Shown here piece by piece: positions 1 to 64,000 of a stretch of 64,000 nt of DNA. Location of the stretch: the IMG/VR virus record IMGVR_UViG_3300018412_000011. One strand, given 5' to 3'. This stretch comes from an uncultured virus (IMG/VR IMGVR_UViG_3300018412_000011). Its lineage: Duplodnaviria; Heunggongvirae; Uroviricota; Caudoviricetes. A program made the position numbers and the translations under genes. Positions within the stretch are counted from its first letter, which is position 1. Every line of letters starts with the position of its first letter. The notes under the pieces were generated by a model. That model ran no database searches and was not told the DNA's origin. It was given only the letters and a program-made list of their open reading frames with translations.

Positions 1-381
1 AACTCTGAATAATGAATCTACATCGACTCCTTGCATTTCAGCCCATTCTTCTTGGAAGGATTGTTCGGCATCAATCAAACAACAATTAATGCCTTGTTTT
101 TGAGCGCTTGCAATCAACTTCAAAGTTAAAAACGATTTTCCACTAGATTCAGGACCGAAAAGTTCAACGAGCTTCCCTCTAGGAATACCACCACAATTAC
201 TTACTGCATCAATGGATGGAGTGCCAAATGAAATTGGGGGCAACTTGGAATCAACAGATTTTTTCCCTTTAAAAATAATGGGATCGGGTCCCAATTTGCT
301 AGATAATTTTTTTGATAAAGATGTCTCTATGTTACCAATCGCAACATCTACTGCACTTCTTCCACTTTTTTTTGAAGCCAT
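1..381 (-). CDS. recA: RecA recombinase, N-terminal part (runs off the window start)
   Basis: Manual translation from ATG at 381: MASKKSG...GGIPRGKLVELFGPESSGKSFLTLKLIASAQKQGINCCLIDAEQ. Contains the RecA Walker A and the IDAE motif. Not in the ORF track because it is truncated. Confidence 0.95.
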   Translation of the reverse strand, partial: MASKKSGRSAVDVAIGNIETSLSKKLSSKLGPDPIIFKGKKSVDSKLPPISFGTPSIDAVSNCGGIPRGKLVELFGPESSGKSFLTLKLIASAQKQGINCCLIDAEQSFQEEWAEMQGVDVDSLFRV

Positions 382-410
382 AATTTTTCTCCTATATTTT
401 TTTAAAAAAT

Positions 411-445
411 GGAGGTTGGGGTTTTATAGTAAAACCCCAACCTCC
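411..445. terminator. Perfect inverted repeat, probable intrinsic terminator after the SSB-like gene
   Basis: GGAGGTTGGGGTTTT-atagt-AAAACCCCAACCTCC, followed on the minus strand by ATTTTT. Confidence 0.7.
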
Positions 446-463
446 TAGTATTAATAACGACTA

Positions 464-1177
464 TTAAAATACATCGTCTTCGTCTGCAACCTCTTCTATA
501 GCAGCGCTTTCTTCGGCTGCTGAAGTTGTTTCTGTGGAGATGCGTTCATTGGGAGAATTCTTCTCTTTGACTTTCTTCTCGTCAGGAAGGGAATTCCACA
601 ATTCTTCAATCTCATCAGCCGTCTTAGCTTTTTTCAGAACTTCAAGGGATGGCCAATTATCCTTAACCTCTCTAACCTTTTTAATTTCTTCCTTAGTTAA
701 AGGAGCAGGTTTTACGATAGGAGACACAGAATAATCTGCATTCAATGTTCCAGCATTTTTAACATTAATAACAAAATCAGGACCATCTTTTCCAGCAGGA
801 TTAATTTCGTTATTTACATAGTATTCGTGGAAACTCTTAAAAACAGAAGGACCTTTATCCAAAATCTTAGGTTTTGCCACTCCATTTTCATCAAGATCAT
901 TCTTGTCAAGAATAAGAATTGCGAAACGCGAGGAAGGATAAAAACCAGCTTTTGTAGGTGAAACTTTATTTCTATCCTCATCTGACACAATAACTCCTTG
1001 ACCGAAAGGTTCCCAAAATTGATGATATTTGACGTAATTGCCAACTAATCTAACTTTATATTTAGCAGACTTTTTGAACTTCATCCATTCTACTGGATTA
1101 TCGTTATTATTTGAATTTGTTTTTTTATCTTCGTCAAATTCATCGAAGTCTTTTACCCAATCATTCATCTCGCTCAT
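464..1177 (-). CDS. gp32-like single-stranded DNA-binding protein
   Basis: KYKVRLV / KILDKGPSVF / GPDFVI pattern, very acidic C-tail ending DEDDVF, adjacent to recA. Confidence 0.6.
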   Translation of the reverse strand: MSEMNDWVKDFDEFDEDKKTNSNNNDNPVEWMKFKKSAKYKVRLVGNYVKYHQFWEPFGQGVIVSDEDRNKVSPTKAGFYPSSRFAILILDKNDLDENGVAKPKILDKGPSVFKSFHEYYVNNEINPAGKDGPDFVINVKNAGTLNADYSVSPIVKPAPLTKEEIKKVREVKDNWPSLEVLKKAKTADEIEELWNSLPDEKKVKEKNSPNERISTETTSAAEESAAIEEVADEDDVF

Positions 1178-1312
1178 AGTATTTTCTCCTATTTTTGTAT
1201 TTACTTTATTTGCTCAGTCTAATTGATAGAATAATTATACAAAATTTTATCAATATTTTCACTTTTTTTGTCTTTTTTATTTTTGTCAAAAAGGTTCTTG
1301 ATCTTCTGTTAA

Positions 1313-2086
1313 TTATTCATAATCTTCTGACGTTTCTTTTTCAAGGGATGCAAAAATATCTGGATCATCTTCATCATTTGTGGAAAGATCGATGTCCCTT
1401 TCTTGGTTAAGACTACTTCCTAATTCTTCGTCGGTTAACGTTCTTTGGAAATTAATTTCGGGGATGTTGCTTCTTCCCCCAAAATCTCCTTGTTTAGACT
1501 GAATTTGGAATACTGTAATTCTTCTTGAATAAGAATGAAGAATGCTTTCTGCATTTTTTATGATTTGCAATAAAGCATTTTTTAAAGAATCACTTTCCGC
1601 ATAATCAACTTCGTACTCAACCAAAATTGAAGAAGCTTCTCCTTCCCGTTTATCTTTACTGCCTCCTGATGCATAATTCATCCAAGCAAGCCTTAATAAT
1701 TCGAGATACCGCTTTTTAACCCCACAGATAGGGACTAATTGAATATAAATTTCAGTTAACCTATCTTGTATTGCTTGAATTTTAGCTATCTCTTCGCTTA
1801 TTATATCTAAAGTTGGAGTCTTAGAAGAGCGAACTGCAAGAGTTTCTAATTCCTCATAAATTTCATCATAATCAACTTTAGGAAACTTTTTTAAACTCTC
1901 GTTGCATTTTTTAACAATTTGCTTAAATTCAGAAGGATAATTCCTTCCTGCAAGCAATTGAGGAACACTAGAAGAAGATTCATTTAAAGGGGTCTCTTCT
2001 TGAGTCTCTGAAGATTTTGAAGATTCTTCTTTAAAAGAGTTTTCTTCTCCAAAAATATCGTCTAGGTCGTTATCACTCATTAGCAA
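1313..2086 (-). CDS. Hypothetical helical protein in the replication/recombination cluster
   Basis: 257-aa ORF with acidic termini; no motif recognised. Confidence 0.6.
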   Translation of the reverse strand: MLMSDNDLDDIFGEENSFKEESSKSSETQEETPLNESSSSVPQLLAGRNYPSEFKQIVKKCNESLKKFPKVDYDEIYEELETLAVRSSKTPTLDIISEEIAKIQAIQDRLTEIYIQLVPICGVKKRYLELLRLAWMNYASGGSKDKREGEASSILVEYEVDYAESDSLKNALLQIIKNAESILHSYSRRITVFQIQSKQGDFGGRSNIPEINFQRTLTDEELGSSLNQERDIDLSTNDEDDPDIFASLEKETSEDYE

Positions 2087-2439
2087 CTTTTATATACAAT
2101 TAAGTAATCATTGGAATTAAGAATTGTACTATTCTCTTTATCAATCTGAAAAGTTAATTCTCCGAAATCTGCTCTTTGAACTCCAATTTCTTGAGTTTTG
2201 TCATGTTCAATATATTCTTCAAATGAAGGGCTACCCGCAAATCCGAAAATAGTTACGAACACCTCAAAGCAATTTTCCTCATTATTTCTTTGAGTGCTTA
2301 CTTCGAATTCATCAACTTGTAAAATTTGCCCCTTATTGTCTTCAATTAATTTTTCAATTGAAGCTTCAAGTAAATTCTCTAATTCTGAAGAACCTAATTT
2401 AATATCATTAATGTCTACTTTGTTTTTTCTTTCTAGCAT
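2080..2439 (-). CDS. Hypothetical protein
   Basis: 119-aa ORF in the operon. Confidence 0.6.
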   Translation of the reverse strand: MLERKNKVDINDIKLGSSELENLLEASIEKLIEDNKGQILQVDEFEVSTQRNNEENCFEVFVTIFGFAGSPSFEEYIEHDKTQEIGVQRADFGELTFQIDKENSTILNSNDYLIVYKSC

Positions 2440-2496
2440 ATTTGATCCTTTTTTATGTTATGTTAAAATACTACGCTTTTATGTTATGTTAAACGA

Positions 2497-2964
2497 CTAA
2501 CCAAAAATATCGTCGTCATCATCAAAAAACTCATTGTCATCTGTTTCTGAAGATTCTGAAGGTTCTGAAGGTTCAAATTCAGCCATTTCTTCTTCATTTT
2601 GCTTGCAAGTTTCCAAATCATCTTTTTGTTTTAACGCGATCTTTTCTTTCTTATCCAAAGCTGGGTTACTATCTTTTGCAATATTGGGGATATTTTTGTT
2701 ATTAAGCCATTCCGGAACTGTTTGGATAATAGCATCTTCAACTTCAACAACTTCCTTTCTTCCTTTGCCAACTCCATCAACAATAATTTGCATACTGTTT
2801 TGAAGAGACTCTACAAGATCTGTGGTTAAAGCTTTTTCTGCCTTTATTCTTTCTTCTTTTGAATTATATTCAATTTCTTCTTCGGCGTATTTAACCAACT
2901 CTATGTGTTGGAAATTTTTAAGATTAACCCTTAAATTAATTGATTCTGCTATTTTTCTTTTCAT
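2497..2964 (-). CDS. Hypothetical protein (ends in TAG)
   Basis: 155-aa ORF, AGGAG RBS, acidic tail. Confidence 0.65.
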   Translation of the reverse strand: MKRKIAESINLRVNLKNFQHIELVKYAEEEIEYNSKEERIKAEKALTTDLVESLQNSMQIIVDGVGKGRKEVVEVEDAIIQTVPEWLNNKNIPNIAKDSNPALDKKEKIALKQKDDLETCKQNEEEMAEFEPSEPSESSETDDNEFFDDDDDIFG

Positions 2965-2973
2965 TTTTTTCTC

Positions 2974-3684
2974 CTATAATTTTACATTTGAATTAGATAT
3001 TCTTGAAAACAAATTGCCTCCCCCAAAGCTTTCTACTTCCTCAACTTGTTTCTTTTTTTGTTTTCTTTCTTTATCTACAACTTTTTTAATGTCTTGATAT
3101 TTGTTTTTCAATTCATCTCTTTTCATGTCCCAAGCCGCATCCATGCATCCACAATCAACTAACGCCTCAAACACTCTTGATGTGACTCTTCTATTATCTA
3201 CTTTATGAATAAACTCTTTTAAAGAATTAAATGGTTGATTCTCAATAATACTTTCAACCGCTTTTTCTCCCACTCCCTTTAGAATAGTTAATGGACATCT
3301 GATAAATGTATAAGATTCGCCTTTTTTATTTATTCCTTCTTCTAGTAAAAAGTCTGAACCGCTTTTATTAATATTTGCTTTTTTAATAACAATTCCCATA
3401 TTTTGTGCCTCTTTTATATAAGAGTCTAATTTCACATTCTTGTCATTATTCGCAATTTCAGCAGTTAATAAATTACACATAAATTCTAATGGGTAGTGAA
3501 CTTTCAACCAAGCTGTTTGGTAAGATATCAATCCATACGAAACTGAATGGCTATTCATCGTTGGAATTTGGATATTGTTTTGGGGATCATATATAAAATA
3601 ATTATGTTGATCCGACTTCATAGTCAAACTATAACTTTTTTGTTTTCCTAATGACTTAATTGATTTGATTTTGCACTTTTTCAT
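2974..3684 (-). CDS. dnaE: DNA polymerase III alpha, piece 3: C-intein 2 plus C-terminal extein (HhH region)
   Basis: N-terminal MKKCKIKSIKSLGKQKSYSLTM...HNYF...PTMN is a C-intein. It is followed by SHSVSYGLISYQTAWLKVHYPLEF and IKGVGEKA-type DnaE motifs. Confidence 0.92.
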   Translation of the reverse strand: MKKCKIKSIKSLGKQKSYSLTMKSDQHNYFIYDPQNNIQIPTMNSHSVSYGLISYQTAWLKVHYPLEFMCNLLTAEIANNDKNVKLDSYIKEAQNMGIVIKKANINKSGSDFLLEEGINKKGESYTFIRCPLTILKGVGEKAVESIIENQPFNSLKEFIHKVDNRRVTSRVFEALVDCGCMDAAWDMKRDELKNKYQDIKKVVDKERKQKKKQVEEVESFGGGNLFSRISNSNVKL

Positions 3685-4807
3685 ATTTTCTTGTCAAGTA
3701 TAATTGAGATTTATCTTTGTCAAGATACAACCATTTAATGAAATCGTAAATCTTTTTTTTGCCTCCTCCAACTTTAACTACCCACATGTTATCAGTTGGG
3801 TGGTTTATCTTAAATTGAGGATGCAAGTCCTTAATTTGACAAGCAAACTTTTCAGATGCCGTAGTGCATATGTGACACCAAGGATATTGGGTTTGGCGAT
3901 TTATTCCCAAAGAACCATCGCCATCCATCAAACCTCTGAAAAATGAATTATGAAATTTTAAAGGAACGCAATTTGAATACTCCAAAATCTTTGACTTATT
4001 TCTCACAACCCCTAGATTTTTTAAATCATTGGCTATTTTTTTATTATTCACATTTAGTCTGACCATATCTTTTGCATTCATCCCCTTTTCTCTCCGATGA
4101 GATAAATCTATCTTTTGCAACCCATGAGTTTTGTCGGCTCCAATTAAAGAACTAATTTTTTCTAGAATATAGTAATCTTCTTTTGTTATTTGGATTTCAA
4201 AACCCAAATAATCCTTTTTAATATTGCCATCGGCCATTATAAAACCAAGAATATAAGCTTTTTCGGCAGAATCAATTTTTTCAAAAAAGTCTTCCTTGTA
4301 GTATGTTCGGACTTTGGGCAATCTTCTTTTAACTTCGTTCTTTCTTAAAATATCATAAATACTTTTACTAGTTTCATATCCATATTGCCTACTCAAAAAT
4401 TCTCCCGTTGCTCCACTTGTATATTCTTTAATAATTTTTTCTTCAATTTTATCATTATGTATTTTATTCCACGGCTCACCTCTAAAAGAATCTAAATCAT
4501 ATTTTCGTTTAATCCTAGTTAAAGTGGGATAGGGAACCTCAGTTAACTTCGAAATTTCTTTTAATTTAACTTTGTGAATTTTAGATTTTTGACAAAGAAG
4601 TCTCCAATATCTTTCCCTTTTATTTTGATAATTATTTTCGTTGATTACTCGTCGAACCACTCTCTCTGTTAAATTCGTTTCTTTTTCGATATTCTTCAAC
4701 AACTTCCTTTGGAAAAACATTTTTCGAATTATTTTTTTCTGATTTAGAGTTGTTATCTTTTTGTTGGGAGGTATTCTTTTGTTCATTTTCGGTTCCTTGC
4801 TGCACAT
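3656..4807 (-). CDS. Free-standing LAGLIDADG homing endonuclease between split-intein halves
   Basis: Two motifs, YILGFIMADG and FFRGLMDGDG, plus N-terminal helix-turn-helix-like repeats. Confidence 0.88.
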   Translation of the reverse strand: MCSKEPKMNKRIPPNKKITTLNQKKIIRKMFFQRKLLKNIEKETNLTERVVRRVINENNYQNKRERYWRLLCQKSKIHKVKLKEISKLTEVPYPTLTRIKRKYDLDSFRGEPWNKIHNDKIEEKIIKEYTSGATGEFLSRQYGYETSKSIYDILRKNEVKRRLPKVRTYYKEDFFEKIDSAEKAYILGFIMADGNIKKDYLGFEIQITKEDYYILEKISSLIGADKTHGLQKIDLSHRREKGMNAKDMVRLNVNNKKIANDLKNLGVVRNKSKILEYSNCVPLKFHNSFFRGLMDGDGSLGINRQTQYPWCHICTTASEKFACQIKDLHPQFKINHPTDNMWVVKVGGGKKKIYDFIKWLYLDKDKSQLYLTRKYEKVQNQIN

Positions 4808-4931
4808 TTTGTGTAATATGCACTTTTTCCGAATCCGACTTCAGATCTCCTTCTTTTTTGTTTGCTAAAAAATTGTAAAACAAAGGAGTAAGTCTGGAAA
4901 CAAGAATTCCAACCATACCAATAAATATTTG

Positions 4932-6608
4932 TTAAGGAGCTTTTTCATATAATATTTCTAAATCTTTTTCAATTATTTCTTCTAAAGTATGTGGCTTAAA
5001 GTCGGTACAAACAAACTTATGGTCAATTGTGCATTTAAAAAGAGCTCCATTATCTAATTCAACTTCAAAAAGTTCTTTTTCTCCTACCTCAAATACATCA
5101 ACAACTTCGTCTTCTACAACCACCCCATCTTTTATGGAATTTAAATAGATTTTTGGAAAATTACATTTTTCCCCTTGCTCAAAATTATTCCAACAATGAG
5201 CTTTAAAAAAATCTTTTTCTAGATTTTCTAAAGAATAGACTTTCCCATCAACTGACTTAACGCAAGTATCGCCCGACAAACATTTATTGAAACCATAACC
5301 TCCAAAGAATTTGATTTGTTCAAAAATTTCTTTAGCAATTTGAGGATTAACGTTATTGTGCTTCTTACAACCTTCAATAAAATCTTTTTCTTGCGCGTCT
5401 AAAAGATCTTGTTTCTTTTTACCAACTGCTTTCCTTAAAGTATCCGATTGACCCTTAGTAAATCCCGCAAGTTCTTGAGCAACTTTCATGAAATCTTCTT
5501 GATATACAATTAAAGAGTATGTTTTTTTCAACAACTCTCCCATTTTTGGATGTAAAGGCTTAATTGGTTTACGTCCATGTTTATAGTCAGCATAAAGTTC
5601 TGGAACCCCCGCGCCTAAAGGTCCTGGTCTAAACAAAGCGGTTGCTGCAACCATATCTCCAAAAGAATCGACCCTAATATCTCTTAACAATCGAGAAATA
5701 CCATATGATTCGAATTGAAACACCCCTTTGTTTTCTGCTCCTTTTATTTTACCATTAAGTAAATCAAAAACTAATTGATCTATTGGTTCTAAAGTGTTAA
5801 TATCTATCTCTTTTCCATGGCGACTTTTGATCATTTCAACTGTTCTTGAAATAACAGAAAGAGTTTTTAAAGCTAAACAATCAAACTTCAACAAACCTAA
5901 TTCTTCTACTTCTTCTTTGTCGAATTGAGTGCAAATCACATCTTTGCGACATCTTAAAGGAACATGTTTTACAATTGGATCTTTGCAAGCCACAATACCA
6001 GCTGCATGAGAACCCGCAGAAGATATAGTCCCTTCAATATGTTGAGCTGCTCGATATAAAGCAGGATATCTTTGCATAGATTGTTTAAATTCAAAAGAAT
6101 TTTCATATGCTTTTTCAATAGTCATGTCAGGATCTTCTGGAATTTGCTTTGATATTTCATCTGCAATGTTCAAAGAATTTTTGGTAATAAATTTTTTACC
6201 AGTTCTAACTCCTTTTTGGTAATTTTCCCAATCATTACCTAAATCCAAAGCTTTAGCGGCATAACGAATAACCGCTTTAGCTTTAAATGAATTATATGTG
6301 CCAATTTGGGCACAATGATCAGCCCCATATTTTCTCCTTATGTAATCAAATATTTCATCTCTACGGAAATAATCAAAATCAATATCAACGTCAGGTGGAG
6401 AAATACGTTCTGGATTCAAAAACCTCTCAAATAAAAGATCATATTTAATTGGATCGACATTTGTAATCCCCAAACAATACAAGGCAAGAGAACCCGCGCC
6501 TGAATTATGAACTGATAAACCTTCTATATTATAAGCATGTATTTTATCTACATGCAAATCATAAACTTTTCCTTTATATTCTCTTTTTGATATTTTTTTT
6601 ATTTTCAT
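4932..6608 (-). CDS. dnaE: DNA polymerase III alpha, piece 2: C-intein 1, catalytic core, N-intein 2
   Basis: Starts MKIKKISKREYKGKVYDLHV...VHN|SGAGS; catalytic PDVDIDF, HAAG and GLLKFD; ends GFNK|CLSGDT...CTIDHKF (N-intein). Confidence 0.95.
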   Translation of the reverse strand: MKIKKISKREYKGKVYDLHVDKIHAYNIEGLSVHNSGAGSLALYCLGITNVDPIKYDLLFERFLNPERISPPDVDIDFDYFRRDEIFDYIRRKYGADHCAQIGTYNSFKAKAVIRYAAKALDLGNDWENYQKGVRTGKKFITKNSLNIADEISKQIPEDPDMTIEKAYENSFEFKQSMQRYPALYRAAQHIEGTISSAGSHAAGIVACKDPIVKHVPLRCRKDVICTQFDKEEVEELGLLKFDCLALKTLSVISRTVEMIKSRHGKEIDINTLEPIDQLVFDLLNGKIKGAENKGVFQFESYGISRLLRDIRVDSFGDMVAATALFRPGPLGAGVPELYADYKHGRKPIKPLHPKMGELLKKTYSLIVYQEDFMKVAQELAGFTKGQSDTLRKAVGKKKQDLLDAQEKDFIEGCKKHNNVNPQIAKEIFEQIKFFGGYGFNKCLSGDTCVKSVDGKVYSLENLEKDFFKAHCWNNFEQGEKCNFPKIYLNSIKDGVVVEDEVVDVFEVGEKELFEVELDNGALFKCTIDHKFVCTDFKPHTLEEIIEKDLEILYEKAP

Positions 6609-7566
6609 TTTTTTGTTTTTTTGTTTTCAATCTAATGAAGAAATTTTGAACTGCTTTGTTGTCGATAAATCTTATGTCTTTAAGGTAAGGGGTTACTTGC
6701 CTCCGAACATAAACATCTGATCGGACTAGAATACCTCTATTTTTCAACTCTTTTAAGGAGAAAACGATGTATTTTTCTCCGAATATTTTTTTTGCTGCAT
6801 TAAGTTTTTCATTATAATTATGAAAAACTTTATTTCCCTTTATTTCCACAAGATACGAATTATTTTTAGTTTTAATTTCAAAATCTGGATAATAATTTCT
6901 AGTTTTATTTGCTTTGTCTTTGTATGGTATTTTCTTATCGCTTCGCTTTATTTCAAGAATTTTTGAATTTTTAAAACAATATATTATATATAATAATTCC
7001 CAACTACTATGAAAATGAATTCCTCTTATGCTACCCGAAACAAACTGTTTCGAATTTCTTTTTTCAAAATATAAAGGATCTTCTTTAACCAATCGTTCGT
7101 GGGCTTTTCGTTGTTTTTTAATTACATCTTCTCTATTCTGAGCAATAAGTTGAGCCTTTGAATTATTCTCTTTCCACTCGTCAGAACTAGTTGCATATTT
7201 TAAGGCGCATTTTGAACATATTGGTTTCACACCACATATACTTCTTCTTCTCATTTTATTAAATTCCATCAAATCTTCTTCATCACATTCTTGACATGTG
7301 AATTTTATCAACTTTTTTGTCTTGAGAATATCTAAATAAGGTAAAATATCTTTATATTCCCAATATTCATTATTCCATTTTCCTTGTAAAGATTCTGGAA
7401 CGTCTTTTTTCAAACCATACCTCCCCCCCTTACTATGATTTTTTTTATAGCATTCTTTACATATCGGAACTCCACTTTTTACCTTCCTTCTTTTAAGCCC
7501 TCCTGGTTGTAATTTGAATTCTTTGCCACACTCGATACACTTATATTTTTTTGTTTTTCCTCTCAT
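6574..7566 (-). CDS. Free-standing Zn-ribbon plus TnsA-like PD-(D/E)XK endonuclease between split-intein halves
   Basis: Several CxxC pairs; HSSWEL...YYPDF...LVEIKG nuclease motif. Confidence 0.78.
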   Translation of the reverse strand: MRGKTKKYKCIECGKEFKLQPGGLKRRKVKSGVPICKECYKKNHSKGGRYGLKKDVPESLQGKWNNEYWEYKDILPYLDILKTKKLIKFTCQECDEEDLMEFNKMRRRSICGVKPICSKCALKYATSSDEWKENNSKAQLIAQNREDVIKKQRKAHERLVKEDPLYFEKRNSKQFVSGSIRGIHFHSSWELLYIIYCFKNSKILEIKRSDKKIPYKDKANKTRNYYPDFEIKTKNNSYLVEIKGNKVFHNYNEKLNAAKKIFGEKYIVFSLKELKNRGILVRSDVYVRRQVTPYLKDIRFIDNKAVQNFFIRLKTKKQKNENKKNIKKRI

Positions 7567-7633
7567 GTTTTAGTCCTTTGTCTCGTTTATTCAACGACAG
7601 AACTAAAACTTCCTCTACTAGATCCTAAAAAAA

Positions 7634-9064
7634 TTAAATTTCTAATTCTTCTATCTCATAAATATCATCATTTTCGGAAAGATCTTGTGCTTCCACCCAA
7701 ACTAATTCTCCATCTCGAACTACATGAATTTTGTGATTGTTTGTGCAAGAAATCACCTTGCCATCTTCAAGTTCTATGTCAAAAATTTCTTCTTCAACTT
7801 CATATTCAAACTTATTTAGAACTTCATGATATTGCCCGTCATAAGACAAAACAAATTCCCCCTTTCTAATTAATTGTATTTTTTTCAATTCATTTTTTGT
7901 CTGCACCAAGCTTTCTGGAACAAAACAACCACGACCAGGCCCGACCGCTATGTTTTGTTCGTGAGCATAACGAATCATATCCCAAAGAATTAAAAAGTAC
8001 TTAATGTATCCACATTTCTCAATTGCTTTTAATTCAAATCTAATTCTTTCTTTGTATTCTTGCTTGCCTTTGAAACCCAATTTAACAAAACCATCTTTAA
8101 TTAAAGCAATAAGATAGTCCATTTCTGTCTCAAATCCTTCTGGTAATTCAAAAGACGGGAGTAAATCGGCAGATTCTTCCATCAATGGTTTTGACGAAAT
8201 CTTATCAACAATTTCTTTTGTATTTTCCAAAAGCTCAGGAACTTTCTTATATTTATTCGCAATTTCATCTTTGCTTTTGATATAAAACTCATCACTATCT
8301 AAAGTAAATCGTTTTGGATCTTTAATATGATTGTGGGTTTGCATTGCTAAAAGAATATCATGGTACTCTGCATCTTCTTTTTTTGCATAATGACAATCAT
8401 TAGTCGCAATTGCTTTAATATTATGTTTTTTAGAGAGTTTAAAAAGAACTTTTGCCACATCTTCTTCTCTTTTCTTTTGCTCTTCATTATTAAAATATTC
8501 ATGAGCCATAATTTCAATATAATAATCATCTTTAAAAAGATCTTTATATTTTAAAATAACTTGTTCCGCAACATCAACATGACCTTGATAAATGTTCATT
8601 GAAACTTCGCTTGAAATGCAACCAGAAGTACAAATCAATCCTTCATGATATTTTTGCAACAAACCAAAATCAATCCTAGGCTTTTTATATTTGCCTTCAA
8701 TCTCAGCAATAGAAGAAAGAGTAAACAAATTTTCTAACCCCTTTCTGTTTTTAGCAATGATAGTGATATGGTAAATAGGCATATTTTTATCCCTAGATGT
8801 ATGATCTTCAGAGATGTAAAATTCAGAACCCATAATGGGCTTAATGCCTTTTTTAAAACATTCTTTCTGGAAACGGAACAAGCCAGCACAAGTTCCATGG
8901 TCTGTTAATGCTAGAGCATCATATCCATTGTCAACAGCGCCTTGAACCATTTGTTCGATTGAACCAAGCCCATCTAATAAACTGTAGTGAGAGTGGTTAT
9001 GCAAATGGGCAAAATAAATTCCCTTTGATTCTTGTGATTTTTTTTCTTCGCAATTATTACACAT
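7634..9064 (-). CDS. dnaE: DNA polymerase III alpha, piece 1: PHP domain plus N-intein 1
   Basis: HLHNHSHYSLLDG, TDHG and TNDCHY PHP motifs; ends GPGRG|CFVPES...CTNNHKI (N-intein). Confidence 0.95.
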   Translation of the reverse strand: MCNNCEEKKSQESKGIYFAHLHNHSHYSLLDGLGSIEQMVQGAVDNGYDALALTDHGTCAGLFRFQKECFKKGIKPIMGSEFYISEDHTSRDKNMPIYHITIIAKNRKGLENLFTLSSIAEIEGKYKKPRIDFGLLQKYHEGLICTSGCISSEVSMNIYQGHVDVAEQVILKYKDLFKDDYYIEIMAHEYFNNEEQKKREEDVAKVLFKLSKKHNIKAIATNDCHYAKKEDAEYHDILLAMQTHNHIKDPKRFTLDSDEFYIKSKDEIANKYKKVPELLENTKEIVDKISSKPLMEESADLLPSFELPEGFETEMDYLIALIKDGFVKLGFKGKQEYKERIRFELKAIEKCGYIKYFLILWDMIRYAHEQNIAVGPGRGCFVPESLVQTKNELKKIQLIRKGEFVLSYDGQYHEVLNKFEYEVEEEIFDIELEDGKVISCTNNHKIHVVRDGELVWVEAQDLSENDDIYEIEELEI

Positions 9065-9073
9065 AAAAATAAC

Positions 9074-9568
9074 TTATAGAATATAGTCTAATGATTCTTT
9101 GGAATTATAGATTAAAGAATGAATAATGTTAAGAAGATTGTTAGAAAACTCTTCCCAATCAAAATCTTCTATATTTTCTTTCCCATGAGGAATTTGAAAA
9201 ATTTCTTTAATAGATGTTTCAATCCCTACAATAGAATAAAGACTTTGATCCGCAATGATTATTGAATCCAAAGCAATTACAATATGTACTCTTTTAGGCA
9301 TGTTATCCTTTTCCAGGATAAAATATTCAACACCATCTAATTCCATTCTTTCATAATCTGAAATAACTTTCTCTTCAATAAAAATTTTTAAGATAGATTC
9401 AAATTTAGCTTTTAATCTTGTAAGCTTTAATTGATTATTAACAGAGATTATGGATGGAGCATCCCCAAATTTAGTCAAAAATTCAGAATGTTTTTTCTTA
9501 ACATTTTTGTGAATATTTGGCAAAGTTTTATTTGCAAAATCAACTGATTTATTAGATATATTATTCAT
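9074..9568 (-). CDS. Hypothetical protein
   Basis: 164-aa ORF in the operon. Confidence 0.55.
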   Translation of the reverse strand: MNNISNKSVDFANKTLPNIHKNVKKKHSEFLTKFGDAPSIISVNNQLKLTRLKAKFESILKIFIEEKVISDYERMELDGVEYFILEKDNMPKRVHIVIALDSIIIADQSLYSIVGIETSIKEIFQIPHGKENIEDFDWEEFSNNLLNIIHSLIYNSKESLDYIL

Positions 9569-10208
9569 GTTTTTTCTTTTTTGAATTCTCTATGTCCTCA
9601 ACTTTTTTAAAAACAATATCTTGAACTTCTTGAGGACTTAATTTAGTAACATCAATCTCAATAACATTTATGCCTTTTCTTTTTAAATAGCATGGTAAAG
9701 AATTTTTATAAATACTGTTGATTTTTTTAATTGATTCTTCATCTTGAGTCCAAGCACATTTCCCATGTTGTGGGTTTGCTTTTCTCTCCTTATTAATCCT
9801 TTTTATCAACAAGTCAGGATTTCCATTAAGCAAAAAGATTCCATCTATTTTTTCTTCAGGATGAATCGTATATTCTAGGAAGGGCACGGGAATGTTGCCA
9901 TACATGCATTGGTAAACATATGTTGAAGTCCACCAACGATCTGCAAAACAAATTTCTTTTGAGTCTTTTGCGATTTTCACGTATTGGTCATATCTAACTG
10001 ACGAAAAAAGCATAAACTTAATTTTGGGGTCCAAATCTTCCCAAGGGGGCACCCCTCTACAAGCTGGACGAAGCATCTCACCTAAAGGAGTTTCTCCAGG
10101 ACTAGAAAATGCTTTGAAATTTTCCCCACGTTTCGTTTTTTCTTTTACGGCATTAATAAGGGTTGTTTTGCCAACTCCATTTGGACCTTCAACAATATAA
10201 AATGACAT
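9561..10208 (-). CDS. tmk: Thymidylate kinase
   Basis: EGPNGVGKTT P-loop and DRWWTSTYVYQ motif; likely start is MSFYIVEG (ATG at 10208, after GAAGGA). Confidence 0.85.
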   Translation of the reverse strand: MSFYIVEGPNGVGKTTLINAVKEKTKRGENFKAFSSPGETPLGEMLRPACRGVPPWEDLDPKIKFMLFSSVRYDQYVKIAKDSKEICFADRWWTSTYVYQCMYGNIPVPFLEYTIHPEEKIDGIFLLNGNPDLLIKRINKERKANPQHGKCAWTQDEESIKKINSIYKNSLPCYLKRKGINVIEIDVTKLSPQEVQDIVFKKVEDIENSKKKKHE

Positions 10209-10398
10209 TTTTATTCCTTCTAGTTTGTTTATGTAACGGTACGCAAAAAACAAAGAAAGTTAATTCTATTTTCTTAAAAACTATTTTTTGACAATATTTG
10301 ATAATTTATTGTCTCATTTTGCGTCCTTCTACAAGTTTTTGTATTTTAGGATCATTAAATTCTAGTGATAACAAACAAAATATTATTTTCAAAAAAAA

Positions 10399-10445
10399 TT
10401 GATTTTTTGCTAAATTTATGTATATTTAAATTGGTTCTTTAAAAA
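10399..10445 (+). promoter_or_regulatory. Promoter (TTGATT-N16-TATATT) and boxA-like site for tmRNA
   Basis: Same 16-nt-spacer consensus as the tRNA-operon promoters; GGTTCTTTAAAAA immediately before the tmRNA. Confidence 0.65.
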
Positions 10446-10448
10446 TTT

Positions 10449-10795
10449 GGGGATGATTGGAATCGATTCATATCGAAATAGCACTTTTGCATGGAGAATT
10501 CCATAACTTCTATAAAATATGGATAAAACTAAACGACAAAAGTTTAGAAATAGCTGCTTAAACAAAGCAGTTCGGGAAATAAGTAGATTATCTTAGTATC
10601 TTAAAATACCGTAAAATAACAAGATGGATTAAGAAAGTCCTTCTTTCTTTGACTTCTAGCAAAGACTAGATGCATTCTGATAGAAGAATCAGACAGAGTT
10701 TGTTTATGTCTCTGCTAACAAATAAACTAACCTTGTGAATGATAAAGTGTGGTTTCATAGAGAAGAAGGGAGTTCGAATCTCCCCATCTCCACCA
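10449..10795 (+). ncRNA. ssrA: tmRNA
   Basis: Acceptor stem GGGGATG/CATCTCC-ACCA with G3:U70, T-arm GGGAG-TTCGAAT-CTCCC, tag frame ...LNDKSLEIAA-stop at 10529-10561. Confidence 0.95.
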
Positions 10796-10800
10796 ATTTT

Positions 10801-10829
10801 AAAAGCGTAGCATTTGCTACGCTTTTTTT
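10801..10829. terminator. Bidirectional intrinsic terminator
   Basis: AAAAGCGTAGCA-TT-TGCTACGCTTTTTT between the convergent tmRNA and sigma genes. Confidence 0.85.
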
Positions 10830-10866
10830 ATTTAACTTGTTTATAATTAGAAAGACTCTGAAAATA

Positions 10867-11610
10867 TCATTCTGTCTTCCCATTAAAATAAAATTCTGTT
10901 GGGATGGTTCTTTTTAAATTATATTTTGTCTCATCACTTACAATTTTATTTCTAATCTTATTTAGAGCTTCTTGATTTATTTGACTTACTCTTACTTTAG
11001 AAACTTTATAATGTTTTCCAATAACATCTAATGTTTTTCTTTCTTCTCCAATCCCATAATACATCCTCAACACACCTTGTTCTCGTTTATCTAAAATTTT
11101 AATTAAATCTTTTAAATTTTCAATATCATTATTATAAGCCAAAACGTCAAAGGGGTTTTTCTCTTTCCCCACCAAACAATCAATCTCTTCTTCTCTACTA
11201 TTCTCATCAGAATTATTTATTGGCATATTGAGGGAATAAATTGTTAAATTATGATTTTTTGACTTATCTCTTACAGTTGCTTTATGTTGATTTAAATAAT
11301 CAATAATTCCATTTTTTATTGCCGTTGACAAATAACTTCGTAGCGTGGGCATCCGAGAAGGATTTAATTTCTTAACCGCTCTTGTTAAAGCTTGCATTCC
11401 TTCTGAAATCATATCTTCATAATCATCCGGATAAAAAGCATATTTCGAAACAATTTTAATAACTAATCTTATATTAGATAGAATCATTCTCTCTATTGCC
11501 TCGTCATCTCCCTTGGCGCATTTTGCTACTATTTCAGGTAATTCTTCTTTGGAAATAAAATCCTTTTGATTTTCTTCTTTAAATAATGGATGGTCTTTTA
11601 CAAATGCCAT
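10867..11610 (-). CDS. Sigma-70 family RNA polymerase sigma factor
   Basis: Region 2 SNIRLVIKIV...DMISEGMQAL; region 4 KTLDVIGKHYKVSKVRVSQI. Confidence 0.9.
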   Translation of the reverse strand: MAFVKDHPLFKEENQKDFISKEELPEIVAKCAKGDDEAIERMILSNIRLVIKIVSKYAFYPDDYEDMISEGMQALTRAVKKLNPSRMPTLRSYLSTAIKNGIIDYLNQHKATVRDKSKNHNLTIYSLNMPINNSDENSREEEIDCLVGKEKNPFDVLAYNNDIENLKDLIKILDKREQGVLRMYYGIGEERKTLDVIGKHYKVSKVRVSQINQEALNKIRNKIVSDETKYNLKRTIPTEFYFNGKTE

Positions 11611-11749
11611 ATATGCTCCGTTTAATTGTTGTTATTAATATAGATAAGAATAATAAAAAAACAAGAAAAGATTCGAAAAAATTGGAAACTTCATTTAAAA
11701 AATTCCAATTTTTTCGAATCTTGCAACTTTTTCGAATCTTACAACTTTT

Positions 11750-12259
11750 TCAAATATCGTCGCCTTCTTCTGTATCTAATCCAGGTCTTAAATCTAAATT
11801 AAATTCAACATCTTGTTGCAACAAATTAGGAATAAGAGCAGGATCTTTTCGATTCCAATTAATTCCAATTGCATCAAACAAAACATTAAACCCTATGCAA
11901 TCGGGAGAATTCTTTTTATCGGGATCAGGAGTAATTTCCAAAAGTTTTTCAGTTAAAACAATTAATCTGACACTTTCGCTCCAAAAATTCCAATCGCTTG
12001 CATATAATTCAATAATATATCTAGTTGGGATTTGGTGTTTTTGGAATGCAGCTTTTTCAACTCCTTTGATATTTCTTAGTTTAGCCCATGTGGGATCTTT
12101 TTCTACTGATTTGTCAGTTCTTTCAGAATTATTCACTCCATAAACTGCAATTTGCTCTGGACGAATTGCCCAAAATAAATCAGGATATTTCTCTACTAAC
12201 ATTTTAATTTTATTATTTGCTTCTTCAATTACTTCGTATGTTCTCGGTGTTCGTGCCAT
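11750..12259 (-). CDS. Hypothetical protein, possibly of phage metallopeptidase-like fold (no HExxH)
   Basis: Likely start MARTPRTY after AGGAG; YIIEL...W...LIVL pattern. Confidence 0.45.
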   Translation of the reverse strand: MARTPRTYEVIEEANNKIKMLVEKYPDLFWAIRPEQIAVYGVNNSERTDKSVEKDPTWAKLRNIKGVEKAAFQKHQIPTRYIIELYASDWNFWSESVRLIVLTEKLLEITPDPDKKNSPDCIGFNVLFDAIGINWNRKDPALIPNLLQQDVEFNLDLRPGLDTEEGDDI

Positions 12260-12626
12260 GTATTTCTCCTTTTGTTTTATATTGAGTTTTAACAAGTCTT
12301 TGAACTTGTAAATACGCATTACAAGCTTTTTGGCTTGTTATTTATTACTTTCTTCATTTTTTGTTCTAGAATAAGATACAAACTGTTTAACTTGTTGTTA
12401 AATAATTTTCTTCGTTCTTCGCGACAAACAACAACTCTTTCACAATACTTAATGTCTTTTACCAAATTAAACTTATTGTGTTTTAAAAGGCATTTTTCCG
12501 CCACAACCATATTCCCTCTCTTTGCCATATATAGAGTTACCAATATTCCTAACAGTACATCCAAAATTATTTAATTTCTTTCAACTATCTAATAACTTTG
12601 CCTATTTTGCACTATAATAACTCAAG

Positions 12627-13352
12627 TCAAACTTCAAAAATTGAAATTTTTCCATTTTCTAGTATGGCATAATGATTATTGCAAGTGTCAATACAATAGT
12701 TGCCATTTATTCTAACTCTATCTGCACTCGTATGACCCACAACTTGAGGTAAACCTTCAATGTATTCACAATTGTCCCAATCAAGCCATAATAAATGACC
12801 CAAAGGTTTCGATCCCCCTCTTTTTTCTCCTATGTCATAAAATTCAGATTTATAAAGAGCCATATGTGGCTTTAATTCATCCCATTTTTGGCTAATTTCA
12901 ACAAGTTGATCTTCAATAGAGACAAAAGGCTTTAATTTGTTTGGGTGAAGACCAGCATGAGAAAACAAAACACCTTCTTGAAAATGAAACAACTTTGTGT
13001 TGAAAAAAAAGTCTTTCATTTCCATCTTTTTAATTTGTTTGGCTCTGTTTCTAGAATAACCAGTGCAAGAATAGATTTTGGATTCTGATCTTCTACCCCA
13101 GTTACAAGAATGTTGTATTTCTTCAAAATAGGGAACATCATGATTCCCAATCAACCATATAGCCTTATCTCCTAATTGACTCTTCTTTGCCTTCAACCAA
13201 ATACATAATTCATTAGTCCCAACAGCATCAGGGTCTTTATAGAAATCAAAATAATCTCCTAAAAACACAACCTTGTCAAACGTTTCTTTATCAAGAATCG
13301 CTTGTGCTTTATGGATTCGATGATGAATATCTGATATTATTAAAGTTCTCAT
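12627..13352 (-). CDS. Calcineurin-like metallophosphoesterase
   Basis: DIH, GDYFD, GNHD, HAG and GHT motifs. Confidence 0.9.
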   Translation of the reverse strand: MRTLIISDIHHRIHKAQAILDKETFDKVVFLGDYFDFYKDPDAVGTNELCIWLKAKKSQLGDKAIWLIGNHDVPYFEEIQHSCNWGRRSESKIYSCTGYSRNRAKQIKKMEMKDFFFNTKLFHFQEGVLFSHAGLHPNKLKPFVSIEDQLVEISQKWDELKPHMALYKSEFYDIGEKRGGSKPLGHLLWLDWDNCEYIEGLPQVVGHTSADRVRINGNYCIDTCNNHYAILENGKISIFEV

Positions 13353-13935
13353 GTCTTTCTAAAACTTTATTTAAAGCATCTCTAACGCTTTCAAAAGAAG
13401 ATGTAGACCCATCATAATGAATTGCATTAGGATGGCTATAATCCTTGTTTCCTTCGTTTTTAGGCAATATTCCTAACCCTCTAGGTCTATATTCTAGCCA
13501 TTTTTCCATAAAAGGTTGATAATCGTCAAATAAAACTGCTCCATAAAATAAACTTTTGTCAGTCACAATATTCATTTTAACAGGAATGTCAAGATTTTTT
13601 TTGATATTTTCTGTTTTTTCCATCCAAGAAAAAGACTTAGAAAATGGAGCTTGAGTGCAAATATGAATTTCAAATTCCATTTCATGCATTAACCTTACAA
13701 CGTCAATATTTTCCTCTAAGGGTTTTAAATTCACCCACCAACCATATTGGCTTGTAATCATATGCCTACGTCTTTCAAAAAGAAAGTTTTCGGAACACAT
13801 TTTCCATATATTGCCCTTGTATGAATCAATAAGATCCCTTTCTTCTTTTTTGGAGATTCGCTTTAAATCACGCAAAAAAGCCCCGTCATAATCGACAAGA
13901 GTTCCGTCCATATCTATTAATGCTATTTTTTTCAT
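13309..13935 (-). CDS. HAD-family 5'(3')-deoxyribonucleotidase-like protein
   Basis: DMDGTLVD, EK and LFDD motifs. Confidence 0.85.
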   Translation of the reverse strand: MKKIALIDMDGTLVDYDGAFLRDLKRISKKEERDLIDSYKGNIWKMCSENFLFERRRHMITSQYGWWVNLKPLEENIDVVRLMHEMEFEIHICTQAPFSKSFSWMEKTENIKKNLDIPVKMNIVTDKSLFYGAVLFDDYQPFMEKWLEYRPRGLGILPKNEGNKDYSHPNAIHYDGSTSSFESVRDALNKVLERHENFNNIRYSSSNP

Positions 13936-13944
13936 TTTTTAAAT

Positions 13945-14020
13945 TGGTGCTTGTGGTGGGATTCGAACCCACACTCTCAGAAGGTTAGAATTTCTGGCTC
14001 TACCATTGAGCTATACAAGC
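13945..14020 (-). tRNA. tRNA with CUA anticodon (amber suppressor candidate)
   Basis: 76-nt cloverleaf GCTTGTATAGCTCAATGGTAGAGC-CAGAAA-TTCTAAC-CTTCTG...GTGGGTTCGAATCCCAC...ACCA. The stem pairs only with CTA at 34-36; there are A:C mismatches at 7:66 and 31:39. Confidence 0.75.
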
Positions 14021-14025
14021 ATTTG

Positions 14026-14544
14026 TTATAAATATTTTTTGTCTACAAAATCAGTTAACCATACTCCATTTTCTGACAAATAAAAATCAATATTATCAAG
14101 CATCATAGGCGTTGTATTAATTTCTACAATCCAAGGCTTTTCATTCCCCCTGCAATGTCGCTTGCCAACTTTAATCGCAGTTTCTTTATCGGCGCTTAAA
14201 TGTACATGTTGTCGATTCATCTTTAAAAGACCTTTTTTAAGAATTTGATCTTTAATTCTAGGGGTTGTTCCATGATAAAGAGTCTTTGGGGGAACTGTTT
14301 TTTTAAGTTGAACATTTACTTGAATTGAATGTCCTTGATTCGCCCTTATTTTTGTTTTCTCCTCGTTGAAAGAAAAACGTTTTTTGTTGTTGGTTGCGAC
14401 AATATTTTCCAATTGGACAAAGCTCACTCCAACTTTTTTCAAAACTTCATCGACAAAACACCATCCATTTTTATCCATATTTAAATCTTCTGGATTATGT
14501 CTTAAGAGATATGAGAGCTTTTTGCTTACTTTTATATTGTTCAT
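14026..14544 (-). CDS. kptA: RNA 2'-phosphotransferase (Tpt1/KptA)
   Basis: LSYLLRH, KKRF, IRANQGHS, LYHGT and RQHVHLS motifs. Confidence 0.95.
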   Translation of the reverse strand: MNNIKVSKKLSYLLRHNPEDLNMDKNGWCFVDEVLKKVGVSFVQLENIVATNNKKRFSFNEEKTKIRANQGHSIQVNVQLKKTVPPKTLYHGTTPRIKDQILKKGLLKMNRQHVHLSADKETAIKVGKRHCRGNEKPWIVEINTTPMMLDNIDFYLSENGVWLTDFVDKKYL

Positions 14545-14966
14545 AATTTGTAATTTTTTATTAAATTTCTTTTTTCTTCTTCTAATTGTTGAAGTTTTTC
14601 GCGAGCCAAATCTTTGTCGAGCTTAAGCTTGAGGGAAGGAATTACCTCTATAATTGCTTTTTCAGTAAATCTTGAAACTACATTCGGAGTTGGGTCTTTG
14701 AACATAAAAACATAAAACCATCCATCTCCATATTCAATTCTAACCGAATCTCCGTTTTCAATTCTATCAAGACAATCAGAATAAATAGCATAATTTTCTC
14801 CTCCTAGCAACTTGTGTGTTCCATACCTAATGTAAGCACCTGCCTCTTCTACGGAAGAAAACAAATCCAAGTCTATATCTTCTAAAATATAATTTACATT
14901 TAATAGGATTCCATTGGGGAGTTCTATATCCGGTTGGGGAGATTTTTGTTTCTTTTCTACTTTCAT
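14541..14966 (-). CDS. Hypothetical protein
   Basis: 141-aa ORF overlapping the kptA start. Confidence 0.55.
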   Translation of the reverse strand: MKVEKKQKSPQPDIELPNGILLNVNYILEDIDLDLFSSVEEAGAYIRYGTHKLLGGENYAIYSDCLDRIENGDSVRIEYGDGWFYVFMFKDPTPNVVSRFTEKAIIEVIPSLKLKLDKDLAREKLQQLEEEKRNLIKNYKL

Positions 14967-14987
14967 AATTTATTTATTACGAAATAC

Positions 14988-15030
14988 AGGGAACTAAGTC
15001 AAGCGAAAACTCAACTTAGTTCCCCTTTTT
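14988..15030. terminator. Stem-loop downstream of the Pth2-like gene
   Basis: GGGAACTAAGT...ACTTAGTTCCC; the T-run is on the plus strand. Confidence 0.55.
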
Positions 15031-15031
15031 C

Positions 15032-15352
15032 TTACAACAATTTCAGATGTTTAAACAAATCTCCATGTCCTAAACATGAAATTGCTGTCACTTCATTGTT
15101 TTTGTCGGGTTCTCGAAAGAAAGAACTCTCACAGTTATTTTTTATAAGATAATTATAAAAAATGAAAAGTTCTTTTTCCGATTTGACTTTGAGATAGACC
15201 AATGTTCCATTTGTCCACTCTATATCAGGATGGTCAATTAAATGTTGAGCAACACAATGACCTGCCTGAACTGCTTGTTGAGATTTCGAAAGATCTCCCC
15301 TTACAAGAATGTAAAGTTTGGCATCCTATGTATTTTCGTCTTTATTATTCAC
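15032..15352 (-). CDS. Peptidyl-tRNA hydrolase 2 (Pth2)-like protein with an in-frame amber codon at codon 9
   Basis: GGAGG-N9-GTG start. Manual translation: MNNKDENT*DAKLYILVRGDLSKSQQAVQAGHCVAQ...WTNGTLVYLKV...FREPDKNNEVTAISC...LKLL. TAG at 15326-15328. Absent from the ORF track. Confidence 0.8.
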
Positions 15353-15740
15353 TTATTGCTTCCTCCACAGAGTTTTCCACAATTTTTGAATAATATTCGA
15401 CATATTCTTTCGTCTTCTTTTGAAGAGCTAGATAAATATAGTCGCTTTCTTGCATCTTCCTTGCTTTAGGTTCTATGACCTCAAGAGGAATTCCTCTTAA
15501 CTCCGCATATGCTCTAAGCAAGGCTCGTGTTGTTATTCTTTGATTACTTAGTTTCCCTTGTTCTCTCCAAGCGGCACCAGAACCCTTTCCCTTTTGCTTT
15601 TCTTTAATCGCGCCTTTGAGAATACGATTATAATTAGCATTCTTTTTAATTTCTTCTTTTAAACCTTTTAACTCATTTTTTTTCATTTTATTCTCCTTTT
15701 GTTTAATGTTATTTAAACCTTTTAACTCATTTTTTTTCAT
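15345..15740 (-). CDS. Basic helical hypothetical protein, upstream partner of the Pth2-like gene
   Basis: AGGAG RBS plus ATG, present twice (15740 and 15686) because of a 54-bp duplication. Confidence 0.7.
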   Translation of the reverse strand: MKKNELKGLNNIKQKENKMKKNELKGLKEEIKKNANYNRILKGAIKEKQKGKGSGAAWREQGKLSNQRITTRALLRAYAELRGIPLEVIEPKARKMQESDYIYLALQKKTKEYVEYYSKIVENSVEEAISE

Positions 15741-15765
15741 TTTATTCTCCTTTTGTTTAATGTTA
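15658..15765. repeat. 54-bp tandem duplication covering an RBS and start codon
   Basis: AAACCTTTTAACTCATTTTTTTTCATTTTATTCTCCTTTTGTTTAATGTTA recurs at 15661 and 15715. Confidence 0.9.
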
Positions 15766-15803
15766 ATTGAGTTATACAATTCACTACGTTTGAGAATAAA
15801 ACG

Positions 15804-15839
15804 TTAAGGTGGTTTGAAGATTTTGTGTGTCTAGGTCAT
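15804..15839 (-). CDS. Putative leader peptide M-T-amber-T-H-K-I-F-K-P-P
   Basis: ATG ACC TAG ACA CAC AAA ATC TTC AAA CCA CCT TAA, first ATG after a consensus promoter. Confidence 0.55.
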
Positions 15840-15876
15840 GATATTTATTTTCTTTATATTTTCTTGATGTTATGGC

Positions 15877-15904
15877 ATTATACCTTCATTCAACTTAAAG
15901 TCAA
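15877..15904 (-). promoter_or_regulatory. Sigma-70-type promoter of the leader/Pth2 operon
   Basis: TTGACT-N16-TATAAT. Confidence 0.75.
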
Positions 15905-15912
15905 CAAAAAAA

Positions 15913-16155
15913 TCATTTTCTTTGTCCTTCTAAAAAAGCTTGCTTGGTTTTTTCTTTCATTTTAATCAAATCATCAATTTCAAGATTCCAGTTCGCAGCA
16001 TATGCTTCAATTGCCCCAATCAAATCGCACAATTCACAAATCTGTAAAATTTGATCATCTTGTTCCCAAGCATCTTCTAGTTCCAAAAATTCTTCTTTTA
16101 TTTTAGAAAATTCTCCTAAAACTCCTTTTTCTATTGTGTTTTTATGATAACCCAT
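15913..16155 (-). CDS. Small acidic helical protein, MazG/NTP-pyrophosphatase-like
   Basis: KIKEEFLELEDA...ELCDLIGA (EExxE...ExxD); in frame directly after the TAG of the upstream gene. Confidence 0.55.
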   Translation of the reverse strand: MGYHKNTIEKGVLGEFSKIKEEFLELEDAWEQDDQILQICELCDLIGAIEAYAANWNLEIDDLIKMKEKTKQAFLEGQRK

Positions 16156-16812
16156 CTATCTTCGCTCCCAAGCATTTATTGCACTAGAAAATCTAGGTTC
16201 CGCCAAACCTGTGCCAAAAATCCAGAAAAAACCCTCATATTCCCTGAATCCGTAAGAGCCAAGTTCCAATATATCTGAACCGATATCTACACTTAAATCA
16301 ATAACAGCATTATTAACCAAGTCTCTATAAGAATGTCGATTCAAAAAACTAAAAAGATCTTCGAGACTTTTAAATTGTTCTGTAGATTTTCCCCTTTTTT
16401 CATTTTTCATTTCAATAAAAAACAAGATGTCTGCATATCTTGAGAAAAAATTCCAAGCTGAATGAAGCATCCATAATAAATCCTCTTTGCTTTCAGACTG
16501 GTTATGAATTAATTCATTTTTAAGAAAATACTTGGCGTGGTCTTTATTAAAAGAATCTTGAAACCTAAAACATGGAGTAACAGTTTGGAATCTCCCTTTA
16601 GGCAAAAACCCCTTTACCATTAAATATAAAAAAGATTGTTCTCCTGATGCTACTAAAGTTTTTTTAGTTCCCTCTATTAAAGGAGAGGGGACTGGATGAG
16701 GATTAGTGATTTCAGAAACTTGAGAATTAACCGTCCAAGGAGACTCTATTCTTATGAATTCTTCTGACTCATAATGCAATATTGAATCTTGAATGTTCTG
16801 ATAATTAATCAT
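16156..16812 (-). CDS. Class II aminoacyl-tRNA synthetase-like catalytic domain (stand-alone)
   Basis: Motif 1-like FIRIESPW, motif 2-like TPCFR...HAKYF, ELGSYG and motif 3-like WIFGTGLAEPR; no anticodon-binding domain. Confidence 0.7.
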   Translation of the reverse strand: MINYQNIQDSILHYESEEFIRIESPWTVNSQVSEITNPHPVPSPLIEGTKKTLVASGEQSFLYLMVKGFLPKGRFQTVTPCFRFQDSFNKDHAKYFLKNELIHNQSESKEDLLWMLHSAWNFFSRYADILFFIEMKNEKRGKSTEQFKSLEDLFSFLNRHSYRDLVNNAVIDLSVDIGSDILELGSYGFREYEGFFWIFGTGLAEPRFSSAINAWERR

Positions 16813-16967
16813 AAACTTATTTTAACGATTTTCGTTTTTCTTTTCGTTTTTCTTTTTTTTGTTTAAGTGTTTTTTAACAATATCTCTATCATACTTTGTT
16901 CCTTCGCACTCTGGAAACAATTGAGTATCTAGCCGAGGCAATTTTTCTTTTTCTTTTTTATCTTTTT

Positions 16968-17855
16968 TCATAATACATTATATAACTTGTTATCGTATAT
17001 ATACTCCATTACTTCTTTTGTCAAGAAATTGTTTAGATTTTCAGTAGTTCCTCTTGCAAATGCATCTCTAACCAATGTGGAAGAAACTTGAGGAATATCG
17101 TTGTCGGGAGATAAAAAGATATGGGGGGCTTTTAAATACCAATTAATATTGTGATCTATTTTAATACCTTTCCTAGGAACAACCACAAAACGAATCATTC
17201 TTTCTAATAATTCATAATTAACCCATTTATCAAGTGTGTTCGCATTATCTAAACCAATAATCAAGGAAAAATCATATTCATTTTTGGCAAAATCTTCATC
17301 CAAAAGAGATTTTACAAATTTATAAGTTTCTCCACTCAAACCATTTTTGATTTCATAATCAAAAACCTTAATGCGACCATCAAATTGAGTAGCTAGTTTG
17401 CACATAGCCAAACGATGTTCGGCGCTTTCCATTTCTTTACCATACATGTGGTTTGCACATGGCATTAACCATACTTCATCAAATGTTTTACTGGAGTTCA
17501 AAACAAATTGAGCTAATTTTATGTGACCAATAGTAGGAGGATTAAATGCGCCTCCTAAAATGGCCACTTTTATTTTTCTTCCCAAGGTTTTGTATTGTAG
17601 TTTTCTTTTTTGAATTTTCTGCAAAGTGTTTAAAACAAGTTCTTCATAATTCCAATCGTTTTCATTGCAAAGTTGAATTGTAGAAGCAAGTAGATCTCCA
17701 ACTTCCTCTTTCATGTTTTTAAAATCGGTGAAACGATGAAGTTCCAAGGCTTCCCCCATAATATCATCAATTCTCTCTTTTAATGGAGTTCTTCCGAAAT
17801 TTTCTTCAAAAACCTCATTTACTTTTTCTTCAAGTTTTTTCATCGTTTTTCTCAA
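16968..17855 (-). CDS. MazG-like domain fused to nicotinate/nicotinamide mononucleotide adenylyltransferase (NadD-like)
   Basis: N-terminal GEALEL...EEVGDLL; C-terminal GGAFNPPTIGH, IIGLDN and VSSTLVR. Confidence 0.88.
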   Translation of the reverse strand: MRKTMKKLEEKVNEVFEENFGRTPLKERIDDIMGEALELHRFTDFKNMKEEVGDLLASTIQLCNENDWNYEELVLNTLQKIQKRKLQYKTLGRKIKVAILGGAFNPPTIGHIKLAQFVLNSSKTFDEVWLMPCANHMYGKEMESAEHRLAMCKLATQFDGRIKVFDYEIKNGLSGETYKFVKSLLDEDFAKNEYDFSLIIGLDNANTLDKWVNYELLERMIRFVVVPRKGIKIDHNINWYLKAPHIFLSPDNDIPQVSSTLVRDAFARGTTENLNNFLTKEVMEYIYDNKLYNVL

Positions 17856-18176
17856 TTAAAATTTTCTCGTCCTCTAAACTTCTATCTTCGGCATATATCA
17901 CGATTTCTTTTCTCACTCTGTTTCCCTTTGAGTAGAATATACATTGAAGTTCTTTCCCTGAATGGGTAATTTTGAAAGTGCTTTCTATATCTTGCTTTCC
18001 TAAACTTTCTCGAATACTTCTTATTATAGCTTCTTCAAAATATTCATCTGCAATTTCTGTATTCTCAAAATCTTCTTTGTAAAAGTAAAATTCTAATTGT
18101 TTCCCTTTCGACAAATGATAATATTCTTCATTTAACAAAGAGTATTCATTGTTTGGATTAATAGCTAAAAGAAATT

Positions 18177-18806
18177 CTACGCTTTGCATAACTCCATACC
18201 ATGTTCTTCTAAAATTTTATTTCTTATTGTCTTTTCCTCATCAGACATTTTTTTCTCTACTATTTTGTGCATATCTGTAAGCATGAGCTTTCTAGGCCAT
18301 GCTTCCCAATGTTCTGCAATAGCTACAGACTCATGTATCATAAGACTTGCAAACACGTTTGCATTTACATCTAAATCTGTAAAATCAAATAAATAATTTG
18401 CTATTTCTTTAAACAAAAATGGGAGGGAGTTAAGATCGTAATCTTTTACTTTTTTTGCCCAACCCTCATTATCATTTATTCTAAGACAATATGTTTCTTT
18501 TCCCCAAAAAATATTAAAATCATAATCAATGTTGAAAGTCAAATCCCAAACAAGAACAACGGAATTATTAAAATAACGAGAAAGAGTTCTTAAACTTGCT
18601 TTTGTCTCACATTCAAACATAACATAAGGAGGGCGTTTAACATATCCATTTTCTGTAAACTCTCCTTGGCAAGAATACATGGTTACAACTCCATCAATAG
18701 AATTCATCCACATAACTAAATCTTTTATGCCTTCGTCTACAAAAGTTCTTTGTCCCTTAATTGTTACGGGGACGATTTTATGTCCAGTGGTCTTATTTGC
18801 GCTCAT
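18177..18806 (-). CDS. Hypothetical phage protein
   Basis: VDEGIKDLV...TMYSCQG...PYVMF motif, weakly reminiscent of the Tyw3-like fold. Confidence 0.5.
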   Translation of the reverse strand: MSANKTTGHKIVPVTIKGQRTFVDEGIKDLVMWMNSIDGVVTMYSCQGEFTENGYVKRPPYVMFECETKASLRTLSRYFNNSVVLVWDLTFNIDYDFNIFWGKETYCLRINDNEGWAKKVKDYDLNSLPFLFKEIANYLFDFTDLDVNANVFASLMIHESVAIAEHWEAWPRKLMLTDMHKIVEKKMSDEEKTIRNKILEEHGMELCKA

Positions 18807-19313
18807 TAAATTTCTATATGGTTGCTAAATTCTTCTAGAACTTCAGTTGTTTTATTTTCCGCTTTAATATCTTCTTGTTTTGTTTTTAATTTTTTCTCAT
18901 ATTTGAATTCTAAAGAAGGAAAACTATTATGAATAGAAAGTTCTAATTTGTTCCCTTGGATTTCTTTCATATCTTTGATTGCATAATAAATAGGAATAGT
19001 TCTCAAAACTCCTAGGGCACTATTATGGTTCATTTTCTCCCTCATTTGAATGTCAGAAATTTTATCGCAAATCAATCTAACAACACAATCTGATTGATTG
19101 GCAACCCTAATAAAAGAAGAATTGAATTCAATTATCATACTACAATCTGCTAAACTTAGTTCAGAAAAGAACTAATTTGCTTTTGATCAAATAAAAGTTT
19201 TATTTCTCTTAAAAGTTCCATCATCAAATAATTAGGAGAAGTTGTTAAACTACTTTTTACTACTTTTTTTCTTTCATAAGATAAAGTTCGAATATGATTA
19301 GGTTTTTTCATAA

Positions 19314-20312
19314 TTATTTAAACTTATCAATGATGTTTACGAAATCTTCACGAATATTGACTTGAACAGCTTTAGAAAGTTCTTTTTTAACTTTTTTTGC
19401 TTCTTTTTCATCAATATCTTGTTCAATTTCTTCTTCGAACTCTCTGCGATATTCGTCAATAATATCTACAATGTATGTTCCCATTAGGGGGCCAAACTTC
19501 TTTTCATCAATATGGTCGAACTTAGACACAACAGCATTACGCCTATTCTCATTAACACAACCTAAAAGCCAATTCAATTTTTCTTTGGCTTTTTCAGAAA
19601 GCTTAATATCCTCTTTTAACTTTGCACTTTTGTTTTTCCCATTTTCTTTGAATTTTGCATTTTTATTTTTAAAAATAATTCTAGACCCAGTATTGAAAGT
19701 GCAATATTCAACTGGTTCAATAACAGTGCCTTCGGCAATATTTCCGTCAATATCAGGCAAGCCATAATACTTAGGAATGGTAGTTAGAAAATCATTAGGA
19801 TATTCAAGACATTCTTTCAAAGTACCTCTTTTTAGAATTTTTGCATAATGAAAATCAGTTTTTGAAAAATAAAATCCCCTATCATCAACATTTAAATGTT
19901 CACCATTTTTTACAATGTCAAATCCATAAAAATCATTATGAGGACAATATGAAACCTCTTTTTGAACTTTTTTGGTTCCTGGAGGAGAGACTATATCAGG
20001 ATAACCTCCTCCAAACCACTCCCCATAAACGGAAACAAATCCATCATTTCCCAAAAGGTCATAGAGTTTTAACATTCTTTCTTTAAGGGAATCAACATGA
20101 GAATTAATCCCATAGAAATTGCTTTCAATCCCAATAAACCCACTTCGGGATGCAAGGCGAAATTCGTTACCATCATAGTGCATGGATAGATTGCTGCCAT
20201 GAACTTTTTCGGTACAAACGAACTCTTGATTGGCTTTGCCTTCTTCGACAACTTTATCAAGATATTTTTGACGTTGTACATTTTCAATACTAGAGAATTT
20301 AGTGAAATTCAT
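19314..20312 (-). CDS. RNA ligase, Rnl2 family
   Basis: EKVHGSN (motif I), GEWFG, FDI, EGTV and FKNK motifs. Confidence 0.92.
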   Translation of the reverse strand: MNFTKFSSIENVQRQKYLDKVVEEGKANQEFVCTEKVHGSNLSMHYDGNEFRLASRSGFIGIESNFYGINSHVDSLKERMLKLYDLLGNDGFVSVYGEWFGGGYPDIVSPPGTKKVQKEVSYCPHNDFYGFDIVKNGEHLNVDDRGFYFSKTDFHYAKILKRGTLKECLEYPNDFLTTIPKYYGLPDIDGNIAEGTVIEPVEYCTFNTGSRIIFKNKNAKFKENGKNKSAKLKEDIKLSEKAKEKLNWLLGCVNENRRNAVVSKFDHIDEKKFGPLMGTYIVDIIDEYRREFEEEIEQDIDEKEAKKVKKELSKAVQVNIREDFVNIIDKFK

Positions 20313-20949
20313 ATTTATATCCTTTTAATTTTCAATATGATCAAACATTACCGAACATTTATGAAAAGTCAACCTCTTTTTTAGTTTTCTTTAAAAGGGA
20401 GGGTTGTTCTCATCATAATCAAACGAATGGTCATTTTGGAGAAATCCATTATCTTCAGTAGAGGCAAAGATATTTTCATGTTTTAAAGAATGCTTAAGTT
20501 CTGTTTCTAAAAAAATAATTTCATCTTGTTCTAATTCTACATAAAGATAAGATGGTAAAGCACTTATTAATTTATCTTGGGGAACGCCATCTAAAGAATT
20601 ATTATTAAAAAAATGAGTTGCTCGCTTCAAAGTTTCAGAGAGAATGAGCGAAGGATAATTTGACAAATCAATCTTTAATTCTCTATTATTTGAATGTCCA
20701 TTTGTAGGTTCAAATACTGTCTTTAACCCGGCTTTGTAATATAAATTTTTACACAAATTTTTAATCTCTTCTTGAAATTCATTTATATTGTCAACACTCC
20801 ACCCCTCAGTTTTAAAAACCATAAATGGACCATTTTCTTCAGACAATTGGTACTCAAAACTTATTTCTAAAGTTTCTATTTCATCGGTGGTTCCCAAAGT
20901 ATTTCCATTTTGGGTTAAACATATTTGTATATTTTCAATGTTACTTTTA

Positions 20950-21510
20950 TTATTTTTCTCTATACTCATGATATTTCTTTACAGAATCATTATAAAATTT
21001 ATCCATTTCATTGTCAGATAAATTTTGCCAATTTTCAAATTCTTTGGGATTGTTAAAATTGTCCAAACTCCAACGAATTCTGACATCTAGAATCACAGAT
21101 CCATCTTCATTAAATTTGGGTAATAGAGGTTTAACCATATATGCCCCATTATCTTCAAAACAAACTTTTCTCCAACGATCATCAAATTCAAATTGTTCAT
21201 CGTTCCATCTCCAAGTAGGTCTACGAGAAAGTTTTTCTCGATTATAAAAATCAACTCCCACATTACTCCACCAACAAGTTTCTCCATCTTCAAGATTTTC
21301 AAGTAAATATTCGGGATTGCCGTCATTATAATTATATTCAATAAGCCAAGATAAATACCACTTACTATCTGAAGCACAATTAATGGAAATAAGATCGCCA
21401 GGAATTACATGGACATCTGAAAAACGTGAAGAAGTCCAATCCTTTCCTCTTATTGTAGGAAAGGATAAAAGTTCACTTAAAATAGACAATCTCGCCCTAA
21501 TGTTTGACAT
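20950..21510 (-). CDS. Hypothetical protein
   Basis: 186-aa Trp-rich ORF among contiguous minus-strand hypothetical genes (20.4-26.8 kb). Confidence 0.55.
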   Translation of the reverse strand: MSNIRARLSILSELLSFPTIRGKDWTSSRFSDVHVIPGDLISINCASDSKWYLSWLIEYNYNDGNPEYLLENLEDGETCWWSNVGVDFYNREKLSRRPTWRWNDEQFEFDDRWRKVCFEDNGAYMVKPLLPKFNEDGSVILDVRIRWSLDNFNNPKEFENWQNLSDNEMDKFYNDSVKKYHEYREK

Positions 21511-22885
21511 ATAAATTAAGGATTAAAAGTTCCTACTTCTTCTAGAAAATATTCTTCACTTGATTCCGATTCCTCCATTTCCTCGTTACAATCATAATCA
21601 AAATCCATTTGAATTTTTTCAATCTGCTCTCTTAAAATTTCATTAACCAAATCATTTAAAGTGACATCTCTTTCATGAGCCATTTTTGCCAAATTCAAAA
21701 ATAAATCATCATCAATATCAAAAGCTTCTTTTCGATATGGGACCAAAAGAAAAGAACCATCTTCGTGTTGTTTTATAGAAAATTTTTGTCCCTCTTCATA
21801 ATACAAATCTTCAGGTAATTCAATATAAAGTTCTTCTCTAGATTTTACTTTACAAACATATTCATTTTTCATTTTTTTCTCCTCGCAAACTTTCATGGAT
21901 TCTTAAGCTTTCATTAGGGTGTAAGCAAATGAATTCTTCCTCAAGTTCTTCATCATACCAAACTTCTCTTTCGATATTAGGAACAATAATGTTTTCCCCA
22001 TCAGAATTTACAGTATAGTAATCGCCCCTAAATTTAGAAATTAATTCCATTTTTGAAGACTTCTTTGTTTTTGAAGAATTTTGGGGTTTATATTGACCTT
22101 CGTATTTTTCCAACTTTTGTGCTAGTTTGACATTAGCTCTAATCAACTTGCGATAATAATCTCCAATCTTTTTTGAATTCTCCAATATTTTTTTAAGTTC
22201 TTCATCTTCTGCTAATTCCCTCAACACCATTTCTCTGCAAGAATATGAACAATGACAAGATTTCAAATACTCAATCATTGCTTCCCCTGCATCAATTGGA
22301 TGAATGGTTTGCAAACAAACTAAAGCATCATACTTTAGCTCGTCCAAGTGAACTTGCAGTTCTTCACTTATTTTATCGTTCATTTTTTATTTCCATTTAT
22401 AACATCTATAATAGAATCTAAGCCCAAATAAGTTTCTGGCAAACTCATTTTAACAGAAGCTCTAATATTTTCAAACAAAGCGTGTCTTTTGATTTTTTCT
22501 TCTGGAACATATGGAAGTAAATTCATCATTTCCGTGCCAATTCTCCAGCAATGCCATTCTAAAGGATGAACCAAGATAATGTTCACATAAGGGCCAACAT
22601 CAACCACGTCTACATCAGATGGATATATTTTTTTAGATATATTGTAATCTCCACTTTTTACCCTGCAACCCTCTAACTCAAAATAGGCTAATTTTAGATC
22701 AAAATCAGAAACAACAAAAGGGCACAATACAATATCTATGTCTTGATAAACAGTGCCATCCGAAAAACAATAACTTCCAGTTATAAAACTAGAACGAAAG
22801 TTTTTAAGTATATAGTTTTTTATTTCTTCAATATTCATTTTTAAATCTCTTATTTAGTTTAAACTTCATTTTGAATTTGAATTGA

Positions 22886-23635
22886 TTACATTTCAAATTC
22901 TTTCTTTTTTGCTTCAACGTCCTTTCTGATATTTTTTGATGTTGCAAGCAATTCGATATTTTTTGCTATTGCAGTTAATTCATCAATATCCGACAAGCGA
23001 ATATAATCTTCCAACAAATATTTAATTTTTTTAATTGTTTTATTTTTTGATTCTTGCTTATGAGCTCGTTCGATAATATCTTGGCATTTCTTTTTTTCTT
23101 TTTCTTCGGTAATTTCTTCTAATTTTTCAGAATATATTGCAATAACTTCTTCAGGACTAGTTCCCCAAATCCATCCGTTATATGAAAAATTATCAAAATT
23201 GCCAGGCAAATCGTTTCCTGTTAATTCGCTAACCCTTTGCATTTCTTTTTCTACTTCAAATGAAAGATTGATTGTATAATCAGTAAGAATTTCTAAAATC
23301 TTTTTTTGCTTGCTGTCTTCTGCTGAGTTTAAAATTTCTGCAACTTCTTTTGTATAACAAGGATAAATGTAAAGCCTTGGAGCTCCAAATTTTTCTTTAA
23401 ATTGTTGAATAAAAACTCCGACTCCAAATTCCTCGTATATCTTTTCTACTTCTTCACAAAAAATTTCAAACAATTCCCACCATCCCTTATCACATTCAGG
23501 GCCGAACATATGCCAAGCCAAAACTTCTCTTTCTCTTTCGTCACTTCTCCCACAAGTATTAGGACATTTCTTAGACATATAGGTCTTAAAACTTTCCGAA
23601 TTCATATCCTTGTATTTTTCTATATTGTTTTTCAT
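22886..23635 (-). CDS. Conserved phage hypothetical protein
   Basis: ECDKGWWEL...QFKEKFGAPRLY motif, common in phage proteins of unknown function. Confidence 0.6.
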   Translation of the reverse strand: MKNNIEKYKDMNSESFKTYMSKKCPNTCGRSDEREREVLAWHMFGPECDKGWWELFEIFCEEVEKIYEEFGVGVFIQQFKEKFGAPRLYIYPCYTKEVAEILNSAEDSKQKKILEILTDYTINLSFEVEKEMQRVSELTGNDLPGNFDNFSYNGWIWGTSPEEVIAIYSEKLEEITEEKEKKKCQDIIERAHKQESKNKTIKKIKYLLEDYIRLSDIDELTAIAKNIELLATSKNIRKDVEAKKKEFEM

Positions 23636-23700
23636 TTAATATCCTTTCTATTTGTCTCGATAATAGAGGATTAACAACCAATTGTAAAGAATAAAATTTA

Positions 23701-24186
23701 ATGAAAATTCTCAAAATATCACATATTAACTCTCAACATAAGCAAGAAGAATTTTTAAATAAAATTTTTTCAACCGAAACTAAAAGCAAAATACAATCTC
23801 TTATTCAAAAAATAGACTCGAAATATGAAAGCCAAGAACTAGATTCAGAACTAGATTTTCTAGAAATGGAACTAGAAAACATTTTAGAACTTGAAGATGA
23901 TTACGATGCTGACTTAGAAAGGGAAATAATTGAAGAGGATTATATGGATTCTGATTCCAGTCAAGGAGGCATGTTAGATGATATTATTTATAGATTTACA
24001 CATTACGTAAATAGGAATCAAGAATGGTCGCTATATCATGATAGAGAAAATTCATTTCAAGAATTCATTAAGGCAATAAGAGATATTTTATTAATGGCGG
24101 GGGCCAAAAATGTTCAGAATTATTCGGATAAATATATTTATGAATTAGCCGAAGATATATATAACAATCAACCCAAACACATTTAA
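23701..24186 (+). CDS. Acidic hypothetical protein (one of few plus-strand genes)
   Basis: 161-aa ORF filling a gap in minus-strand coding. Confidence 0.65.
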   Translation: MKILKISHINSQHKQEEFLNKIFSTETKSKIQSLIQKIDSKYESQELDSELDFLEMELENILELEDDYDADLEREIIEEDYMDSDSSQGGMLDDIIYRFTHYVNRNQEWSLYHDRENSFQEFIKAIRDILLMAGAKNVQNYSDKYIYELAEDIYNNQPKHI

Positions 24187-27099
24187 AGTTCCCCTTCGAC
24201 AAGAATAAATCCAATTAAATACAAAACTTCTAACTCGGGAACAAAATCTTCATGTTATTTGTCAAGAAGAGTGCATCCATAATAACCATCGGTTCCATTT
24301 TTATATTTGAACTCAATCCTTATTTGGCCATTAACCTTGAACATGACAGTTAATCATTTTTACAAAGTTAATCATTTTTTACAAAAAACAAACTTTTTGT
24401 ATTCCATATTTTTTCATCTGTATTGTTTTAAACCTTCTCGAATGCAATTAACGTGAAAAAACAAATTTACTATTTTGGGAGAAACATGAACTCTCTCTAA
24501 AACAAGTGCATTTCTGCCTTTCTCAATAATTTCTTCGCATGCCTTACATTTAGCATCTCTTTCAACTGTTCTAAATTTCCATTCTGGCACTATACTTCTC
24601 CTTTGACCTTAATATTTTCTTTAAATTCTTCTAGAGATGCAAGTTGTCTAACAAGTTCTTCATGTTGTTTGTCTGTTATTGCATACAAATGACTAAACCA
24701 ACGCCCCGTTTCTTCAAGTGGGCAGTAAAAAATCTCTGTGTGCCCACGATTTCGTTGAATAGTTTTTAACCCCATAGGATTTTCCCCATAAAAAATAGCA
24801 AAAGAACCTATTCTGTCAGAAACAGGGTTTATAGGGGGTTCTTTCTCATTTTCTTCTTTAATGAATCTTAATATTTTAGATAATTTATTCATTGTTGTTC
24901 CCTAAAGTTCTGTGTTTGTAATATCTTCATATTCTTCTAAAATAAAAATTTTTTCAAAATTAACAATTAAATTTTACCAAGTGTTTATTCTAGGACTCAT
25001 CATAGAAAAATTATAGTCTTCAACTAAGTTCTTTCCGGTCAGTTATCGATAACAATTTTCTCGTTTTATCTGCTTGGTTCTAACAACAAAACTTTTTCCT
25101 TTAAGGGATTTAATTCGGTCTTTCCAAGAAGATTCCAAAAGAATGGGATTTTCATCTTCACAACCTGTGATCAAACAATCAATATCATATTCTTTTAAAG
25201 CGTTTTTAATCGCATAAGCAATACAAGACTTACCTGTTCCAGGTCCTCCTGCAACTTCAATAATAGGCATTTTAACTTCAATTTCTTTCATTTTTCATTC
25301 CTTATTGTTATAAAATTTTTACCAAGCACTCCAAATAAGATAATCGTTCTCCCAATCAAATGTACGATAAATATATGTAATGTTAAAGATGGAATATTCC
25401 ATTTTCCAAGAACGAACAATTTCCCCATCTGTTTTCCCTCTCTTTAAGTGATATGGATAAACTTCCCAATTTTTAGGTTTCCATTCATTAACTTTATTTA
25501 TAAAATATGCTTCTCTGTCTTTTTCATTTGCAAGTAATTTTTCAAAATATTCGAAGATTTGACTATGAAAATCATCAATAATTATCCTCAAATGTTTTTC
25601 TTGCATAATGTGGAATTCTGATTCCATTTTTTTATAAATATCAAAATTTTTATAAAAAGGTTCCAAGGGATCTTCAGAAGGAAAAGAATAATATTTTCCT
25701 ATTTCATATAATTGAGTGTGAAGAGAAGGATAACTCATCCCCCCATTGTTATGATCATTAAAATACTCTTCTGCTTCTTCCCAAGAAAAATTCCTTAAAA
25801 ATTCAGATCCTTTTTTATTGATTTTGCCAAGTCTGCTTCGATATCCCATAATTAATCACCATTCATTTTTTGAAATAAATTCTATCTCTAAATTTCCTTT
25901 TTGCTCCCAAAAGTCAGTCCAATTAATAGACTTTATTCGTCTTTCTTTAATAGAGCGCAAAGCCTCTTTTTCAAAATTATTTTCGGGCTTTAAAACCACT
26001 TTATCATTCTCTCTAACTACTTTCATAACGGACACCATTTATCGGGGAAATTTGTTTCTGTCTCTTCTTCTTTCGTTTTTTTGTTGTAATAGATATCTCC
26101 AGGTTTCAACCATGATCTCGAAAACCAAATTCGAACACAACCAACCACAAAAATAAAACTAGCGATAAAAAACACTACAAATGCAGCTAAATATTTCAAT
26201 GCTAATACAATATCAATCATTCGTTGTTAATCTCCAATCAGAAGTAAAATTGATAACTTTGTGACCTTTAGCTAAACTCTATATGGAACAATTTAATTCT
26301 TCTGGAGTTAAATCTGTCTGTCTTGTTACTTGAGCAAGAGTGCAAGGACTATCTTTTGATAATTCTTCGATGATTTCTAGTGTTTTGTAATCTATTTCAT
26401 TCATCTTTGATGACTCCTTTCAATTAAGTTGAGTTCATCAAAGGAAAGTGTATTTTCTCCTTTTCGCAAAGAATGTTCCATTTTTCTTTTAATATCCTCA
26501 ATCTTATATAAAATCAAAGCTTCTTCTGGTGTTAAGTAATCTTCTATATTGGTTTTCTTTTTGTGAAATTCTTCATAAGCTTTTTTGCAAAAATCACAAC
26601 TTGTTCCATTACAAGAAGAACTTTTACATTTAGGACATGATATAGCAAAAGTCCCGCAAAGATCACACCATCTAACATCTCGTTCCCAAGGTAAATCCTC
26701 ATAAAATATTTTGTCGAACAATTCTTTTTCATTTTCGCTCATTATTTTGGACCTGTATAATTAATTATATTTTCCTTTCTAAACAATTCTTACCAAAAGA
26801 AACTTCTTCCTTTAAACAAGTTTGACAGCCACACTCACTACAAGATAGACAAATATTCAATCGGATTTTCGTTAAGCTGATTCGGGTTCATGCATCCATC
26901 CTAAAGCTTGCTGCTCAGTGATATGCCCTATACAGTCGCAGTCGCCTAAATATTCCCATGCCCCACAATTTGAATATATTCTGTAAGGCTTAACCCATTT
27001 ACATAACCTATACCTATTAACACCATCTTCTCTTTGTTTAACTATGATGGAACTTCCATCTCTTGGCGCTTCATCCATAGGTATTAAGCGAATATTATT

Positions 27100-28750
27100 G
27101 TCGTCCATTTAGTGTCTCCATATCTAAGGGTTATTTGCATTCAAGGCATATAGGTAAGTCCGTGCCATACTTCCCGTGAGTTTATCTCCAACAAGTGGAT
27201 TGGCTAGATTCGATTCGTTCCCTTAATCATCCTTCGCGTTATATCCCTTAAAACGAAGCCTTAAAAAGGGATGTAGTACATACACAGCAATCTCCATGTC
27301 ATCAGGCGTCGGCCCATAAACCGGAATGTTCACTGACTCGCCCCACCAGTAAGGGCCACCAACATCCTTGCTGTTTATTCTCTCGCCCTCTATTGGCCCA
27401 TCTTCGCACAAGTACATCATTACAACGATTCCTCCTGCCCAATCTCCTTCGTTGATTCGGCAAAGTCAGCGTTGAAGAAATCACGCGCACTTTGGAGATG
27501 GCCAATCAACACGTCCAAGGATTCAGGGCAAGTGGAGGTTATCTGTAAAAAAACGTGGCGTTTCTCGTTTTCCGTCCTCCCCCCTTGTCCAGTTGTCGCT
27601 CCTATTTCGACACCCGGATCATGCATAAACAAAACACCATGATTGCCGTCATCAGCTTTTACAGCGCAGATTGACACATCTCCATGACCTAGCTCAAGTT
27701 TTGTCGTCGTCATATTATTCTCCATCGGGGTTTTAGTTTCAACAAATCGCTTTTTGGCGGGAGAATCCCCGACAACTTCGACGTGGTAAATTATTCTTCC
27801 ATCGACCGTGCGCCTGCCGTAGTCAATTTTAAGATATGCCCCACACCGTTTACAAACCAAATCTATCCGACCGTCAGCCCACTCTAAGTCTGCAGGTTTG
27901 CAATCAATTCCACATTTACAACCATTCGTTTCGCCGACTAAAGTAAGATCGACTTCTGCGTTAGGATCTTTCATCCCTGCCTTGTCGAAAATCTCAGCAC
28001 GAAAAACGTCACACTGATCCGACAGGGTTTGCGCGTCTACCTCGCTTACATGCCACTTTGGGGCGTTATCAGAGTTAAACCCGTTTTGATGTTTTCCCGT
28101 TGGCATTTCGCCAATCAAGAAATTTGGAGTGTTCCAAGGTTTAATTTTTACTTCCATCGTTATTCTCCATTTAAGATTTCTGTTTTAACAATCCGTTGAT
28201 CGGGAGAACCCCCGACAGCTTCGGCGTTGAATTCTTCATCATCCGGCCAACACTCGGGGTCCATCGCTTCTTCAAGATCGCACAGGCGAGAAGCCACTTC
28301 TGATAATTCAGGGGCACATTTAACATCGTTCGGGAGGCTTTCCCAAGCGTCAAGCAGAGGGCCAGCCACAGCCGCGGCTTTCTCACCCTGCTTGCGTCGG
28401 TAGTAGTCCCTTTCTTTTTCAACTAGACACTTGGCCGAATTGCCGACATCGTTTCTCTCATTCATGCGTCACCTCCGTCGTCGTTGGACAGAATACACAC
28501 AATATCCGTAGCTTTCATGTGTTCGCAATAACAACTAGATTTTGATTCAATGTGGTCTGCAATAGCACAGTTTAAATCATTCGCAGATTTGGCATCGAAA
28601 AGCACAAATCCGTCTTTCCACTCCCCCCGTCCCCCTTGAGGCTTTGATTGATACCATTCAAAAGACACTTTAAAAACTCCAAGAATGTTGTCAATCGAAT
28701 TGCCCGAACTGTTTCGATCACTCATAGTTTTTCCTAAGTTTGAACTCATA
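27100..28750 (-). other. GC-richer mosaic of short hypothetical ORFs with attC-like palindromic junctions
   Basis: Visibly higher GC than the flanks; related palindromes at 27736-27785 and 28182-28231. Confidence 0.5.
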
Positions 28751-29158
28751 ATTATAACTCTATTGAATTTGCTACATCGTACATAAAAACATCTCCAACT
28801 TCTCCAACCATTCCTTCCTCTTTATAACGGACCTTTGTTGCCAAACTTTCAAGGACAGTATAAGATTTCCTATGCCCTTCCACTTCCCCTTTTGCATTTT
28901 GAATTATAAAAGCCTCTTCAACTCGAATAACTTTTACCTCTTCCCTTTGAGGTTCTTCCTTTTTGCACCCCAAAGAAACAAAAATTAAAAAAACTGCGAT
29001 AATAAACGATTTGACTTTCATAGTAGTATATTTACAGAATATTGTTTAAAAGTAAAGAGAAATTATCTGCTAATATCATATTTATCCATTAAAGCCCCAA
29101 CTACATTGCCTTCTGCCCTTTTTAAGGCACTTCCCATATTCTGTTTCGTAATAGGACC

Positions 29159-29194
29159 GTCAATTACCCCTAGACTAAAGATTTAGGGGTTTCC
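29159..29194 (+). mobile_element. Isolated IS200/IS605-type end hairpin
   Basis: GTCAATTACCCCTAGACTAAAGATTTAGGGGTTTCC resembles the GTCAAnnACCCC...CTAAAG...GGGG ends of IS200/IS605 (IscB/TnpB) elements; no transposase nearby. Confidence 0.5.
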
Positions 29195-29224
29195 ACTCAC
29201 ATATCATGAAATAAACAATAAAAA

Positions 29225-29275
29225 TGGAACCCAAGATCGGGATCGAACCGATGACCTTTTTCTTACCCAAAAAGC
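29225..29275 (-). pseudogene. 3' fragment of tRNA-Thr(GGT)
   Basis: GGTAAGAAAAAGGTCATCGGTTCGATCCCGATCTTGGGTTCCA: T-arm, 3' acceptor strand and CCA present; D-arm and 5' acceptor strand absent. Confidence 0.65.
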
Positions 29276-29277
29276 GA

Positions 29278-30039
29278 CTATAAAGAACTTAATTTGTAAT
29301 CTCTTACTTTGTCGCCTTCTTTTGGGTGCTTATAAATTTTTTGCCTTTGATATTTATTGATACGCCTTTCATCTTTACCCAAATTATTGCCTTTACTAAA
29401 TTTGAAACCAAAATTAGTATTTTCAGAATTTTTAACTTTTAATATTGAAAGATTTTTGATTGTTTTTTTAATTTCAAACCCAAAAAACAAACTGCATTTA
29501 AATTTAAGAATTAAATCAACTTTACCTTTATTATCAAATAAAAAAGAATTGCCTTGTTTCCCATCTCTATTGGGAACAACTTCAATGCAATTATTAGAAT
29601 ATTTAATATTGCCTATCCCTAATTTTTTATGTTCCCCACACTCAATCCCGATCTGAACAGACGAATCGTGAATTATTAATGAATTTTCATTCGTTGAGGT
29701 TCTACTTTCTATATAGCTCCCTTGATATTCTATAGGCAAAAATGAAAAAATGCCTACATAAGTATTAAAATTATTTTCTTTTTCTCTAGTTACGTTTAAA
29801 TCCACCCAAATGAACTTCGAGAGAATAAAGGGAGACAATATCAACATAAAAAAAACGATGAAAAAATTTATAACTGGACTGATAATTTCCAAGAATTCAA
29901 TTGTCCATATACAAGGCCCTAAAAGTAAATTAAGTAAGAAAAGAAAAATTAACACATTGGCCAAAAAACTTATTCTACTTAAATAAAACATGAATAAAGC
30001 ATACATGAACTGTTCATGCTTGTTAAAAAAAATTAACAA
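29278..30039 (-). CDS. Membrane protein inside the tRNA array
   Basis: Two hydrophobic N-terminal segments; start uncertain. Confidence 0.55.
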   Translation of the reverse strand: MLIFFNKHEQFMYALFMFYLSRISFLANVLIFLFLLNLLLGPCIWTIEFLEIISPVINFFIVFFMLILSPFILSKFIWVDLNVTREKENNFNTYVGIFSFLPIEYQGSYIESRTSTNENSLIIHDSSVQIGIECGEHKKLGIGNIKYSNNCIEVVPNRDGKQGNSFLFDNKGKVDLILKFKCSLFFGFEIKKTIKNLSILKVKNSENTNFGFKFSKGNNLGKDERRINKYQRQKIYKHPKEGDKVRDYKLSSL

Positions 30040-30080
30040 TAAAAGCGCTTGTTGAAAAATTGTTTATGAAAAACGATTTG

Positions 30081-30151
30081 TGTCAAAAGTATGACTCGAA
30101 CTTACATCTTCCCCATACTAAGGGAAACTTCTGCCATTGAAATATTTGGGC
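30081..30151 (-). pseudogene. Degenerate tRNA-Thr(AGT)
   Basis: Anticodon arm TTCCC-TTAGTAT-GGGGA and TTCGAG loop; acceptor and T stems mismatched, no CCA. Confidence 0.55.
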
Positions 30152-30201
30152 CTATTTGTGAAATTTCGTGCAAGATATTTTGGGCATTATTTATAGTAAA
30201 A

Positions 30202-30276
30202 TGGTACTCGGTGAGAGAATCGAACTCCCATCATCGGTATGTAACACCGAGGTCTTAGCCGTTGGACAAACCGAGC
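30202..30276 (-). tRNA. tRNA-Val(TAC)
   Basis: Cloverleaf; anticodon arm TCGGT-GTTACAT-ACCGA; CCA end. Confidence 0.8.
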
Positions 30277-30323
30277 ATAATTAACCAAAACTTACTTTAT
30301 GCTTTTACGCCCACCAAATAAAA

Positions 30324-30400
30324 TGGTGGTCGATACTGGACTTGAACCAGTTACCCCTTCAATGTCAATGAAGTGCTCTAGCCAAATGAGCTAATCGACC
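30324..30400 (-). tRNA. tRNA-Val(GAC)
   Basis: Canonical cloverleaf; CTTCA-TTGACAT-TGAAG; ACCA. Confidence 0.92.
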
Positions 30401-30406
30401 ATAAAA

Positions 30407-30509
30407 TGGAACATGAGGTGGGCTATTTACCCTACTTCTCCGCCTTAACCTGGGAACCAAACGTGTTTCAACGCTCATTTCGAGCTTCAAAAATAAAAGC
30501 TTCTCATGC
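30407..30509 (-). ncRNA. tRNA-like RNA with enlarged centre, anticodon undetermined
   Basis: Acceptor GCATGAG/CTCATGT-TCCA, D-like GCTT/AAGC hairpin, atypical T-arm. Confidence 0.45.
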
Positions 30510-30642
30510 ATAAAATGTGCAAGCGGTAACTGTAAACTATCTCAACTCTTAAACCGACAGACTGTTATCTTTGTTCCAGACAAAGTTGCAGTAATTCAGA
30601 AAGCATCAATGATTTAATACTCAATCCCTTACTTGCGGAAAT

Positions 30643-30746
30643 TGGCGGGCCTGCTCTCACCCGAGTCAAACCACTTAAGTCTCTGTAATGGTGGAAGAGG
30701 GTCACATCCCCTATACACAAAACTTCAATGACAGGCAGGTTTCGCC
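30643..30746 (-). ncRNA. Structured small RNA candidate in the tRNA array
   Basis: Ends pair (GGCG..CCTGC / GCAGG..CGCC) and the sequence finishes in CCA. Confidence 0.4.
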
Positions 30747-30751
30747 TAAAT

Positions 30752-30859
30752 TGGTGAATGGGGCAAGATTCGAACTTGCGGCGACTTCTTAAACTCGTTT
30801 TTCGGACCTTTCCATCCATCATAGTTTAAGTACGGCTCTACCAACTGAGCTACACATTC
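30752..30859 (-). tRNA. tRNA-like gene with a greatly extended anticodon arm (identity undetermined)
   Basis: Normal acceptor, D (GCTCAGTTGGTAGAGC) and T arms with ACCA; about 32 extra nt around a CTTAAAC/GTTTAAG stem. Confidence 0.65.
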
Positions 30860-30866
30860 AAAAAAT

Positions 30867-30964
30867 TGGTGGATCGACTGGGGTTCGAACCCAGGACTCC
30901 AAGATTAATCATTTGCGCTATCTTACGCTGAAGTCTCGTACTCTACCAACTGAGTTACCGATCC
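30867..30964 (-). tRNA. tRNA-Lys(TTT)-like gene with a 22-nt insertion in the anticodon loop
   Basis: Removing 30909-30930 gives a 76-nt cloverleaf with CGAGA-CTTTTAA-TCTTG. Confidence 0.75.
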
Positions 30965-30967
30965 ATT

Positions 30968-31390
30968 TTAAATTTCGTAATCTTTTGCCCATCTAACCCC
31001 TATAGCTTGATTATTTTTAGAAGCCTCGACTCTTAATGTGGCTTGCTTAAAACCAACTTTGTCAACAGGAACAATATAGCATTTATTTAAGTCGGGACTA
31101 TATATTCCAAAAAGGTCAATTTGTCCTCTATAACTTTGTTTTTCATGCTTTGTAGAAGATCCTTCCGGAACATGATAAGTGGAACTACAACAAGGAAAAA
31201 CAAGAACTCCTTTTATAAGATTAGCTGTTTTTATTTGAACTCTTTCAAGACCATTGCCTCTGTCAATAACACAATCATATCTTTCACAATCTCCTAATAC
31301 ATCAGCTACAACCCATTCATTTTCTAGGCATTTCGCCATAAAATAAATTTCGCTAATTGTTCCCTTTCTTTTGGGTGCTTTCTTTTTCAT
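30968..31390 (-). CDS. PD-(D/E)XK endonuclease of the group I intron-associated (I-Ssp6803I-like) type
   Basis: GTISE, RYDCVID...RVQIKT and YRGQIDLFGIY motifs; lies between two tRNA-Lys genes. Confidence 0.8.
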   Translation of the reverse strand: MKKKAPKRKGTISEIYFMAKCLENEWVVADVLGDCERYDCVIDRGNGLERVQIKTANLIKGVLVFPCCSSTYHVPEGSSTKHEKQSYRGQIDLFGIYSPDLNKCYIVPVDKVGFKQATLRVEASKNNQAIGVRWAKDYEI

Positions 31391-31470
31391 TTAGTTCTCC
31401 TTGTTAAACCATGAGAATGGTTCTCTTTTGGTTTAAGGAATTCTTTCAAAAAATACAAAAAATTACAAAA

Positions 31471-31557
31471 TGGTGGGCGCAGAGGGAGTCGAACCCCCGT
31501 TGAGATTTTATTCTCGCGGCTTAAAAGGCCGATGCATAACCATTCTGCCATACACCC
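31471..31557 (-). tRNA. tRNA-Lys(TTT) with a long variable arm
   Basis: 87-nt cloverleaf; CGGC-CTTTTAA-GCCG; variable stem GAGA..TCTC; ACCA. Confidence 0.8.
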
Positions 31558-31615
31558 AATTTTAAAAAATTTCAAATTTCAAAGAACAATCAATTTTTGA
31601 GAAAAATTGTAAAGC

Positions 31616-31646
31616 AAAAAACCCGACCTTTCCAAGTCGGGTTTTG
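31616..31646 (-). terminator. Attenuator terminator of the Lys/Val/Thr tRNA operon
   Basis: AAAACCCGACTT-GGAA-AGGTCGGGTTTTTT; competing segment AGTTGGGTTTTG at 31666-31677. Confidence 0.85.
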
Positions 31647-31677
31647 AAAAACTATGTTGTTTAGACAAAACCCAACT

Positions 31678-31734
31678 TTAAGTAGTTTTAACTACCTTGA
31701 AAGTTTTTATGGTTTTGACTTTAACTAAGCTCAT
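31678..31734 (-). CDS. Leader peptide MSLVKVKTIKTFKVVKTT (Val/Lys/Thr sensor)
   Basis: 13 of 17 post-Met codons are Val, Lys or Thr; starts 9 nt after the -10 box. Confidence 0.85.
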   Translation of the reverse strand: MSLVKVKTIKTFKVVKTT

Positions 31735-31743
31735 GATGTAAAC

Positions 31744-31771
31744 AATATACTCTTTTTTCGAATTTATGCAA
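31744..31771 (-). promoter_or_regulatory. Promoter of the Lys/Val/Thr tRNA operon
   Basis: TTGCAT-N16-TATATT. Confidence 0.75.
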
Positions 31772-32846
31772 GACAAAAGTTCAATTATTTTTGTCCTCTA
31801 TCCAGAAGGAATCATTTTTTAAATGAGATGTAGGGACATTAAGACTAGTTGAAAAAACTTTTTCTTTTCCACATTTAAAACACTTTTCTTTTATTCTATG
31901 GACTCTTATTCCAGAACCTAGACCATAAGCCAACACAGAAAGACCTTCTGAAGTTTTATGAAATTTACATTTACATCTTTTGAATGGATTTTTCATTTTG
32001 TATCTAAAAAAATTTTCAAATTTATAAAAAGCTCCAAAAAACAACATGTTCCCAAATTTTAGGCTTTTCTGCCTTATTCCATTTGTCTGCCTCTACGTCT
32101 AAAATATACCAATTGACTTCTTCTATAACCCCTTCTCCAACCCTAACCTACTCCATAAAAATATCTCTAGCTTCTTCTAAAGAGGGGAACCAAGATCTTA
32201 CTCGACAACTATCTATCTTCCCCTCTCGTTTTTCGCTTTTCAGGATCAGAAGCAATAGTTGTTATAACATAAATTTCTTCTTTCATAACAAATTTAAAAT
32301 TCTTTGAGTTTCTCGATCATAATCTTCTATACTTTTTATGTTATCATTTTTGCGATGATTGTCAAACAGTTTTTTAAAATCTTTTTCTGATTCTCGGATA
32401 TGATCAAGTAATTCGGGTTTTTCTGAAACCTCATCTAAAGAAACGCCATACCAATCTTTAAAAATTTCATCAAGTTTTTTGTTAAATGCCATTGGAATCT
32501 CCTACAATTTTAATCTCGCAATCTACTTTGTCAATACGCATTTGACAATAACAAACCCATACATTTCTTTCTTCACATATTTTTAAAAGATATGCATTGC
32601 ATTCTGTTGTTGCCACTCCTGTTTTTTCTTCATAATTTAAGTTTTCAATTTTTGCTTTGCAATATCCAAAAAAATGAGAAACGAGAATTTCGTCACCTTT
32701 TTGTAAATCATTTAATCCACAAGAATGACTTTCAGAAAATGGCTTTAAATCGTAGTCTTTGTCCTCAAGAAGATTTAACAATTCTTGACTCAATGGCCAA
32801 ACGGGAGTGCCATAATGTTCCTTTATTGTCCAATTTAATTTACTCA

Positions 32847-33248
32847 TTATTTTAAAGAAAGTAAATATCTCAACTTTTCAAGTTGAGTAAGAATGTCATC
32901 TCTAATATTGATAATCCCCTTAGAACTATTCAATGCTGTTAATCCTTCAAATTTATAAATAGTTGCTTCCACAAAACTCACAATATCTTTCTCATTAATG
33001 TCTAAAAGAGAATCAATTTTACAATTCTTTTCCCCAAATGTAATCCTATGTGATCCTTGTAAATTTTCAATTAATTCATCAAAAAGGTCATCTAATCCCC
33101 CATAAATTTCTTCAAAAGCTTTGTGCTGGCTATATGATGTCGTTTGCCAATGCCATAATTTTAACTGACTTTGAACCCAAAGAATTAATTGTATATATTC
33201 TTGAATCAATAACATATGCTTTTTTGTAAAATTTGAATTGCAATCCAT
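32847..33248 (-). CDS. Ferritin/Dps-like four-helix protein
   Basis: HWQT.SYSQHKAF...D.LIE and LRYLLSLK motifs. Confidence 0.7.
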   Translation of the reverse strand: MDCNSNFTKKHMLLIQEYIQLILWVQSQLKLWHWQTTSYSQHKAFEEIYGGLDDLFDELIENLQGSHRITFGEKNCKIDSLLDINEKDIVSFVEATIYKFEGLTALNSSKGIINIRDDILTQLEKLRYLLSLK

Positions 33249-33913
33249 TTTTCTTTCCTTTTTATATTTTATAAATTGTATTAAAGATTATTCCTCAAGT
33301 CAAGAATTATTTTTGATAACTTTGAGTTTCTCCTCCAAACGTTTCAATCTCAACTTCATCATCAAATTCAACACTTTTTCCTCCAATTTGCTTCCATCGA
33401 TTTTGTTCTAACGAATGGTCATACCCCTTCATTTGAGGATGAACCTCTGGAGTGTCATCTAATTGAGGGTTTTGAGTAGGTGCATTTATAGCTTTTGAAG
33501 CAGAAGGGGTTTTACTCTTTTCTTCCCAAGCTCGATATACATTGGACATAGAATATTCTTCTATTGTTTTGTCTCTTGCATCAGCTTCTTCATCTGTGAA
33601 CTTTTGTTGATCAAAAAAAGCTTTTTGCAAATTACTTATCCCATTGGGTTCTGTCATTATGGTATCCTCTTTAATTCATTTTTCTCTTCCTCATCCCAAC
33701 AGATGCCCTCTAAAGCATCCAAAATTTCATCGGCATCTGCACCTGTTTCTTCTTCTAAATGATTCACAAGTCCTTTTAATGCTTTTTTAAAGGCTAAGTC
33801 TTGATTAGAGATATATTCAGTATGAAATTCCCTTGTGGTTTTTGGAATATATGAAGATTTTTGAGTTCTAATATGCTTTGTCAAAGGAGCGTCGGGATTT
33901 AATTTTAGATTAT

Positions 33914-34726
33914 TCATAATAGTTCCTTATTTATATGTTTTAATGAATTATCAAAATTAGCATAAAAACGAAAAGGGTCAATCAAAGACAATCCACTCAT
34001 TTCTCCACTATTAAGTTCAATGACTATCCACTCTCCATTTTCTTTTTCCCCAACATCAACAACAAAAAAATTGGTTTTCTCTTTTACAATATTAGAAATT
34101 TTATTGACCAAATCAAAACATTCCACAGGAGGTTGTTCGTAAGGTTGACAATCAGGTTCGTCTGCCCAATAATAACCATAATCAATGATTTGATCTTTTA
34201 AGAGAAAAAACCTCCATTCATTCGTCACAGGCAAACCATTCATTCCATCCATAAATTTTCTTAATTTAACAAATTCTCTTACAACCACTCCTTGATCTCT
34301 GACTAAAGAATCATCCATTAATCTTGATACAATTCGAGTGACATCATTTTTGCTAGGAGCATACATTTGATGTTTCCATTGAAATTTTCTAGAATTCGTT
34401 CTTCCTTTCACTATATATTCACCCTCTGGAAGATTTGCCCATTGAAACCATGTTTGAGGAGTAAATTCTTTAATGTCCTCATAATAATCAAAATTAGCAA
34501 TATACTGATGTTGCCTATAACTATTAACTAACCTTGAATTATTTAAAGCCAACTCTTCTCCCAATTCTTTTCTGAATGGAAGAACTGAATATCTCCCAAA
34601 AACAAGATGGTTCGAAGGAATTTCACTTCTAAATCTATAAACAGGAAACGACAAAGTTTCTTTGGCAATTTCATATTCTTCTTCAAAATCTTCAGAAGCT
34701 CTAAATAAAAAACAAATGTTTTGCAT
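33914..34726 (-). CDS. ATP-grasp domain protein
   Basis: VVVREFV, NEWRFF and FFVVDVG...WIVIELN motifs. Confidence 0.8.
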   Translation of the reverse strand: MQNICFLFRASEDFEEEYEIAKETLSFPVYRFRSEIPSNHLVFGRYSVLPFRKELGEELALNNSRLVNSYRQHQYIANFDYYEDIKEFTPQTWFQWANLPEGEYIVKGRTNSRKFQWKHQMYAPSKNDVTRIVSRLMDDSLVRDQGVVVREFVKLRKFMDGMNGLPVTNEWRFFLLKDQIIDYGYYWADEPDCQPYEQPPVECFDLVNKISNIVKEKTNFFVVDVGEKENGEWIVIELNSGEMSGLSLIDPFRFYANFDNSLKHINKELL

Positions 34727-34748
34727 AAACCATTATACGACAAAGACA

Positions 34749-35520
34749 AAAAAAATGAAGCAATATTTTTCAGTATTGCTTCAGGTATAGGATGAGATTA
34801 CTCCGTTAACAAGGGTCCATTTGCAAACTTATTTTTTATTTGCGTATCCACTGTTTTACCAGTTGACCCTCACATTCGCCTTTTTAAATTGGAGGCTGTT
34901 CCAATCATTATAGATTCTTCTGCAAAACTTTCGACTTCCGAAACTAGCTAGGTTCCAAAAATCTAGTTATTCTACAAACTCTTAAGCCTTGCGAGCTTAA
35001 AAGCCCCTGGAGATCCAGGCGTTGAATGCTTACCTCTACGATGGGACGGGATTATTGCTTTTGAAGTTTATTTGGATTTAAACCAAGTCTTCATGACTTA
35101 TATTACTCAATTGTGAAATCCGCACCCGCCCATCTGTTTCGCTTCTTTCGAAACAAAATGCAGAACGAATCTCTATCCTCGTCTTGCGTGACGTTTGGAC
35201 GCTTTTCTAGGATTCCCCCTGACCTTTTAACGTCAGTAATCTTCCTATCAAGTTGCATGCAGCCATTAAAACGCAAATAATTTTGACCGTATGCTTACCC
35301 TTTGACCAACTCTTCTTTCTCTATCTAGATTACCATTCGGCATTTCCAGAGGAACTTTCGTTCTTTCGATACTCGAAAAGAATCTCCCCTTGTGGAAAGA
35401 ATTCTAGTCTCGGCTTGCATCAGTGACCTTTTCCAAGGCGATCTACGTCTTGAGTGCGTAGACCTTTTTTATATGTTGCCATATATCTATCTTCCCCGAA
35501 GGAGGATGTGATACCACCCT
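34749..35520 (-). ncRNA. Large (~770 nt) structured ncRNA, GOLLD/ROOL-like candidate
   Basis: ORF-free, GC-richer, many GNRA-capped hairpins; own promoter (35583-35610), boxB/boxA-like leader (35535-35565) and terminator (34749-34782). Confidence 0.7.
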
Positions 35521-35582
35521 TAAATCTATTTTTTTAGAGAACAATGTTGGGTTTTTATGTCCAACTTAAAATTTGTACGAAC

Positions 35583-35610
35583 AATATACCTGGTTTTTCA
35601 ATTTATGCAA
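35583..35610 (-). promoter_or_regulatory. Promoter of the large ncRNA
   Basis: TTGCAT-N16-TATATT, identical boxes to two tRNA-operon promoters. Confidence 0.75.
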
Positions 35611-36464
35611 GAACTTTTTCATTTTCTTTCGACTCAAAATTTTCATTCGAAAATTAGACCATCCAACTTTTCAAAAGCAATGTGGTTTTTCTTGAAGCTT
35701 TAATACTAATTTGTATGAAGGGATATTCTATCATAATTAATTTTCAACTAGATCAGCATATATCTTTTCTAAAGCACAATCCACTTTCTCAAGTTGATTA
35801 TAATATTGAGTTTTATCTTCCCCTGATTGCAAATTAGCATAAGCAATATTGTCTACAATTTTATTCCTGTGCTCTTCTAAAACCTTTAATTCTTCTATGC
35901 AATTTTTATTCTTTTCTCTTTTTGAATGTTCAATTTTGCTTTTCAAAAGAGGCACAGATTTTACATCCCCTTTTTCCGAAACTATAGTTAACAAAATGTC
36001 TCCCCATTCAGTTTCCAAAATAGCAATTGCCTCACCCTTAATCTATTCTAGGGGTTCGCAACCATATCTTATTACTTCTTCATCGTTTTTGAAGCTAACA
36101 ATTTTACCCATAAGATATTCTTCATTTATTATATTTTTAACAATCATTTTGTTTTCCTTCCTTAATACTCCGAACAAGCCAAATAGCGAGGTTTAAAATC
36201 ATAAATATATAACCATTCCTCACATGTATGGGTAATCTTTTTGCCTTCAAAATCTATGGTTAAATTGTCTTTATCATTCAAGGTTGTAAGAAAAAGATCT
36301 ACTTCTTCTTCCCGTTCTTTAATTTCTTCTTCCCGTTCTTTAATGACGAGATCCCTTGCCGTTTCTGCATTAAGGGCTATTACCCAATGATTTACTAAAT
36401 GTTGTTCTGTCGCTCTAAACACTTTCATAATTTGAATACTACCATAAATGCAGTTCATGTAAAG

Positions 36465-36491
36465 AAAAAACCCCAACAAAAAATGTTGGGG
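36465..36491 (-). terminator. Intrinsic terminator after hsp20
   Basis: CCCCAACA-TTTTT-TGTTGGGG-TTTTTT. Confidence 0.75.
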
Positions 36492-36522
36492 AAAATGTCA
36501 AAACTAAGATGCTTTATTTAGT

Positions 36523-36993
36523 TTATTTAATCTCAATTAACCTTTTTGTTTCTTCCTTTTCTTTATAGGGAATCACAATGGTTAACAATCCATCTTTCAT
36601 TTCGGCTTTGATATCAACCTCATTAAGATTAGGATCTGTCAATTGATACGAATGAGAGAAGGATCTTTGGGTAATCCCCCTATACATCTCTGTTTTGTGA
36701 GAAGTATCTTCTTTAGCTTGAACTGCGGAAACCGTTAAAATCCCATCATCAAACTCAACTTTCACATCATCTTTGGTATAACCTGACAATGCGAATTTGA
36801 ATTCTAGGGCCAAAGGATTTCCTTCATCATCTTCGATTTTATTTAAATCGAAAGGTACGCCTCTCTCTTGAGAAGCGTATATCTTTGGCGACCAATGATC
36901 TCCTTTGAAAAAAGTTTCAAAGAAAGGATCATCAAAAGCGTCTGAATTAAAGACGCTAGGCATTCTTCTTCTGTATTTAGTTAATGTTGTCAT
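36523..36993 (-). CDS. Small heat-shock protein (Hsp20/IbpA-like)
   Basis: FALSGYTKDDV, RGITQRSF and AEMKDGLLTI motifs. Confidence 0.92.
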   Translation of the reverse strand: MTTLTKYRRRMPSVFNSDAFDDPFFETFFKGDHWSPKIYASQERGVPFDLNKIEDDEGNPLALEFKFALSGYTKDDVKVEFDDGILTVSAVQAKEDTSHKTEMYRGITQRSFSHSYQLTDPNLNEVDIKAEMKDGLLTIVIPYKEKEETKRLIEIK

Positions 36994-37350
36994 GTTTATC
37001 TCCTTTTCAGCTAGATGTTAAGTTTATATTCCTTCATAAGATTTCATTTGAAAAATCAAATGATGTTCAGACATATGAACTTAATTTTGACATATTTTTT
37101 ATGTTTTTCTGGAACACTCTTTCGACATGTTCCTAGAATGTATCGAATCAATCGACATATTCTTACCAATATTATACTTTAAAATGTTAAAAATGCAAAA
37201 AAATTTTTACAAAAATATAAACAGAACAACGTACCTGTCTTCCACCTCAAACTCTATTTGAAATATTCTTTCTTGCTTCTTAATTAATAAAAAAATATAG
37301 TTTTATTTGAATATATTTTACATCACATCTAACGTGTCGTAAAATATAAA

Positions 37351-37590
37351 ATGAAAACATATGTCAAAGAAAAAATAGAAGTAAGAAACTTAAACAAAGT
37401 CCAATGTGATGTTTGCAAAAAAGAAGCCAATATTGAAGATGTTGATGAAATGAGTTTTATTCAAGAGATGACTCATATTTCCTATACAGGAGGGTATGGA
37501 AGTATTTTTGGAGACATGAATAAAATTGAGCTAGATATTTGCGATAAATGCCTAAATGAACAGTTGGGGAATTTCATTAGAGTTAATTAA
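37351..37590 (+). CDS. Small Zn-ribbon protein
   Basis: CDVC...GGYGSIFGD...CDKC. Confidence 0.7.
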   Translation: MKTYVKEKIEVRNLNKVQCDVCKKEANIEDVDEMSFIQEMTHISYTGGYGSIFGDMNKIELDICDKCLNEQLGNFIRVN

Positions 37591-37591
37591 A

Positions 37592-37683
37592 TGGTAGGCA
37601 GAGTGGGACTCGAACCCACACTTCGTACACGATTAGTCAGAGTTTATAAGACTCCCGGCTTCACCAAATTTGCCTATCTGCCT
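37592..37683 (-). tRNA. tRNA-Ile(TAT) with a long variable arm
   Basis: Acceptor AGGCAGA/TCTGCCT-ACCA; GGAGT-CTTATAA-ACTCT; 19-nt variable region. Confidence 0.8.
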
Positions 37684-37694
37684 ATTTTAAAAAC

Positions 37695-37720
37695 AAAAAA
37701 CCAACCCTTTCGAGTTGGCT
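37695..37720 (-). terminator. Attenuator terminator of the tRNA-Ile gene
   Basis: GCCAACTC-GAAA-GGGTTGGTTTTTT; competing GGGTTGG at 37762-37768 inside the leader. Confidence 0.85.
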
Positions 37721-37747
37721 TTTAATGCATGGAAAAAAGAAAAACAG

Positions 37748-37816
37748 TTAACACATGGAATCCAACCCAAATAAAATTGAGTTAGCTATTCGTATGATGT
37801 TAATGATTTGCTTCAT
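37748..37816 (-). CDS. Leader peptide MKQIINIIRIANSILFGLDSMC (Ile sensor)
   Basis: Six Ile codons (ATC ATT ATC ATA ATA ATT); ATG 6 nt after TTGACT-N16-TATATT (37823-37850). Confidence 0.82.
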   Translation of the reverse strand: MKQIINIIRIANSILFGLDSMC

Positions 37817-37846
37817 GTCTACAATATACGCTTAAAAAGAAATAAG

Positions 37847-38347
37847 TCAATGATTTTCTCGTTCAATTTTTAATGTTTCTTTTATTTTGGGAATATCGAC
37901 CTCTTGTAATCCATGTTCTTCATTGATTAAGATATGATGCTTTTTCAATTTCTCATCTGAAGCATCTGGATCATCATCCAAAATCACAAAATTGGTTACT
38001 TCAGGATGTTCATCGAACCATGAATGAATTTCATAATATCTTGGAATATACTCTGAAAAATGAAAATATCTCCCTTTATATCCTTTAACCCGAATACAAG
38101 GAGTTTTGTCCCAAATATCAAAAACAGTTTTAACTGCCTTATATCCATCTTCTAAGTTTCTCCAAGTTGATGACAAAACAATTTTTGCATCAAATTCTTT
38201 TTGAATGTCTTTGACTATTTTTATACTTCCAGGATCAAAACCACTAATGGATCTATACACGGAATGATCTTTGGTTTTATCAAACAAATTGTCTAAATAA
38301 ATCCAATTATTAATTACTCCATCAATATCTAGAAATATAACTTTCAT
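37847..38347 (-). CDS. HAD-family phosphatase (RNA-repair-associated type)
   Basis: MKVIFLDIDGV, IVLSSTWR and FVILDDD motifs. Confidence 0.85.
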   Translation of the reverse strand: MKVIFLDIDGVINNWIYLDNLFDKTKDHSVYRSISGFDPGSIKIVKDIQKEFDAKIVLSSTWRNLEDGYKAVKTVFDIWDKTPCIRVKGYKGRYFHFSEYIPRYYEIHSWFDEHPEVTNFVILDDDPDASDEKLKKHHILINEEHGLQEVDIPKIKETLKIERENH

Positions 38348-39473
38348 ATTTTCGTCACTTAATCGCCCCAATAAGAAACCTTGTACCACCCATGACCCTG
38401 ATGTTCAATTAACCCATCATCTGCAAGTTCACTTATCCCTTGGTGAATTTGGGCTCTTGTCCATGTATCATTTGATTCAAGCAAATCATCACAAATATTT
38501 GACCGTTGGTTCCCTTTGTCAATATGATAGCGTATTCGCTTTTTTAGTTCACTTTGATCATACATATAAAAAGTCCAATTGCATATAAAATAATTTCTAT
38601 CATTATTTTCCTCTACAAAAGATTGCATTATTTAAAACCTTTTGTCAACTAAAATCTTAAATTATTTAAAGCACTCTAAGGTTTTAATCTCATTTCTTAC
38701 GATTGCACAAACAATTTCATCAAATGTTTCTTTAGAATATTTCCCATCTGGTAAATCACTTCCTCTTGTCCAAGTTTCTCCAACCAAAGGAGTTCTGCAA
38801 CTACTGATGCAACCTAAATATCCTTTATCTTTTCCATTCGGCAAAGTTGCAGAAATTCCATATTCGTATTCATTAGAATAGAATTTACACTTCACCCTCA
38901 ACCCTGATTCTCTTCCACATTCAAGAAAAAAACAAGATTTTTCAAAATTGCCATAAGGAATGATAGAAGACAACCATTCAATAAATTCTCCAAAACCTAG
39001 TTTGACCAAATCTTCTTTAGAAATTAGTTTGCCTTCATAACGTTTTTCAATCATTTCAATGGTGTGGCTTTTTCTTGTTTTTTCGTCACAAAGTTGAGGT
39101 ACTTTTGTTTCTAATGAACTTTCATTTTTCATTTTAATATCCTTGGTTTTCTTAATTGATTATACAAGATTTTACATTTATCACATTTAATTTTCATTTT
39201 ATTCTTTGAACGTCAAAAGTATAATCGGGACATTTATTCGCAACCGTATCTCCCCACTTTTCTTTTTCCTCATCGCCTGTTTGAGGAGAAAAAATATGTT
39301 TCTTTTTATGTAAAGAACAAATTCTTCCCATTCCATGTCCCACTGTCAAAAACTTACAATCCCAACATGATTTGTTTTCTTCTGTCCCAAATTTTTTAGA
39401 TGTGAAGGGCTTGTGCCATCCATATCCGTCTTCATCTACCCATATTGTCTTTTGCATAATGTTCTCCTTAAAT

Positions 39474-39553
39474 TGGAGTGCTAGACAGGAATCGAACCTG
39501 CTTTTACGTCTAGATTGGAAATCTAGGGACTCACCTTTCGCCTCAACTAGCAC
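39474..39553 (-). tRNA. tRNA-Gly(TCC)
   Basis: Acceptor GTGCTAG/CTAGCAC, U73, CTAGA-TTTCCAA-TCTAG; atypical D-arm. Confidence 0.8.
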
Positions 39554-39574
39554 ATGTTTTATTATACAGTAAAA

Positions 39575-39666
39575 TGGTGGGGCCAGACGGGATCGAACCG
39601 ACGACCTTCTGAATGCATCATTGTCTTTCGACGAATCAGACGCTCTCCCAGCTGAGCTAATCCCCC
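39575..39666 (-). tRNA. tRNA-Ala-like gene with a 16-nt anticodon-loop insertion; acceptor stem partly mismatched
   Basis: GGGGGATTAGCTCAGCTGGGAGAGCG start; removing 39618-39633 gives TCTGA-TTTGCAT-TCAGA; lacks G3:U70. Confidence 0.65.
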
Positions 39667-39700
39667 ATTAGGATTGGTATTTACATTATACAATAAAAAT

Positions 39701-39779
39701 TGGTGGAAGTGACGGGTCTCGAACCCGCAAAACTCCGCATTGCAAGTGCGGTGCTTTACCGTACATAAGCTTCACCCCC
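39701..39779 (-). tRNA. tRNA-Ala(TGC)
   Basis: G3:U70, CCGCA-CTTGCAA-TGCGG, ACCA. Confidence 0.88.
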
Positions 39780-39836
39780 ATTATAATATTTCAAATTTTT
39801 TAAAGAACAATTAATTTTTGAGAAAAATCATAAAAC

Positions 39837-39867
39837 AAAAAACCCAATCTTTAGCGAGATTGGGTTT
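39837..39867 (-). terminator. Attenuator terminator of the Ala/Gly tRNA operon
   Basis: AAACCCAATCT-CGCTAA-AGATTGGGTTTTTT; competing GATTGGGTTT at 39886-39895 overlaps the leader stop codon. Confidence 0.88.
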
Positions 39868-39893
39868 CGGAAAAATCGACAATACAAACCCAA

Positions 39894-39971
39894 TCAGAAG
39901 GAGATACCTCCTGCCGCTGCGGCCCCGCCGTTTCCAATGTTTGTATAAATTTTTTTCAAGTTTTTAATCAT
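39894..39971 (-). CDS. Leader peptide MIKNLKKIYTNIGNGGAAAAGGISF (Gly/Ala sensor)
   Basis: GGA AAC GGC GGG GCC GCA GCG GCA GGA GGT; ATG 6 nt after TTGCAT-N16-TATATT (39978-40005). Confidence 0.88.
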   Translation of the reverse strand: MIKNLKKIYTNIGNGGAAAAGGISF

Positions 39972-40014
39972 GGAATCAATATAACGCATCTTTAACATTA
40001 TGCAAGAAAAATTT

Positions 40015-40551
40015 TCATCTTTTTTCGTAAAGCTTATCAAAATATTTAATCTCTTTTTCATAACACTTTTTGAAAAAAATATTATATAAGTATAGAACCT
40101 CACAAAAATCATCCGTAAGAGTGGTTGATTCAAGGTTTTTCTCTCGAAAGTCTTTAATGAGCTCTTTCATTTGTTGTATGTGAGAATACTTTTCAATATC
40201 AATGTAAGATTCTTCATCTAAATGTTTTAAGGATAAATAAAGAGTCTCGACAGAATCCCATAGAGGCCACATGAAATTACGATGCAAAACAGTAGAACTC
40301 CCATATCTTCCAAGATACATAGGGGAAGAAATCAAATCTATAAGTCTCTTAACCGCTTTTTTATTTGACATATTTTTCCTAGATAAAATGAAAAATGCTT
40401 TTTTCTCTTTATATCGTCCAATGGCTTTAGACAATTCTAAAACCGCTTTAATTTCTTGAAGTTCTTTAAACTGTTCCAACACAAAACCTACATCAAGTTT
40501 TAATGTGCTGAGTTGGTCTTTTGATAACTTAATATATCCCATGTTTTCCAT
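40015..40551 (-). CDS. Hypothetical protein, paralog family MENxGYxK
   Basis: Similar to 40567-41139 and 43627-43845. Confidence 0.65.
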   Translation of the reverse strand: MENMGYIKLSKDQLSTLKLDVGFVLEQFKELQEIKAVLELSKAIGRYKEKKAFFILSRKNMSNKKAVKRLIDLISSPMYLGRYGSSTVLHRNFMWPLWDSVETLYLSLKHLDEESYIDIEKYSHIQQMKELIKDFREKNLESTTLTDDFCEVLYLYNIFFKKCYEKEIKYFDKLYEKR

Positions 40552-40566
40552 AATTTTTCCTTGTTT

Positions 40567-41103
40567 TTAAAGATTTATTTGAATCATTTCTACATTAAAA
40601 TTTGGCTTATAATGTTCGTTATACAAATTCTCCCAATAACGAAGTTTAACTTTGTTATCTGATATTGTCCAAGCTGCTTCATATTTTTCCAAAGAAGTTT
40701 TGGCAATATCCATTGAGATTTTATAAGTTTCAATGTCTAGGTACGATTCCCTTGTCAAGTTACGAATTAAGTCTAGGAACTCTATTGCTTTATCTAAAAC
40801 TTTATCTCCATACCCTTGAGTTAAAATCCTAAAATCTCCGTATTTAAAATCAATAAACAATCCATATCTTGATTCCACAGATTCTACTAACTCTTTAATA
40901 ATTTCAGAATTTCCCATTTCATCCACTTTTTTTTGTTTAAACTTGAATCTTTTTTGAGTTCTATAATTTAAGACAGAACGTTCTAATTCTTCAACTGCTT
41001 TGATTTGCTGAATTGTTTTAAATTTCTGAATTCCTTTTTCTACTTTTTCAACAATGTCATTGACATCATCGGGATCAATTTTCACATAGCCTAAATTTTC
41101 CAT
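40567..41103 (-). CDS. Hypothetical protein, paralog family MENxGYxK
   Basis: MENLGYVKI...QQIKAVEELE...ESYLDIE. Confidence 0.65.
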   Translation of the reverse strand: MENLGYVKIDPDDVNDIVEKVEKGIQKFKTIQQIKAVEELERSVLNYRTQKRFKFKQKKVDEMGNSEIIKELVESVESRYGLFIDFKYGDFRILTQGYGDKVLDKAIEFLDLIRNLTRESYLDIETYKISMDIAKTSLEKYEAAWTISDNKVKLRYWENLYNEHYKPNFNVEMIQINL

Positions 41104-43626
41104 AATGTTATCCTTAAGTTCTATTTTTGTCGGAATCAATCAAAGGGGGTGATCCCTGTTATTGTGGGAGGATGTTTTCTATATCCTCCCGTTATCTGAG
41201 GCACAGTACTTGAGCATTTTTCAGTTATTTCTGAGTTTAATTGATCATATTTTTCATGAGTAAGGGGGCCATTCCCACACATCTTCTGTTAAATTGATTA
41301 TGAATTCCTGATATGGTCTCAAGATGTACTAGGAGATTAACTTTCATTCGTTCTCCTTTTCTTCTGAATTGAATACCCATGAACATGCCCCATTCTCTAA
41401 TTCATCAAAAATTTCATCTCGTATAGATTCGATTTTATCTGTTGTTAAGATTTCTCCACAATGTCCAACTAGGGAGTTGAAAATAGCGAATTTTATTGTT
41501 TCTTTTGCGTCTTCTGTCATTTTTTGTCCTTTGTTTTCGTCATAGTTTTCGTAGTGAGGCTTCCATCCTATAATCCCATTTTCAATAATAAAATATTCTT
41601 CATGCTTCTCTCCGAAAGTTATAATCCCATCTCCCCAAAGATATTGAATTAAATCAGGGAGATTTTCTGGCATAGGATCTTTTTGCTTATGTCTTTGAAA
41701 TCCCCCTTTGTTATAGAATGAAGCCAAATCATTTTCAAGATTAAATTCATTCCAATGCTTAAGCTCTCCTGAACCATCATCAATGACCCAATCATTCATC
41801 TTCTCACTAAAAATCCACTTCCACGCTTCTGGCAAAAGTTGGTTTTCTTCTATTCGAGTCTCTTCTTGGTTTTGTAAATGGGGATTAAGAATTTCTGGCA
41901 TATGTCCAATCCACAAAGCCAATGACTCTAATTTTTTATAATCCTCTTTGGAAATGGTTTCATAAGTGTTTCCCAATATAATATTCGCCATTTCTCTAAT
42001 GTTTTCAAAATCTTCTTTGTCCATCATGATTCTCCATAGTCTTTTCCTTTATTTTCAACCATTGGATCAACGGAACTCGCTTCGCTTTGTCCGTTATATT
42101 GTGAGTTGTCCTTGTACGGATTAAAGTCCGAAGCCTTGGTCAAGACCTCCTCATACTCACCGATTTGCCAAACAGTACCCTTCATCCACCCACCTTCCAT
42201 CTTTGACTTCTCAATGATTTCGGCCACACCTTTCTTAAAGGCATCTATGTCTGTTGATTGATACTGGGTTCTAAAGATTCCATACTCGCCTTCGCTTTCA
42301 TCAAACCACTGTAATTTGTATATAGTCATAATTTACCCCCCGTCTGATCACAACAAGACTCTTGGTCAAACCTCGCAAGACCGATCCTGCCAGCTTCGGC
42401 GTTGTCATAAGGCTTCCAATCTAACCAAACGCCACAACACATCGGACGATCAACCCCTTTTTCAATATAAAGCATATCACAGTCCATCAACCTTAATTTT
42501 CGTCCTGAATCTTCAACGCCATCTCTCCATGCTCTTAGGTAAAGGAGGTTTAAGGTGTGATCCCACTCAGTAATGGAGTTGTTGACATTTTCGACAAGTT
42601 TTATGTGTTTATTGTGCAAAGTATCAAAGCTCATTTCGGAAGATCCATATCTAAGGGTGATTTACAATCAGGGCAAAGAGGCAGGTCCTCGCTGTACTCC
42701 TTGTGAGTGTGGCAGAACTTAGTTTCAACAATCAGCTGGACCGAGTTCGCTTCGCTCATTCGGTCAGTGGTGGCGTTGATGCAATCACCAGAACAGCACC
42801 CTTCAACAAAGCATTTAGAAAAATGCTTACAATTATCTGCCAGATTATTTTCAACCATCCTCTCGGCGGAATCGCCTTTCACTGTCTCGTGGTTCATACG
42901 TCCTCCATTTCATATTCTAGAGTTAAATTGCCTGTTTCTTTAAATTTTTCAACCGCTTTAGAAACATCCCCATGTCTAGGACAAGTTTTCCCATCTTCCA
43001 AGTAAAACCAACATCTTCCAACTAGAGTTCCATCACCTGTTTGTTCATTGATTGGGCAATTGCAAACAGATATTCTGCTTGTAGTTTCGTGAACATTATT
43101 AAGTGCATCTGAAACTGTTTTTAAGGCGTCACTAGCAAATCGCACTTTATTCCCATCGAAATCTTTCAAGGTTTTGGTTTTTTTGAAAATATTTTTCATT
43201 AATCAATGCCTCCTTTTGACGACAAGAACTTTCTTGCCTTTAGTCATTAATGGCAATAGCGTTTCCTTTTATGTCGTCATCAAAACATTCCAGATATGAT
43301 ATCTCTCCAATCTCGCTATCAAACAACACTTCCTCAACTTTTGTTATTTTTCTGTGAGTATAGTGTTTGTCAATCCTTGTAACAATTTCTAATTCGGGAT
43401 CTAAATCTTGCAATAGTTTCATTAATTCTTTGTTTTTCATTATTAACTCCATTTTGTCCATAGTTTAAAAAATTTGCTTTTTGAAAATGTTTTTCATTTT
43501 AATTATTAGGAGGGCATTTGAATTTACGACCCGCATAAAATGCTTCTTGAGCAATTTCATTCAACAGTTCATTGAAATTAGTTTCCATTAGGGCGTTTCT
43601 TCCTTTGGGATTCTCAACTTCATTAA

Positions 43627-43845
43627 TCAATGCCTCCTTTTCTTCATCTGATTTCTCATTAACCTTTCTTTGAAAAAATCTAAAACGTTTGTTCTGTTTG
43701 TTCTATACCTTTCAACTGCACATTCTAATTCTTGAGCTGCTTCAATTTGTTGAATAATTTTGAGTTTATCTAATCCTTCTTTAACTTCTTCAAGGAGAAA
43801 ATCAACATCAGTGGGTATAATTTTAACATATCCTAAATTTTTCAT
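43627..43845 (-). pseudogene. Truncated third paralog of the MENxGYxK family
   Basis: MKNLGYVKI...QQIEAAQELE; ends after 72 aa at a direct repeat. Confidence 0.5.
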
Positions 43846-44920
43846 ATTCTTTCTTAAATAGATTTTATATTTCCATTTATATATCTTAGTTCTTCTGTTG
43901 TCAACTTTTTTCTAATAGAATCTTTCAATTCATCCTCTTTTCTTTTTTTATCATCAATGTAATAAACGTTTCTTATAACTAATTTTTTATTAGATTTATT
44001 AGTCAACAAAAAACATTCCCTCCTTTAACCACTTCTTCATTTTTGTAGATTTGACAAACACAATATGCGGGAAAATACCTTAACACATCTTTTTCAATTG
44101 CCTCATCTTCACATAGAGGCTCTTCAATGTTATCTGCCACAACAATGTCAACAGATTCATAATTATCGGTTGAAAAATTAGTTTCGGTAAAAATAACATG
44201 GCATCCCCTTATTTTGAATTTATTTTCAAATTGACATTCTTTTAGAATAAAATTCGTTTTTCATTTTCTTGAGCTGAATAGAGTTCCACCAATCCTTGTT
44301 CTTTAATTGCCATTCTTTCTTCAGGGATTCTAATTTCATCACATACACTCATAGTGTTATCTTTTTTACATAATAGTTTCCATTCAAATACTTTGTCCCA
44401 AACTCCAAATTCCCCAAACAGCCAAAAAGGCAATAGGAATGGTAATCCACTCCCATCCAGCAGGAATTTCAGCTCCTGGAGGATAATATGTCGGTTGTTT
44501 ATATTGTTTGGGCTTTTTTATCCATACCCAACGTACTTTCAAGCTATTTTCATTTTGTTCTAAAACGTCAGTCACTTTAACTAAACCATATGATTTTTCC
44601 TCTCCTACTGCAATTAGATCTCCAACGGTAACATTCTTAACGAACACGCTATTGGTCCAATAAACATTAGGCAATCTATCTGCTTTTAAAAATTTCATTA
44701 CGCGATTCCCATCTGGAGGAGCATAAGGGTCGAATCCATTATTATCGCGATGATAACCAACACATTTTGGAATACTTTTTAATTCATTTACCCACTCAGA
44801 ATGAGACTTGTCCAGTTGTGGAGCTTTTAAATCATAGATGCTAGTTTTCATGTCTCGCCATATCCCTTTTAAAAGTAAAATTATCTGTTTCTTTAAAATA
44901 TTTAGTTGCCTCTTCCGCTT

Positions 44921-45865
44921 TCATATTTTTTCCTTAAAAAAATCAAATAAAGTTTGTTTTTTAGGTCTTTCGCACGGATGTTTAAGGTTCTTGAAAATAT
45001 GAACAATAACATCCACTGTCCATCCGTTTCCTAACATTTCAATTCTTTGATTATTTGTTACATCAGGATGTTCTGTATATCGATCAGGAACCGTTTGACA
45101 TCTTTCTGCTTCTATTGGATGCATTCTGCGATAAATATCTTTATCATAATCCATAACAATATTCAACTTATTACTTGGATTAGCTTTAGGAAGACAGCAC
45201 ATTTTTTTATGTTTAAAATATGCCCTATCTTGTTGAGACCAATATTTTTTCCCACTTATATCCCATTTCACATAATTACCATTTCGAGTAAGCCTTTTCG
45301 TTTTGGTAATTCTTTCATCGGTAAAAATTTTATAAGAATCATCATAAATGATATCTCCAATTGTAATTCCCTTATCTTCAGGTACGGTTACATTGGGAAT
45401 GTTTGTCCAATATAATCTGACTCTATTTTGTGCCGAAACAAGATTGCTATTTATTTCAATGGGATCGACACCCAAGGTTTCGGTAATAATGCGTTCAGAA
45501 GCCTTGTTCATGGCTACATTTTCCAAAAGGAAGTATTTAGGCTTAACTTTCTTTAGAACATCAACGTAGACCCAAAATAAGCCGCTTCTTTCGCCTTCTA
45601 AGCCCTTCCCATGAGGATTGCCCTTGCTAAGGTCTTGGCAAGGACTACCCCCTATTAAAAGGTCTATGGGAGGCAACTGACTTAAATCAATCTTTGTTAC
45701 ATCACCCAACTGTATTGTGTTTGGATAGTTTTTTTGAGCGACAAGGATAGATTTGTGGTCAATTTCTGACGCAAAGTATTTATTCACAGGAATTTGGGCT
45801 TTATCAAGGGCAATTTGCCCACAAGACATTCCATCAAACAAGCTAAGAACATTGATTGGTTTCAT
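44921..45865 (-). CDS. DNA (cytosine-5) methyltransferase
   Basis: LSLFDG, GGSPCQ, LLENV, QNRVRLYW and GNGW motifs; likely start MKPINV. Confidence 0.93.
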   Translation of the reverse strand: MKPINVLSLFDGMSCGQIALDKAQIPVNKYFASEIDHKSILVAQKNYPNTIQLGDVTKIDLSQLPPIDLLIGGSPCQDLSKGNPHGKGLEGERSGLFWVYVDVLKKVKPKYFLLENVAMNKASERIITETLGVDPIEINSNLVSAQNRVRLYWTNIPNVTVPEDKGITIGDIIYDDSYKIFTDERITKTKRLTRNGNYVKWDISGKKYWSQQDRAYFKHKKMCCLPKANPSNKLNIVMDYDKDIYRRMHPIEAERCQTVPDRYTEHPDVTNNQRIEMLGNGWTVDVIVHIFKNLKHPCERPKKQTLFDFFKEKI

Positions 45866-47901
45866 CTTCGTTTTCGTTTTCGTTTTTTTTGATGTGTTCG
45901 ACTTCAACAATGCCCTTTTCAGCCAAATTTTTCAACATTGACAATCCTCCCCCTCCCATTGTGGATTCATATTCTGGATCTAGTTCTTCGAACCAATCTT
46001 CTCCATTATATTTGAAGTCGTAATGAAGATCGCCATATTTATTTTCAGTCTCAATAACTGTAATTTTGGGTTTAATGTTTCTCATGGGAACATATTACAT
46101 GATACATATATAATGTCAACAAAAATTTAATCTTTTTTATTCCTTCAAATTGAAACCTTTGCCATTTTGTTGAACATGAAGAAGCCATAATTATTGTTCC
46201 TCTAGCCACTTTAAAGCGTCATATTTACCCGAGAACACTCCACAAGCCTCTTCAAAACGTTCTTTCAAAATTCTCAACTGATAATTTATGGGTCGAGCAG
46301 GAACTCACTTCCCATTGATTTCAACATTATTTTTATTTTCATAAATGTCTTTCAAATGTATCATATATAGAATGCATTAATAGATATTGTCTCTTAATGC
46401 ATTCTCGGCATATTTTATCTCACCTTTCAAATCATTTAATTTATCTGGTAAAATTCTCCATAAAGAAACAAGATTGCTAGAATCTTTTTCGACAACCCTT
46501 CCTTTTTCAGTGTCGCAAGTATTAGACAAACCATCTACAAAATGTTTTAAAATAAAAACTTTCGTAGTTAACATTTCAAGTCCTTCTTCATTAAGTTCTT
46601 TTAAAGGACTAGAAGAATCAAAGGGTTCCCCACTCAAGTCCTTGGAATGCATCGGTTCTGAAACACTTGTTCCATTAAAAATGGACATCAAATCTCTTGT
46701 AGCATCTTCGAGTCTCTCACTCATATCCGAACAATAGGAATAAAAGTTGCTCCAACAACTACTAAAACTGTCATTCATTTGGGGTACTGAGGATGGGCTT
46801 TCTTCCGCTTTAACGCCAACGCCCTTTAAAATGTCTATAAAATTTTCAAGAGAACATACACTTTCTTCGAAAGAGTCTTTGCTAGTTAAAAATTCTTCTA
46901 TTTTTGAAAGGTCTTTTTCTTCAAGTTCTTTTTCTTCAAGTTCTAAATCATGTGGTAATTCAACATGTTCTTTTCTACTTAAATCATTCATACTTTAATC
47001 CTTTTTTGCTTTTTCATTTAATTTTTTAAAAAATTCGTTAATCCAACATGTCATCCAATTGTCGTCCTTTCTTTTCCATTTTTATTAATATTCGGGTTTA
47101 TATTCAGGGGATAATTCCAAAAACCCCATTATGAGTCTATTTATCAATTGTTCTGTTATTTCATGATCTCTCTCTGTGACATAACCTAAAGGGAAATTGC
47201 TTAGATAGCTAATAATTTGTTCTTTTGACAACATATCATTATAAAAACGAAAATAATATTCGATGGGTTTGTCTACGCCACTAGCACTTATTTTAGGGAT
47301 AACAACTTCTTCAAGACCCACATATTCTTCTCCGTCATATTTAGTCCAATAGCAATTTCCCGATTGCCACCAGAAGCGGTCTCCTTCTGTTATTTCATTC
47401 GAATTGTAATTTTTCTCGCAATAGACGGCGCATTCCTCATGACCATCAAAAGTATTTACCCATACTTTATCTTCCAAAAATACAACTTCTGTAACTTTGC
47501 CTCCAACACTCATTTATTCATCATCCAAGGTTATGTTTTCGCTGTCGTCAATTTCTTCTGCATCCTCAACATCTTCATTTTTAGGAAATTGAATTGGCTT
47601 TTTAGTAGAGACTGTTTCAATTTTTTGTTTATCTGGAGGCAACGTAGAACGCTTAATCATTCTGTTCCCACTTGCATTTGCAGTTGTTTTCCGTTCATCA
47701 TTTACAATTTCATAAAACCATTGTAAATTACTCATCAAATATTTATGATTCCCATGCCACTCATGAAATTCAGATTGATTCCCTTCTTCATCTTCTCTGT
47801 TTCCAAAAAAAAGATATTCGTTAACTCCTTGGATTTCTCTTTCCTCTCCATTGAGTCTAGCTTCTTCAGCTTCATTTTCTGCAATTAATTTAATTAACAT
47901 A

Positions 47902-48816
47902 TCATACTCCTAGTTTTTCTTTTGTAATTTGCTTAAATACTTTGGGCAAAGCTTCTTTAGTTGCGTTGGCTAAATACCATTGGTATCCATTTTCTGCTAT
48001 TGTTTTTAGATCATATTTTTTCTCTAAATCTTTAACTTTTGTCTTGCCATCATAAAATATATAATGATGTCCAGGTATCAAATCATTGTAATAATACGGC
48101 CTATAAGTAAGAAGTAAAGGTTTTTTTAAAATCATGTAATCAATTTCTCTTCTATTTTTGCTATCTGTTATTGCAACACTTCTTCCTTGTATTGCCAAAC
48201 CATATTTAGATCTTAACATTTTTTCTAAGAAAATATCATCTGTAATTTCTTTTTGGACATCTTGCTCACTAACAATATATTCTATGCCTTGCCTCTTAAA
48301 ATCTTTTTTAAAGTTTTTCCTGCATCTCCAACCCTTACCGCAGAAAAAAGCATCTTGGGTAATTTTAAAAGAGGGCAACTTTGCCTTTCCTTCATAAGGG
48401 AACATTAATTTGCTTGGAAAAAAAGAATAAGGGACAATTTTGTTATAAAAACTTTCAAGTTCTTCGTCGGTTTTGCTTGAGAATATATTCTTTCTTCTAA
48501 GAAAATTAAGATAGTGATCCACAGTCATTTTACGATGTTGCAATTTAATAATGAGATCAAAATCACCATCGATTACATTATTAGAATATGTAGGGGTTGG
48601 ATATTCCCAAAAATCTAAATAAATTTTCTTTTTGTTGTAATACAAAATAGTTGCTCTATTCCCCCTAGATGAACGAATAAATTCATTGTGGTAAGTGATA
48701 TTAAATTCTCCACTATCAATATAGGCTCTCAAATATCTTGACATGCCTAAAGTGCCATTATTGCAAGTGACTTGGGCTTTATTTATACACAAATTAGGCT
48801 TACTTTCCGTCATCAT
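47902..48816 (-). CDS. Putative glycosyltransferase (GT-B-like C-terminal pattern)
   Basis: RREIDYMI...LIPGHHYI...IAENGYQW pattern; cluster context. Confidence 0.55.
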   Translation of the reverse strand: MMTESKPNLCINKAQVTCNNGTLGMSRYLRAYIDSGEFNITYHNEFIRSSRGNRATILYYNKKKIYLDFWEYPTPTYSNNVIDGDFDLIIKLQHRKMTVDHYLNFLRRKNIFSSKTDEELESFYNKIVPYSFFPSKLMFPYEGKAKLPSFKITQDAFFCGKGWRCRKNFKKDFKRQGIEYIVSEQDVQKEITDDIFLEKMLRSKYGLAIQGRSVAITDSKNRREIDYMILKKPLLLTYRPYYYNDLIPGHHYIFYDGKTKVKDLEKKYDLKTIAENGYQWYLANATKEALPKVFKQITKEKLGV

Positions 48817-50482
48817 TAATTGTTACATTCTGAAATCCTAAATCAACTTTTTCAGTCATTTTTCTTGCAGGTTGGACTCCATTTTTTACATCAGATAACA
48901 TAGGGAACGGTTTCACTATCTTGTCTCCAACCTTTTCTAATTTTACTTTTGCAACTTTTGTATCTTTTGTATCTTTTTTTCTAACTTGAGGAGTCAAATC
49001 GTCATCCAAAATAGTCAACTCTTCTGTTTCCTTAAATATATCACTTATCTTTTCTATTTTTGGCAAAGATTGAGAACTAGTATTGTGAGATTTAGTGGTT
49101 GTTCTCGAAATGATATCCGTTGGAGAAATACTTATGCCTGATTTTTCGGGTTCATTATTGACTTCGACATAATTGATATTGCCAATTTTTTTGTTAATTC
49201 CTCCGTTTTCAACGTTCTTGTCTAAAATGTGTTCAACCATTGATTTAGCTTGATTGAAATCTAAAAGATTAGTGCCATAGGGCCAATCATTATGACTTGT
49301 TGGAGGTTGAAACTTAATACCTCCATCAGGAGAGAAATCTTCTGGAAGTTTCCATCTCAAAAAACGTTCAGTCACTTCGTTTACTGGAATATCCGAAATA
49401 TTCACAACATTCGAGGGCTGTTCATAAGAATTGTTCAAAATTTGAGTGTATTTTGGAGCTTGAGCAACTTCTTTAGAAATGTTTTTCAAATGGACTTTGT
49501 TTTGAGTTTTAGGTTCATTTTTGTGTTTCAACCGCTCATCAGGTTTCCCATAAAGCCCCCAAGTCCTAGAATTAACATCTCCAAGTTTCCCAGTAGCCTC
49601 TTCAATTGCATCTTCATATTTCACAAAAGGAAAAACATCCAGTTGAGATCCTTCAGTGCAGTTGTACACCTTGAATCCCGCTTGATCAAAATGAGGTTTT
49701 AGTTGGGGAAAATATTCTGACTTAAGACGATCATAAGTAAACATATTTCCTTTAACTGCTCCTGGAGCTCGTTGTTCGTCAAAATGATAAGTGTAATCTT
49801 CCGACATTTTAAAGTCTGCCCCAAGCATGTAAACTTTTCTGAATCCCAATAAAAATAAAATTCTAAGAGCTGGCAGCATTACAGATCTTCCACCCCCATA
49901 ATCTTTATGATTTCCCCAATTGAATGAATCCTCCCATAAAAACCTATCAGCCATGAATTTTGAATTTCTATGGAAATAAACAACATTAGGACAATTACCA
50001 ACAAGCATGTCCTTCATTTTACCATTATCATTGTAACGCAAATTTTCCCATTTCTCGTTATCAAATAATGGTTTTTCAGAATGAGCGTGAGGAACAAATT
50101 TTGTAATTGTTGGATCTAACCATATCGATTTCAAAAAACGCTTAGGGTCATCTACACATGTCCAAAAATTAGGTCTTACAGTTCTTGCTCCATTGTTCAT
50201 TCCATAGGTTATAACCCCTGGCCTTTTCAAAAGAGACAAATCATATCTTCCACTTGCTAGAGAAGGACCATTACAAATTAAAAAAGCAGAAGCTCCCCTG
50301 TAATTCCCCACCATATTTAATTGATTCATCTCTCTAGTAAAGAAAAAAGGAATGTTTTGATGATATTCTGTTGAAACAGTATGACCAATCAATCTATTTC
50401 TATGATGTCTGAATTGAGTAAGATCATCTTTTTCTTTTTTGAGAGATCTAACTCGTTTTAATTCTTTATGGTGGTCTGTCAT
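48800..50482 (-). CDS. DUF115/Maf/sialyltransferase-like protein with a long low-complexity tail
   Basis: FLICNGPSL, YGMNN, LGFRKVYMLGADF and VYNCT motifs. Confidence 0.7.
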   Translation of the reverse strand: MTDHHKELKRVRSLKKEKDDLTQFRHHRNRLIGHTVSTEYHQNIPFFFTREMNQLNMVGNYRGASAFLICNGPSLASGRYDLSLLKRPGVITYGMNNGARTVRPNFWTCVDDPKRFLKSIWLDPTITKFVPHAHSEKPLFDNEKWENLRYNDNGKMKDMLVGNCPNVVYFHRNSKFMADRFLWEDSFNWGNHKDYGGGRSVMLPALRILFLLGFRKVYMLGADFKMSEDYTYHFDEQRAPGAVKGNMFTYDRLKSEYFPQLKPHFDQAGFKVYNCTEGSQLDVFPFVKYEDAIEEATGKLGDVNSRTWGLYGKPDERLKHKNEPKTQNKVHLKNISKEVAQAPKYTQILNNSYEQPSNVVNISDIPVNEVTERFLRWKLPEDFSPDGGIKFQPPTSHNDWPYGTNLLDFNQAKSMVEHILDKNVENGGINKKIGNINYVEVNNEPEKSGISISPTDIISRTTTKSHNTSSQSLPKIEKISDIFKETEELTILDDDLTPQVRKKDTKDTKVAKVKLEKVGDKIVKPFPMLSDVKNGVQPARKMTEKVDLGFQNVTINDDGK

Positions 50483-51297
50483 ATTGGATACCTTCTCCTT
50501 TTGTAATCTACATTGGAAACCATTTCCCCTATCATTTTTGAAACTGATTTTTCGATAGATAAATTTTTGTTTCCTAAATAAGTTGAGATTGAATAACTAA
50601 AATCCCCTTCACAATTGTAGCTTTCCGTTCCTTTCCCAGGAACAGGAATGCCCTCCTTACATTTAATTTCCCCTCTATAATAGTTTTTTCTAAACCATCT
50701 TGGTCTTTTATGTGATACATTATATATTATACAATTTGCCTCATATTCTTTTTCAGGCAAAGGGACTAAAACTTTTTCTTGACGCAACATTTGTTTAGAA
50801 ACTTTAATTTTACCTAATAAAAAACTTACCCAATCAAAAGATATTTCTTGCCATTTTTTGTTTTTAGAAGAACTACCCCCATATTCTTCTAAAGCGAACA
50901 AACTTATACCAATATACTCTTGAAAAATTCTTATCTCAAATTTTCTATTTTGAGCAAATGAATTTATTCCCTTCCCCCAAAACGCCTCAACTTCAGTTTT
51001 ATCTTCTCCCACCCAACGAGAATACCATTCTTTGTTTTCAAGCCAAGGAATATGCCAAGAAAAAGAAAACCAAATTAAGAACGGAAGAGTAAAAGAAAAA
51101 TGAATAGTATATTCTTCCGAATAAAATTTTGAAAATTCCAAAGACCATAAAAAATAATGATTTTTAGTAGAAAAAAACCTTAATTCAATTCCCCCACCAC
51201 TACATCCGTTTTTTTCATCACCATGGAAAAACCAACGCCTGTTAAACAGACTGTCTCTTCCGTTTTCATTTTCATTAATGCAATATACTCTTTTCAT
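50479..51297 (-). CDS. Hypothetical protein
   Basis: 272-aa aromatic-rich ORF. Confidence 0.55.
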   Translation of the reverse strand: MKRVYCINENENGRDSLFNRRWFFHGDEKNGCSGGGIELRFFSTKNHYFLWSLEFSKFYSEEYTIHFSFTLPFLIWFSFSWHIPWLENKEWYSRWVGEDKTEVEAFWGKGINSFAQNRKFEIRIFQEYIGISLFALEEYGGSSSKNKKWQEISFDWVSFLLGKIKVSKQMLRQEKVLVPLPEKEYEANCIIYNVSHKRPRWFRKNYYRGEIKCKEGIPVPGKGTESYNCEGDFSYSISTYLGNKNLSIEKSVSKMIGEMVSNVDYKRRRYPI

Positions 51298-51458
51298 TGT
51301 TATTCTCTTATTTTTGGGCCTTCTCGATCATGGCTCAAGTTTTTTGATTTATATGAAAGAAACTTTGATGAAAGAAACTTTGATGTTTTTATTTAGGAAC
51401 ATTATACATGAAGCCTCTAAAAATGACGAAGGCTAATAGTTAATTAGTCTTTATTTAG

Positions 51459-52172
51459 TTAACGCTGAAGGTGAGGTCCCTGTCTGTCGTGATTCAAATG
51501 GTATTGTGGTAAAACTTCCATAGGTCTTCTGCCCCCCATATGTACCCTGAATTGTCTGTCCGATTTTGTTCTTCTCCATAAATCTCTTTTTCTTCCTGAA
51601 TAGATTCCCCCTTTGTCCTTAATAGCTTGAACCCTTGCTAATTGGAAAAATCCTGGTGCTATATCTTTCCCTCTCACCCATTTAACAGGAAATTTAGAAG
51701 CAACTTCCGCAACATTTGGTATCTCACATGGATATTCCTTTTTGTCTTCTTCAAAAAAATCGATACAAAATTGATCACTTAAAGAATGACGATCTGCCCC
51801 GAGAACTTTAGTTTCATCCTTATAGTCATTTGATTCCAACTTCTTTTTAATGTCTTCAAAAAAATAAGGATCATAAACAAGATCTGAATCCGCAAACAAA
51901 ATCCAATCAGCCATAGTTTCTTTAGCTCGAATATTTCTAGGAATAGCTCTGTTGCAAGCTTGTTGTTCAGTCAAAACAACATCGACAATATTCAACCCTT
52001 TTTGCCTGAAAAAATCAACAACCTTTTCAGTTGTTGGATTCCCATTATTAGGAGCATAAGACAAACTTATTTCAATTTCTGGAATATCTCCTTGTTGCTG
52101 AAGGATAGAATTTAACATCCAAGTTAAACGCCTTTGGTAGTTATAACAATGTATGCAAATCTCTAGTTTCAC
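51459..52172 (-). CDS. GT-A (family 2-like) glycosyltransferase
   Basis: CIHCYN, PRN, WILFADSD (DxD) and YHLNH motifs. Confidence 0.8.
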   Translation of the reverse strand: MKLEICIHCYNYQRRLTWMLNSILQQQGDIPEIEISLSYAPNNGNPTTEKVVDFFRQKGLNIVDVVLTEQQACNRAIPRNIRAKETMADWILFADSDLVYDPYFFEDIKKKLESNDYKDETKVLGADRHSLSDQFCIDFFEEDKKEYPCEIPNVAEVASKFPVKWVRGKDIAPGFFQLARVQAIKDKGGIYSGRKRDLWRRTKSDRQFRVHMGGRRPMEVLPQYHLNHDRQGPHLQR

Positions 52173-52771
52173 GATAATTTTTCCTTTATTAACTTGAGAA
52201 CCTTTTTGTTTTCATAATAGCTCTCATGTATCCCAACAAAATCTTTTGAGTGAACAAAGCGATTCGTAGAAAACATAAAATTTTCTACTTGAGTACTTGG
52301 TAATTGAAATGGATAAGCTGCAATATCCATCTTATTTACTATGTTTAAAATAGGATTGTTTGTTTCCGAAATTTTATTTAAAAATTCAAATTCTTCTGAT
52401 TTCCAAAACATATCCAAAACCGAAGCTGGATTCCCCATTGTTATGCAAGGCTTTTCACAAAGCATTGTTAATAAGCTGCCCGCAGAATGTCCTATATAAA
52501 TATCAGCTTTAGGAACTATAATTTTATCAAAATTAGTAACTACATATTGAATATCAAAACATAATTCAGAAATAAACCTTCTTTCTTTTTTGTTCCGAAT
52601 TTTTAATTCGCCTTCCCCATTTAAACCTTGATTTTCCTTATACTGGTCTTTTGTGAACCATAAAACATCTATTTGGCAATCTATATTTTTTTCTAGATTG
52701 TCAACAAAACTTATTATTTTAGACCTTCTCTCTCTTGAGAAACATATACCAGGTATTAAAACTATATCCAT
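52169..52771 (-). CDS. Alpha/beta hydrolase
   Basis: GHSAG nucleophile elbow; NKMD and HESY. Confidence 0.7.
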   Translation of the reverse strand: MDIVLIPGICFSRERRSKIISFVDNLEKNIDCQIDVLWFTKDQYKENQGLNGEGELKIRNKKERRFISELCFDIQYVVTNFDKIIVPKADIYIGHSAGSLLTMLCEKPCITMGNPASVLDMFWKSEEFEFLNKISETNNPILNIVNKMDIAAYPFQLPSTQVENFMFSTNRFVHSKDFVGIHESYYENKKVLKLIKEKLS

Positions 52772-52778
52772 ATTCTCC

Positions 52779-53447
52779 TCATACTTTTACGAAGTACCAA
52801 CTCAATATTCTACCACCAACTGTGTGTAATTTAAAACCATATCTTACACAAAAATCATCTACAACTGTTTTAACATTATAATCTAATTGACTCCCATCAA
52901 AAGCTTTCATTCCTGAATTAGGACCATTTTTGTAGTCATGGCCACTAACAATTCCTCCTATTCTTACCTTGGGAGTCCAACTGTAAATATCTTCAAATAT
53001 TCCCTTTAGACTATGATCTCCATCTATATATAGATAATCTAGAGAGTCATCATCAAACAATTTGGAAGCTTCAAGCCCTGTAGATTGAATAATAGAAACT
53101 CGATCTCCAAATTCTTTTAAATTATTAACAGCTTCTAATTTTCTATTTTTTCCTTTTTTATCAAAAAATTCTGGCCTATAATCTGAACCAAAATCATCAA
53201 TCCAAGGATCAATGCAATATAGTTCTTTTAAATTGGATTTGCTCAATAAGTGTCTAGAAAATTCTCCTTTATCTACTCCAATTTCAGCGCCAACTTTCAA
53301 ATTCATTTTATCAATCATCATAGGAAAAAACTTATCTCTATGATGATTGGATCTTTTTTCAGAACAAATTTCTTTATGAAATTGTTTCACTTGTTCAAGT
53401 GTTTGATTTTTTTCTAAACTGTTCATAAACATTATCAGCATTAGCAA
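52779..53447 (-). CDS. Class I SAM-dependent methyltransferase
   Basis: AEIGVDKG, IDPW, YIDGDH and GGIVSGHDY motifs. Confidence 0.88.
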   Translation of the reverse strand: MLMLIMFMNSLEKNQTLEQVKQFHKEICSEKRSNHHRDKFFPMMIDKMNLKVGAEIGVDKGEFSRHLLSKSNLKELYCIDPWIDDFGSDYRPEFFDKKGKNRKLEAVNNLKEFGDRVSIIQSTGLEASKLFDDDSLDYLYIDGDHSLKGIFEDIYSWTPKVRIGGIVSGHDYKNGPNSGMKAFDGSQLDYNVKTVVDDFCVRYGFKLHTVGGRILSWYFVKV

Positions 53448-53985
53448 ATTGATTCGCTTCTTTTTTAAATGACTTATATATTTTAATATATTTAGGTCTA
53501 AGCCATTTTGTACTAGCGATAAATTTCTTTTTCAACTTTTTTTGTTTAAATTTATAATAATTATTTTTATAAAAATACTTACTTAAATATATAAATAATG
53601 CTTGATTAGAAATTTTATCAGAAAAATTATCTGACCCTGTAGCAATTAAATCCTCATCAATAGAATCCTTTAGTTCTTTGACTTTTTTTTCAAGAGCCAA
53701 ATTCTTTTGAGAATCTAATAAAGCTTCTCTTAAATTGAATTCTTCTTTTTTTAAATTTTTTCTATGATTAATTTCTCTCGGAGCAATTCTAGTTGTGAAT
53801 CGTTTTCCGCATTCGTCTTCAAAAACCTCGGCATCAATAATTTTCATTTCCAAACCTTTTTTATTATTTCGTAAATTAATTCTTTTTGTTCATCGCTAAT
53901 TTTCGTTTGTCTCGACATATCAAAATTCTCTAACATACTCCCCATAACTAAAGTAAGGGTGTTCTGCTTCACATTGTGTAAATCA

Positions 53986-55395
53986 TTATACATCAAAGCG
54001 TCTTACAAAATCTGCTATTCTTGTTTTTTTAGAAGTTTTTTCTTCCTTCAACCACACAATAGCATGAGAAAATGGCAAATAACTTTCGGGAGTTGAATCA
54101 TTTTTATTATAATCCCAGAAAGTTTTTATTTCTGGGAACCTTTTTAACAAATTATTTTCTTTAGAAACTTTTTTACCCGAACAATAAGGACACTTTGAAC
54201 CAGAACATCTTGTCTTAACGCTTGTTTCCCACTCATGTCCCTTTTTACATTTCCACCAAACTTTTCTCCCTGACCCATAAGTTATATTATTTGGATTTAT
54301 AGCATTATTTTTTTGATCATTCCATTCTTTTATTAGTTCAGGGTGGGTTTCGGACAAAGGAGTAGAACAACCAAGATGTGAACTTCTATATTTTAAATAT
54401 TCTTTTTCATTCCAAAAAAAATTTTCTTTCATATATTTTTCCAACTTATTATTTTTACAATCTATTGTTTTTAAAACATAGCAAATCTTATTAATAATCT
54501 CTTTATGGTGGGTGAAATTATTGCATTTAATATCCCAATTGTTAATTTTATCCAAAGGAAACTCTCTAATTCTTAAAACTTCAATTCCTTTATTTTTAAA
54601 ATAAATATTTTTGTTTTTATCATTTTTTATCCTATTCTTGTGCCAATACCCACCATCTATTTCGATTCCAATTTTTATCGAAGGTATAAAAACATCTAGT
54701 TCTTTTCTGCCTTCCTTGTAGTGCCAAATAGAATCTAGATATATTGCTTTAATCTCTGAAAATACCCTTATTTCCATATCAGAATATTTGTTTTTACAAA
54801 AAGGGCAACTAGTCCCTCTGACTCTAGCTGCAATGGTTGCTTTCCATTCATGTCCAAATTTACATTTCCAATGAACCTTTAAACCCTTACCTTGAGTCAT
54901 ATTTTTAGGATCTATACTATTTTTTTCGTAATCCCATTCTTTCATAATGGGTAAATCTAAAATGCTATTTTTTTCTGAGGGCAAAAAACCTTTACAATAA
55001 GGACATCCTATTTTAGTTTTAATATTTCCCAGTTGATGAGGAGAAGCTTTCCATTCATGTCCATCATTGCAAACCCACCAAACCTTTTTGGTTGAAGCTG
55101 GCAATATATCTCTAGGAGATATATTGTTTTTTTTATAATTCCATGTTTTGAGCAAATCAGGTCGTTTAATCTCAAGGTTGTTTTCTTGACAAACCTTGCC
55201 TCCTTTACAGTAAGGACATCCTCTTTTTAAATACAATCTATTAGCTATTTTAGCTTCCCACTCATGTCCTTTTTCACAAACCCATAAAGCTTTTTCATTA
55301 AGATTGTATATTTCTTTCTTTTCAAAATTGCTTAAATCCCATTCTTTTATCAAATTTTCTTCATTCAATCTAATTAACAAATCTTCTTTTTTCAT
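53986..55395 (-). CDS. Zn-ribbon repeat protein with a Vsr/DUF559-like endonuclease domain (probable homing endonuclease)
   Basis: Four WxCxxGHEW...CPYC repeats; ELDVFIP...IEIDGGYWH...VLRIRE. Confidence 0.8.
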   Translation of the reverse strand: MKKEDLLIRLNEENLIKEWDLSNFEKKEIYNLNEKALWVCEKGHEWEAKIANRLYLKRGCPYCKGGKVCQENNLEIKRPDLLKTWNYKKNNISPRDILPASTKKVWWVCNDGHEWKASPHQLGNIKTKIGCPYCKGFLPSEKNSILDLPIMKEWDYEKNSIDPKNMTQGKGLKVHWKCKFGHEWKATIAARVRGTSCPFCKNKYSDMEIRVFSEIKAIYLDSIWHYKEGRKELDVFIPSIKIGIEIDGGYWHKNRIKNDKNKNIYFKNKGIEVLRIREFPLDKINNWDIKCNNFTHHKEIINKICYVLKTIDCKNNKLEKYMKENFFWNEKEYLKYRSSHLGCSTPLSETHPELIKEWNDQKNNAINPNNITYGSGRKVWWKCKKGHEWETSVKTRCSGSKCPYCSGKKVSKENNLLKRFPEIKTFWDYNKNDSTPESYLPFSHAIVWLKEEKTSKKTRIADFVRRFDV

Positions 55396-55443
55396 AAATA
55401 TTATTACAACAAAAATAAATAAATTCCCTATGATGAATATTTA

Positions 55444-56238
55444 TTATTTTGATTTATTGTTGAATGAATAAATTTCTAAATTTGTTTTCCCTCCCCATCC
55501 GTTGGGATTAACTTCATGTAACTCCCTATTAGAATAAAGAATTTTTTTATTTTTTTCTTGGCATTTCAGATCATGCTTAATATTCATTTTTTCATGAGGT
55601 TGATGAAATAATTGAATAATATCTCTCCCCTCTCCAATCCACCGAACAGGAATTCCAATTTTTTTAACCCTATTTAATAAATCATAATCTTCACTTCCCC
55701 AACCAACAAATTTTTCATCAAACCCTCTTACTTTTTTCCAATTATCAATAGAAGTGCATTGACAGCCTCCAGCGCTTGTCCGTTTTTTAATTCTACCATG
55801 ATCTCTTAATTTATTTAAATTTTTAATATCTATTTCTCCCTTATACAAGGGTTCTGATGTACATTTTTTCCAATAAAGAGTTCTTGATTCAACAAAACAG
55901 TCTTCATTGTTCAATTCCTTCATTACATTAAAAATAAAATCAGGACCGAAAAACATATCTACATCCGTTGTAAGAACATATTCAGTATTCGCATTTAAAA
56001 TCCCAACATTATTTAATTTTGCTCTTTCAAATTCCTCCCCTATATTATGTTGAATAACATCCATAAAAGGAATAGAATCCATTTGTTTCAATAACTTTGC
56101 ATAATTGGTTGATCCTCCATCAACCAAAAGAACTTTGAAGTCTTTAAAAGATTGGTTATTCAAACTCTTAATAAAAAATTTAGAGGAATTTGTGTCCAGA
56201 TCAAATCTGTCTCTATTAGATACCACTAAAGTAATCAT
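55444..56238 (-). CDS. GT-A glycosyltransferase (galactosyltransferase-like C-terminus)
   Basis: VDGGST, TDVD and GFDEKFVGWGSED motifs. Confidence 0.85.
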   Translation of the reverse strand: MITLVVSNRDRFDLDTNSSKFFIKSLNNQSFKDFKVLLVDGGSTNYAKLLKQMDSIPFMDVIQHNIGEEFERAKLNNVGILNANTEYVLTTDVDMFFGPDFIFNVMKELNNEDCFVESRTLYWKKCTSEPLYKGEIDIKNLNKLRDHGRIKKRTSAGGCQCTSIDNWKKVRGFDEKFVGWGSEDYDLLNRVKKIGIPVRWIGEGRDIIQLFHQPHEKMNIKHDLKCQEKNKKILYSNRELHEVNPNGWGGKTNLEIYSFNNKSK

Positions 56239-56241
56239 GTA

Positions 56242-56885
56242 TCAAAAAGAATGCCCTAAATCTAGAATTTTTAAATTCATTTCATTGTCCCAACCAACAT
56301 TTCTATAGTGAATATCTTTTGCTTTTCCCCAAAACCCTTGTTTGACTAAATCATAAAAAAATTGTTTAATTTTTTGAATCATGCCCTTAATATTTTCATA
56401 AGGAATATTAACTTTAATATATTTATAAATATTATCTATTGACTCTTTAACAAATTTATCTATATCACAATGAAAAACAGAAATAATGCATTTAAAAATT
56501 TTATTAAAAACCAACTTTTCTTTTTGATTTAAGGGTTTTAATTTTTCTAACAGAATATACTTTAATTTTTGATTAACTTCATAAACTTTTGCATGAACAG
56601 AAGATTCGTTATTCATTAAATTTAAAGCACTTTCAAATTCACTTTCGTTAGAAGTCAATTTAAGAACTTTATCTCCTAAATCATATGCTATTCCTTGAGT
56701 ACCTGAACCAATTGGATTGGCATTAGGATGTTGTTTTTCTATTAAAGAAACTATTTCTTTTGGATATATCTCATCGACATTGTATATCCCTTCGTATAAG
56801 AAATTCTCATTATCAAAGTCTTGAAGTTTTTTTCGTAAACCTCCCCTTCAAAAGGAACGGCCATATTAATTTTGTAAATTCTCAT
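56242..56885 (-). CDS. Protein-kinase-like gene split by a -1 frameshift near its 5' end
   Basis: The kinase frame has IGSGTQGIAY, VLK, DIHYRN and ILDLG but no start upstream of the Gly loop. ATG at 56885 (MRIYKI...) joins it by a -1 shift at A-AAA-AAC (56826-56832). Confidence 0.65.
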
Positions 56886-56924
56886 AACAATTATTTTTCT
56901 ACAAAAATCAACAAAATCCTTTAT

Positions 56925-57623
56925 TTAGCCTTGAAAATGTATGAAATTCACATTCTTTTTTTCCAACATTTTTGAATCAAAAGAAGATGCTTTATGTAAG
57001 TTAACAAACATAGGTTCAAAATTATTCCAATAATGCCCTATCCCTTTCCAAGACCCCCCACTTAATTGTTCAACTATTTTTGCCCAAGCTGGTTCATCAT
57101 TGTCTTGTTTGTTTCCCTCCCAATGCTTAATGCAATCATAAATTAAATCGGGATTTCGCAAATATATAAAACCTCCATTCGGAACTTTTCTCAAATCATA
57201 TTTTCTCCAAGGACATTTTCTTCTATGATATAATTGAAGATTGGCTTGAAATTCTCGTTTATTTCTTAATCCTTTCCAAAAATCATTAGAAAGTTTTTTT
57301 TGCAAAAAGCAATCCCAATCCAAATAAACAAACTCTTGCAAGCTATCATTTTCTATCGCCCATTTAATAATTTCTAACTTATTTCTATATTGATACTTTT
57401 TTAAATCAAACTTATACGGTTCCTCACAAATTAATTGGCAATTAATTCCTTTTTTTAAACATTTTTCGTAATTATCAATGCCCATAACATAAGTTTTAAA
57501 ATCAACTTGATACGGACTTTGTATAACTTTTTCAATATCCTTATCAATTTGCGATCTTCGTTTGGTTATTCGATGAGAATTATCGTAAATACCCCATATT
57601 CCTCTAATAAAAATCTCTTTCAT
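56925..57623 (-). CDS. Nucleotide-diphospho-sugar transferase-like protein (paralog of 58366-59091)
   Basis: VYLDWDC (DxD) and NGGFIY motifs. Confidence 0.7.
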   Translation of the reverse strand: MKEIFIRGIWGIYDNSHRITKRRSQIDKDIEKVIQSPYQVDFKTYVMGIDNYEKCLKKGINCQLICEEPYKFDLKKYQYRNKLEIIKWAIENDSLQEFVYLDWDCFLQKKLSNDFWKGLRNKREFQANLQLYHRRKCPWRKYDLRKVPNGGFIYLRNPDLIYDCIKHWEGNKQDNDEPAWAKIVEQLSGGSWKGIGHYWNNFEPMFVNLHKASSFDSKMLEKKNVNFIHFQG

Positions 57624-58366
57624 CCTTGAGCCTTTACGTTTTCTAGAATCTTCAAATAATAATTGTTTATTCTATCATTGTCTTTTAATAAAATCATACT
57701 TGGATTGTTAACATTTTGATGGCGTTTTAAGAAATTGTCGTTAGAAAAACTACTTCCTCCCCCTCCAGAACTTTTTTGTTCCTTATACTTATCATTAAAA
57801 AATGTATCAGCCATTGCAGAAATCTTTCTTCTATATTCCTTATTTAAAACCCATTCATCATAATATAAAGAAACTTTATTTGGGATATAAGATGTTTCTC
57901 CTAAAAATTCTTGAGCATAGCTAATCCAAGAATTAATAAACAAATCAACATTATTTTTGAAAGGGCTTTTGTATTTCCATTGTATCAAACTTGCATAGAC
58001 ATTATAAGGGTTGCGTAATAACAAAATATTTTTATTATTCTCCGAACCTAACTTTTCAAAGTCATTTCTTAGAAAAGACCATTCCTCTTTATAAAAGTTT
58101 TTTATATTAGAGGTTAATGCTTTTTGTTCGGCCTTTAATACTAACCCATTTACATTTAACTGTTTAATATCTTTAAAAATATCATTTTTATTACCTACTC
58201 TTTTCTCTATTGTTTTTTCGCTAGTATAATAGGGAGATTTTTTTCTGTAAAATATTTCGCTATAGCTAGCAAACAAAGAAGAATCGAATTGTCCTGCAAA
58301 CCATGAACTAACTGCATGAGTGCCAGATCTTCCAATCCCAATCACTTCTATCTTTTGGAAACCCAT
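57620..58366 (-). CDS. Sulfotransferase-like protein (paralog of 59081-59869)
   Basis: GIGRSGTHA and LLRNPYNVYAS, matching the 5'-PSB and 3'-PB motifs. Confidence 0.7.
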   Translation of the reverse strand: MGFQKIEVIGIGRSGTHAVSSWFAGQFDSSLFASYSEIFYRKKSPYYTSEKTIEKRVGNKNDIFKDIKQLNVNGLVLKAEQKALTSNIKNFYKEEWSFLRNDFEKLGSENNKNILLLRNPYNVYASLIQWKYKSPFKNNVDLFINSWISYAQEFLGETSYIPNKVSLYYDEWVLNKEYRRKISAMADTFFNDKYKEQKSSGGGGSSFSNDNFLKRHQNVNNPSMILLKDNDRINNYYLKILENVKAQG

Positions 58367-59091
58367 TATCCTTCTAGTTTCCTTTTAACCTGTCGTGCAT
58401 TATAATGTTTAAAAGTTAAATCTTTCGTTTGCAACAAAGATTTTTCATAAACATATCCTTCATCCAAAACAAAAAAATTTGGTTCAAAATTATCCCAATA
58501 ATAGTCTATCCCTTTCCAAGACCCCCCACTTAATTGTTCCATATATTTCATGATTACAATTTCTTCAGACCAAGGTTTCCCCATATTTTCCCATAAATCA
58601 ACTAAATCTTGTCCTACTTTAACGTCATTGATGTAAACAAAACTAGCACAAGGTATTTTGCGTTGATCTTTCTTTCTCCAATAAGCCTTTCTTCTTTTGT
58701 ACATTCTAAGGACAGCTTGTATCTTCTCTAATTCTCTTAATTTTTCCCAAAAAAGACAAGGAAGGGGCTTAATCGCTTGACAATCCCAATCAAGGAACAC
58801 AATTTCATCAAACTCTTCAATTCCTCTTTTAAATGCTTCTATTTTGTGTCGAAATTGTTGAGTTGCCATATCCCAAACGATAGGTTTTGTATCAATTAAT
58901 TCGCAGTCTTCAATGCCATGATCTTGTAAAAAACTAAAATTGTCTTTACCGAAAACATAAGTTTTAAACTCAACTTTGTATGGATTTTGCAACAAAAGCT
59001 TAATGTCAACTTCCATTTTTTTTCTTCGATGTTTGTTTTTATCAGAAGCATCATATTCTCCCCATAATGTTCTGATAAATTTACTTTTCAT
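58366..59091 (-). CDS. Nucleotide-diphospho-sugar transferase-like protein
   Basis: VFLDWDC; shares EQLSGGSWKGI with 56925-57623. Confidence 0.7.
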   Translation of the reverse strand: MKSKFIRTLWGEYDASDKNKHRRKKMEVDIKLLLQNPYKVEFKTYVFGKDNFSFLQDHGIEDCELIDTKPIVWDMATQQFRHKIEAFKRGIEEFDEIVFLDWDCQAIKPLPCLFWEKLRELEKIQAVLRMYKRRKAYWRKKDQRKIPCASFVYINDVKVGQDLVDLWENMGKPWSEEIVIMKYMEQLSGGSWKGIDYYWDNFEPNFFVLDEGYVYEKSLLQTKDLTFKHYNARQVKRKLEG

Positions 59092-59869
59092 TTATTCTGC
59101 CCCATAATTTTTTAACTTCTTTGTTTTTACATAATTCCTTGTAATAACTCTTCTTGTCTTTAGGAATATCTTTACTTCTATCTAAGACTTTCATTTTTTG
59201 AGCCTCTTCTTTTAATTTCATAGAATCAAAACTGCTCCCCCAACTTTTCCTATAACCAATTTTCATAACAATATTTAATCTTTCATCTGAAAAATCTAAA
59301 CCTAATTTTTCAGAAATGTTTTTGCGATAATCTTCGTTTTTAAACCAATGGTCAAAAACTACGGGAACTTTGTCAACGGGCAAACAACTTGGTTCTCCCA
59401 AAAAAGCCTTAGCATATCGAATCCAAATGCTAGAAAAATTTTTAGGATGTTTTAATCTAGACGCAAACTTCCAATTTAATACACTAGCATAATGGTTATA
59501 AGGATCTCTAATTACCATAATATTATGTCTTTTTTTTGAGAATTGATTCTCTTTAAAATTAGACAATATTCGAAACTTATTTTTATTTAAATTTGGATTT
59601 AATGCCAGAGTTCCTTTAGAAAACTCTGTTCCCAAAATAAAATTTTTAACTTTACGAAAATCTTGAGTTTCTACCCAATCAAATTTGCCTCTTTGAAAAT
59701 ACCAAAAAGGAGGTTCTATGCCAACTAGATTTTTCTCATCTACAGAAGTCATGCAATTTTTAAAACCCACTTCATCAAAATGTCCAATAAGCCATGAGAT
59801 GATAGCATGCTGTCCTGTTCTTTGGATACCATAGACATGTATCTCATTATCTAAAAGAAAGTCTGTCAT
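59081..59869 (-). CDS. Sulfotransferase-like protein
   Basis: GIQRTGQHA and VIRDPYNHYAS motifs. Confidence 0.7.
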   Translation of the reverse strand: MTDFLLDNEIHVYGIQRTGQHAIISWLIGHFDEVGFKNCMTSVDEKNLVGIEPPFWYFQRGKFDWVETQDFRKVKNFILGTEFSKGTLALNPNLNKNKFRILSNFKENQFSKKRHNIMVIRDPYNHYASVLNWKFASRLKHPKNFSSIWIRYAKAFLGEPSCLPVDKVPVVFDHWFKNEDYRKNISEKLGLDFSDERLNIVMKIGYRKSWGSSFDSMKLKEEAQKMKVLDRSKDIPKDKKSYYKELCKNKEVKKLWGRINEK

Positions 59870-61587
59870 TTAATTTCCCTTATTTCAACCTCGCATTCTT
59901 CTAAATCAACAGAGGTATCAGATGTAGGATTGACAATAGAAAAATTGCTTTTCTTCATCTGTTCTTTAAAAAATTGATTTTGGTTTCTGTAATCTTCATC
60001 AACTCTACCGTTTTGTTCATCTACTTCTTTTAGCTTTTTTCTAATCGCCTCAACTCCATGTCTTCCGTTCCCTTGAGTAAACCCATGATGTTTTTTAAAA
60101 TTTGCATGTCCCCCCAAATGAGGATCAAACCTATCGCAAACAAAAAACATGAATGTATCTTGGGTTGGAGCGGGCAACTTTCTTTTTCTGCATAATTTTA
60201 CACAAAACTTCGTGAATTTTGTTTTGTGTAATTGAATAAATGAAATAGTTCTTTTCTTATTGTGGTAGAACCGTCTACCTTCTATTCTGCCTTCTTCAAT
60301 CATAGGAGAAGCCTTCTTAAGCTTTCTTCGCCAATGCCCTTTAGCCCATTCATCTAATGCTCGAATATGGTTAGGGCGACTATAGCCCCATTTATGTCCA
60401 CAATAAGCATATTCTTTCATGTCGTCTGAGTAAAGAGGTTTATCATTTGTAGCAAAAGAATCTGCATCCAACTTCAACCAATAATCGGTTTTAACATATT
60501 CTGCTGTTCCAAAAACAAAAGCAGAGAGCATTAATTCTCTATGATCAGTTACTCCATCAAGTTTTGATTCATCCCAAGGAATTAAAGTTATATTTTTTTG
60601 TTTAAGAAAATTGAGTCTTTCATCCTCAAGATCTATTCCATTAACAAATACAATTATTGGATGTTTATCAACTCTCTTATATTTAACCCAATTAGGGAAA
60701 GTTTCTCGTAAAATTTCAACATATTTTTCATCGCAAGCAGTTACAATTGTCACATCTTGTTCAGGGTCTAGATATTTTCTTAATCTCTTATCTGCATACT
60801 GTAAATATGAATTTATGTTAGCAGTATCTTTTTTTCTCATCTCTTCAAAAAGATTTTTCCATATATAACAATTTTTATGGCTCAAGACATGCTTTTTCCC
60901 ATGAAAATGCCAAACTCTAATGTCGTCAGATTTATTATGATCATGAAGAACTGAAACATTAAATTTAGAAGGAGCTATATATACACTTAAGCCCCAATTC
61001 TGAGCCGAAGGATATAAAACTTGAAAAGCTTTTTCGTCGGAAATAAAAAATCGACCTTTATCAGCTAATTTAACCCAATCAGTGGCAAAAAGGTTCCATT
61101 TTTCAGATTTTTTCCAAGACAATACTCCAGTATTTATTGCTGGGTGATGCCTTAATGCTTCATCAACAAATTTATCTTCCGCTATGCCTTTAAAATCTAA
61201 AATCCTTTTTGAAATTTTTGGACCATCTGACCACCAATTAGCAAAATGAGGTATTACAACATCTGCTTTATCAAGAGAATCAAACATTTCATCTAGCTTG
61301 CCAACTACAATTGTATCAGAATCTAACCAAAGAGTTCTATCATATGGTGATTTAGTAAACATATCAGTTTTTCTTGTTAATGTTTTGTATTCTTTTTTAA
61401 AATCATTGTGAACAATATCAACATCAAAATATCGGCAAACATCATCAAATTCCGAAGGAGTGTCTTCTAAATAAAAAGTTATTGGCCCCTTCCAATGTTT
61501 ACGAAGACTATATAGACAAACTATAGCTCTTACAATGCAAGATGTCCCTCTATTAAACATAATTATTCCCTTACTATTATCGACCAT
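59866..61587 (-). CDS. Two-domain GT-A glycosyltransferase (family 8-like)
   Basis: WLDSD, NTGV and HFHG in domain 1; VTACD and KLDAD in domain 2. Confidence 0.8.
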   Translation of the reverse strand: MVDNSKGIIMFNRGTSCIVRAIVCLYSLRKHWKGPITFYLEDTPSEFDDVCRYFDVDIVHNDFKKEYKTLTRKTDMFTKSPYDRTLWLDSDTIVVGKLDEMFDSLDKADVVIPHFANWWSDGPKISKRILDFKGIAEDKFVDEALRHHPAINTGVLSWKKSEKWNLFATDWVKLADKGRFFISDEKAFQVLYPSAQNWGLSVYIAPSKFNVSVLHDHNKSDDIRVWHFHGKKHVLSHKNCYIWKNLFEEMRKKDTANINSYLQYADKRLRKYLDPEQDVTIVTACDEKYVEILRETFPNWVKYKRVDKHPIIVFVNGIDLEDERLNFLKQKNITLIPWDESKLDGVTDHRELMLSAFVFGTAEYVKTDYWLKLDADSFATNDKPLYSDDMKEYAYCGHKWGYSRPNHIRALDEWAKGHWRRKLKKASPMIEEGRIEGRRFYHNKKRTISFIQLHKTKFTKFCVKLCRKRKLPAPTQDTFMFFVCDRFDPHLGGHANFKKHHGFTQGNGRHGVEAIRKKLKEVDEQNGRVDEDYRNQNQFFKEQMKKSNFSIVNPTSDTSVDLEECEVEIREIK

Positions 61588-61630
61588 TGAATTTCACCTT
61601 AATATTTAAGATATTATACATCAAAAAACC

Positions 61631-62380
61631 TTAAGAATAAAAGGTTTTGATCTCAAATATTAAGTTCATCGGATTTATTTCTATGCTTTTACTATCTTTA
61701 GGATAATAAACCTCTCGTCGTTCATCATATTCGAAATCAGAAGACATATCTAACCTAATGTCCCCTTGAGTTTCTCGAATATCTTTCCCTAAAGTTTGTA
61801 GCATATTATATTGTTGAGGCGTAGGTTTCCTATAAATATCTATTCCACAAAATGTCATGCTTTTGTCACAAACAATTCTTATTGCCCCTCTCATCATAAA
61901 TTCTTGCATACCCTTTGTAGATCCATCATAAATAGTTCTATGATCTTTTCTATCTCCATTCCCAGCATGGAAATCCATTCCTTCTCCATTGGGGAGAATG
62001 TAACCTACATGAGGCCAAAAAGTACTTCTAGGGGTTTCTTCTATCTTCTTTTCAAAATTTTCTTCCATTGTTAATTCTTTATAGGGTTCATAATATTCAT
62101 CATGACCCGATTCAACAATATCAAGAATTAAATCGCTTGCTTCTTCTAAAGAAGAACATATTTCATATTGTTTCCCTAAAACATTTGGGATAAAAACATT
62201 GTCATCTTCTTGCCATATGCTAACTAAATTTGCGTCTACTCCTCTTAAAATATACTCGCTGCCATTAACTTGCCAATCTGAATGATGAATAATAGATTGG
62301 CTAGAGTTTTCTCTGTTCATCGCTTCTTCCACACGAGAATATAAATTTTCAAATTTATTGGCTATTTTGTAAATTTTCAT
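61631..62380 (-). CDS. Hypothetical protein
   Basis: 249-aa ORF; GYILPNG...DHR...GAIR motif. Confidence 0.55.
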   Translation of the reverse strand: MKIYKIANKFENLYSRVEEAMNRENSSQSIIHHSDWQVNGSEYILRGVDANLVSIWQEDDNVFIPNVLGKQYEICSSLEEASDLILDIVESGHDEYYEPYKELTMEENFEKKIEETPRSTFWPHVGYILPNGEGMDFHAGNGDRKDHRTIYDGSTKGMQEFMMRGAIRIVCDKSMTFCGIDIYRKPTPQQYNMLQTLGKDIRETQGDIRLDMSSDFEYDERREVYYPKDSKSIEINPMNLIFEIKTFYS

Positions 62381-63408
62381 ATTGGGGATTCCATTATTTT
62401 TCTTGCATCAACAAAACAATCAAATTTCCTCTTTAATCTTAAATCTGGATTATTCATATATAAATGTTCTGCCAGAAGAATAGAATTAAATGCATTCAAC
62501 TTTAACGAACATTGATTGTTGATTGTTCCATATATCCCTCTAATCTCTAACTCATGCTTGAGAGAATTTAAAAAATGAGGACTTGCACTCGTAAAGTAAG
62601 TCATGTATTTCTTTGAATTTTTGTCAAAAGTTATGCAACCATCGCCATCAAAATGACCCCTCACAAAATCAAAAAAATACTCATCAGGAATCTCTGGAAA
62701 TTGCATAATTAACGATTTTTTCTTACATCCCCCCAAACGCATTATATCTTTGCATATTCGGTTTGAATGAATTTCAATATTATGGTTGGCGCTTCTTTTA
62801 TCTTTATAAATAATATGATCGGAATCCATTTTTTCCAAAATGCTTTTTAAAATATATTTCTCATTTTGACTAATAGAAAATACGTTTTTATTTCTTATAC
62901 ATCCATCCGCAAACCAAAATCCTAAAACGTATGCCATATTGCTAGACCACTTACTAAAAAATAATTCATTTATTCTATACTTTCTTTGCCCTCCCGTTGG
63001 GTTTTTAACCCCCAACCAATCGGCCCAAGAAGTCCAACCCCTATTCTTGTATGTTCTACTAGGAAACGAAGGTATAAATTCAGGTCTATCACTTGATTTT
63101 GCATATTTCTTCCAATCGCAAAGAGATTGTAGTTTCACTTTGTTTTCGACATACTTTCGAGCTTCACTGTAAGGCAAAAAATTAGAATTTTTTTGCTTAT
63201 TCGAAATATTAAAAGTTCCTAACCAATGTCCCCAAGAAACCCAACCCTTATCTTTGTATGTTATTTGAGGTTGTCTTGCCACCCCAAGAGGAAAATTCTT
63301 GCTTTTGACATATTTTTTTTGCCAATCATTGTAGCTTTTAATATTTTTATCTTTAATATCTTTTAAGACAATCTCATGAGCTTTTGAAAATGAATAAATT
63401 TCTTTCAT
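62377..63408 (-). CDS. LAGLIDADG homing endonuclease with N-terminal GWxSWxxWLG repeats
   Basis: YVLGFWFADG and FVRGHFDGDG motifs. Confidence 0.85.
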   Translation of the reverse strand: MKEIYSFSKAHEIVLKDIKDKNIKSYNDWQKKYVKSKNFPLGVARQPQITYKDKGWVSWGHWLGTFNISNKQKNSNFLPYSEARKYVENKVKLQSLCDWKKYAKSSDRPEFIPSFPSRTYKNRGWTSWADWLGVKNPTGGQRKYRINELFFSKWSSNMAYVLGFWFADGCIRNKNVFSISQNEKYILKSILEKMDSDHIIYKDKRSANHNIEIHSNRICKDIMRLGGCKKKSLIMQFPEIPDEYFFDFVRGHFDGDGCITFDKNSKKYMTYFTSASPHFLNSLKHELEIRGIYGTINNQCSLKLNAFNSILLAEHLYMNNPDLRLKRKFDCFVDARKIMESPI

Positions 63409-63763
63409 AATTGCTTATTCAAAAATATTAACTAGATTCCTTTAAGCCAACTAAAATAACATCTTGCCAAATCCACTTATTGTCTGGTTTACCCCAGGTT
63501 TTAATGCTGCAAAACGATAACGATTCTTCAAAGTTTCTAACTCTTCTTCTGTTAAGTCTTCAAAGTCTTTTCCTTCAGGCAAAAATTCTTTCTCTGCCTG
63601 ATAAAAAATTTCAAGTTCTTTGGGAATTTCATCATTTAATTCCACTGGTTCTCTTGGTTTAAGATTCGGGTTGAAGGGTAAAAAATCCATGCCCCTTTAT
63701 TCTTATTTTTAATCTATTTTCCCTTGAATTTAAACGCATATTAAAATAACTTCAAATATTGTT

Positions 63764-64000
63764 CTACATCATAATCGCTAAAACAAAATAAATATGTTCG
63801 ATATTTGTTTTTGGAACTATTTTCTCAACTGTTTCGTAAGCAACAACAGAAGCTAATTCAATAGGAAAAGCATGACCTCCCGTTCCTAAAGAAGGGAAAG
63901 CAATGCTTTTTATATTATGTTGATCTGCAAGACGCAAACAAAATTCATAACATTTTGCCAAATCTTCATCCAAACCTTCTTCGGCTGGTTTATAAATATC
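63764..64000 (-). CDS. Macro-domain protein, C-terminal part (starts beyond the window)
   Basis: LAKCY..CL.LA...IKSIAFPSLGTG motif. Confidence 0.8.
   Translation of the reverse strand, partial: DIYKPAEEGLDEDLAKCYEFCLRLADQHNIKSIAFPSLGTGGHAFPIELASVVAYETVEKIVPKTNIEHIYFVLAIMM

Follow-up and report, generated by a model that had tools for sequence, protein, structure and literature searches.

The window, by which we mean the whole 64,000-nt stretch of viral DNA analysed here, belongs to a large phage whose genes include pieces of the DNA polymerase III alpha subunit, a sigma factor, RNA ligase 2, and HAD-SAK. Its long open reading frames (ORFs) are open under translation table 11. Rfam matches in the window comprise 11 tRNAs and one tmRNA, and the tRNA clusters lie about 2-4 kb on either side of an RNA gene that we assign to the GOLLD family. 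This phage-type gene set, together with the nearby tRNA genes, is the context expected of a GOLLD RNA. The tmRNA (10432-10795) is encoded on the plus strand, opposite to nearly all long ORFs. A tRNA with a CTA anticodon (13945-14020), labelled tRNA-Pyl by ARAGORN, is a possible amber suppressor, and a PD-(D/E)XK endonuclease gene (30968-31390) is located inside a tRNA cluster. The region 27001-28500, with three or four ORFs, has a GC content of 0.44-0.49 against 0.32 and may have been acquired recently.

The RNA gene lies in a gap that a preliminary description had called the largest ORF-free gap in the window. This is the case when ORFs of at least 60 amino acids (34750-35736) or 70 amino acids (34727-35736) are considered; at 80 amino acids, another gap is the larger one. 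The gap was also said to be GC-richer, and the GC content is indeed 0.407 at 34789-35530 and 0.320 in the whole window.

On the minus strand, 35173-34789 matched all 416 positions of the Rfam GOLLD model RF02032 (137.3 bits, E 6.4e-38, in a search by E-value), a model that spans about the conserved 3' domain of GOLLD. The next-best Rfam match at the locus was no better than E 0.07. The gathering score of RF02032 is 150 bits, just above the score of the window GOLLD, so that a standard Rfam scan misses it; at gathering scores, neither GOLLD nor any large RNA was reported at the locus. The preliminary description had proposed GOLLD or ROOL, and the full-length match decides for GOLLD: ROOL, like RNase P and the group I and II introns, had no Rfam match up to E 10 within 34600-35800. 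It had also noted that a strong Rfam match would confirm the RNA and remove its novelty; the RNA is confirmed, and most of the novelty is gone. The RNA is almost certainly a member of the GOLLD family, encoded on the minus strand. It is a compact and divergent GOLLD of a known family, and the class itself is not new.

The conserved 3' domain occupies 34789-35173 (minus strand; RF02032 positions 1-416). It ends with the terminal hairpin GGA-GUAAUCUCA-UCC (34790-34804, minus strand), which was aligned by Rfam with posterior symbols from 9 to * and which carries the conserved GUAAUCUCA loop.

The 5' half of the RNA (35174-35513, minus strand) was more difficult to assign. The 5' end of the structured body lies between 35530 and 35513. 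Profiles built from the 5' domains of other GOLLDs placed this half at E 0.7-2.2 or gave no match; two of the 5'-domain HMMs found the right place at best E-values of 0.73-0.85, and two others found nothing. A sequence-only covariance model also missed it. The helix layout common to other GOLLDs, namely three hairpins, a CAAG linker, and a long-range helix, is nevertheless recognizable. We recognized three hairpins (with a GCAA loop, P4-like, and with a GGAA loop), the conserved CAAG linker, a long-range GCC/GGU helix, hairpins with GAAA and GAAU loops, and P11-like and P12-like stems, all helix names being given by analogy. The strands of the long-range helix covary: they are GCC/GGU in the window and GCCU/AGGU, GCUUC/GAAGU, GCUG/CAGU, and GCGU/GCGU in others, in a comparison in which the top candidate of the script was not always the long-range helix. 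A descriptor of the three hairpins and the long-range helix found 27 of 46 other GOLLDs and matched the window at 35491-35297; it was written with knowledge of the window and gives 0.85 chance matches per shuffled 64 kb. A looser layout descriptor was rejected as unspecific, having about 18 matches per 64-kb shuffle. From the helix layout and the covariation, we assign the 5' half with moderate confidence to a compact form of the GOLLD 5' domain, with P1-P13 partly assigned. No L10-type hairpin could be assigned in it, and the large B4 cap bridge may therefore be absent.

The folding z-score of the minus strand was -5.96, and none of 20 shuffled sequences was as stable. Because the plus strand also folds (z = -5.13), the strand was assigned from the Rfam match, the promoter, and the terminator. 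Two hairpins named in the preliminary description exist on the minus strand: TTAAGCTC-GCAA-GGCTTAA at 35000-34982, with one bulged U, and GAAC-GAAA-GTTC at 35363-35352. The stretch 35503-35523, at the 5' end, is a 76% copy over 21 nt of the 3'-terminal motif of the RNA and might form 7 bp with the 3' end; the other copies do not conserve this feature.

Relatives of the window GOLLD, about 90-94% identical, were found in both of the metatranscriptome runs compared, which come from two studies (X1 and X2). Within 30000-40100, the X1 contigs cover 34787-35047 and 35023-35236, and the X2 contigs cover 34815-35025 and 35200-35511. One X1 contig ends at 34787 with eight loose letters, and one X2 contig ends at 35511. 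The remaining pieces among the matches listed are 21-69 nt long and mostly tRNA-like; the flanking genes are uncovered, which we do not take as proof of silence. These contigs derive from related phages in runs chosen by the window sequence; they indicate presence, irrespective of strand, level, timing, and ends, and may include carried-over DNA.

At least 39 substitutions fall inside the element in the X1 and X2 contigs, and we placed the 39 listed ones on two structural models. The pairing-probability model was computed from the single sequence without the variants. On this model, 10 substituted positions form five two-sided compensatory pairs, five substitutions keep a pair one-sidedly, six break a pair, and 18 are unpaired. 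None of 20,000 random sets matched the five two-sided pairs, which come from the relatives in the two runs, and pairs were broken less often than by chance (P 0.004). The second model was built by hand from homology after the variants were known, and leans towards them; on it, the changes touch 17 pairs, of which 14 stay paired or become so (six changed on both sides, six on one side, and two mismatches turned into pairs), two are broken, and one remains a mismatch; the other 16 changes are at unpaired positions. Of the six pairs changed on both sides, four belong to the 5' half, which the Rfam model does not span. The covariation check suggested in the preliminary description thus yielded two-sided compensatory pairs, and the RNA-library contigs of close relatives, together with the covariation, support a folded transcript. 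Two pairings of the minimum free energy structure were rejected: that of the boxA leader with 35323-35306, in which G35319 to A in X2 would break the pair to the conserved C of boxA, and that of 35424-35417 with 35294-35286, which is broken by an X2 change that keeps the local P11-like helix.

The unit consists, in order, of a promoter, a small hairpin, a boxA-like word, a body of about 725-745 nt, and a terminator, all on the minus strand. The promoter-like motif (35583-35611) has the hexamers TTGCAT and TATATT separated by 16 nt. As the preliminary description had claimed, it is common with the tRNA operons: the pattern CTTGCATAA-N14-TATATT, which was drawn post hoc after the copies were known, occurs exactly three times in the 64 kb (at 35611, 31772, and 40006, all on the minus strand), with 0.03 expected. 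All three copies have an A 7 nt past the -10 hexamer, and the predicted start of the GOLLD transcript is A35576. In the other two cases, the tRNA cluster follows about 215-230 nt downstream, with terminator-like hairpins between; the tRNAs would therefore need read-through or a second promoter, unless these promoters make short RNAs, about 100-130 nt in length. Such hairpins, each with a U run, were seen at 31618-31645, 37696-37723, 39839-39868, and 39895-39913, between a promoter and the boxA or tRNA or right before a tRNA.

The small leader hairpin (35546-35565) has 5 bp and a 10-nt loop (-5.0 kcal/mol). The boxA-like word TGTTCTCTAAAA (35532-35543) begins 33 nt after the predicted start, has one mismatch to the degenerate consensus that we used, and is similar to the boxA consensuses of E. 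coli and B. subtilis, UGCUCUUUAACA and AUGAUCUUUGAAA, as quoted in the available text of PMC13753749. Of the boxB/boxA-like leader claimed in the preliminary description, the hairpin is boxB-like by position, with a loop that is not boxB-like in sequence, and a boxA-like word recurs before many other GOLLDs. The pattern TKGTTCTYTRAAA, also chosen post hoc, occurs four times in the window, with 0.18 expected, and all four copies lie just upstream of stable-RNA genes (the GOLLD, the two tRNA clusters, and the tmRNA). The boxA-like word of the tmRNA is 5 nt upstream of it.

At the other end, an intrinsic terminator-like element (34749-34783) consists of a hairpin (34783-34756) followed by a U run. 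The hairpin and U run exist as the preliminary description had said, whereas its word "strong" was generous, because only 3 of the 10 bp counted are G-C pairs. The size of about 770 nt given there lies between the distance from 35576 to the U run (about 827 nt) and the structured body. From these elements, we infer that the window copy is transcribed on its own from a tRNA-type promoter. Just past the terminator, the downstream ATP-grasp (R2K) gene has TATAAT 5 nt before its ATG (34726-34737), and its mRNA is possibly leaderless.

We then asked how often boxA precedes other GOLLDs. Copies were gathered by pattern scans; Rfam confirmed 18 of 20 tested from the first scan as well as the later additions, and the remaining first-scan loci were accepted as GOLLD on the common 3' end. 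Before counting, we removed loci that were not GOLLD, near-duplicates, and copies whose upstream DNA was too short. The boxA consensus, within one mismatch, was present 840-960 nt before the 3' end in 24 of 31 copies, against 0.011 expected. After nine copies were added and the 8-nt core was widened to admit the variant of the window, which has C where others have T, 31 of 40 dereplicated copies had the core at a distance of 700-1000 nt upstream of the 3' end, where 0.036 would be expected per 300 nt; 23 of these 31 positive copies belong to one related lake group. None of six verrucomicrobial copies has boxA within that distance. Among six GenBank phage copies, one has boxA directly upstream, three have it further up the tRNA/ncRNA cluster, and two have none within the fetched DNA; since boxA may lie further upstream in the same cluster, a transcript may contain it even where the gene has none beside it. 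In total, 32 of the 52 other GOLLD copies examined have a boxA-like word in front of them, a count that covers GOLLDs other than the Firmicutes members. A hairpin of -1.5 kcal/mol or lower precedes boxA in 24 of the 32 boxA-bearing copies (an uncontrolled count). Potential leader-trailer helices, in which the bases that follow boxA would pair with the 3' end, had no cognate preference in 32 copies (mean rank 0.57). Our literature searches on GOLLD with boxA found no relevant paper among those listed, and an earlier mention is possible; boxA does not occur in PMC12286853 with its readable supplements, nor in the available text of PMC5737381 and PMC6582537.

A blastn search of the element against 50,697 GenBank phage records gave no match, and six viral pattern scans gave no close relative among the matches listed. 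A metagenome pattern scan gave 17 loci that have the seed word alone in common with the window GOLLD, and a genome pattern scan gave no close relative. At the locus to which the neighbouring ATP-grasp protein led, GOLLD was absent within 6 kb. GOLLD was also not found in 151 Lactobacillaceae-level genomes under strict filters, under which the control was likewise silent. The order that includes Prosthecobacter fluviatilis, searched in 151 genomes, gave seven GOLLD matches (genomes G002, G190, G192, G213, G214, G254, and G304; loci L348 and L393-L398), six of which score below the 150-bit cut-off (91-147 bits). The sub-cut-off copies of G254 and G214 are visibly close in sequence to a 160-bit copy, so the RF02032 cut-off drops true members.

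Other features of the gathered copies were also observed. Three loci carry two GOLLD 3' domains on the same strand, about 550 nt apart (L064:1533-2948, L066:1523-2948, and L071:2126-3551), scoring 177-178 and 69-87 bits, which we read as diverged tandem GOLLD genes; a separate boxA-like word accompanies each copy in L064 and L066. A tRNA or tRNA-like element within the linker of the 3' domain, as described in the literature, was seen in L248, L281, L316, L379, and L194. GOLLDs above the threshold (165-227 bits) that have no annotated RNA feature were found in the cultured phages phiCbK (L399), XacN1 (L400), X1 (L401; here the name of a phage), RAS14 (L402), and AM24 (L403). The phiCbK GOLLD, whose 3' domain occupies 105042-105528 of the phage record, has a tRNA-Gly inside.

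GOLLD RNAs of known structure form cages. In the available text of Kretsch et al. (10.1101/2024.12.08.627333; PMC12286853), the 833-nt env-38 GOLLD is a 14-mer of D7 symmetry held together by bridges B1-B10, and it folded into cages after protein-free refolding in vitro. In that of PMC12990946, the 700-nt S. agalactiae GOLLD, which has no P9, P11a-c, or P21b, is a 12-mer at full length and mainly a 10-mer as the 3' domain. By analogy with these structures, we mapped B1-, B3-, B6-, B7-, B8-, and B10-type contacts onto the window GOLLD, as inferences. By position, GNRA loops are present for B1 (GCAA; GCGA in X2), B3 (GAAA on a compensated stem), and B6, and an A-rich loop is present for B10. The GAAA tetraloop of the first 3'-domain hairpin (35146-35149, minus strand) is at the position of the B6 A-minor donor of env-38 and may correspond to it. 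The GC of the AAAAGCAA linker (35057-35058, minus strand) would be the partner of the GCAA loop at 34992-34989 in a B7-type intermolecular kiss, and both elements match the Rfam consensus. The single P21 loop, CUAGCUA (34945-34951, minus strand), contains the palindrome UAGCUA and, in the hand-built model and by comparison with GOLLDs that have AGCU-type loops at the P21 place, is a candidate for a B8-type self-kiss; none of the substitutions listed for X1 and X2 falls in it. P21b, the second P21 hairpin, is absent, and hence B9 is too. We consider it likely, by analogy, that the window RNA forms a cage; since P21b is missing, the number of chains is probably 10-12 and not 14.

Overall, the locus is best explained as a stand-alone gene for a GOLLD RNA, belonging to a large phage that carries tRNAs and a tmRNA, and the following series of steps, taken together, seems reasonably probable. 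A host-type RNA polymerase would start at about 35576 from the promoter that also stands ahead of two tRNA clusters. NusB-S10 would bind the boxA-like word and load an antitermination and chaperone complex of the rRNA type, which would carry the polymerase through some 800 untranslated bases and help the folding; this step is suggested by the conservation of boxA and by what boxA does in rRNA operons. There, according to the available text of PMC8632103 and PMC13753749, boxA serves to load NusB-S10 together with a complex that acts as a folding chaperone and blocks Rho. Transcription would end at the hairpin 34783-34749, and the leader would probably be trimmed to leave about 725-745 nt. The RNA would then fold into the GOLLD 5' and 3' domains, as Rfam and the covariation support, and the monomers, probably 10-12 chains judging from the solved relatives, would assemble into a hollow cage held together by two kissing loops and by A-minor contacts of the GNRA type. 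The cage would most likely serve as a protein-free scaffold or container in a translation-support kit of the phage, alongside the phage tRNAs, the tmRNA, and the RNA-repair enzymes. This role is the least certain step, and we propose it tentatively.

The presence of boxA before many GOLLDs suggests that the rRNA antitermination and folding complex of the host makes many GOLLDs. The boxA-like word of the window GOLLD has a slightly better than even chance of being functional. It is conceivable, with a chance somewhat short of even, that many GOLLDs, including that of the window, have an rRNA-type leader and are transcribed by this complex, so that the cage is built on the ribosome-biogenesis line, and that the compact lineage, without P21b and apparently without the L10 kiss, makes a cage of a different size or with a differently closed cap. 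The word could instead be a general phage signal that protects untranslated transcripts from Rho, or a processing mark that tRNA leaders also carry, with no role in folding. This reading is a serious one that we hold to be rather doubtful: the word also precedes both tRNA clusters and the 350-nt tmRNA, env-38 needed no proteins to form cages in vitro, and 20 of the 52 GOLLD copies have no nearby boxA; however, three phage records have boxA further upstream in the same cluster, and the rRNA complex couples the antitermination and folding roles (PMC8632103, available text).

Other explanations concern the RNA itself. That it is a ribozyme or a ligand-processing RNA, with the active site in the conserved 3' core near the terminal GUAAUCUCA loop and the oligomers secondary, would fit the concentration of invariant residues at the 3' end, the loop L27 that knits seven regions together in the solved structure (PMC12286853), and the unusual chemistry expected of large complex RNAs (PMC5737381); we consider it unlikely, as the GOLLD cryo-EM paper (PMC12286853) reports no catalysis and the window suggests no substrate or product end. 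It is more improbable still that the 3' half alone is GOLLD and the 5' 340 nt an unrelated structured module of different architecture that was fused to it. The profile searches with 5' domains gave nothing significant, no L10-type hairpin was found, and the two GOLLD domains are structurally separate and diverge independently (PMC12286853), but the hairpin order, the CAAG linker, and the GCC/GGU helix match other GOLLDs, with covarying versions, and the layout descriptor matches at the expected place. A decaying remnant that is out of use might have a sub-threshold score and lack P21b; with the promoter, leader, and terminator intact, compensatory change in both halves at 6-10% divergence, and relatives in RNA libraries, we regard this as highly improbable.

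The window copy contributes a lineage that is short and divergent and whose natural compensatory variants can serve to ask in what way lost helices determine the size of the cage. The leader is the more interesting part because it recurs before many other GOLLDs; its 12-nt word is the first concrete handle that we found on how GOLLD is made. If the leader model is true, it connects ribosome biogenesis factors with the cage, which would agree with a reported ribosome pull-down. Since unannotated GOLLDs exist in cultured phages, knock-out tests are possible.

Compared with known systems, the window GOLLD has, in the same order as RF02032, the AAAAGCAA linker, the CUCGCAAGG hairpin, the long-range helix, and the terminal GUAAUCUCA loop. 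It shares the tRNA-rich phage context with members of the family, and its total length is near the 700-833 nt of the solved members. It differs in its score of 137 bits against 163-329 bits for the above-cut-off copies examined, in having no embedded tRNA, and in its boxA-to-3'-end distance, which is the shortest of 32 copies (745 nt against 797-944 nt). Its body has no blastn similarity to the fetched GOLLD loci, the best being 66 nt at 76%. ROOL, the other phage nanocage RNA, is likewise large, tRNA-associated, and cage-forming, but has no Rfam match up to E 10 at the locus. In comparison with env-38, the window RNA is about 100 nt shorter and has no P21b (B9), and partners for B2, B4, and B5 were not identified. 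It resembles the S. agalactiae GOLLD, by description, in being compact, in lacking P21b, and in having a single self-kissing L21 loop, whereas no counterpart of the L10-L12 kiss described there could be assigned. Finally, as in the leader of a bacterial rRNA operon, a promoter, a small hairpin, and a boxA-like word stand ahead of a long untranslated folded RNA; unlike in that leader, no leader-trailer helix is conserved here, and the RNA downstream is a phage GOLLD.

Follow-up and report, generated by a model that had tools for sequence, protein, structure and literature searches.

Leader-peptide attenuation, as in trp, his, leu, thr and ilvGMEDA, and the T-boxes that precede tRNA genes in Firmicutes are the described systems closest to the arrangement reported here. 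The pheST attenuator is also of the classical leader-peptide kind, trp, leuS and ilvB are candidates in actinobacteria, and similar-looking ilvB leaders of Streptomyces gave no response when their control codons were mutated (PMC1262725). In T-box antitermination, read-through follows a shortage of charged tRNA (PMC4052509). Phages, for their part, supply replacement tRNAs, such as T5 tRNA-Lys against PARIS (PMC11464382) and tRNA-Tyr against retron Eco7 (PMC11555353), and expression of these counter-defense tRNAs is ascribed to a strong promoter. The strings 'attenuat' and 'leader' are absent from the text of PMC11555353, PMC10264068 and PMC12484599, and a search of the literature outside subscription journals yielded no published account of leader-peptide attenuation of tRNA genes.

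We describe a unit in an uncultured phage in which an Ile-rich leader precedes a single tRNA gene with a UAU anticodon. Judged from its sequence, the attenuator-like unit is genuine and well formed, has a predicted function and is the simplest example of an arrangement that is widespread in phages. As in classical attenuators, it has a short control-codon leader, a protector, an antiterminator and a U-run terminator; its leader is enriched in the control codons, and its antiterminator and terminator are mutually exclusive in silico. The single-amino-acid form of this unit and the multivalent form of two sister units are likewise both classical. By contrast with classical attenuators, these putative attenuators appear to start leaderless and precede phage tRNA genes rather than biosynthetic or synthetase genes, so that what is sensed would be a shortage of the product itself. 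Read-through upon a shortage of charged tRNA recalls the T-box, but here the ribosome would do the sensing; no Rfam match to a T-box, with its stem I specifier loop and antiterminator bulge, was obtained at the gathering threshold or at E<=1. Supply also appears conditional, unlike that of the counter-defense tRNAs. The mechanism is known; the target, tRNA genes, is new.

The window analyzed here, 64,000 nucleotides long, is the stretch 62001-126000 of a 135,411-nt virus record (G+C 32%; ~53% complete). At the Ile unit it matches contigs of sequencing run X1, possibly its source, and a short, low-depth X4 contig. The layout proposed in the original prediction, an Ile attenuator ahead of one tRNA(UAU), stands on the minus strand (Table 1) and now has two companions: the Ile codons are 4 (ATC), 5 (ATT), 7 (ATC), 8 (ATA), 10 (ATA) and 14 (ATT), and no second tRNA lies before the next genes. 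The motif GGGTTGG in codons 17-19 (37768..37762) copies the 3' arm of the terminator and can therefore pair with CCAACTC in its 5' arm (37718..37712), as predicted. A protector hairpin formed by segments 1 and 2 had been overlooked. The leader ATG lies 6 nt past the -10 box, so close that the transcript is probably leaderless, and the terminator ends 12 nt ahead of the tRNA.

Table 1. Positions of the Ile unit, its two sister units and other RNA features (window coordinates)
Feature	Position	Strand	Remarks
Ile unit, promoter-like site	37823..37850	-	TTGACT-16 nt-TATATT; 10/12 consensus
Ile unit, Ile-rich leader ORF	37748..37816	-	22 codons, 6 Ile (2 ATC, 2 ATT, 2 ATA); ATG at 37816
Ile unit, segment 1, protector arm	37777..37785	-	predicted folds; pairs with segment 2 if ribosome absent
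Ile unit, segment 2, antiterminator arm	37762..37770	-	predicted folds; holds GGGTTGG of codons 17-19
Ile unit, intrinsic terminator	37696..37723	-	GAAA loop, U run; segments 3 (37718..37712) and 4 (37707..37701)
Ile unit, tRNA with UAU anticodon	37592..37683	-	encoded CCA; ARAGORN; Rfam 57 bits
Unit 2, promoter-like site	begins at 40005	-	
Unit 2, leader	39894..39971	-	25 codons; 9 Ala+Gly in block at codons 13-22
Unit 2, terminator	39839..39868	-	boxA-like motif then at 39809..39798
Unit 2, tRNA array	39474..39779	-	Ala/Ala-like/Gly
Unit 2, Ala(UGC) tRNA	39779..39701	-	
Unit 2, Ala-like tRNA	39666..39575	-	16-nt anticodon-loop insertion; mispaired acceptor (three mismatches)
Unit 2, Gly(UCC) tRNA	39553..39474	-	
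Unit 3, promoter-like site	begins at 31771	-	
Unit 3, leader	31678..31734	-	18 codons; 13 Lys+Val+Thr
Unit 3, terminator	31616..31641	-	U run; boxA-like motif then at 31588..31577
Unit 3, array	30080..31557	-	Lys(UUU), PD-(D/E)XK endonuclease gene, two tRNA-like genes, Val(GAC), Val(UAC), Thr(AGU)
Unit 3, tRNA-Lys(UUU)	31557..31471	-	17-nt variable region
tRNA gene with anticodon-loop insertion	30964..30867	-	22-nt insertion
Irregular tRNA-like gene	30859..30752	-	long hairpin insertion in anticodon arm
CUA-anticodon tRNA	14020..13945	-	amber suppressor-like; between nucleotidase and Tpt1 genes
tmRNA, phage-encoded	10449..10795	+	terminator then at 10805
GOLLD-like RNA	35173..34789	-	between tRNA units; 137 bits, below 150 cut-off

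We favor, with moderate confidence, the reading that this is a ribosome-dependent transcription attenuator, in which a stall at any Ile codon would release transcription of a tRNA(UAU) that the host likely charges with Ile. Host RNA polymerase would start at or just before the leader ATG, as the spacing shared with the sister units suggests. A ribosome that reaches the stop codon is predicted to cover segment 2, letting segments 3 and 4 pair, so that transcription stops 12 nt short of the tRNA. If slowed on Ile codon 5, 7, 8 or 10, the ribosome would instead cover segment 1, and segment 2, thus freed, would pair with segment 3 while segment 4 has yet to be transcribed; polymerase would then enter the tRNA gene, provided that folding is co-transcriptional. 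If the leader were left untranslated, 1:2 and 3:4 should both form and the gene stay off. The new tRNA would restore AUA decoding free of lysidine and relieve the stall, closing a negative feedback loop.

Folding simulations agree with this scheme. With the transcript cut at the terminator loop and the ribosome represented by a 12-nt mask, the probability that the terminator 5' arm is captured was 0.07 for the ribosome-free transcript. A ribosome on any of codons 5-12 raised it to 0.94-1.00, whereas for positions from codon 14 onward it was <=0.21, and at the stop it was again 0.07; masks of 9 and 15 nt gave a curve of the same shape, with the on window moved by one codon. For the full-length transcript at equilibrium, the terminator dominates at every ribosome position (P about 1.0), and the switch therefore requires co-transcriptional folding, a dependence found in classical attenuators as well (PMC1262725). 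In the four simulated units (three in this phage and L205, a metagenome locus described below), the predicted on window closes no more than ~2 codons from the final or penultimate cognate codon, and the sequence of segments 2, 3 and 4 differs in each.

The Ile content of the leader (6 of 21 codons) exceeds that of the phage's own proteins (P=0.0046) and of dinucleotide shuffles (P=0.019), and the other two frames hold one Ile each. The region folds with z=-4.3, a stability attained by 0/200 shuffles; the antiterminator duplex energy was reached by 24/1000 shuffles and the switch amplitude by 0/40. Only 11 terminators in the whole 135 kb pass our rule, and three of them precede tRNA units. On composition (P=0.019) and duplex (24/1000), the Ile unit is statistically the weakest of the three. 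Taken alone, its promoter match is at chance level (10 such matches versus 9.4 expected); the promoter-to-ATG spacing, however, is common to all three leaders, which make up 3 of 13 promoter-plus-ATG matches genome-wide.

The sister units carry the same logic to other amino acids. Ala and Gly occupy 9 of 24 codons in the unit 2 leader (binomial P=1.9e-4; shuffles 1e-4), and Lys, Val and Thr take 13 of 17 in unit 3 (binomial P=9e-7; 0/20000 shuffles). Their antiterminator duplexes were reached by 1/1000 and 0/1000 shuffles, respectively, and the amplitude by 1/40 in each case; unit 3 lacks a protector, and capture there is 0.99 even without a ribosome. When each leader is scored against each tRNA cluster, the z values on the diagonal are 3.5, 4.8 and 5.8, and those off the diagonal range from -1.8 to 1.6.

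Several tRNA genes of these arrays are unusually built. Both tRNA-like genes of unit 3 bear insertions in the anticodon arm, and a 17-nt variable region such as that of its tRNA-Lys(UUU) occurs in 1 of 36 scored Lys(UUU) genes of the loci studied. Removal of the 22-nt insertion could yield Lys(UUU), and removal of the 16-nt insertion in unit 2 could yield Ala(UGC). These products match the leaders of their own units, although the excision could also follow other registers; each insertion has AAUGA at its end.

Of the three boxA-like motifs in the contig, two belong to units 2 and 3, and the Ile unit has none. Their presence after two of three terminators is consistent with a leader that reports general translation speed or coupling, or with a fixed stop overridden by phage or Nus antitermination, codon identity being irrelevant in either case. 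Equilibrium folding that favors termination throughout and the Streptomyces precedent (PMC1262725) point the same way. These motifs, however, lie downstream of the terminators, and the amino-acid match between leader and product in three units, and in the IMG/VR families described next, would be left unexplained. We regard this codon-independent explanation as highly improbable.

Comparable arrangements occur in other phages. An IMG/VR scan for a boxA followed by a tRNA T-loop, in which no terminator was presupposed, listed 120 of ~400 stretches, from which we dropped 36 with no tRNA right after boxA, one with short upstream DNA and 34 with a tRNA <=200 nt upstream. Among the matches listed, the 49 boxA-led array starts comprised 22 with a terminator and 27 without one by the rule used, and all 22 terminator-bearing starts had a 12-50-codon ORF in position; in shuffles, the chance of a short ORF meeting the rule was 0.33-0.57 per family. 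Combined with a terminator-led scan (48 loci), this set gave 44 loci in 13 leader families. An antiterminator duplex was found at p<=0.05 in 12 of the 13, and simulated capture with the ribosome at the stop was <=0.33 in all 13; upstream it rose above 0.7 in only 5 families and stayed below in 7 (maximum 0.54-0.69).

The match between leader and array amino acids, summed over 10 families, was 15.5 versus 1.3+-3.8 under permutation (P=1e-4). This set consisted of families whose arrays cover 2-9 amino acids; truncated arrays were kept and the query was left out. The result is driven by L033 (His/Pro/Gln), L245 and L262, the last two being related, and the set includes L216 and L254, in which the rule probably picked the wrong ORF. 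The largest family precedes broad arrays and fits 18-20 different amino acids into 32-42 codons, with the full set of 20 in 10 of its 14 distinct members (P=0.003 for the representative). Leaders of 32-43 codons with 18-20 amino acids also occur as a set (the L021-L061 family, L225, L208 and L207) before broad tRNA arrays, accompanied by a terminator, an antiterminator and boxA. Such leaders are candidate pan-tRNA sensors.

These parallels bear on the possibility that the Ile leader arose by chance, as an ORF in AT-rich DNA next to a terminator that serves the upstream gene in the ordinary way, or that it is a decayed remnant. Of the shuffles, 33-57% do yield a short ORF that passes the rule, promoter matches occur at chance level, and two neighboring tRNA genes look partly degenerate. 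Chance or decay would nevertheless have to account for three independent units that share their promoter spacing and each combine a matching composition with an antiterminator, and for parallels in unrelated phages. The composition, capture and family duplex tests largely refute this explanation, which we find hardly credible.

A stand-alone Ile unit was found only in this contig among the loci examined. Among the matches listed, 2 of 49 first-position long-arm UAU tRNAs had a terminator, neither with an Ile-rich leader; judged by eye, such a leader was present at 0 of 11 tRNA(UAU) loci from a terminator-led scan and at none of 13 loci (4 distinct tRNAs) whose tRNAs share the D arm. Attenuation is not general for these tRNAs. 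Searches for close homologues gave little: blastn of 311 nt against GenBank phages returned only 50-nt tRNA-arm matches in 10 records, a 17-nt anticodon-arm scan found five loci, none with the leader, no relative emerged through the neighboring Hsp20 gene in IMG/VR, and the search with a 30-nt motif shared after the terminators gave 0 matches. In GTDB genomes, the D-arm-plus-UAU pattern, a narrow one, gave 0 matches, and the similarly narrow terminator-boxA-tRNA pattern gave six, none a leader-type array start.

The nearest counterpart is L205, an unrelated metagenome contig with a tRNA(UAU) whose D arm is that of the query and whose variable region measures 20 nt. Its 32-codon leader is rich in Thr, Val and Gly and has three Ile codons, all ATA (P=0.016); it comes with a terminator and an antiterminator whose duplex was reached by 0/1000 shuffles and whose amplitude was reached by 0/40. 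On its minus strand, a long imperfect hairpin (L205:380-310) lies between a boxA-like motif and the tRNA(UAU).

The original prediction took the unit for a backup against loss of AUA decoding, and this survives in part. A UAU anticodon reading AUA without TilS has precedent: the phage tRNA has the C-U-UAU-A-A loop of tRNA-Ile(UAU) from Mycoplasma mobile, lactobacilli and a B. subtilis tilS suppressor, with which AUA is in principle readable without lysidine (PMC3575796). Unlike those tRNAs, it is phage-borne, has a long variable region, is predicted to be expressed conditionally and needs a host IleRS that accepts U34. A switch tuned to AUA only, replacing a lost lysidine-modified host tRNA-Ile2, would explain why ATA8 and ATA10 sit at the center of the on window and why the product's anticodon is UAU. 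The all-ATA Ile codons of L205, before the same type of tRNA, favor a link to AUA, as does suppression of tilS loss in B. subtilis by a UAU tRNA (PMC3575796). The two ATA codons claimed for the leader are present but not enriched (2 of 6, P=0.44; AUA makes up 24% of Ile codons in phage ORFs of 150+ codons), ATT5 and ATC7 fall inside the same sensing window, the L205 leader is mostly Thr, Val and Gly, and the amino acids of the sister units have no tie to TilS. Exclusive tuning to AUA is accordingly unlikely. Because ATT5 and ATC7 lie in the window and AUA is not enriched, losing either of the Ile tRNAs should trigger the unit, and the AUA/TilS mechanism is partly supported as a special case of general Ile sensing. 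The AUA-reading tRNA is usually scarce, and AUA may dominate the signal in practice.

The build of the tRNA raises the question of its charging. Its cloverleaf is of the 7/5 type, its variable arm, missed earlier, is 19 nt long, and it has A1-U72, C4-G69, A73, A15:U48, G at 20a, C12-G23 and A29-U41. Compared with Table 1 of PMC9976931, it holds the Ile identity elements A73, C4-G69, A35, U36, A37 and A38, and lacks the E. coli elements G/L34 (U34 instead), U12-A23 (C12-G23) and C29-G41 (A29-U41). A long variable arm with a UAU anticodon is also found in nev-tRNA-Ile(UAU) (PMC3333845) and allo-tRNA(UAU) (PMC7609411), but the phage tRNA is 7/5 and not of the allo-type 8/4 or 9/3 (as defined in PMC7609411), and it lacks A20a; the nev-tRNAs are eukaryotic Leu derivatives (PMC3333845).

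An attenuator that senses Ile stalls might thus produce something other than tRNA-Ile: a leucylated tRNA, which would free ribosomes by placing Leu at AUA, or an uncharged decoy for an anticodon nuclease. A73, A15:U48 and the long variable region are of Leu type (Leu set of PMC9976931), the nematode long-arm tRNA(UAU) accepts Leu only (PMC3333845), and U34 is accepted by only some IleRS enzymes, that of E. coli charging UAU poorly and the Arg-type well (PMC3575796). The query also lacks a GAU triplet in the variable-arm loop, which is present in 62 of 68 long-arm phage UAU tRNAs among the matches listed (versus 29 of 160 Leu/Ser/Tyr controls) and in all five distinct D-arm relatives. In the other direction, position 20a is G rather than the Leu-type A found in 104 of 108 phage Leu tRNAs, C12-G23 replaces the G12-C23 of 74 of 108, and A9 and A21 match class I tRNAs. 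The D arm recurs in four short-arm relatives, which sit in arrays next to Ile(GAU) tRNAs, and placing Leu at 24% of Ile codons would come at a high cost. We consider a non-Ile product improbable. Since Ile is what the leader counts, its codons 1-14 include none for Leu and the D loop of the tRNA is not Leu-like, charging with Ile by the host appears likely. On E. coli ribosomes, a UAU anticodon is able to misread AUG (PMC3575796).

Long-arm UAU tRNAs appear to be common in phages: we estimate ~1700 stretches in IMG/VR, and of a listed sample of 120 (L085-L204), 80 overlap an ARAGORN call, 75 are distinct and 68 have a sound anticodon stem. The GAU-bearing variable-arm loop is often 7 nt long and resembles an Ile(GAU) anticodon loop; IleRS enzymes that do not accept U34 may use the triplet as a second 'anticodon' in charging.

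RNA-repair genes near the units fit a conflict over tRNA. The window encodes a tmRNA, a GOLLD-like RNA, eight tRNAs called by ARAGORN and three further tRNA-like genes found only with Rfam, and a domain scan (48 of 77 window ORFs of 100+ codons, plus shorter neighbors) identified genes for RNA repair, namely an Rnl2 ligase, Tpt1 and HAD_SAK_2, along with phosphatases. The HAD_SAK_2 gene lies directly upstream of the Ile unit. A search of the ~53%-complete contig for class I synthetase (PF00133) and TilS (PF01171) genes found neither. The CUA-anticodon tRNA suggested a recoded genetic code, but TAG is the stop codon of only 10 of 150 ORFs, and reading with table 11 leaves the ORFs intact, which speaks against recoding. 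On the minus strand between tRNA(UAU) and the Hsp20 gene (window 37590..36491), no terminator was found; read-through past the tRNA could run antisense over a 79-aa plus-strand ORF (37351..37590) into hsp20 and would end at the terminator at 36491.

Three amino-acid-specific units would amount to a demand-driven tRNA supply, most useful if the host tRNA pool is cut or outrun during infection. More broadly, and tentatively, large phages may carry a panel of ribosome-based sensors, with leaders for single amino acids or for all 20, that detects destruction of the host tRNA pool and induces replacement tRNAs only when they are needed. As part of the same tentative reading, those replacements could be of unusual build, including long-arm Ile and Lys tRNAs and anticodon-interrupted copies matured by phage RNA repair, and the whole could constitute an inducible counter-defense against tRNA-cutting immunity, with a dedicated single-gene circuit for AUA/Ile.

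Whether phage tRNAs compensate for codon usage or replace host tRNAs cut by defenses is a long-standing question. Leader codons that name the tRNAs downstream imply a need for these genes at times when those codons fail to be decoded. The Ile unit, with one leader, one switch and one product, offers a direct test in a single gene. If the predicted mechanism is true, it would extend attenuation to a new class of target with direct negative feedback, and such units would provide compact reporters of tRNA damage and pointers to the host tRNAs that are attacked in uncultured systems.

Follow-up and report, generated by a model that had tools for sequence, protein, structure and literature searches.

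Across a 64-kb stretch of viral DNA (64,000 nucleotides, hereafter the window), three loci share one order of parts: a promoter-like site, an ATG, a short reading frame, a copy of one terminator arm, a terminator, and a tRNA gene. The short frames are enriched in the amino acids that belong to the tRNAs encoded downstream, and the same arrangement recurs before tRNA blocks in two related phages. We consider it likely that these loci are ribosome-mediated leader-peptide attenuators, which would admit transcription into phage tRNA genes upon slow decoding of the cognate codons. By this reading, the phage probably makes the gated tRNAs only when ribosomes read the leader codons slowly.

The window is AT-rich (GC 0.28-0.39), and the minus strand is the coding strand for almost all of its genes, including the span of principal interest, 39474-40005. 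Based on gene content, its source looks like a huge phage. PolIII-alpha is interrupted by an intein, homing endonucleases are present, and there are genes for an Rnl2-type RNA ligase, the HAD domain of RNA-repair proteins, a Tpt1/KptA RNA 2'-phosphotransferase, a sigma-70-type factor, and Hsp20, as well as a tmRNA and 11 tRNA matches. Public runs that contain this DNA are labelled freshwater metagenomes, and no RNA run is among them. The identical phage sequence was present in three assembly sources with zero variants, and contigs from two DNA runs held no leader variants.

Three leader loci in the window

The locus before the tRNA-Ala and tRNA-Gly genes, which we call the Gly/Ala locus, consists of the following parts.

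40005-39978, minus strand: putative promoter-like site from a regex scan, with a -35-like hexamer (40005-40000), a 16-base spacer, and a -10-like hexamer (39983-39978)
39971-39894, minus strand: leader ORF of 25 codons plus stop, its ATG 6 bases 3' of the -10-like hexamer
39935-39906, minus strand: regulatory codon run (codons 13-22), with five Gly, four Ala, and one Asn
39895-39886, minus strand: segment 1, which forms the 5' arm of the antiterminator and repeats 10 bases of the terminator 3' arm exactly
39868-39839, minus strand: intrinsic terminator hairpin of 12 pairs with a loop of 6 (-14.8 kcal/mol), then a U-rich tract
39868-39857, minus strand: segment 2, the 5' arm of the terminator hairpin
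39850-39839, minus strand: segment 3, the 3' arm of the terminator hairpin
39827-39802, minus strand: 26-base spacer motif, common to the Lys/Val/Thr locus (31606-31581)
39779-39701, minus strand: tRNA-Ala, anticodon UGC, the first gene past the terminator (51.4 bits)
39666-39575 (about), minus strand: Ala-like tRNA (37.8 bits) with a 16-base insert in the anticodon loop
39553-39474, minus strand: tRNA-Gly, anticodon UCC (31.5 bits)

The hexamer pair of the promoter-like site is repeated with the same spacing at 37850-37823 and 31771-31744, at the head of the two other leader loci. A first-pass annotation had assigned the attenuator to 39474-40005, and the parts within this span hold up. On the minus strand, the span opens with the -35-like hexamer, whose first base is 40005, rather than with a start codon. 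Two further in-frame ATGs (39998 and 39989) fall within the promoter-like site, and 39971, the first ATG past the -10-like hexamer, is the likely start. An automated start rule chose an upstream -10-like word for this leader and returned a 55-codon frame, to which we preferred the promoter-proximal 39971. A Shine-Dalgarno sequence is absent before the ATG in all three window leaders, so the Gly/Ala leader message would be leaderless.

The stop codon of the leader occupies 39896-39894, and the word that constitutes segment 1 begins at its second base. This 10-base word recurs exactly at 39849-39840 in the 3' arm of the hairpin and, as its reverse complement, at 39867-39858 in the 5' arm. The 64 kb contain no occurrence beyond these three. 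The earlier observation of an exact 3'-arm copy overlapping the stop codon is confirmed, and a consensus scan also recovered the terminator. The 26-base spacer motif that follows it has two matches in the window versus 0 expected (100 shuffles). All three of the tRNAs listed at first pass (Ala, Ala-like, and Gly) were found downstream. Alignment to a relative's tRNA-Ala places the insert of the Ala-like tRNA just 5' of the anticodon, and ARAGORN at default settings did not call this gene.

The Gly/Ala codon run reported for this AT-rich genome is present as codons 13-22 of the leader. Its eight-residue Gly/Ala stretch is the sole Gly/Ala run of at least five residues in the six frames of the window, and the Gly+Ala fraction of the leader was matched by 0 of 455 small ATG ORFs in the window. 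The residues after Met include 9 Gly or Ala out of 24, versus a background of 0.087 (binomial P = 1e-4; for all window leaders, binomial P values were computed against the phage's own amino-acid usage). With the longer automated start, the count becomes 9 of 54 (P = 0.04). The five Gly codons comprise all four synonyms and the four Ala codons three, a diversity that the first-pass annotation took to suggest that the leader senses any isoacceptor. That suggestion gains no support, as the synonymous-codon spread is within chance given codon usage: five Gly draws by phage codon usage contained all four synonyms in 16% of trials (P = 0.16), and four Ala draws contained at least three in 46% (P = 0.46). 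Across relatives, leaders sampled 26 of 29 isoacceptors versus 24.4 expected, so that the match between leader and tRNA was not significant at the level of codons (P = 0.28).

Two paralogous loci have the same build.

37850-37592, minus strand: Ile locus, with a promoter-like site at 37850-37823
37816-37748, minus strand: Ile leader ORF, 6 Ile in 21 residues (P = 0.004)
37771-37762, minus strand: segment 1 of the Ile locus
37723-37696, minus strand: terminator of the Ile locus
37683-37592, minus strand: tRNA-Ile, anticodon UAU
31771-30080, minus strand: Lys/Val/Thr locus, with a promoter-like site at 31771-31744
31734-31678, minus strand: Lys/Val/Thr leader ORF, 13 of 17 residues Lys, Val, or Thr (P = 8e-7)
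31678-31666, minus strand: segment 1 of the Lys/Val/Thr locus
31645-31618, minus strand: terminator of the Lys/Val/Thr locus
31606-31581, minus strand: spacer motif of the Lys/Val/Thr locus
31557-30080, minus strand: Lys/Val/Thr tRNA block, with tRNA-Lys (31557-31471), an endonuclease gene, two insert-bearing tRNAs, and tRNAs Val, Val, and Thr

At both loci, the arm copy is found at the frame end or close to it, and the ATG is 6 bases (Ile) or 9 bases (Lys/Val/Thr) from the -10-like hexamer. The Lys/Val/Thr fraction of its leader was reached by only one of the 455 small window ORFs, which is the leader itself, and none of 500 shuffles reached the energy of its antiterminator pairing. The Ile leader is the weakest of the window leaders: its Ile fraction was reached by 9 of the 455 ORFs, its antiterminator pairing was equalled by 16 of 500 shuffles, and under strict wobble the UAU anticodon reads only two of its six Ile codons. 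Note also that one contig from the DNA runs links the Lys-locus spacer to a promoter-like stretch across 112 other letters, which hints at a further paralogous element outside the window.

Leaders in related phages and their tRNA blocks

The collections searched contain no close relative of this phage. A blastn search of 38000-42000 against a phage collection gave zero matches, the proteins neighbouring the Gly/Ala locus had no close relatives in viral contigs, and exact DNA words from the leader and spacer occurred zero times there. A search of 5.8 billion proteins with the neighbouring protein returned its self-match only, and the best cultured phage was less than 40% identical on PolIII-alpha. 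One metagenome scan yielded two short contigs, one of which stops within a leader-like ORF, ahead of any terminator or tRNA.

Two larger records carry leaders of the same kind. The first, G002, is a 161-kb viral record whose PolIII-alpha is 52% identical and which is syntenic with the window. It has 23 tRNA matches, and five of its tRNA blocks have a leader built from a promoter-like site, a ribosome-binding site, a frame of 25-30 codons, and a terminator with an upstream arm copy.

G002, Asn/Gln leader: before tRNAs Asn, Gln, and Asn
G002, His/Ile/Glu/Pro leader: before tRNAs His, Ile, Glu, and Pro (Pro at relaxed settings only)
G002, Phe leader: before tRNA Phe
G002, Gly/Ala leader: before tRNAs Ala and Gly
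G002, Lys/Thr/Val leader: before tRNAs Lys, Val, Thr, and Thr

The second, G008, is a 476-kb record with 47% identity on a neighbouring 304-aa protein, 60 tRNA matches, and seven leader-bearing blocks. Each leader stands before exactly the tRNA set for which it is enriched.

G008, set 1: Val/Ala/Ile
G008, set 2: Gln/Asn
G008, set 3: Thr/Lys
G008, set 4: Phe
G008, set 5: Glu/Pro
G008, set 6: Arg/Trp/Ile/Val/Asp/Met/His
G008, set 7: Cys/Tyr/Leu/Ser

One of these leaders is matched to seven tRNA identities, and jointly the seven cover 19 of the 20 amino acids. The leaders of both relatives have Shine-Dalgarno-like sequences ahead of the ATG.

Some tRNA genes stand without a leader in all three phages, among them an amber-suppressor tRNA at 14020 in the window, which has no leader of the attenuator type, and eight other tRNA positions in G008. 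We also considered TAG recoding and set it aside, as reading TAG as Gln extends a few ORFs and leaves the leaders unaffected. In four distant PolIII relatives (32-34% identity), none of seven tRNA clusters had a leader or a terminator; thus, tRNA flanks do not yield leaders by default.

Two of the window leaders have positional counterparts in G002. The Gly/Ala and Lys/Val/Thr leaders keep their order across the syntenic variable region, and their nucleotides are weakly similar between the two phages, with identities of 0.58 for Gly/Ala (shuffles 0.51) and 0.66 for Lys/Val/Thr (shuffles 0.55). The terminator arms are entirely different, and the leader peptide sequences are not conserved between positional counterparts. 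The first-pass annotation had proposed to look in homologous loci for a Gly/Ala run that persists through synonymous changes; the G002 counterpart keeps the frame and the composition at a nucleotide identity of 58% versus 51% in shuffled sequence.

Altogether there are 15 leaders, three from the window, five from G002, and seven from G008, which come from one clade and include orthologous leaders that are not independent samples. Enrichment for the leader's own tRNA set, calculated from coordinates, was found in 15 of 15 (P from 0.04 to 8e-7, the former being the Gly/Ala leader with its over-long automatic start). Among all possible assignments of leaders to tRNA sets within a genome, the observed pairing gave the highest summed enrichment each time, ranking first of 6 permutations in the window, of 120 in G002, and of 5040 in G008. 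A short ORF close behind a promoter-like site and ahead of tRNAs characterizes the Gly/Ala locus, its two paralogues, and 12 leaders in relatives. The earlier interpretation of the Gly/Ala locus as a translated leader with a terminator/antiterminator choice gains support from these paralogues and codon-matched leaders.

No curated leader or riboswitch family matched the Gly/Ala locus. Rfam leader families (Trp, His, Thr, Leu, etc.) gave no hit at gathering score in the window and none at E up to 1 in 39440-40020, and T-box and other riboswitch models were equally negative in both scans. The Gly/Ala locus nonetheless has the structural features of a leader attenuator: an ORF, codon enrichment, a terminator, an exclusive antiterminator, and, in the folding model, the corresponding geometry.

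Alternative pairings, proposed switch, and competing explanations

At the Gly/Ala locus, the duplex between segment 1 and the 5' arm of the terminator has an energy of -14.9 kcal/mol, which 0 of 500 shuffles reached. For each of the 15 leaders, we also computed the strongest pairing that the 90 bases upstream can make with the terminator 5' arm. In 11 leaders no more than 1 of 500 shuffles reached it, and in the remaining four 6-46 of 500 did. At 12 ordinary control terminators, 60-469 of 500 shuffles reached the upstream pairing. Minimum-energy folds of the full-length leaders contain the terminator in all three window leaders, where segment 1 pairs with coding sequence. Of the two structures, the antiterminator is the less stable; therefore, the switch must be kinetic, and we infer a competition between the two pairings as the RNA emerges.

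We modelled the co-transcriptional fold by removing the 3' arm of the terminator and masking a crude ribosome footprint that extends from 15 bases upstream of the A-site codon to 12 bases downstream of it, which makes the result a thermodynamic sketch. On the Gly/Ala leader, the antiterminator was predicted with the A site at codons 1-22, which include every Gly/Ala codon, and was gone at codons 23-26, which comprise the stop and the three sense codons before it. On the Lys/Val/Thr leader, it was full at codons 1-15, retained 8 of 10 bases at codon 16, and was gone at codons 17-19. Segment 1 of the Ile leader remained paired upstream when no ribosome was present, and a ribosome on codons 2-12, which hold five of the six Ile codons, freed it to form the antiterminator. 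The G002 leaders behaved in the same way as the window leaders. In this model, mask folding reproduces the logic of a classical attenuator of the trp type. Without a ribosome, the truncated folds gave the antiterminator in two of three window leaders, so the untranslated state is ambiguous.

Based on these pairings, we propose the following mechanism. Transcription would start at the promoter-like site, and the 25-codon leader would be translated while it emerges. If Gly and Ala codons are decoded quickly, the ribosome would reach the last codons and the stop and cover segment 1, the terminator (segments 2 and 3) would form, and the transcript would stop ahead of the tRNA genes. If Gly or Ala tRNA is short, the ribosome would linger on the codon run and leave segment 1 free to pair with segment 2 once the latter is made. 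No terminator would then form, and RNA polymerase would enter the genes for tRNA-Ala, the Ala-like tRNA, and tRNA-Gly. The new tRNAs would relieve the stall and close a negative feedback loop; the circuit would be self-limiting because its product relieves the stall. Versions with other codons would gate the Lys/Val/Thr and Ile tRNA genes and most tRNA blocks in the two relatives. In the window, the leaders would be read from messages that are leaderless or nearly so, and in the relatives from ordinary ribosome-binding sites. As for the physiological trigger, candidate causes of slow decoding are a mismatch with host codon usage, decay of host tRNAs after shut-off, and defence nucleases that target tRNA.

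We weighed three other explanations against this one. The loci could be RNA switches that act independently of translation, by binding tRNA directly in the manner of a T-box or by binding a protein, with the codon-like run serving as a binding or structural element. The missing Shine-Dalgarno sequence of the window leaders would agree with such a switch, as would the GC-rich Gly/Ala run, whose pairing with the region of segment 1 in the full-length fold gives it a structural role as well. We regard this explanation as unlikely, however: no T-box or riboswitch family matched, each of the 15 leaders is an open frame that runs from an ATG to a stop, and their in-frame amino-acid composition is conserved through synonymous variation while the nucleotides differ. 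The ribosome-binding sites in relatives also argue for translation, and seven tRNA identities per leader would be hard to sense by direct RNA-tRNA pairing.

Each unit is a complete cassette from promoter-like site to terminator, and several leaders end in hydrophobic residues, both of which would suit an independent small gene encoding a small RNA or a micropeptide unrelated to tRNA control. Such a gene would leave the copy of the terminator arm at the end of the ORF unexplained, as well as the tracking of the downstream tRNA set by composition, and the peptides are not conserved between positional counterparts; we consider it very unlikely. Slighter still is the probability that we assign to ordinary gene-end terminators accompanied by chance ORFs, with the tRNAs transcribed from promoters of their own. 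There are indeed -10-like words between the tRNA genes of the Ala/Gly block, and a consensus promoter scan found 8 sites versus 7.5 in shuffles. Against this, a promoter-like site points into each terminator from 60-140 bases away, the antiterminator pairing is absent at the 12 control terminators, and the other terminator-like sites that we examined in G002 (n = 8) mostly follow long ORFs: five come after ORFs of 182-402 aa, and the remaining three lie after a tRNA-Leu gene, lie after no long ORF, or form a weak hairpin. Composition, moreover, fits the downstream tRNAs in 15 of 15 cases, and the observed pairing tops all permutations. All three explanations fail on this last point, as composition tracks the tRNAs in one frame at 15 loci whose nucleotides differ, and leader-peptide attenuation is the reading that we retain.

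Known attenuators and the role of phage tRNA arrays

Mechanistically, the proposed device is classical: it is a leader-peptide attenuator by structure that matches no curated family. Enterobacteria attenuate the trp, his, phe, and leu operons through leader peptides and have multivalent leaders at thr and ilv. The phage loci resemble them in having a promoter-proximal short ORF of regulatory codons, a terminator, and an overlapping antiterminator; in both, a ribosome at the end of the ORF prevents the antiterminator from forming, and several leaders are multivalent. They differ in that the output here is tRNA genes rather than biosynthetic enzymes, which would make the feedback direct, because the sensed molecule is the product. 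The phage leaders are also phage-encoded, occur in three to seven or more copies per genome whose codon sets differ, cover up to seven amino acids per leader, and in the window appear leaderless, and they have no sequence or Rfam-model similarity to those of the amino-acid operons.

Other systems are nearer in single respects. The phenylalanyl-tRNA synthetase operon pheST is attenuated through the leader pheM, so that a gene of the translation apparatus is likewise controlled by stalling at cognate codons, but it encodes a bacterial synthetase, responds to one amino acid, and regulates no tRNA genes. T-box elements are untranslated and recognize uncharged tRNA by direct contact with a specifier codon and the conserved T-box sequence, ahead of synthetase, biosynthesis, and transport genes. 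They share with the phage loci a choice between terminator and antiterminator that reports the state of a specific tRNA, whereas the phage locus has no T-box match. Actinobacteria have leaderless small-ORF attenuators (Cys-responsive, and the corynebacterial trp, ilv, and leu leaders), which are a precedent for leader peptides made from leaderless messages, although in another host group and with amino-acid genes as output.

Phage tRNA arrays, as in T4, T5, and huge phages, are thought to offset codon-usage mismatch or the loss of host tRNAs, and the phages described here similarly carry their tRNA genes in blocks. Our literature search, which had subscription journals largely outside its scope, found no published decoding-speed sensor ahead of such arrays and no account of tRNA genes controlled in this way. 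One passage on a tRNA operon promoter deals with its supercoiling and not with attenuation (PMC3082878).

It has long been asked why phages carry tRNA genes, and a sensor before the genes spells out what the phage measures, namely slow decoding of exactly those codons that are read by the gated tRNAs. Attenuation would thereby come to cover the tRNA pool itself in addition to amino-acid supply, the gated product would act back on its sensor, and a single leader could report up to seven amino acids. The leader feature can be used for annotating tRNA operons in uncultured huge phages, and the modules, as compact codon-specific sensors, are possible parts for synthetic biology.

A broader interpretation, which we put forward tentatively as possible but somewhat short of probable, is that this phage clade has a genome-wide, modular sensor of the decodable tRNA pool, which would make its tRNA arrays an inducible system of counter-defence and homeostasis. 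The genes for RNA ligase, Tpt1, and the HAD repair domain fit a theme of tRNA rescue, though circumstantially. If this interpretation is true, each module would activate replacement tRNAs only upon a shortage of host tRNA for its own codons, which could follow host shut-off or cleavage by tRNA-targeting defence nucleases. The RNA ligase, the Tpt1-type 2'-phosphotransferase, and the HAD genes would belong to the same tRNA-rescue programme, and the tRNA arrays of these phages would not be a constitutive supplement to codon usage.

Insert-bearing tRNAs and genes for RNA processing

Three tRNA hits on the minus strand of the window (39575-39666, 30867-30964, and 30752-30859) have an anticodon loop enlarged by additional bases. 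The first of these is an Ala-like tRNA, and its alignment with the tRNA-Ala of a relative shows an insert of 16 bases immediately 5' of the anticodon. The following genes and domain are also found in the window:

14026-14544, Tpt1 gene
19314-20312, RNA ligase gene
30968-31390, PD-(D/E)XK endonuclease gene, between tRNAs
37847-38389, HAD repair domain

Taken together with the anticodon-loop inserts, these genes make it conceivable that the insert-bearing tRNAs contain mini-introns, which would be cut out and the ends rejoined.

Other tRNAs and structured RNAs

Two further tRNAs on the minus strand have long variable arms that are unusual for their identities: tRNA-Lys (31471-31557, 87 bases, compared with 75 bases for the tRNA-Lys of the relative) and tRNA-Ile with anticodon UAU (37592-37683, 92 bases). 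The remaining tRNA and noncoding features are:

10449-10795, plus strand, tmRNA gene (68 bits)
13945-14020, minus strand, amber-suppressor-type tRNA with anticodon CUA, directly after the Tpt1 gene
30401-30751, minus strand, intergenic stretch of about 350 bases, from the insert-bearing tRNAs to tRNA-Val
34783-35610, minus strand, ORF-poor, GOLLD-containing unit of about 830 bases

No leader was found ahead of the amber-suppressor-type tRNA; a tRNA of this type is also present in G008, the related 476-kb record. When TAG is read as Gln, a few ORFs of the window become longer or merge (e.g. 2479-3684). Unlike almost every other gene of the window, the tmRNA gene is on the plus strand, and a promoter-like site starting at 10399 is located upstream of it.

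Within the GOLLD-containing unit, 34789-35173 (minus strand) matched GOLLD RNA with 137.3 bits and an E-value of 5e-38, slightly missing the gathering score of 150. The unit begins at its 5' end with a promoter-like site (35610-35583) that resembles those of the leaders in type, and it ends at its 3' end with a terminator at 34783. A large ornate RNA is thus located between the tRNA loci. The intergenic stretch contained no notable ORF and no Rfam match at E-values up to 0.1, and it may represent a novel structured RNA.

Proteins near the Gly/Ala leader and a split polymerase gene

Three genes on the minus strand complete the feature list:

4932-9064, minus strand, split PolIII-alpha gene, the break showing matches to intein splicing domains
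40015-40551, minus strand, gene of a 178-aa protein, just upstream of the Gly/Ala leader
40567-41139, minus strand, gene of a 190-aa protein, adjoining that of the 178-aa protein

Endonuclease genes lie close to the split PolIII-alpha gene. The 178-aa and 190-aa proteins have similar N-terminal sequences, and neither belongs to any Pfam or PHROG family. The sole match of the 178-aa protein among 5.8 billion proteins was itself.

Leaders in relatives and a possible further leader

Between them, the seven leaders of G008 (L069, L075-L080) cover every amino acid except Gly (19 of 20), and the Gly tRNAs of this record (L073) have no leader. Two of the seven leaders have tandem terminators (two each). 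A metagenome contig (L082, 6300-6467) contains a leader-like frame in which Lys, Thr, Ala, Val, and Gly are abundant. This frame is preceded by a ribosome-binding site as well as a promoter-like site and occupies the syntenic place, after the 304-aa protein; the contig stops inside the frame, before any terminator or tRNA.

Near-copies of the spacer (31584-31625) and of the promoter region (39960-40011) are joined in a 3355-base contig (DNA run X1, contig record 5), separated by 112 other letters, and this junction lies outside the stretch 30050-40040. Judging from this arrangement, the phage may have a fourth leader element at another place in its genome.
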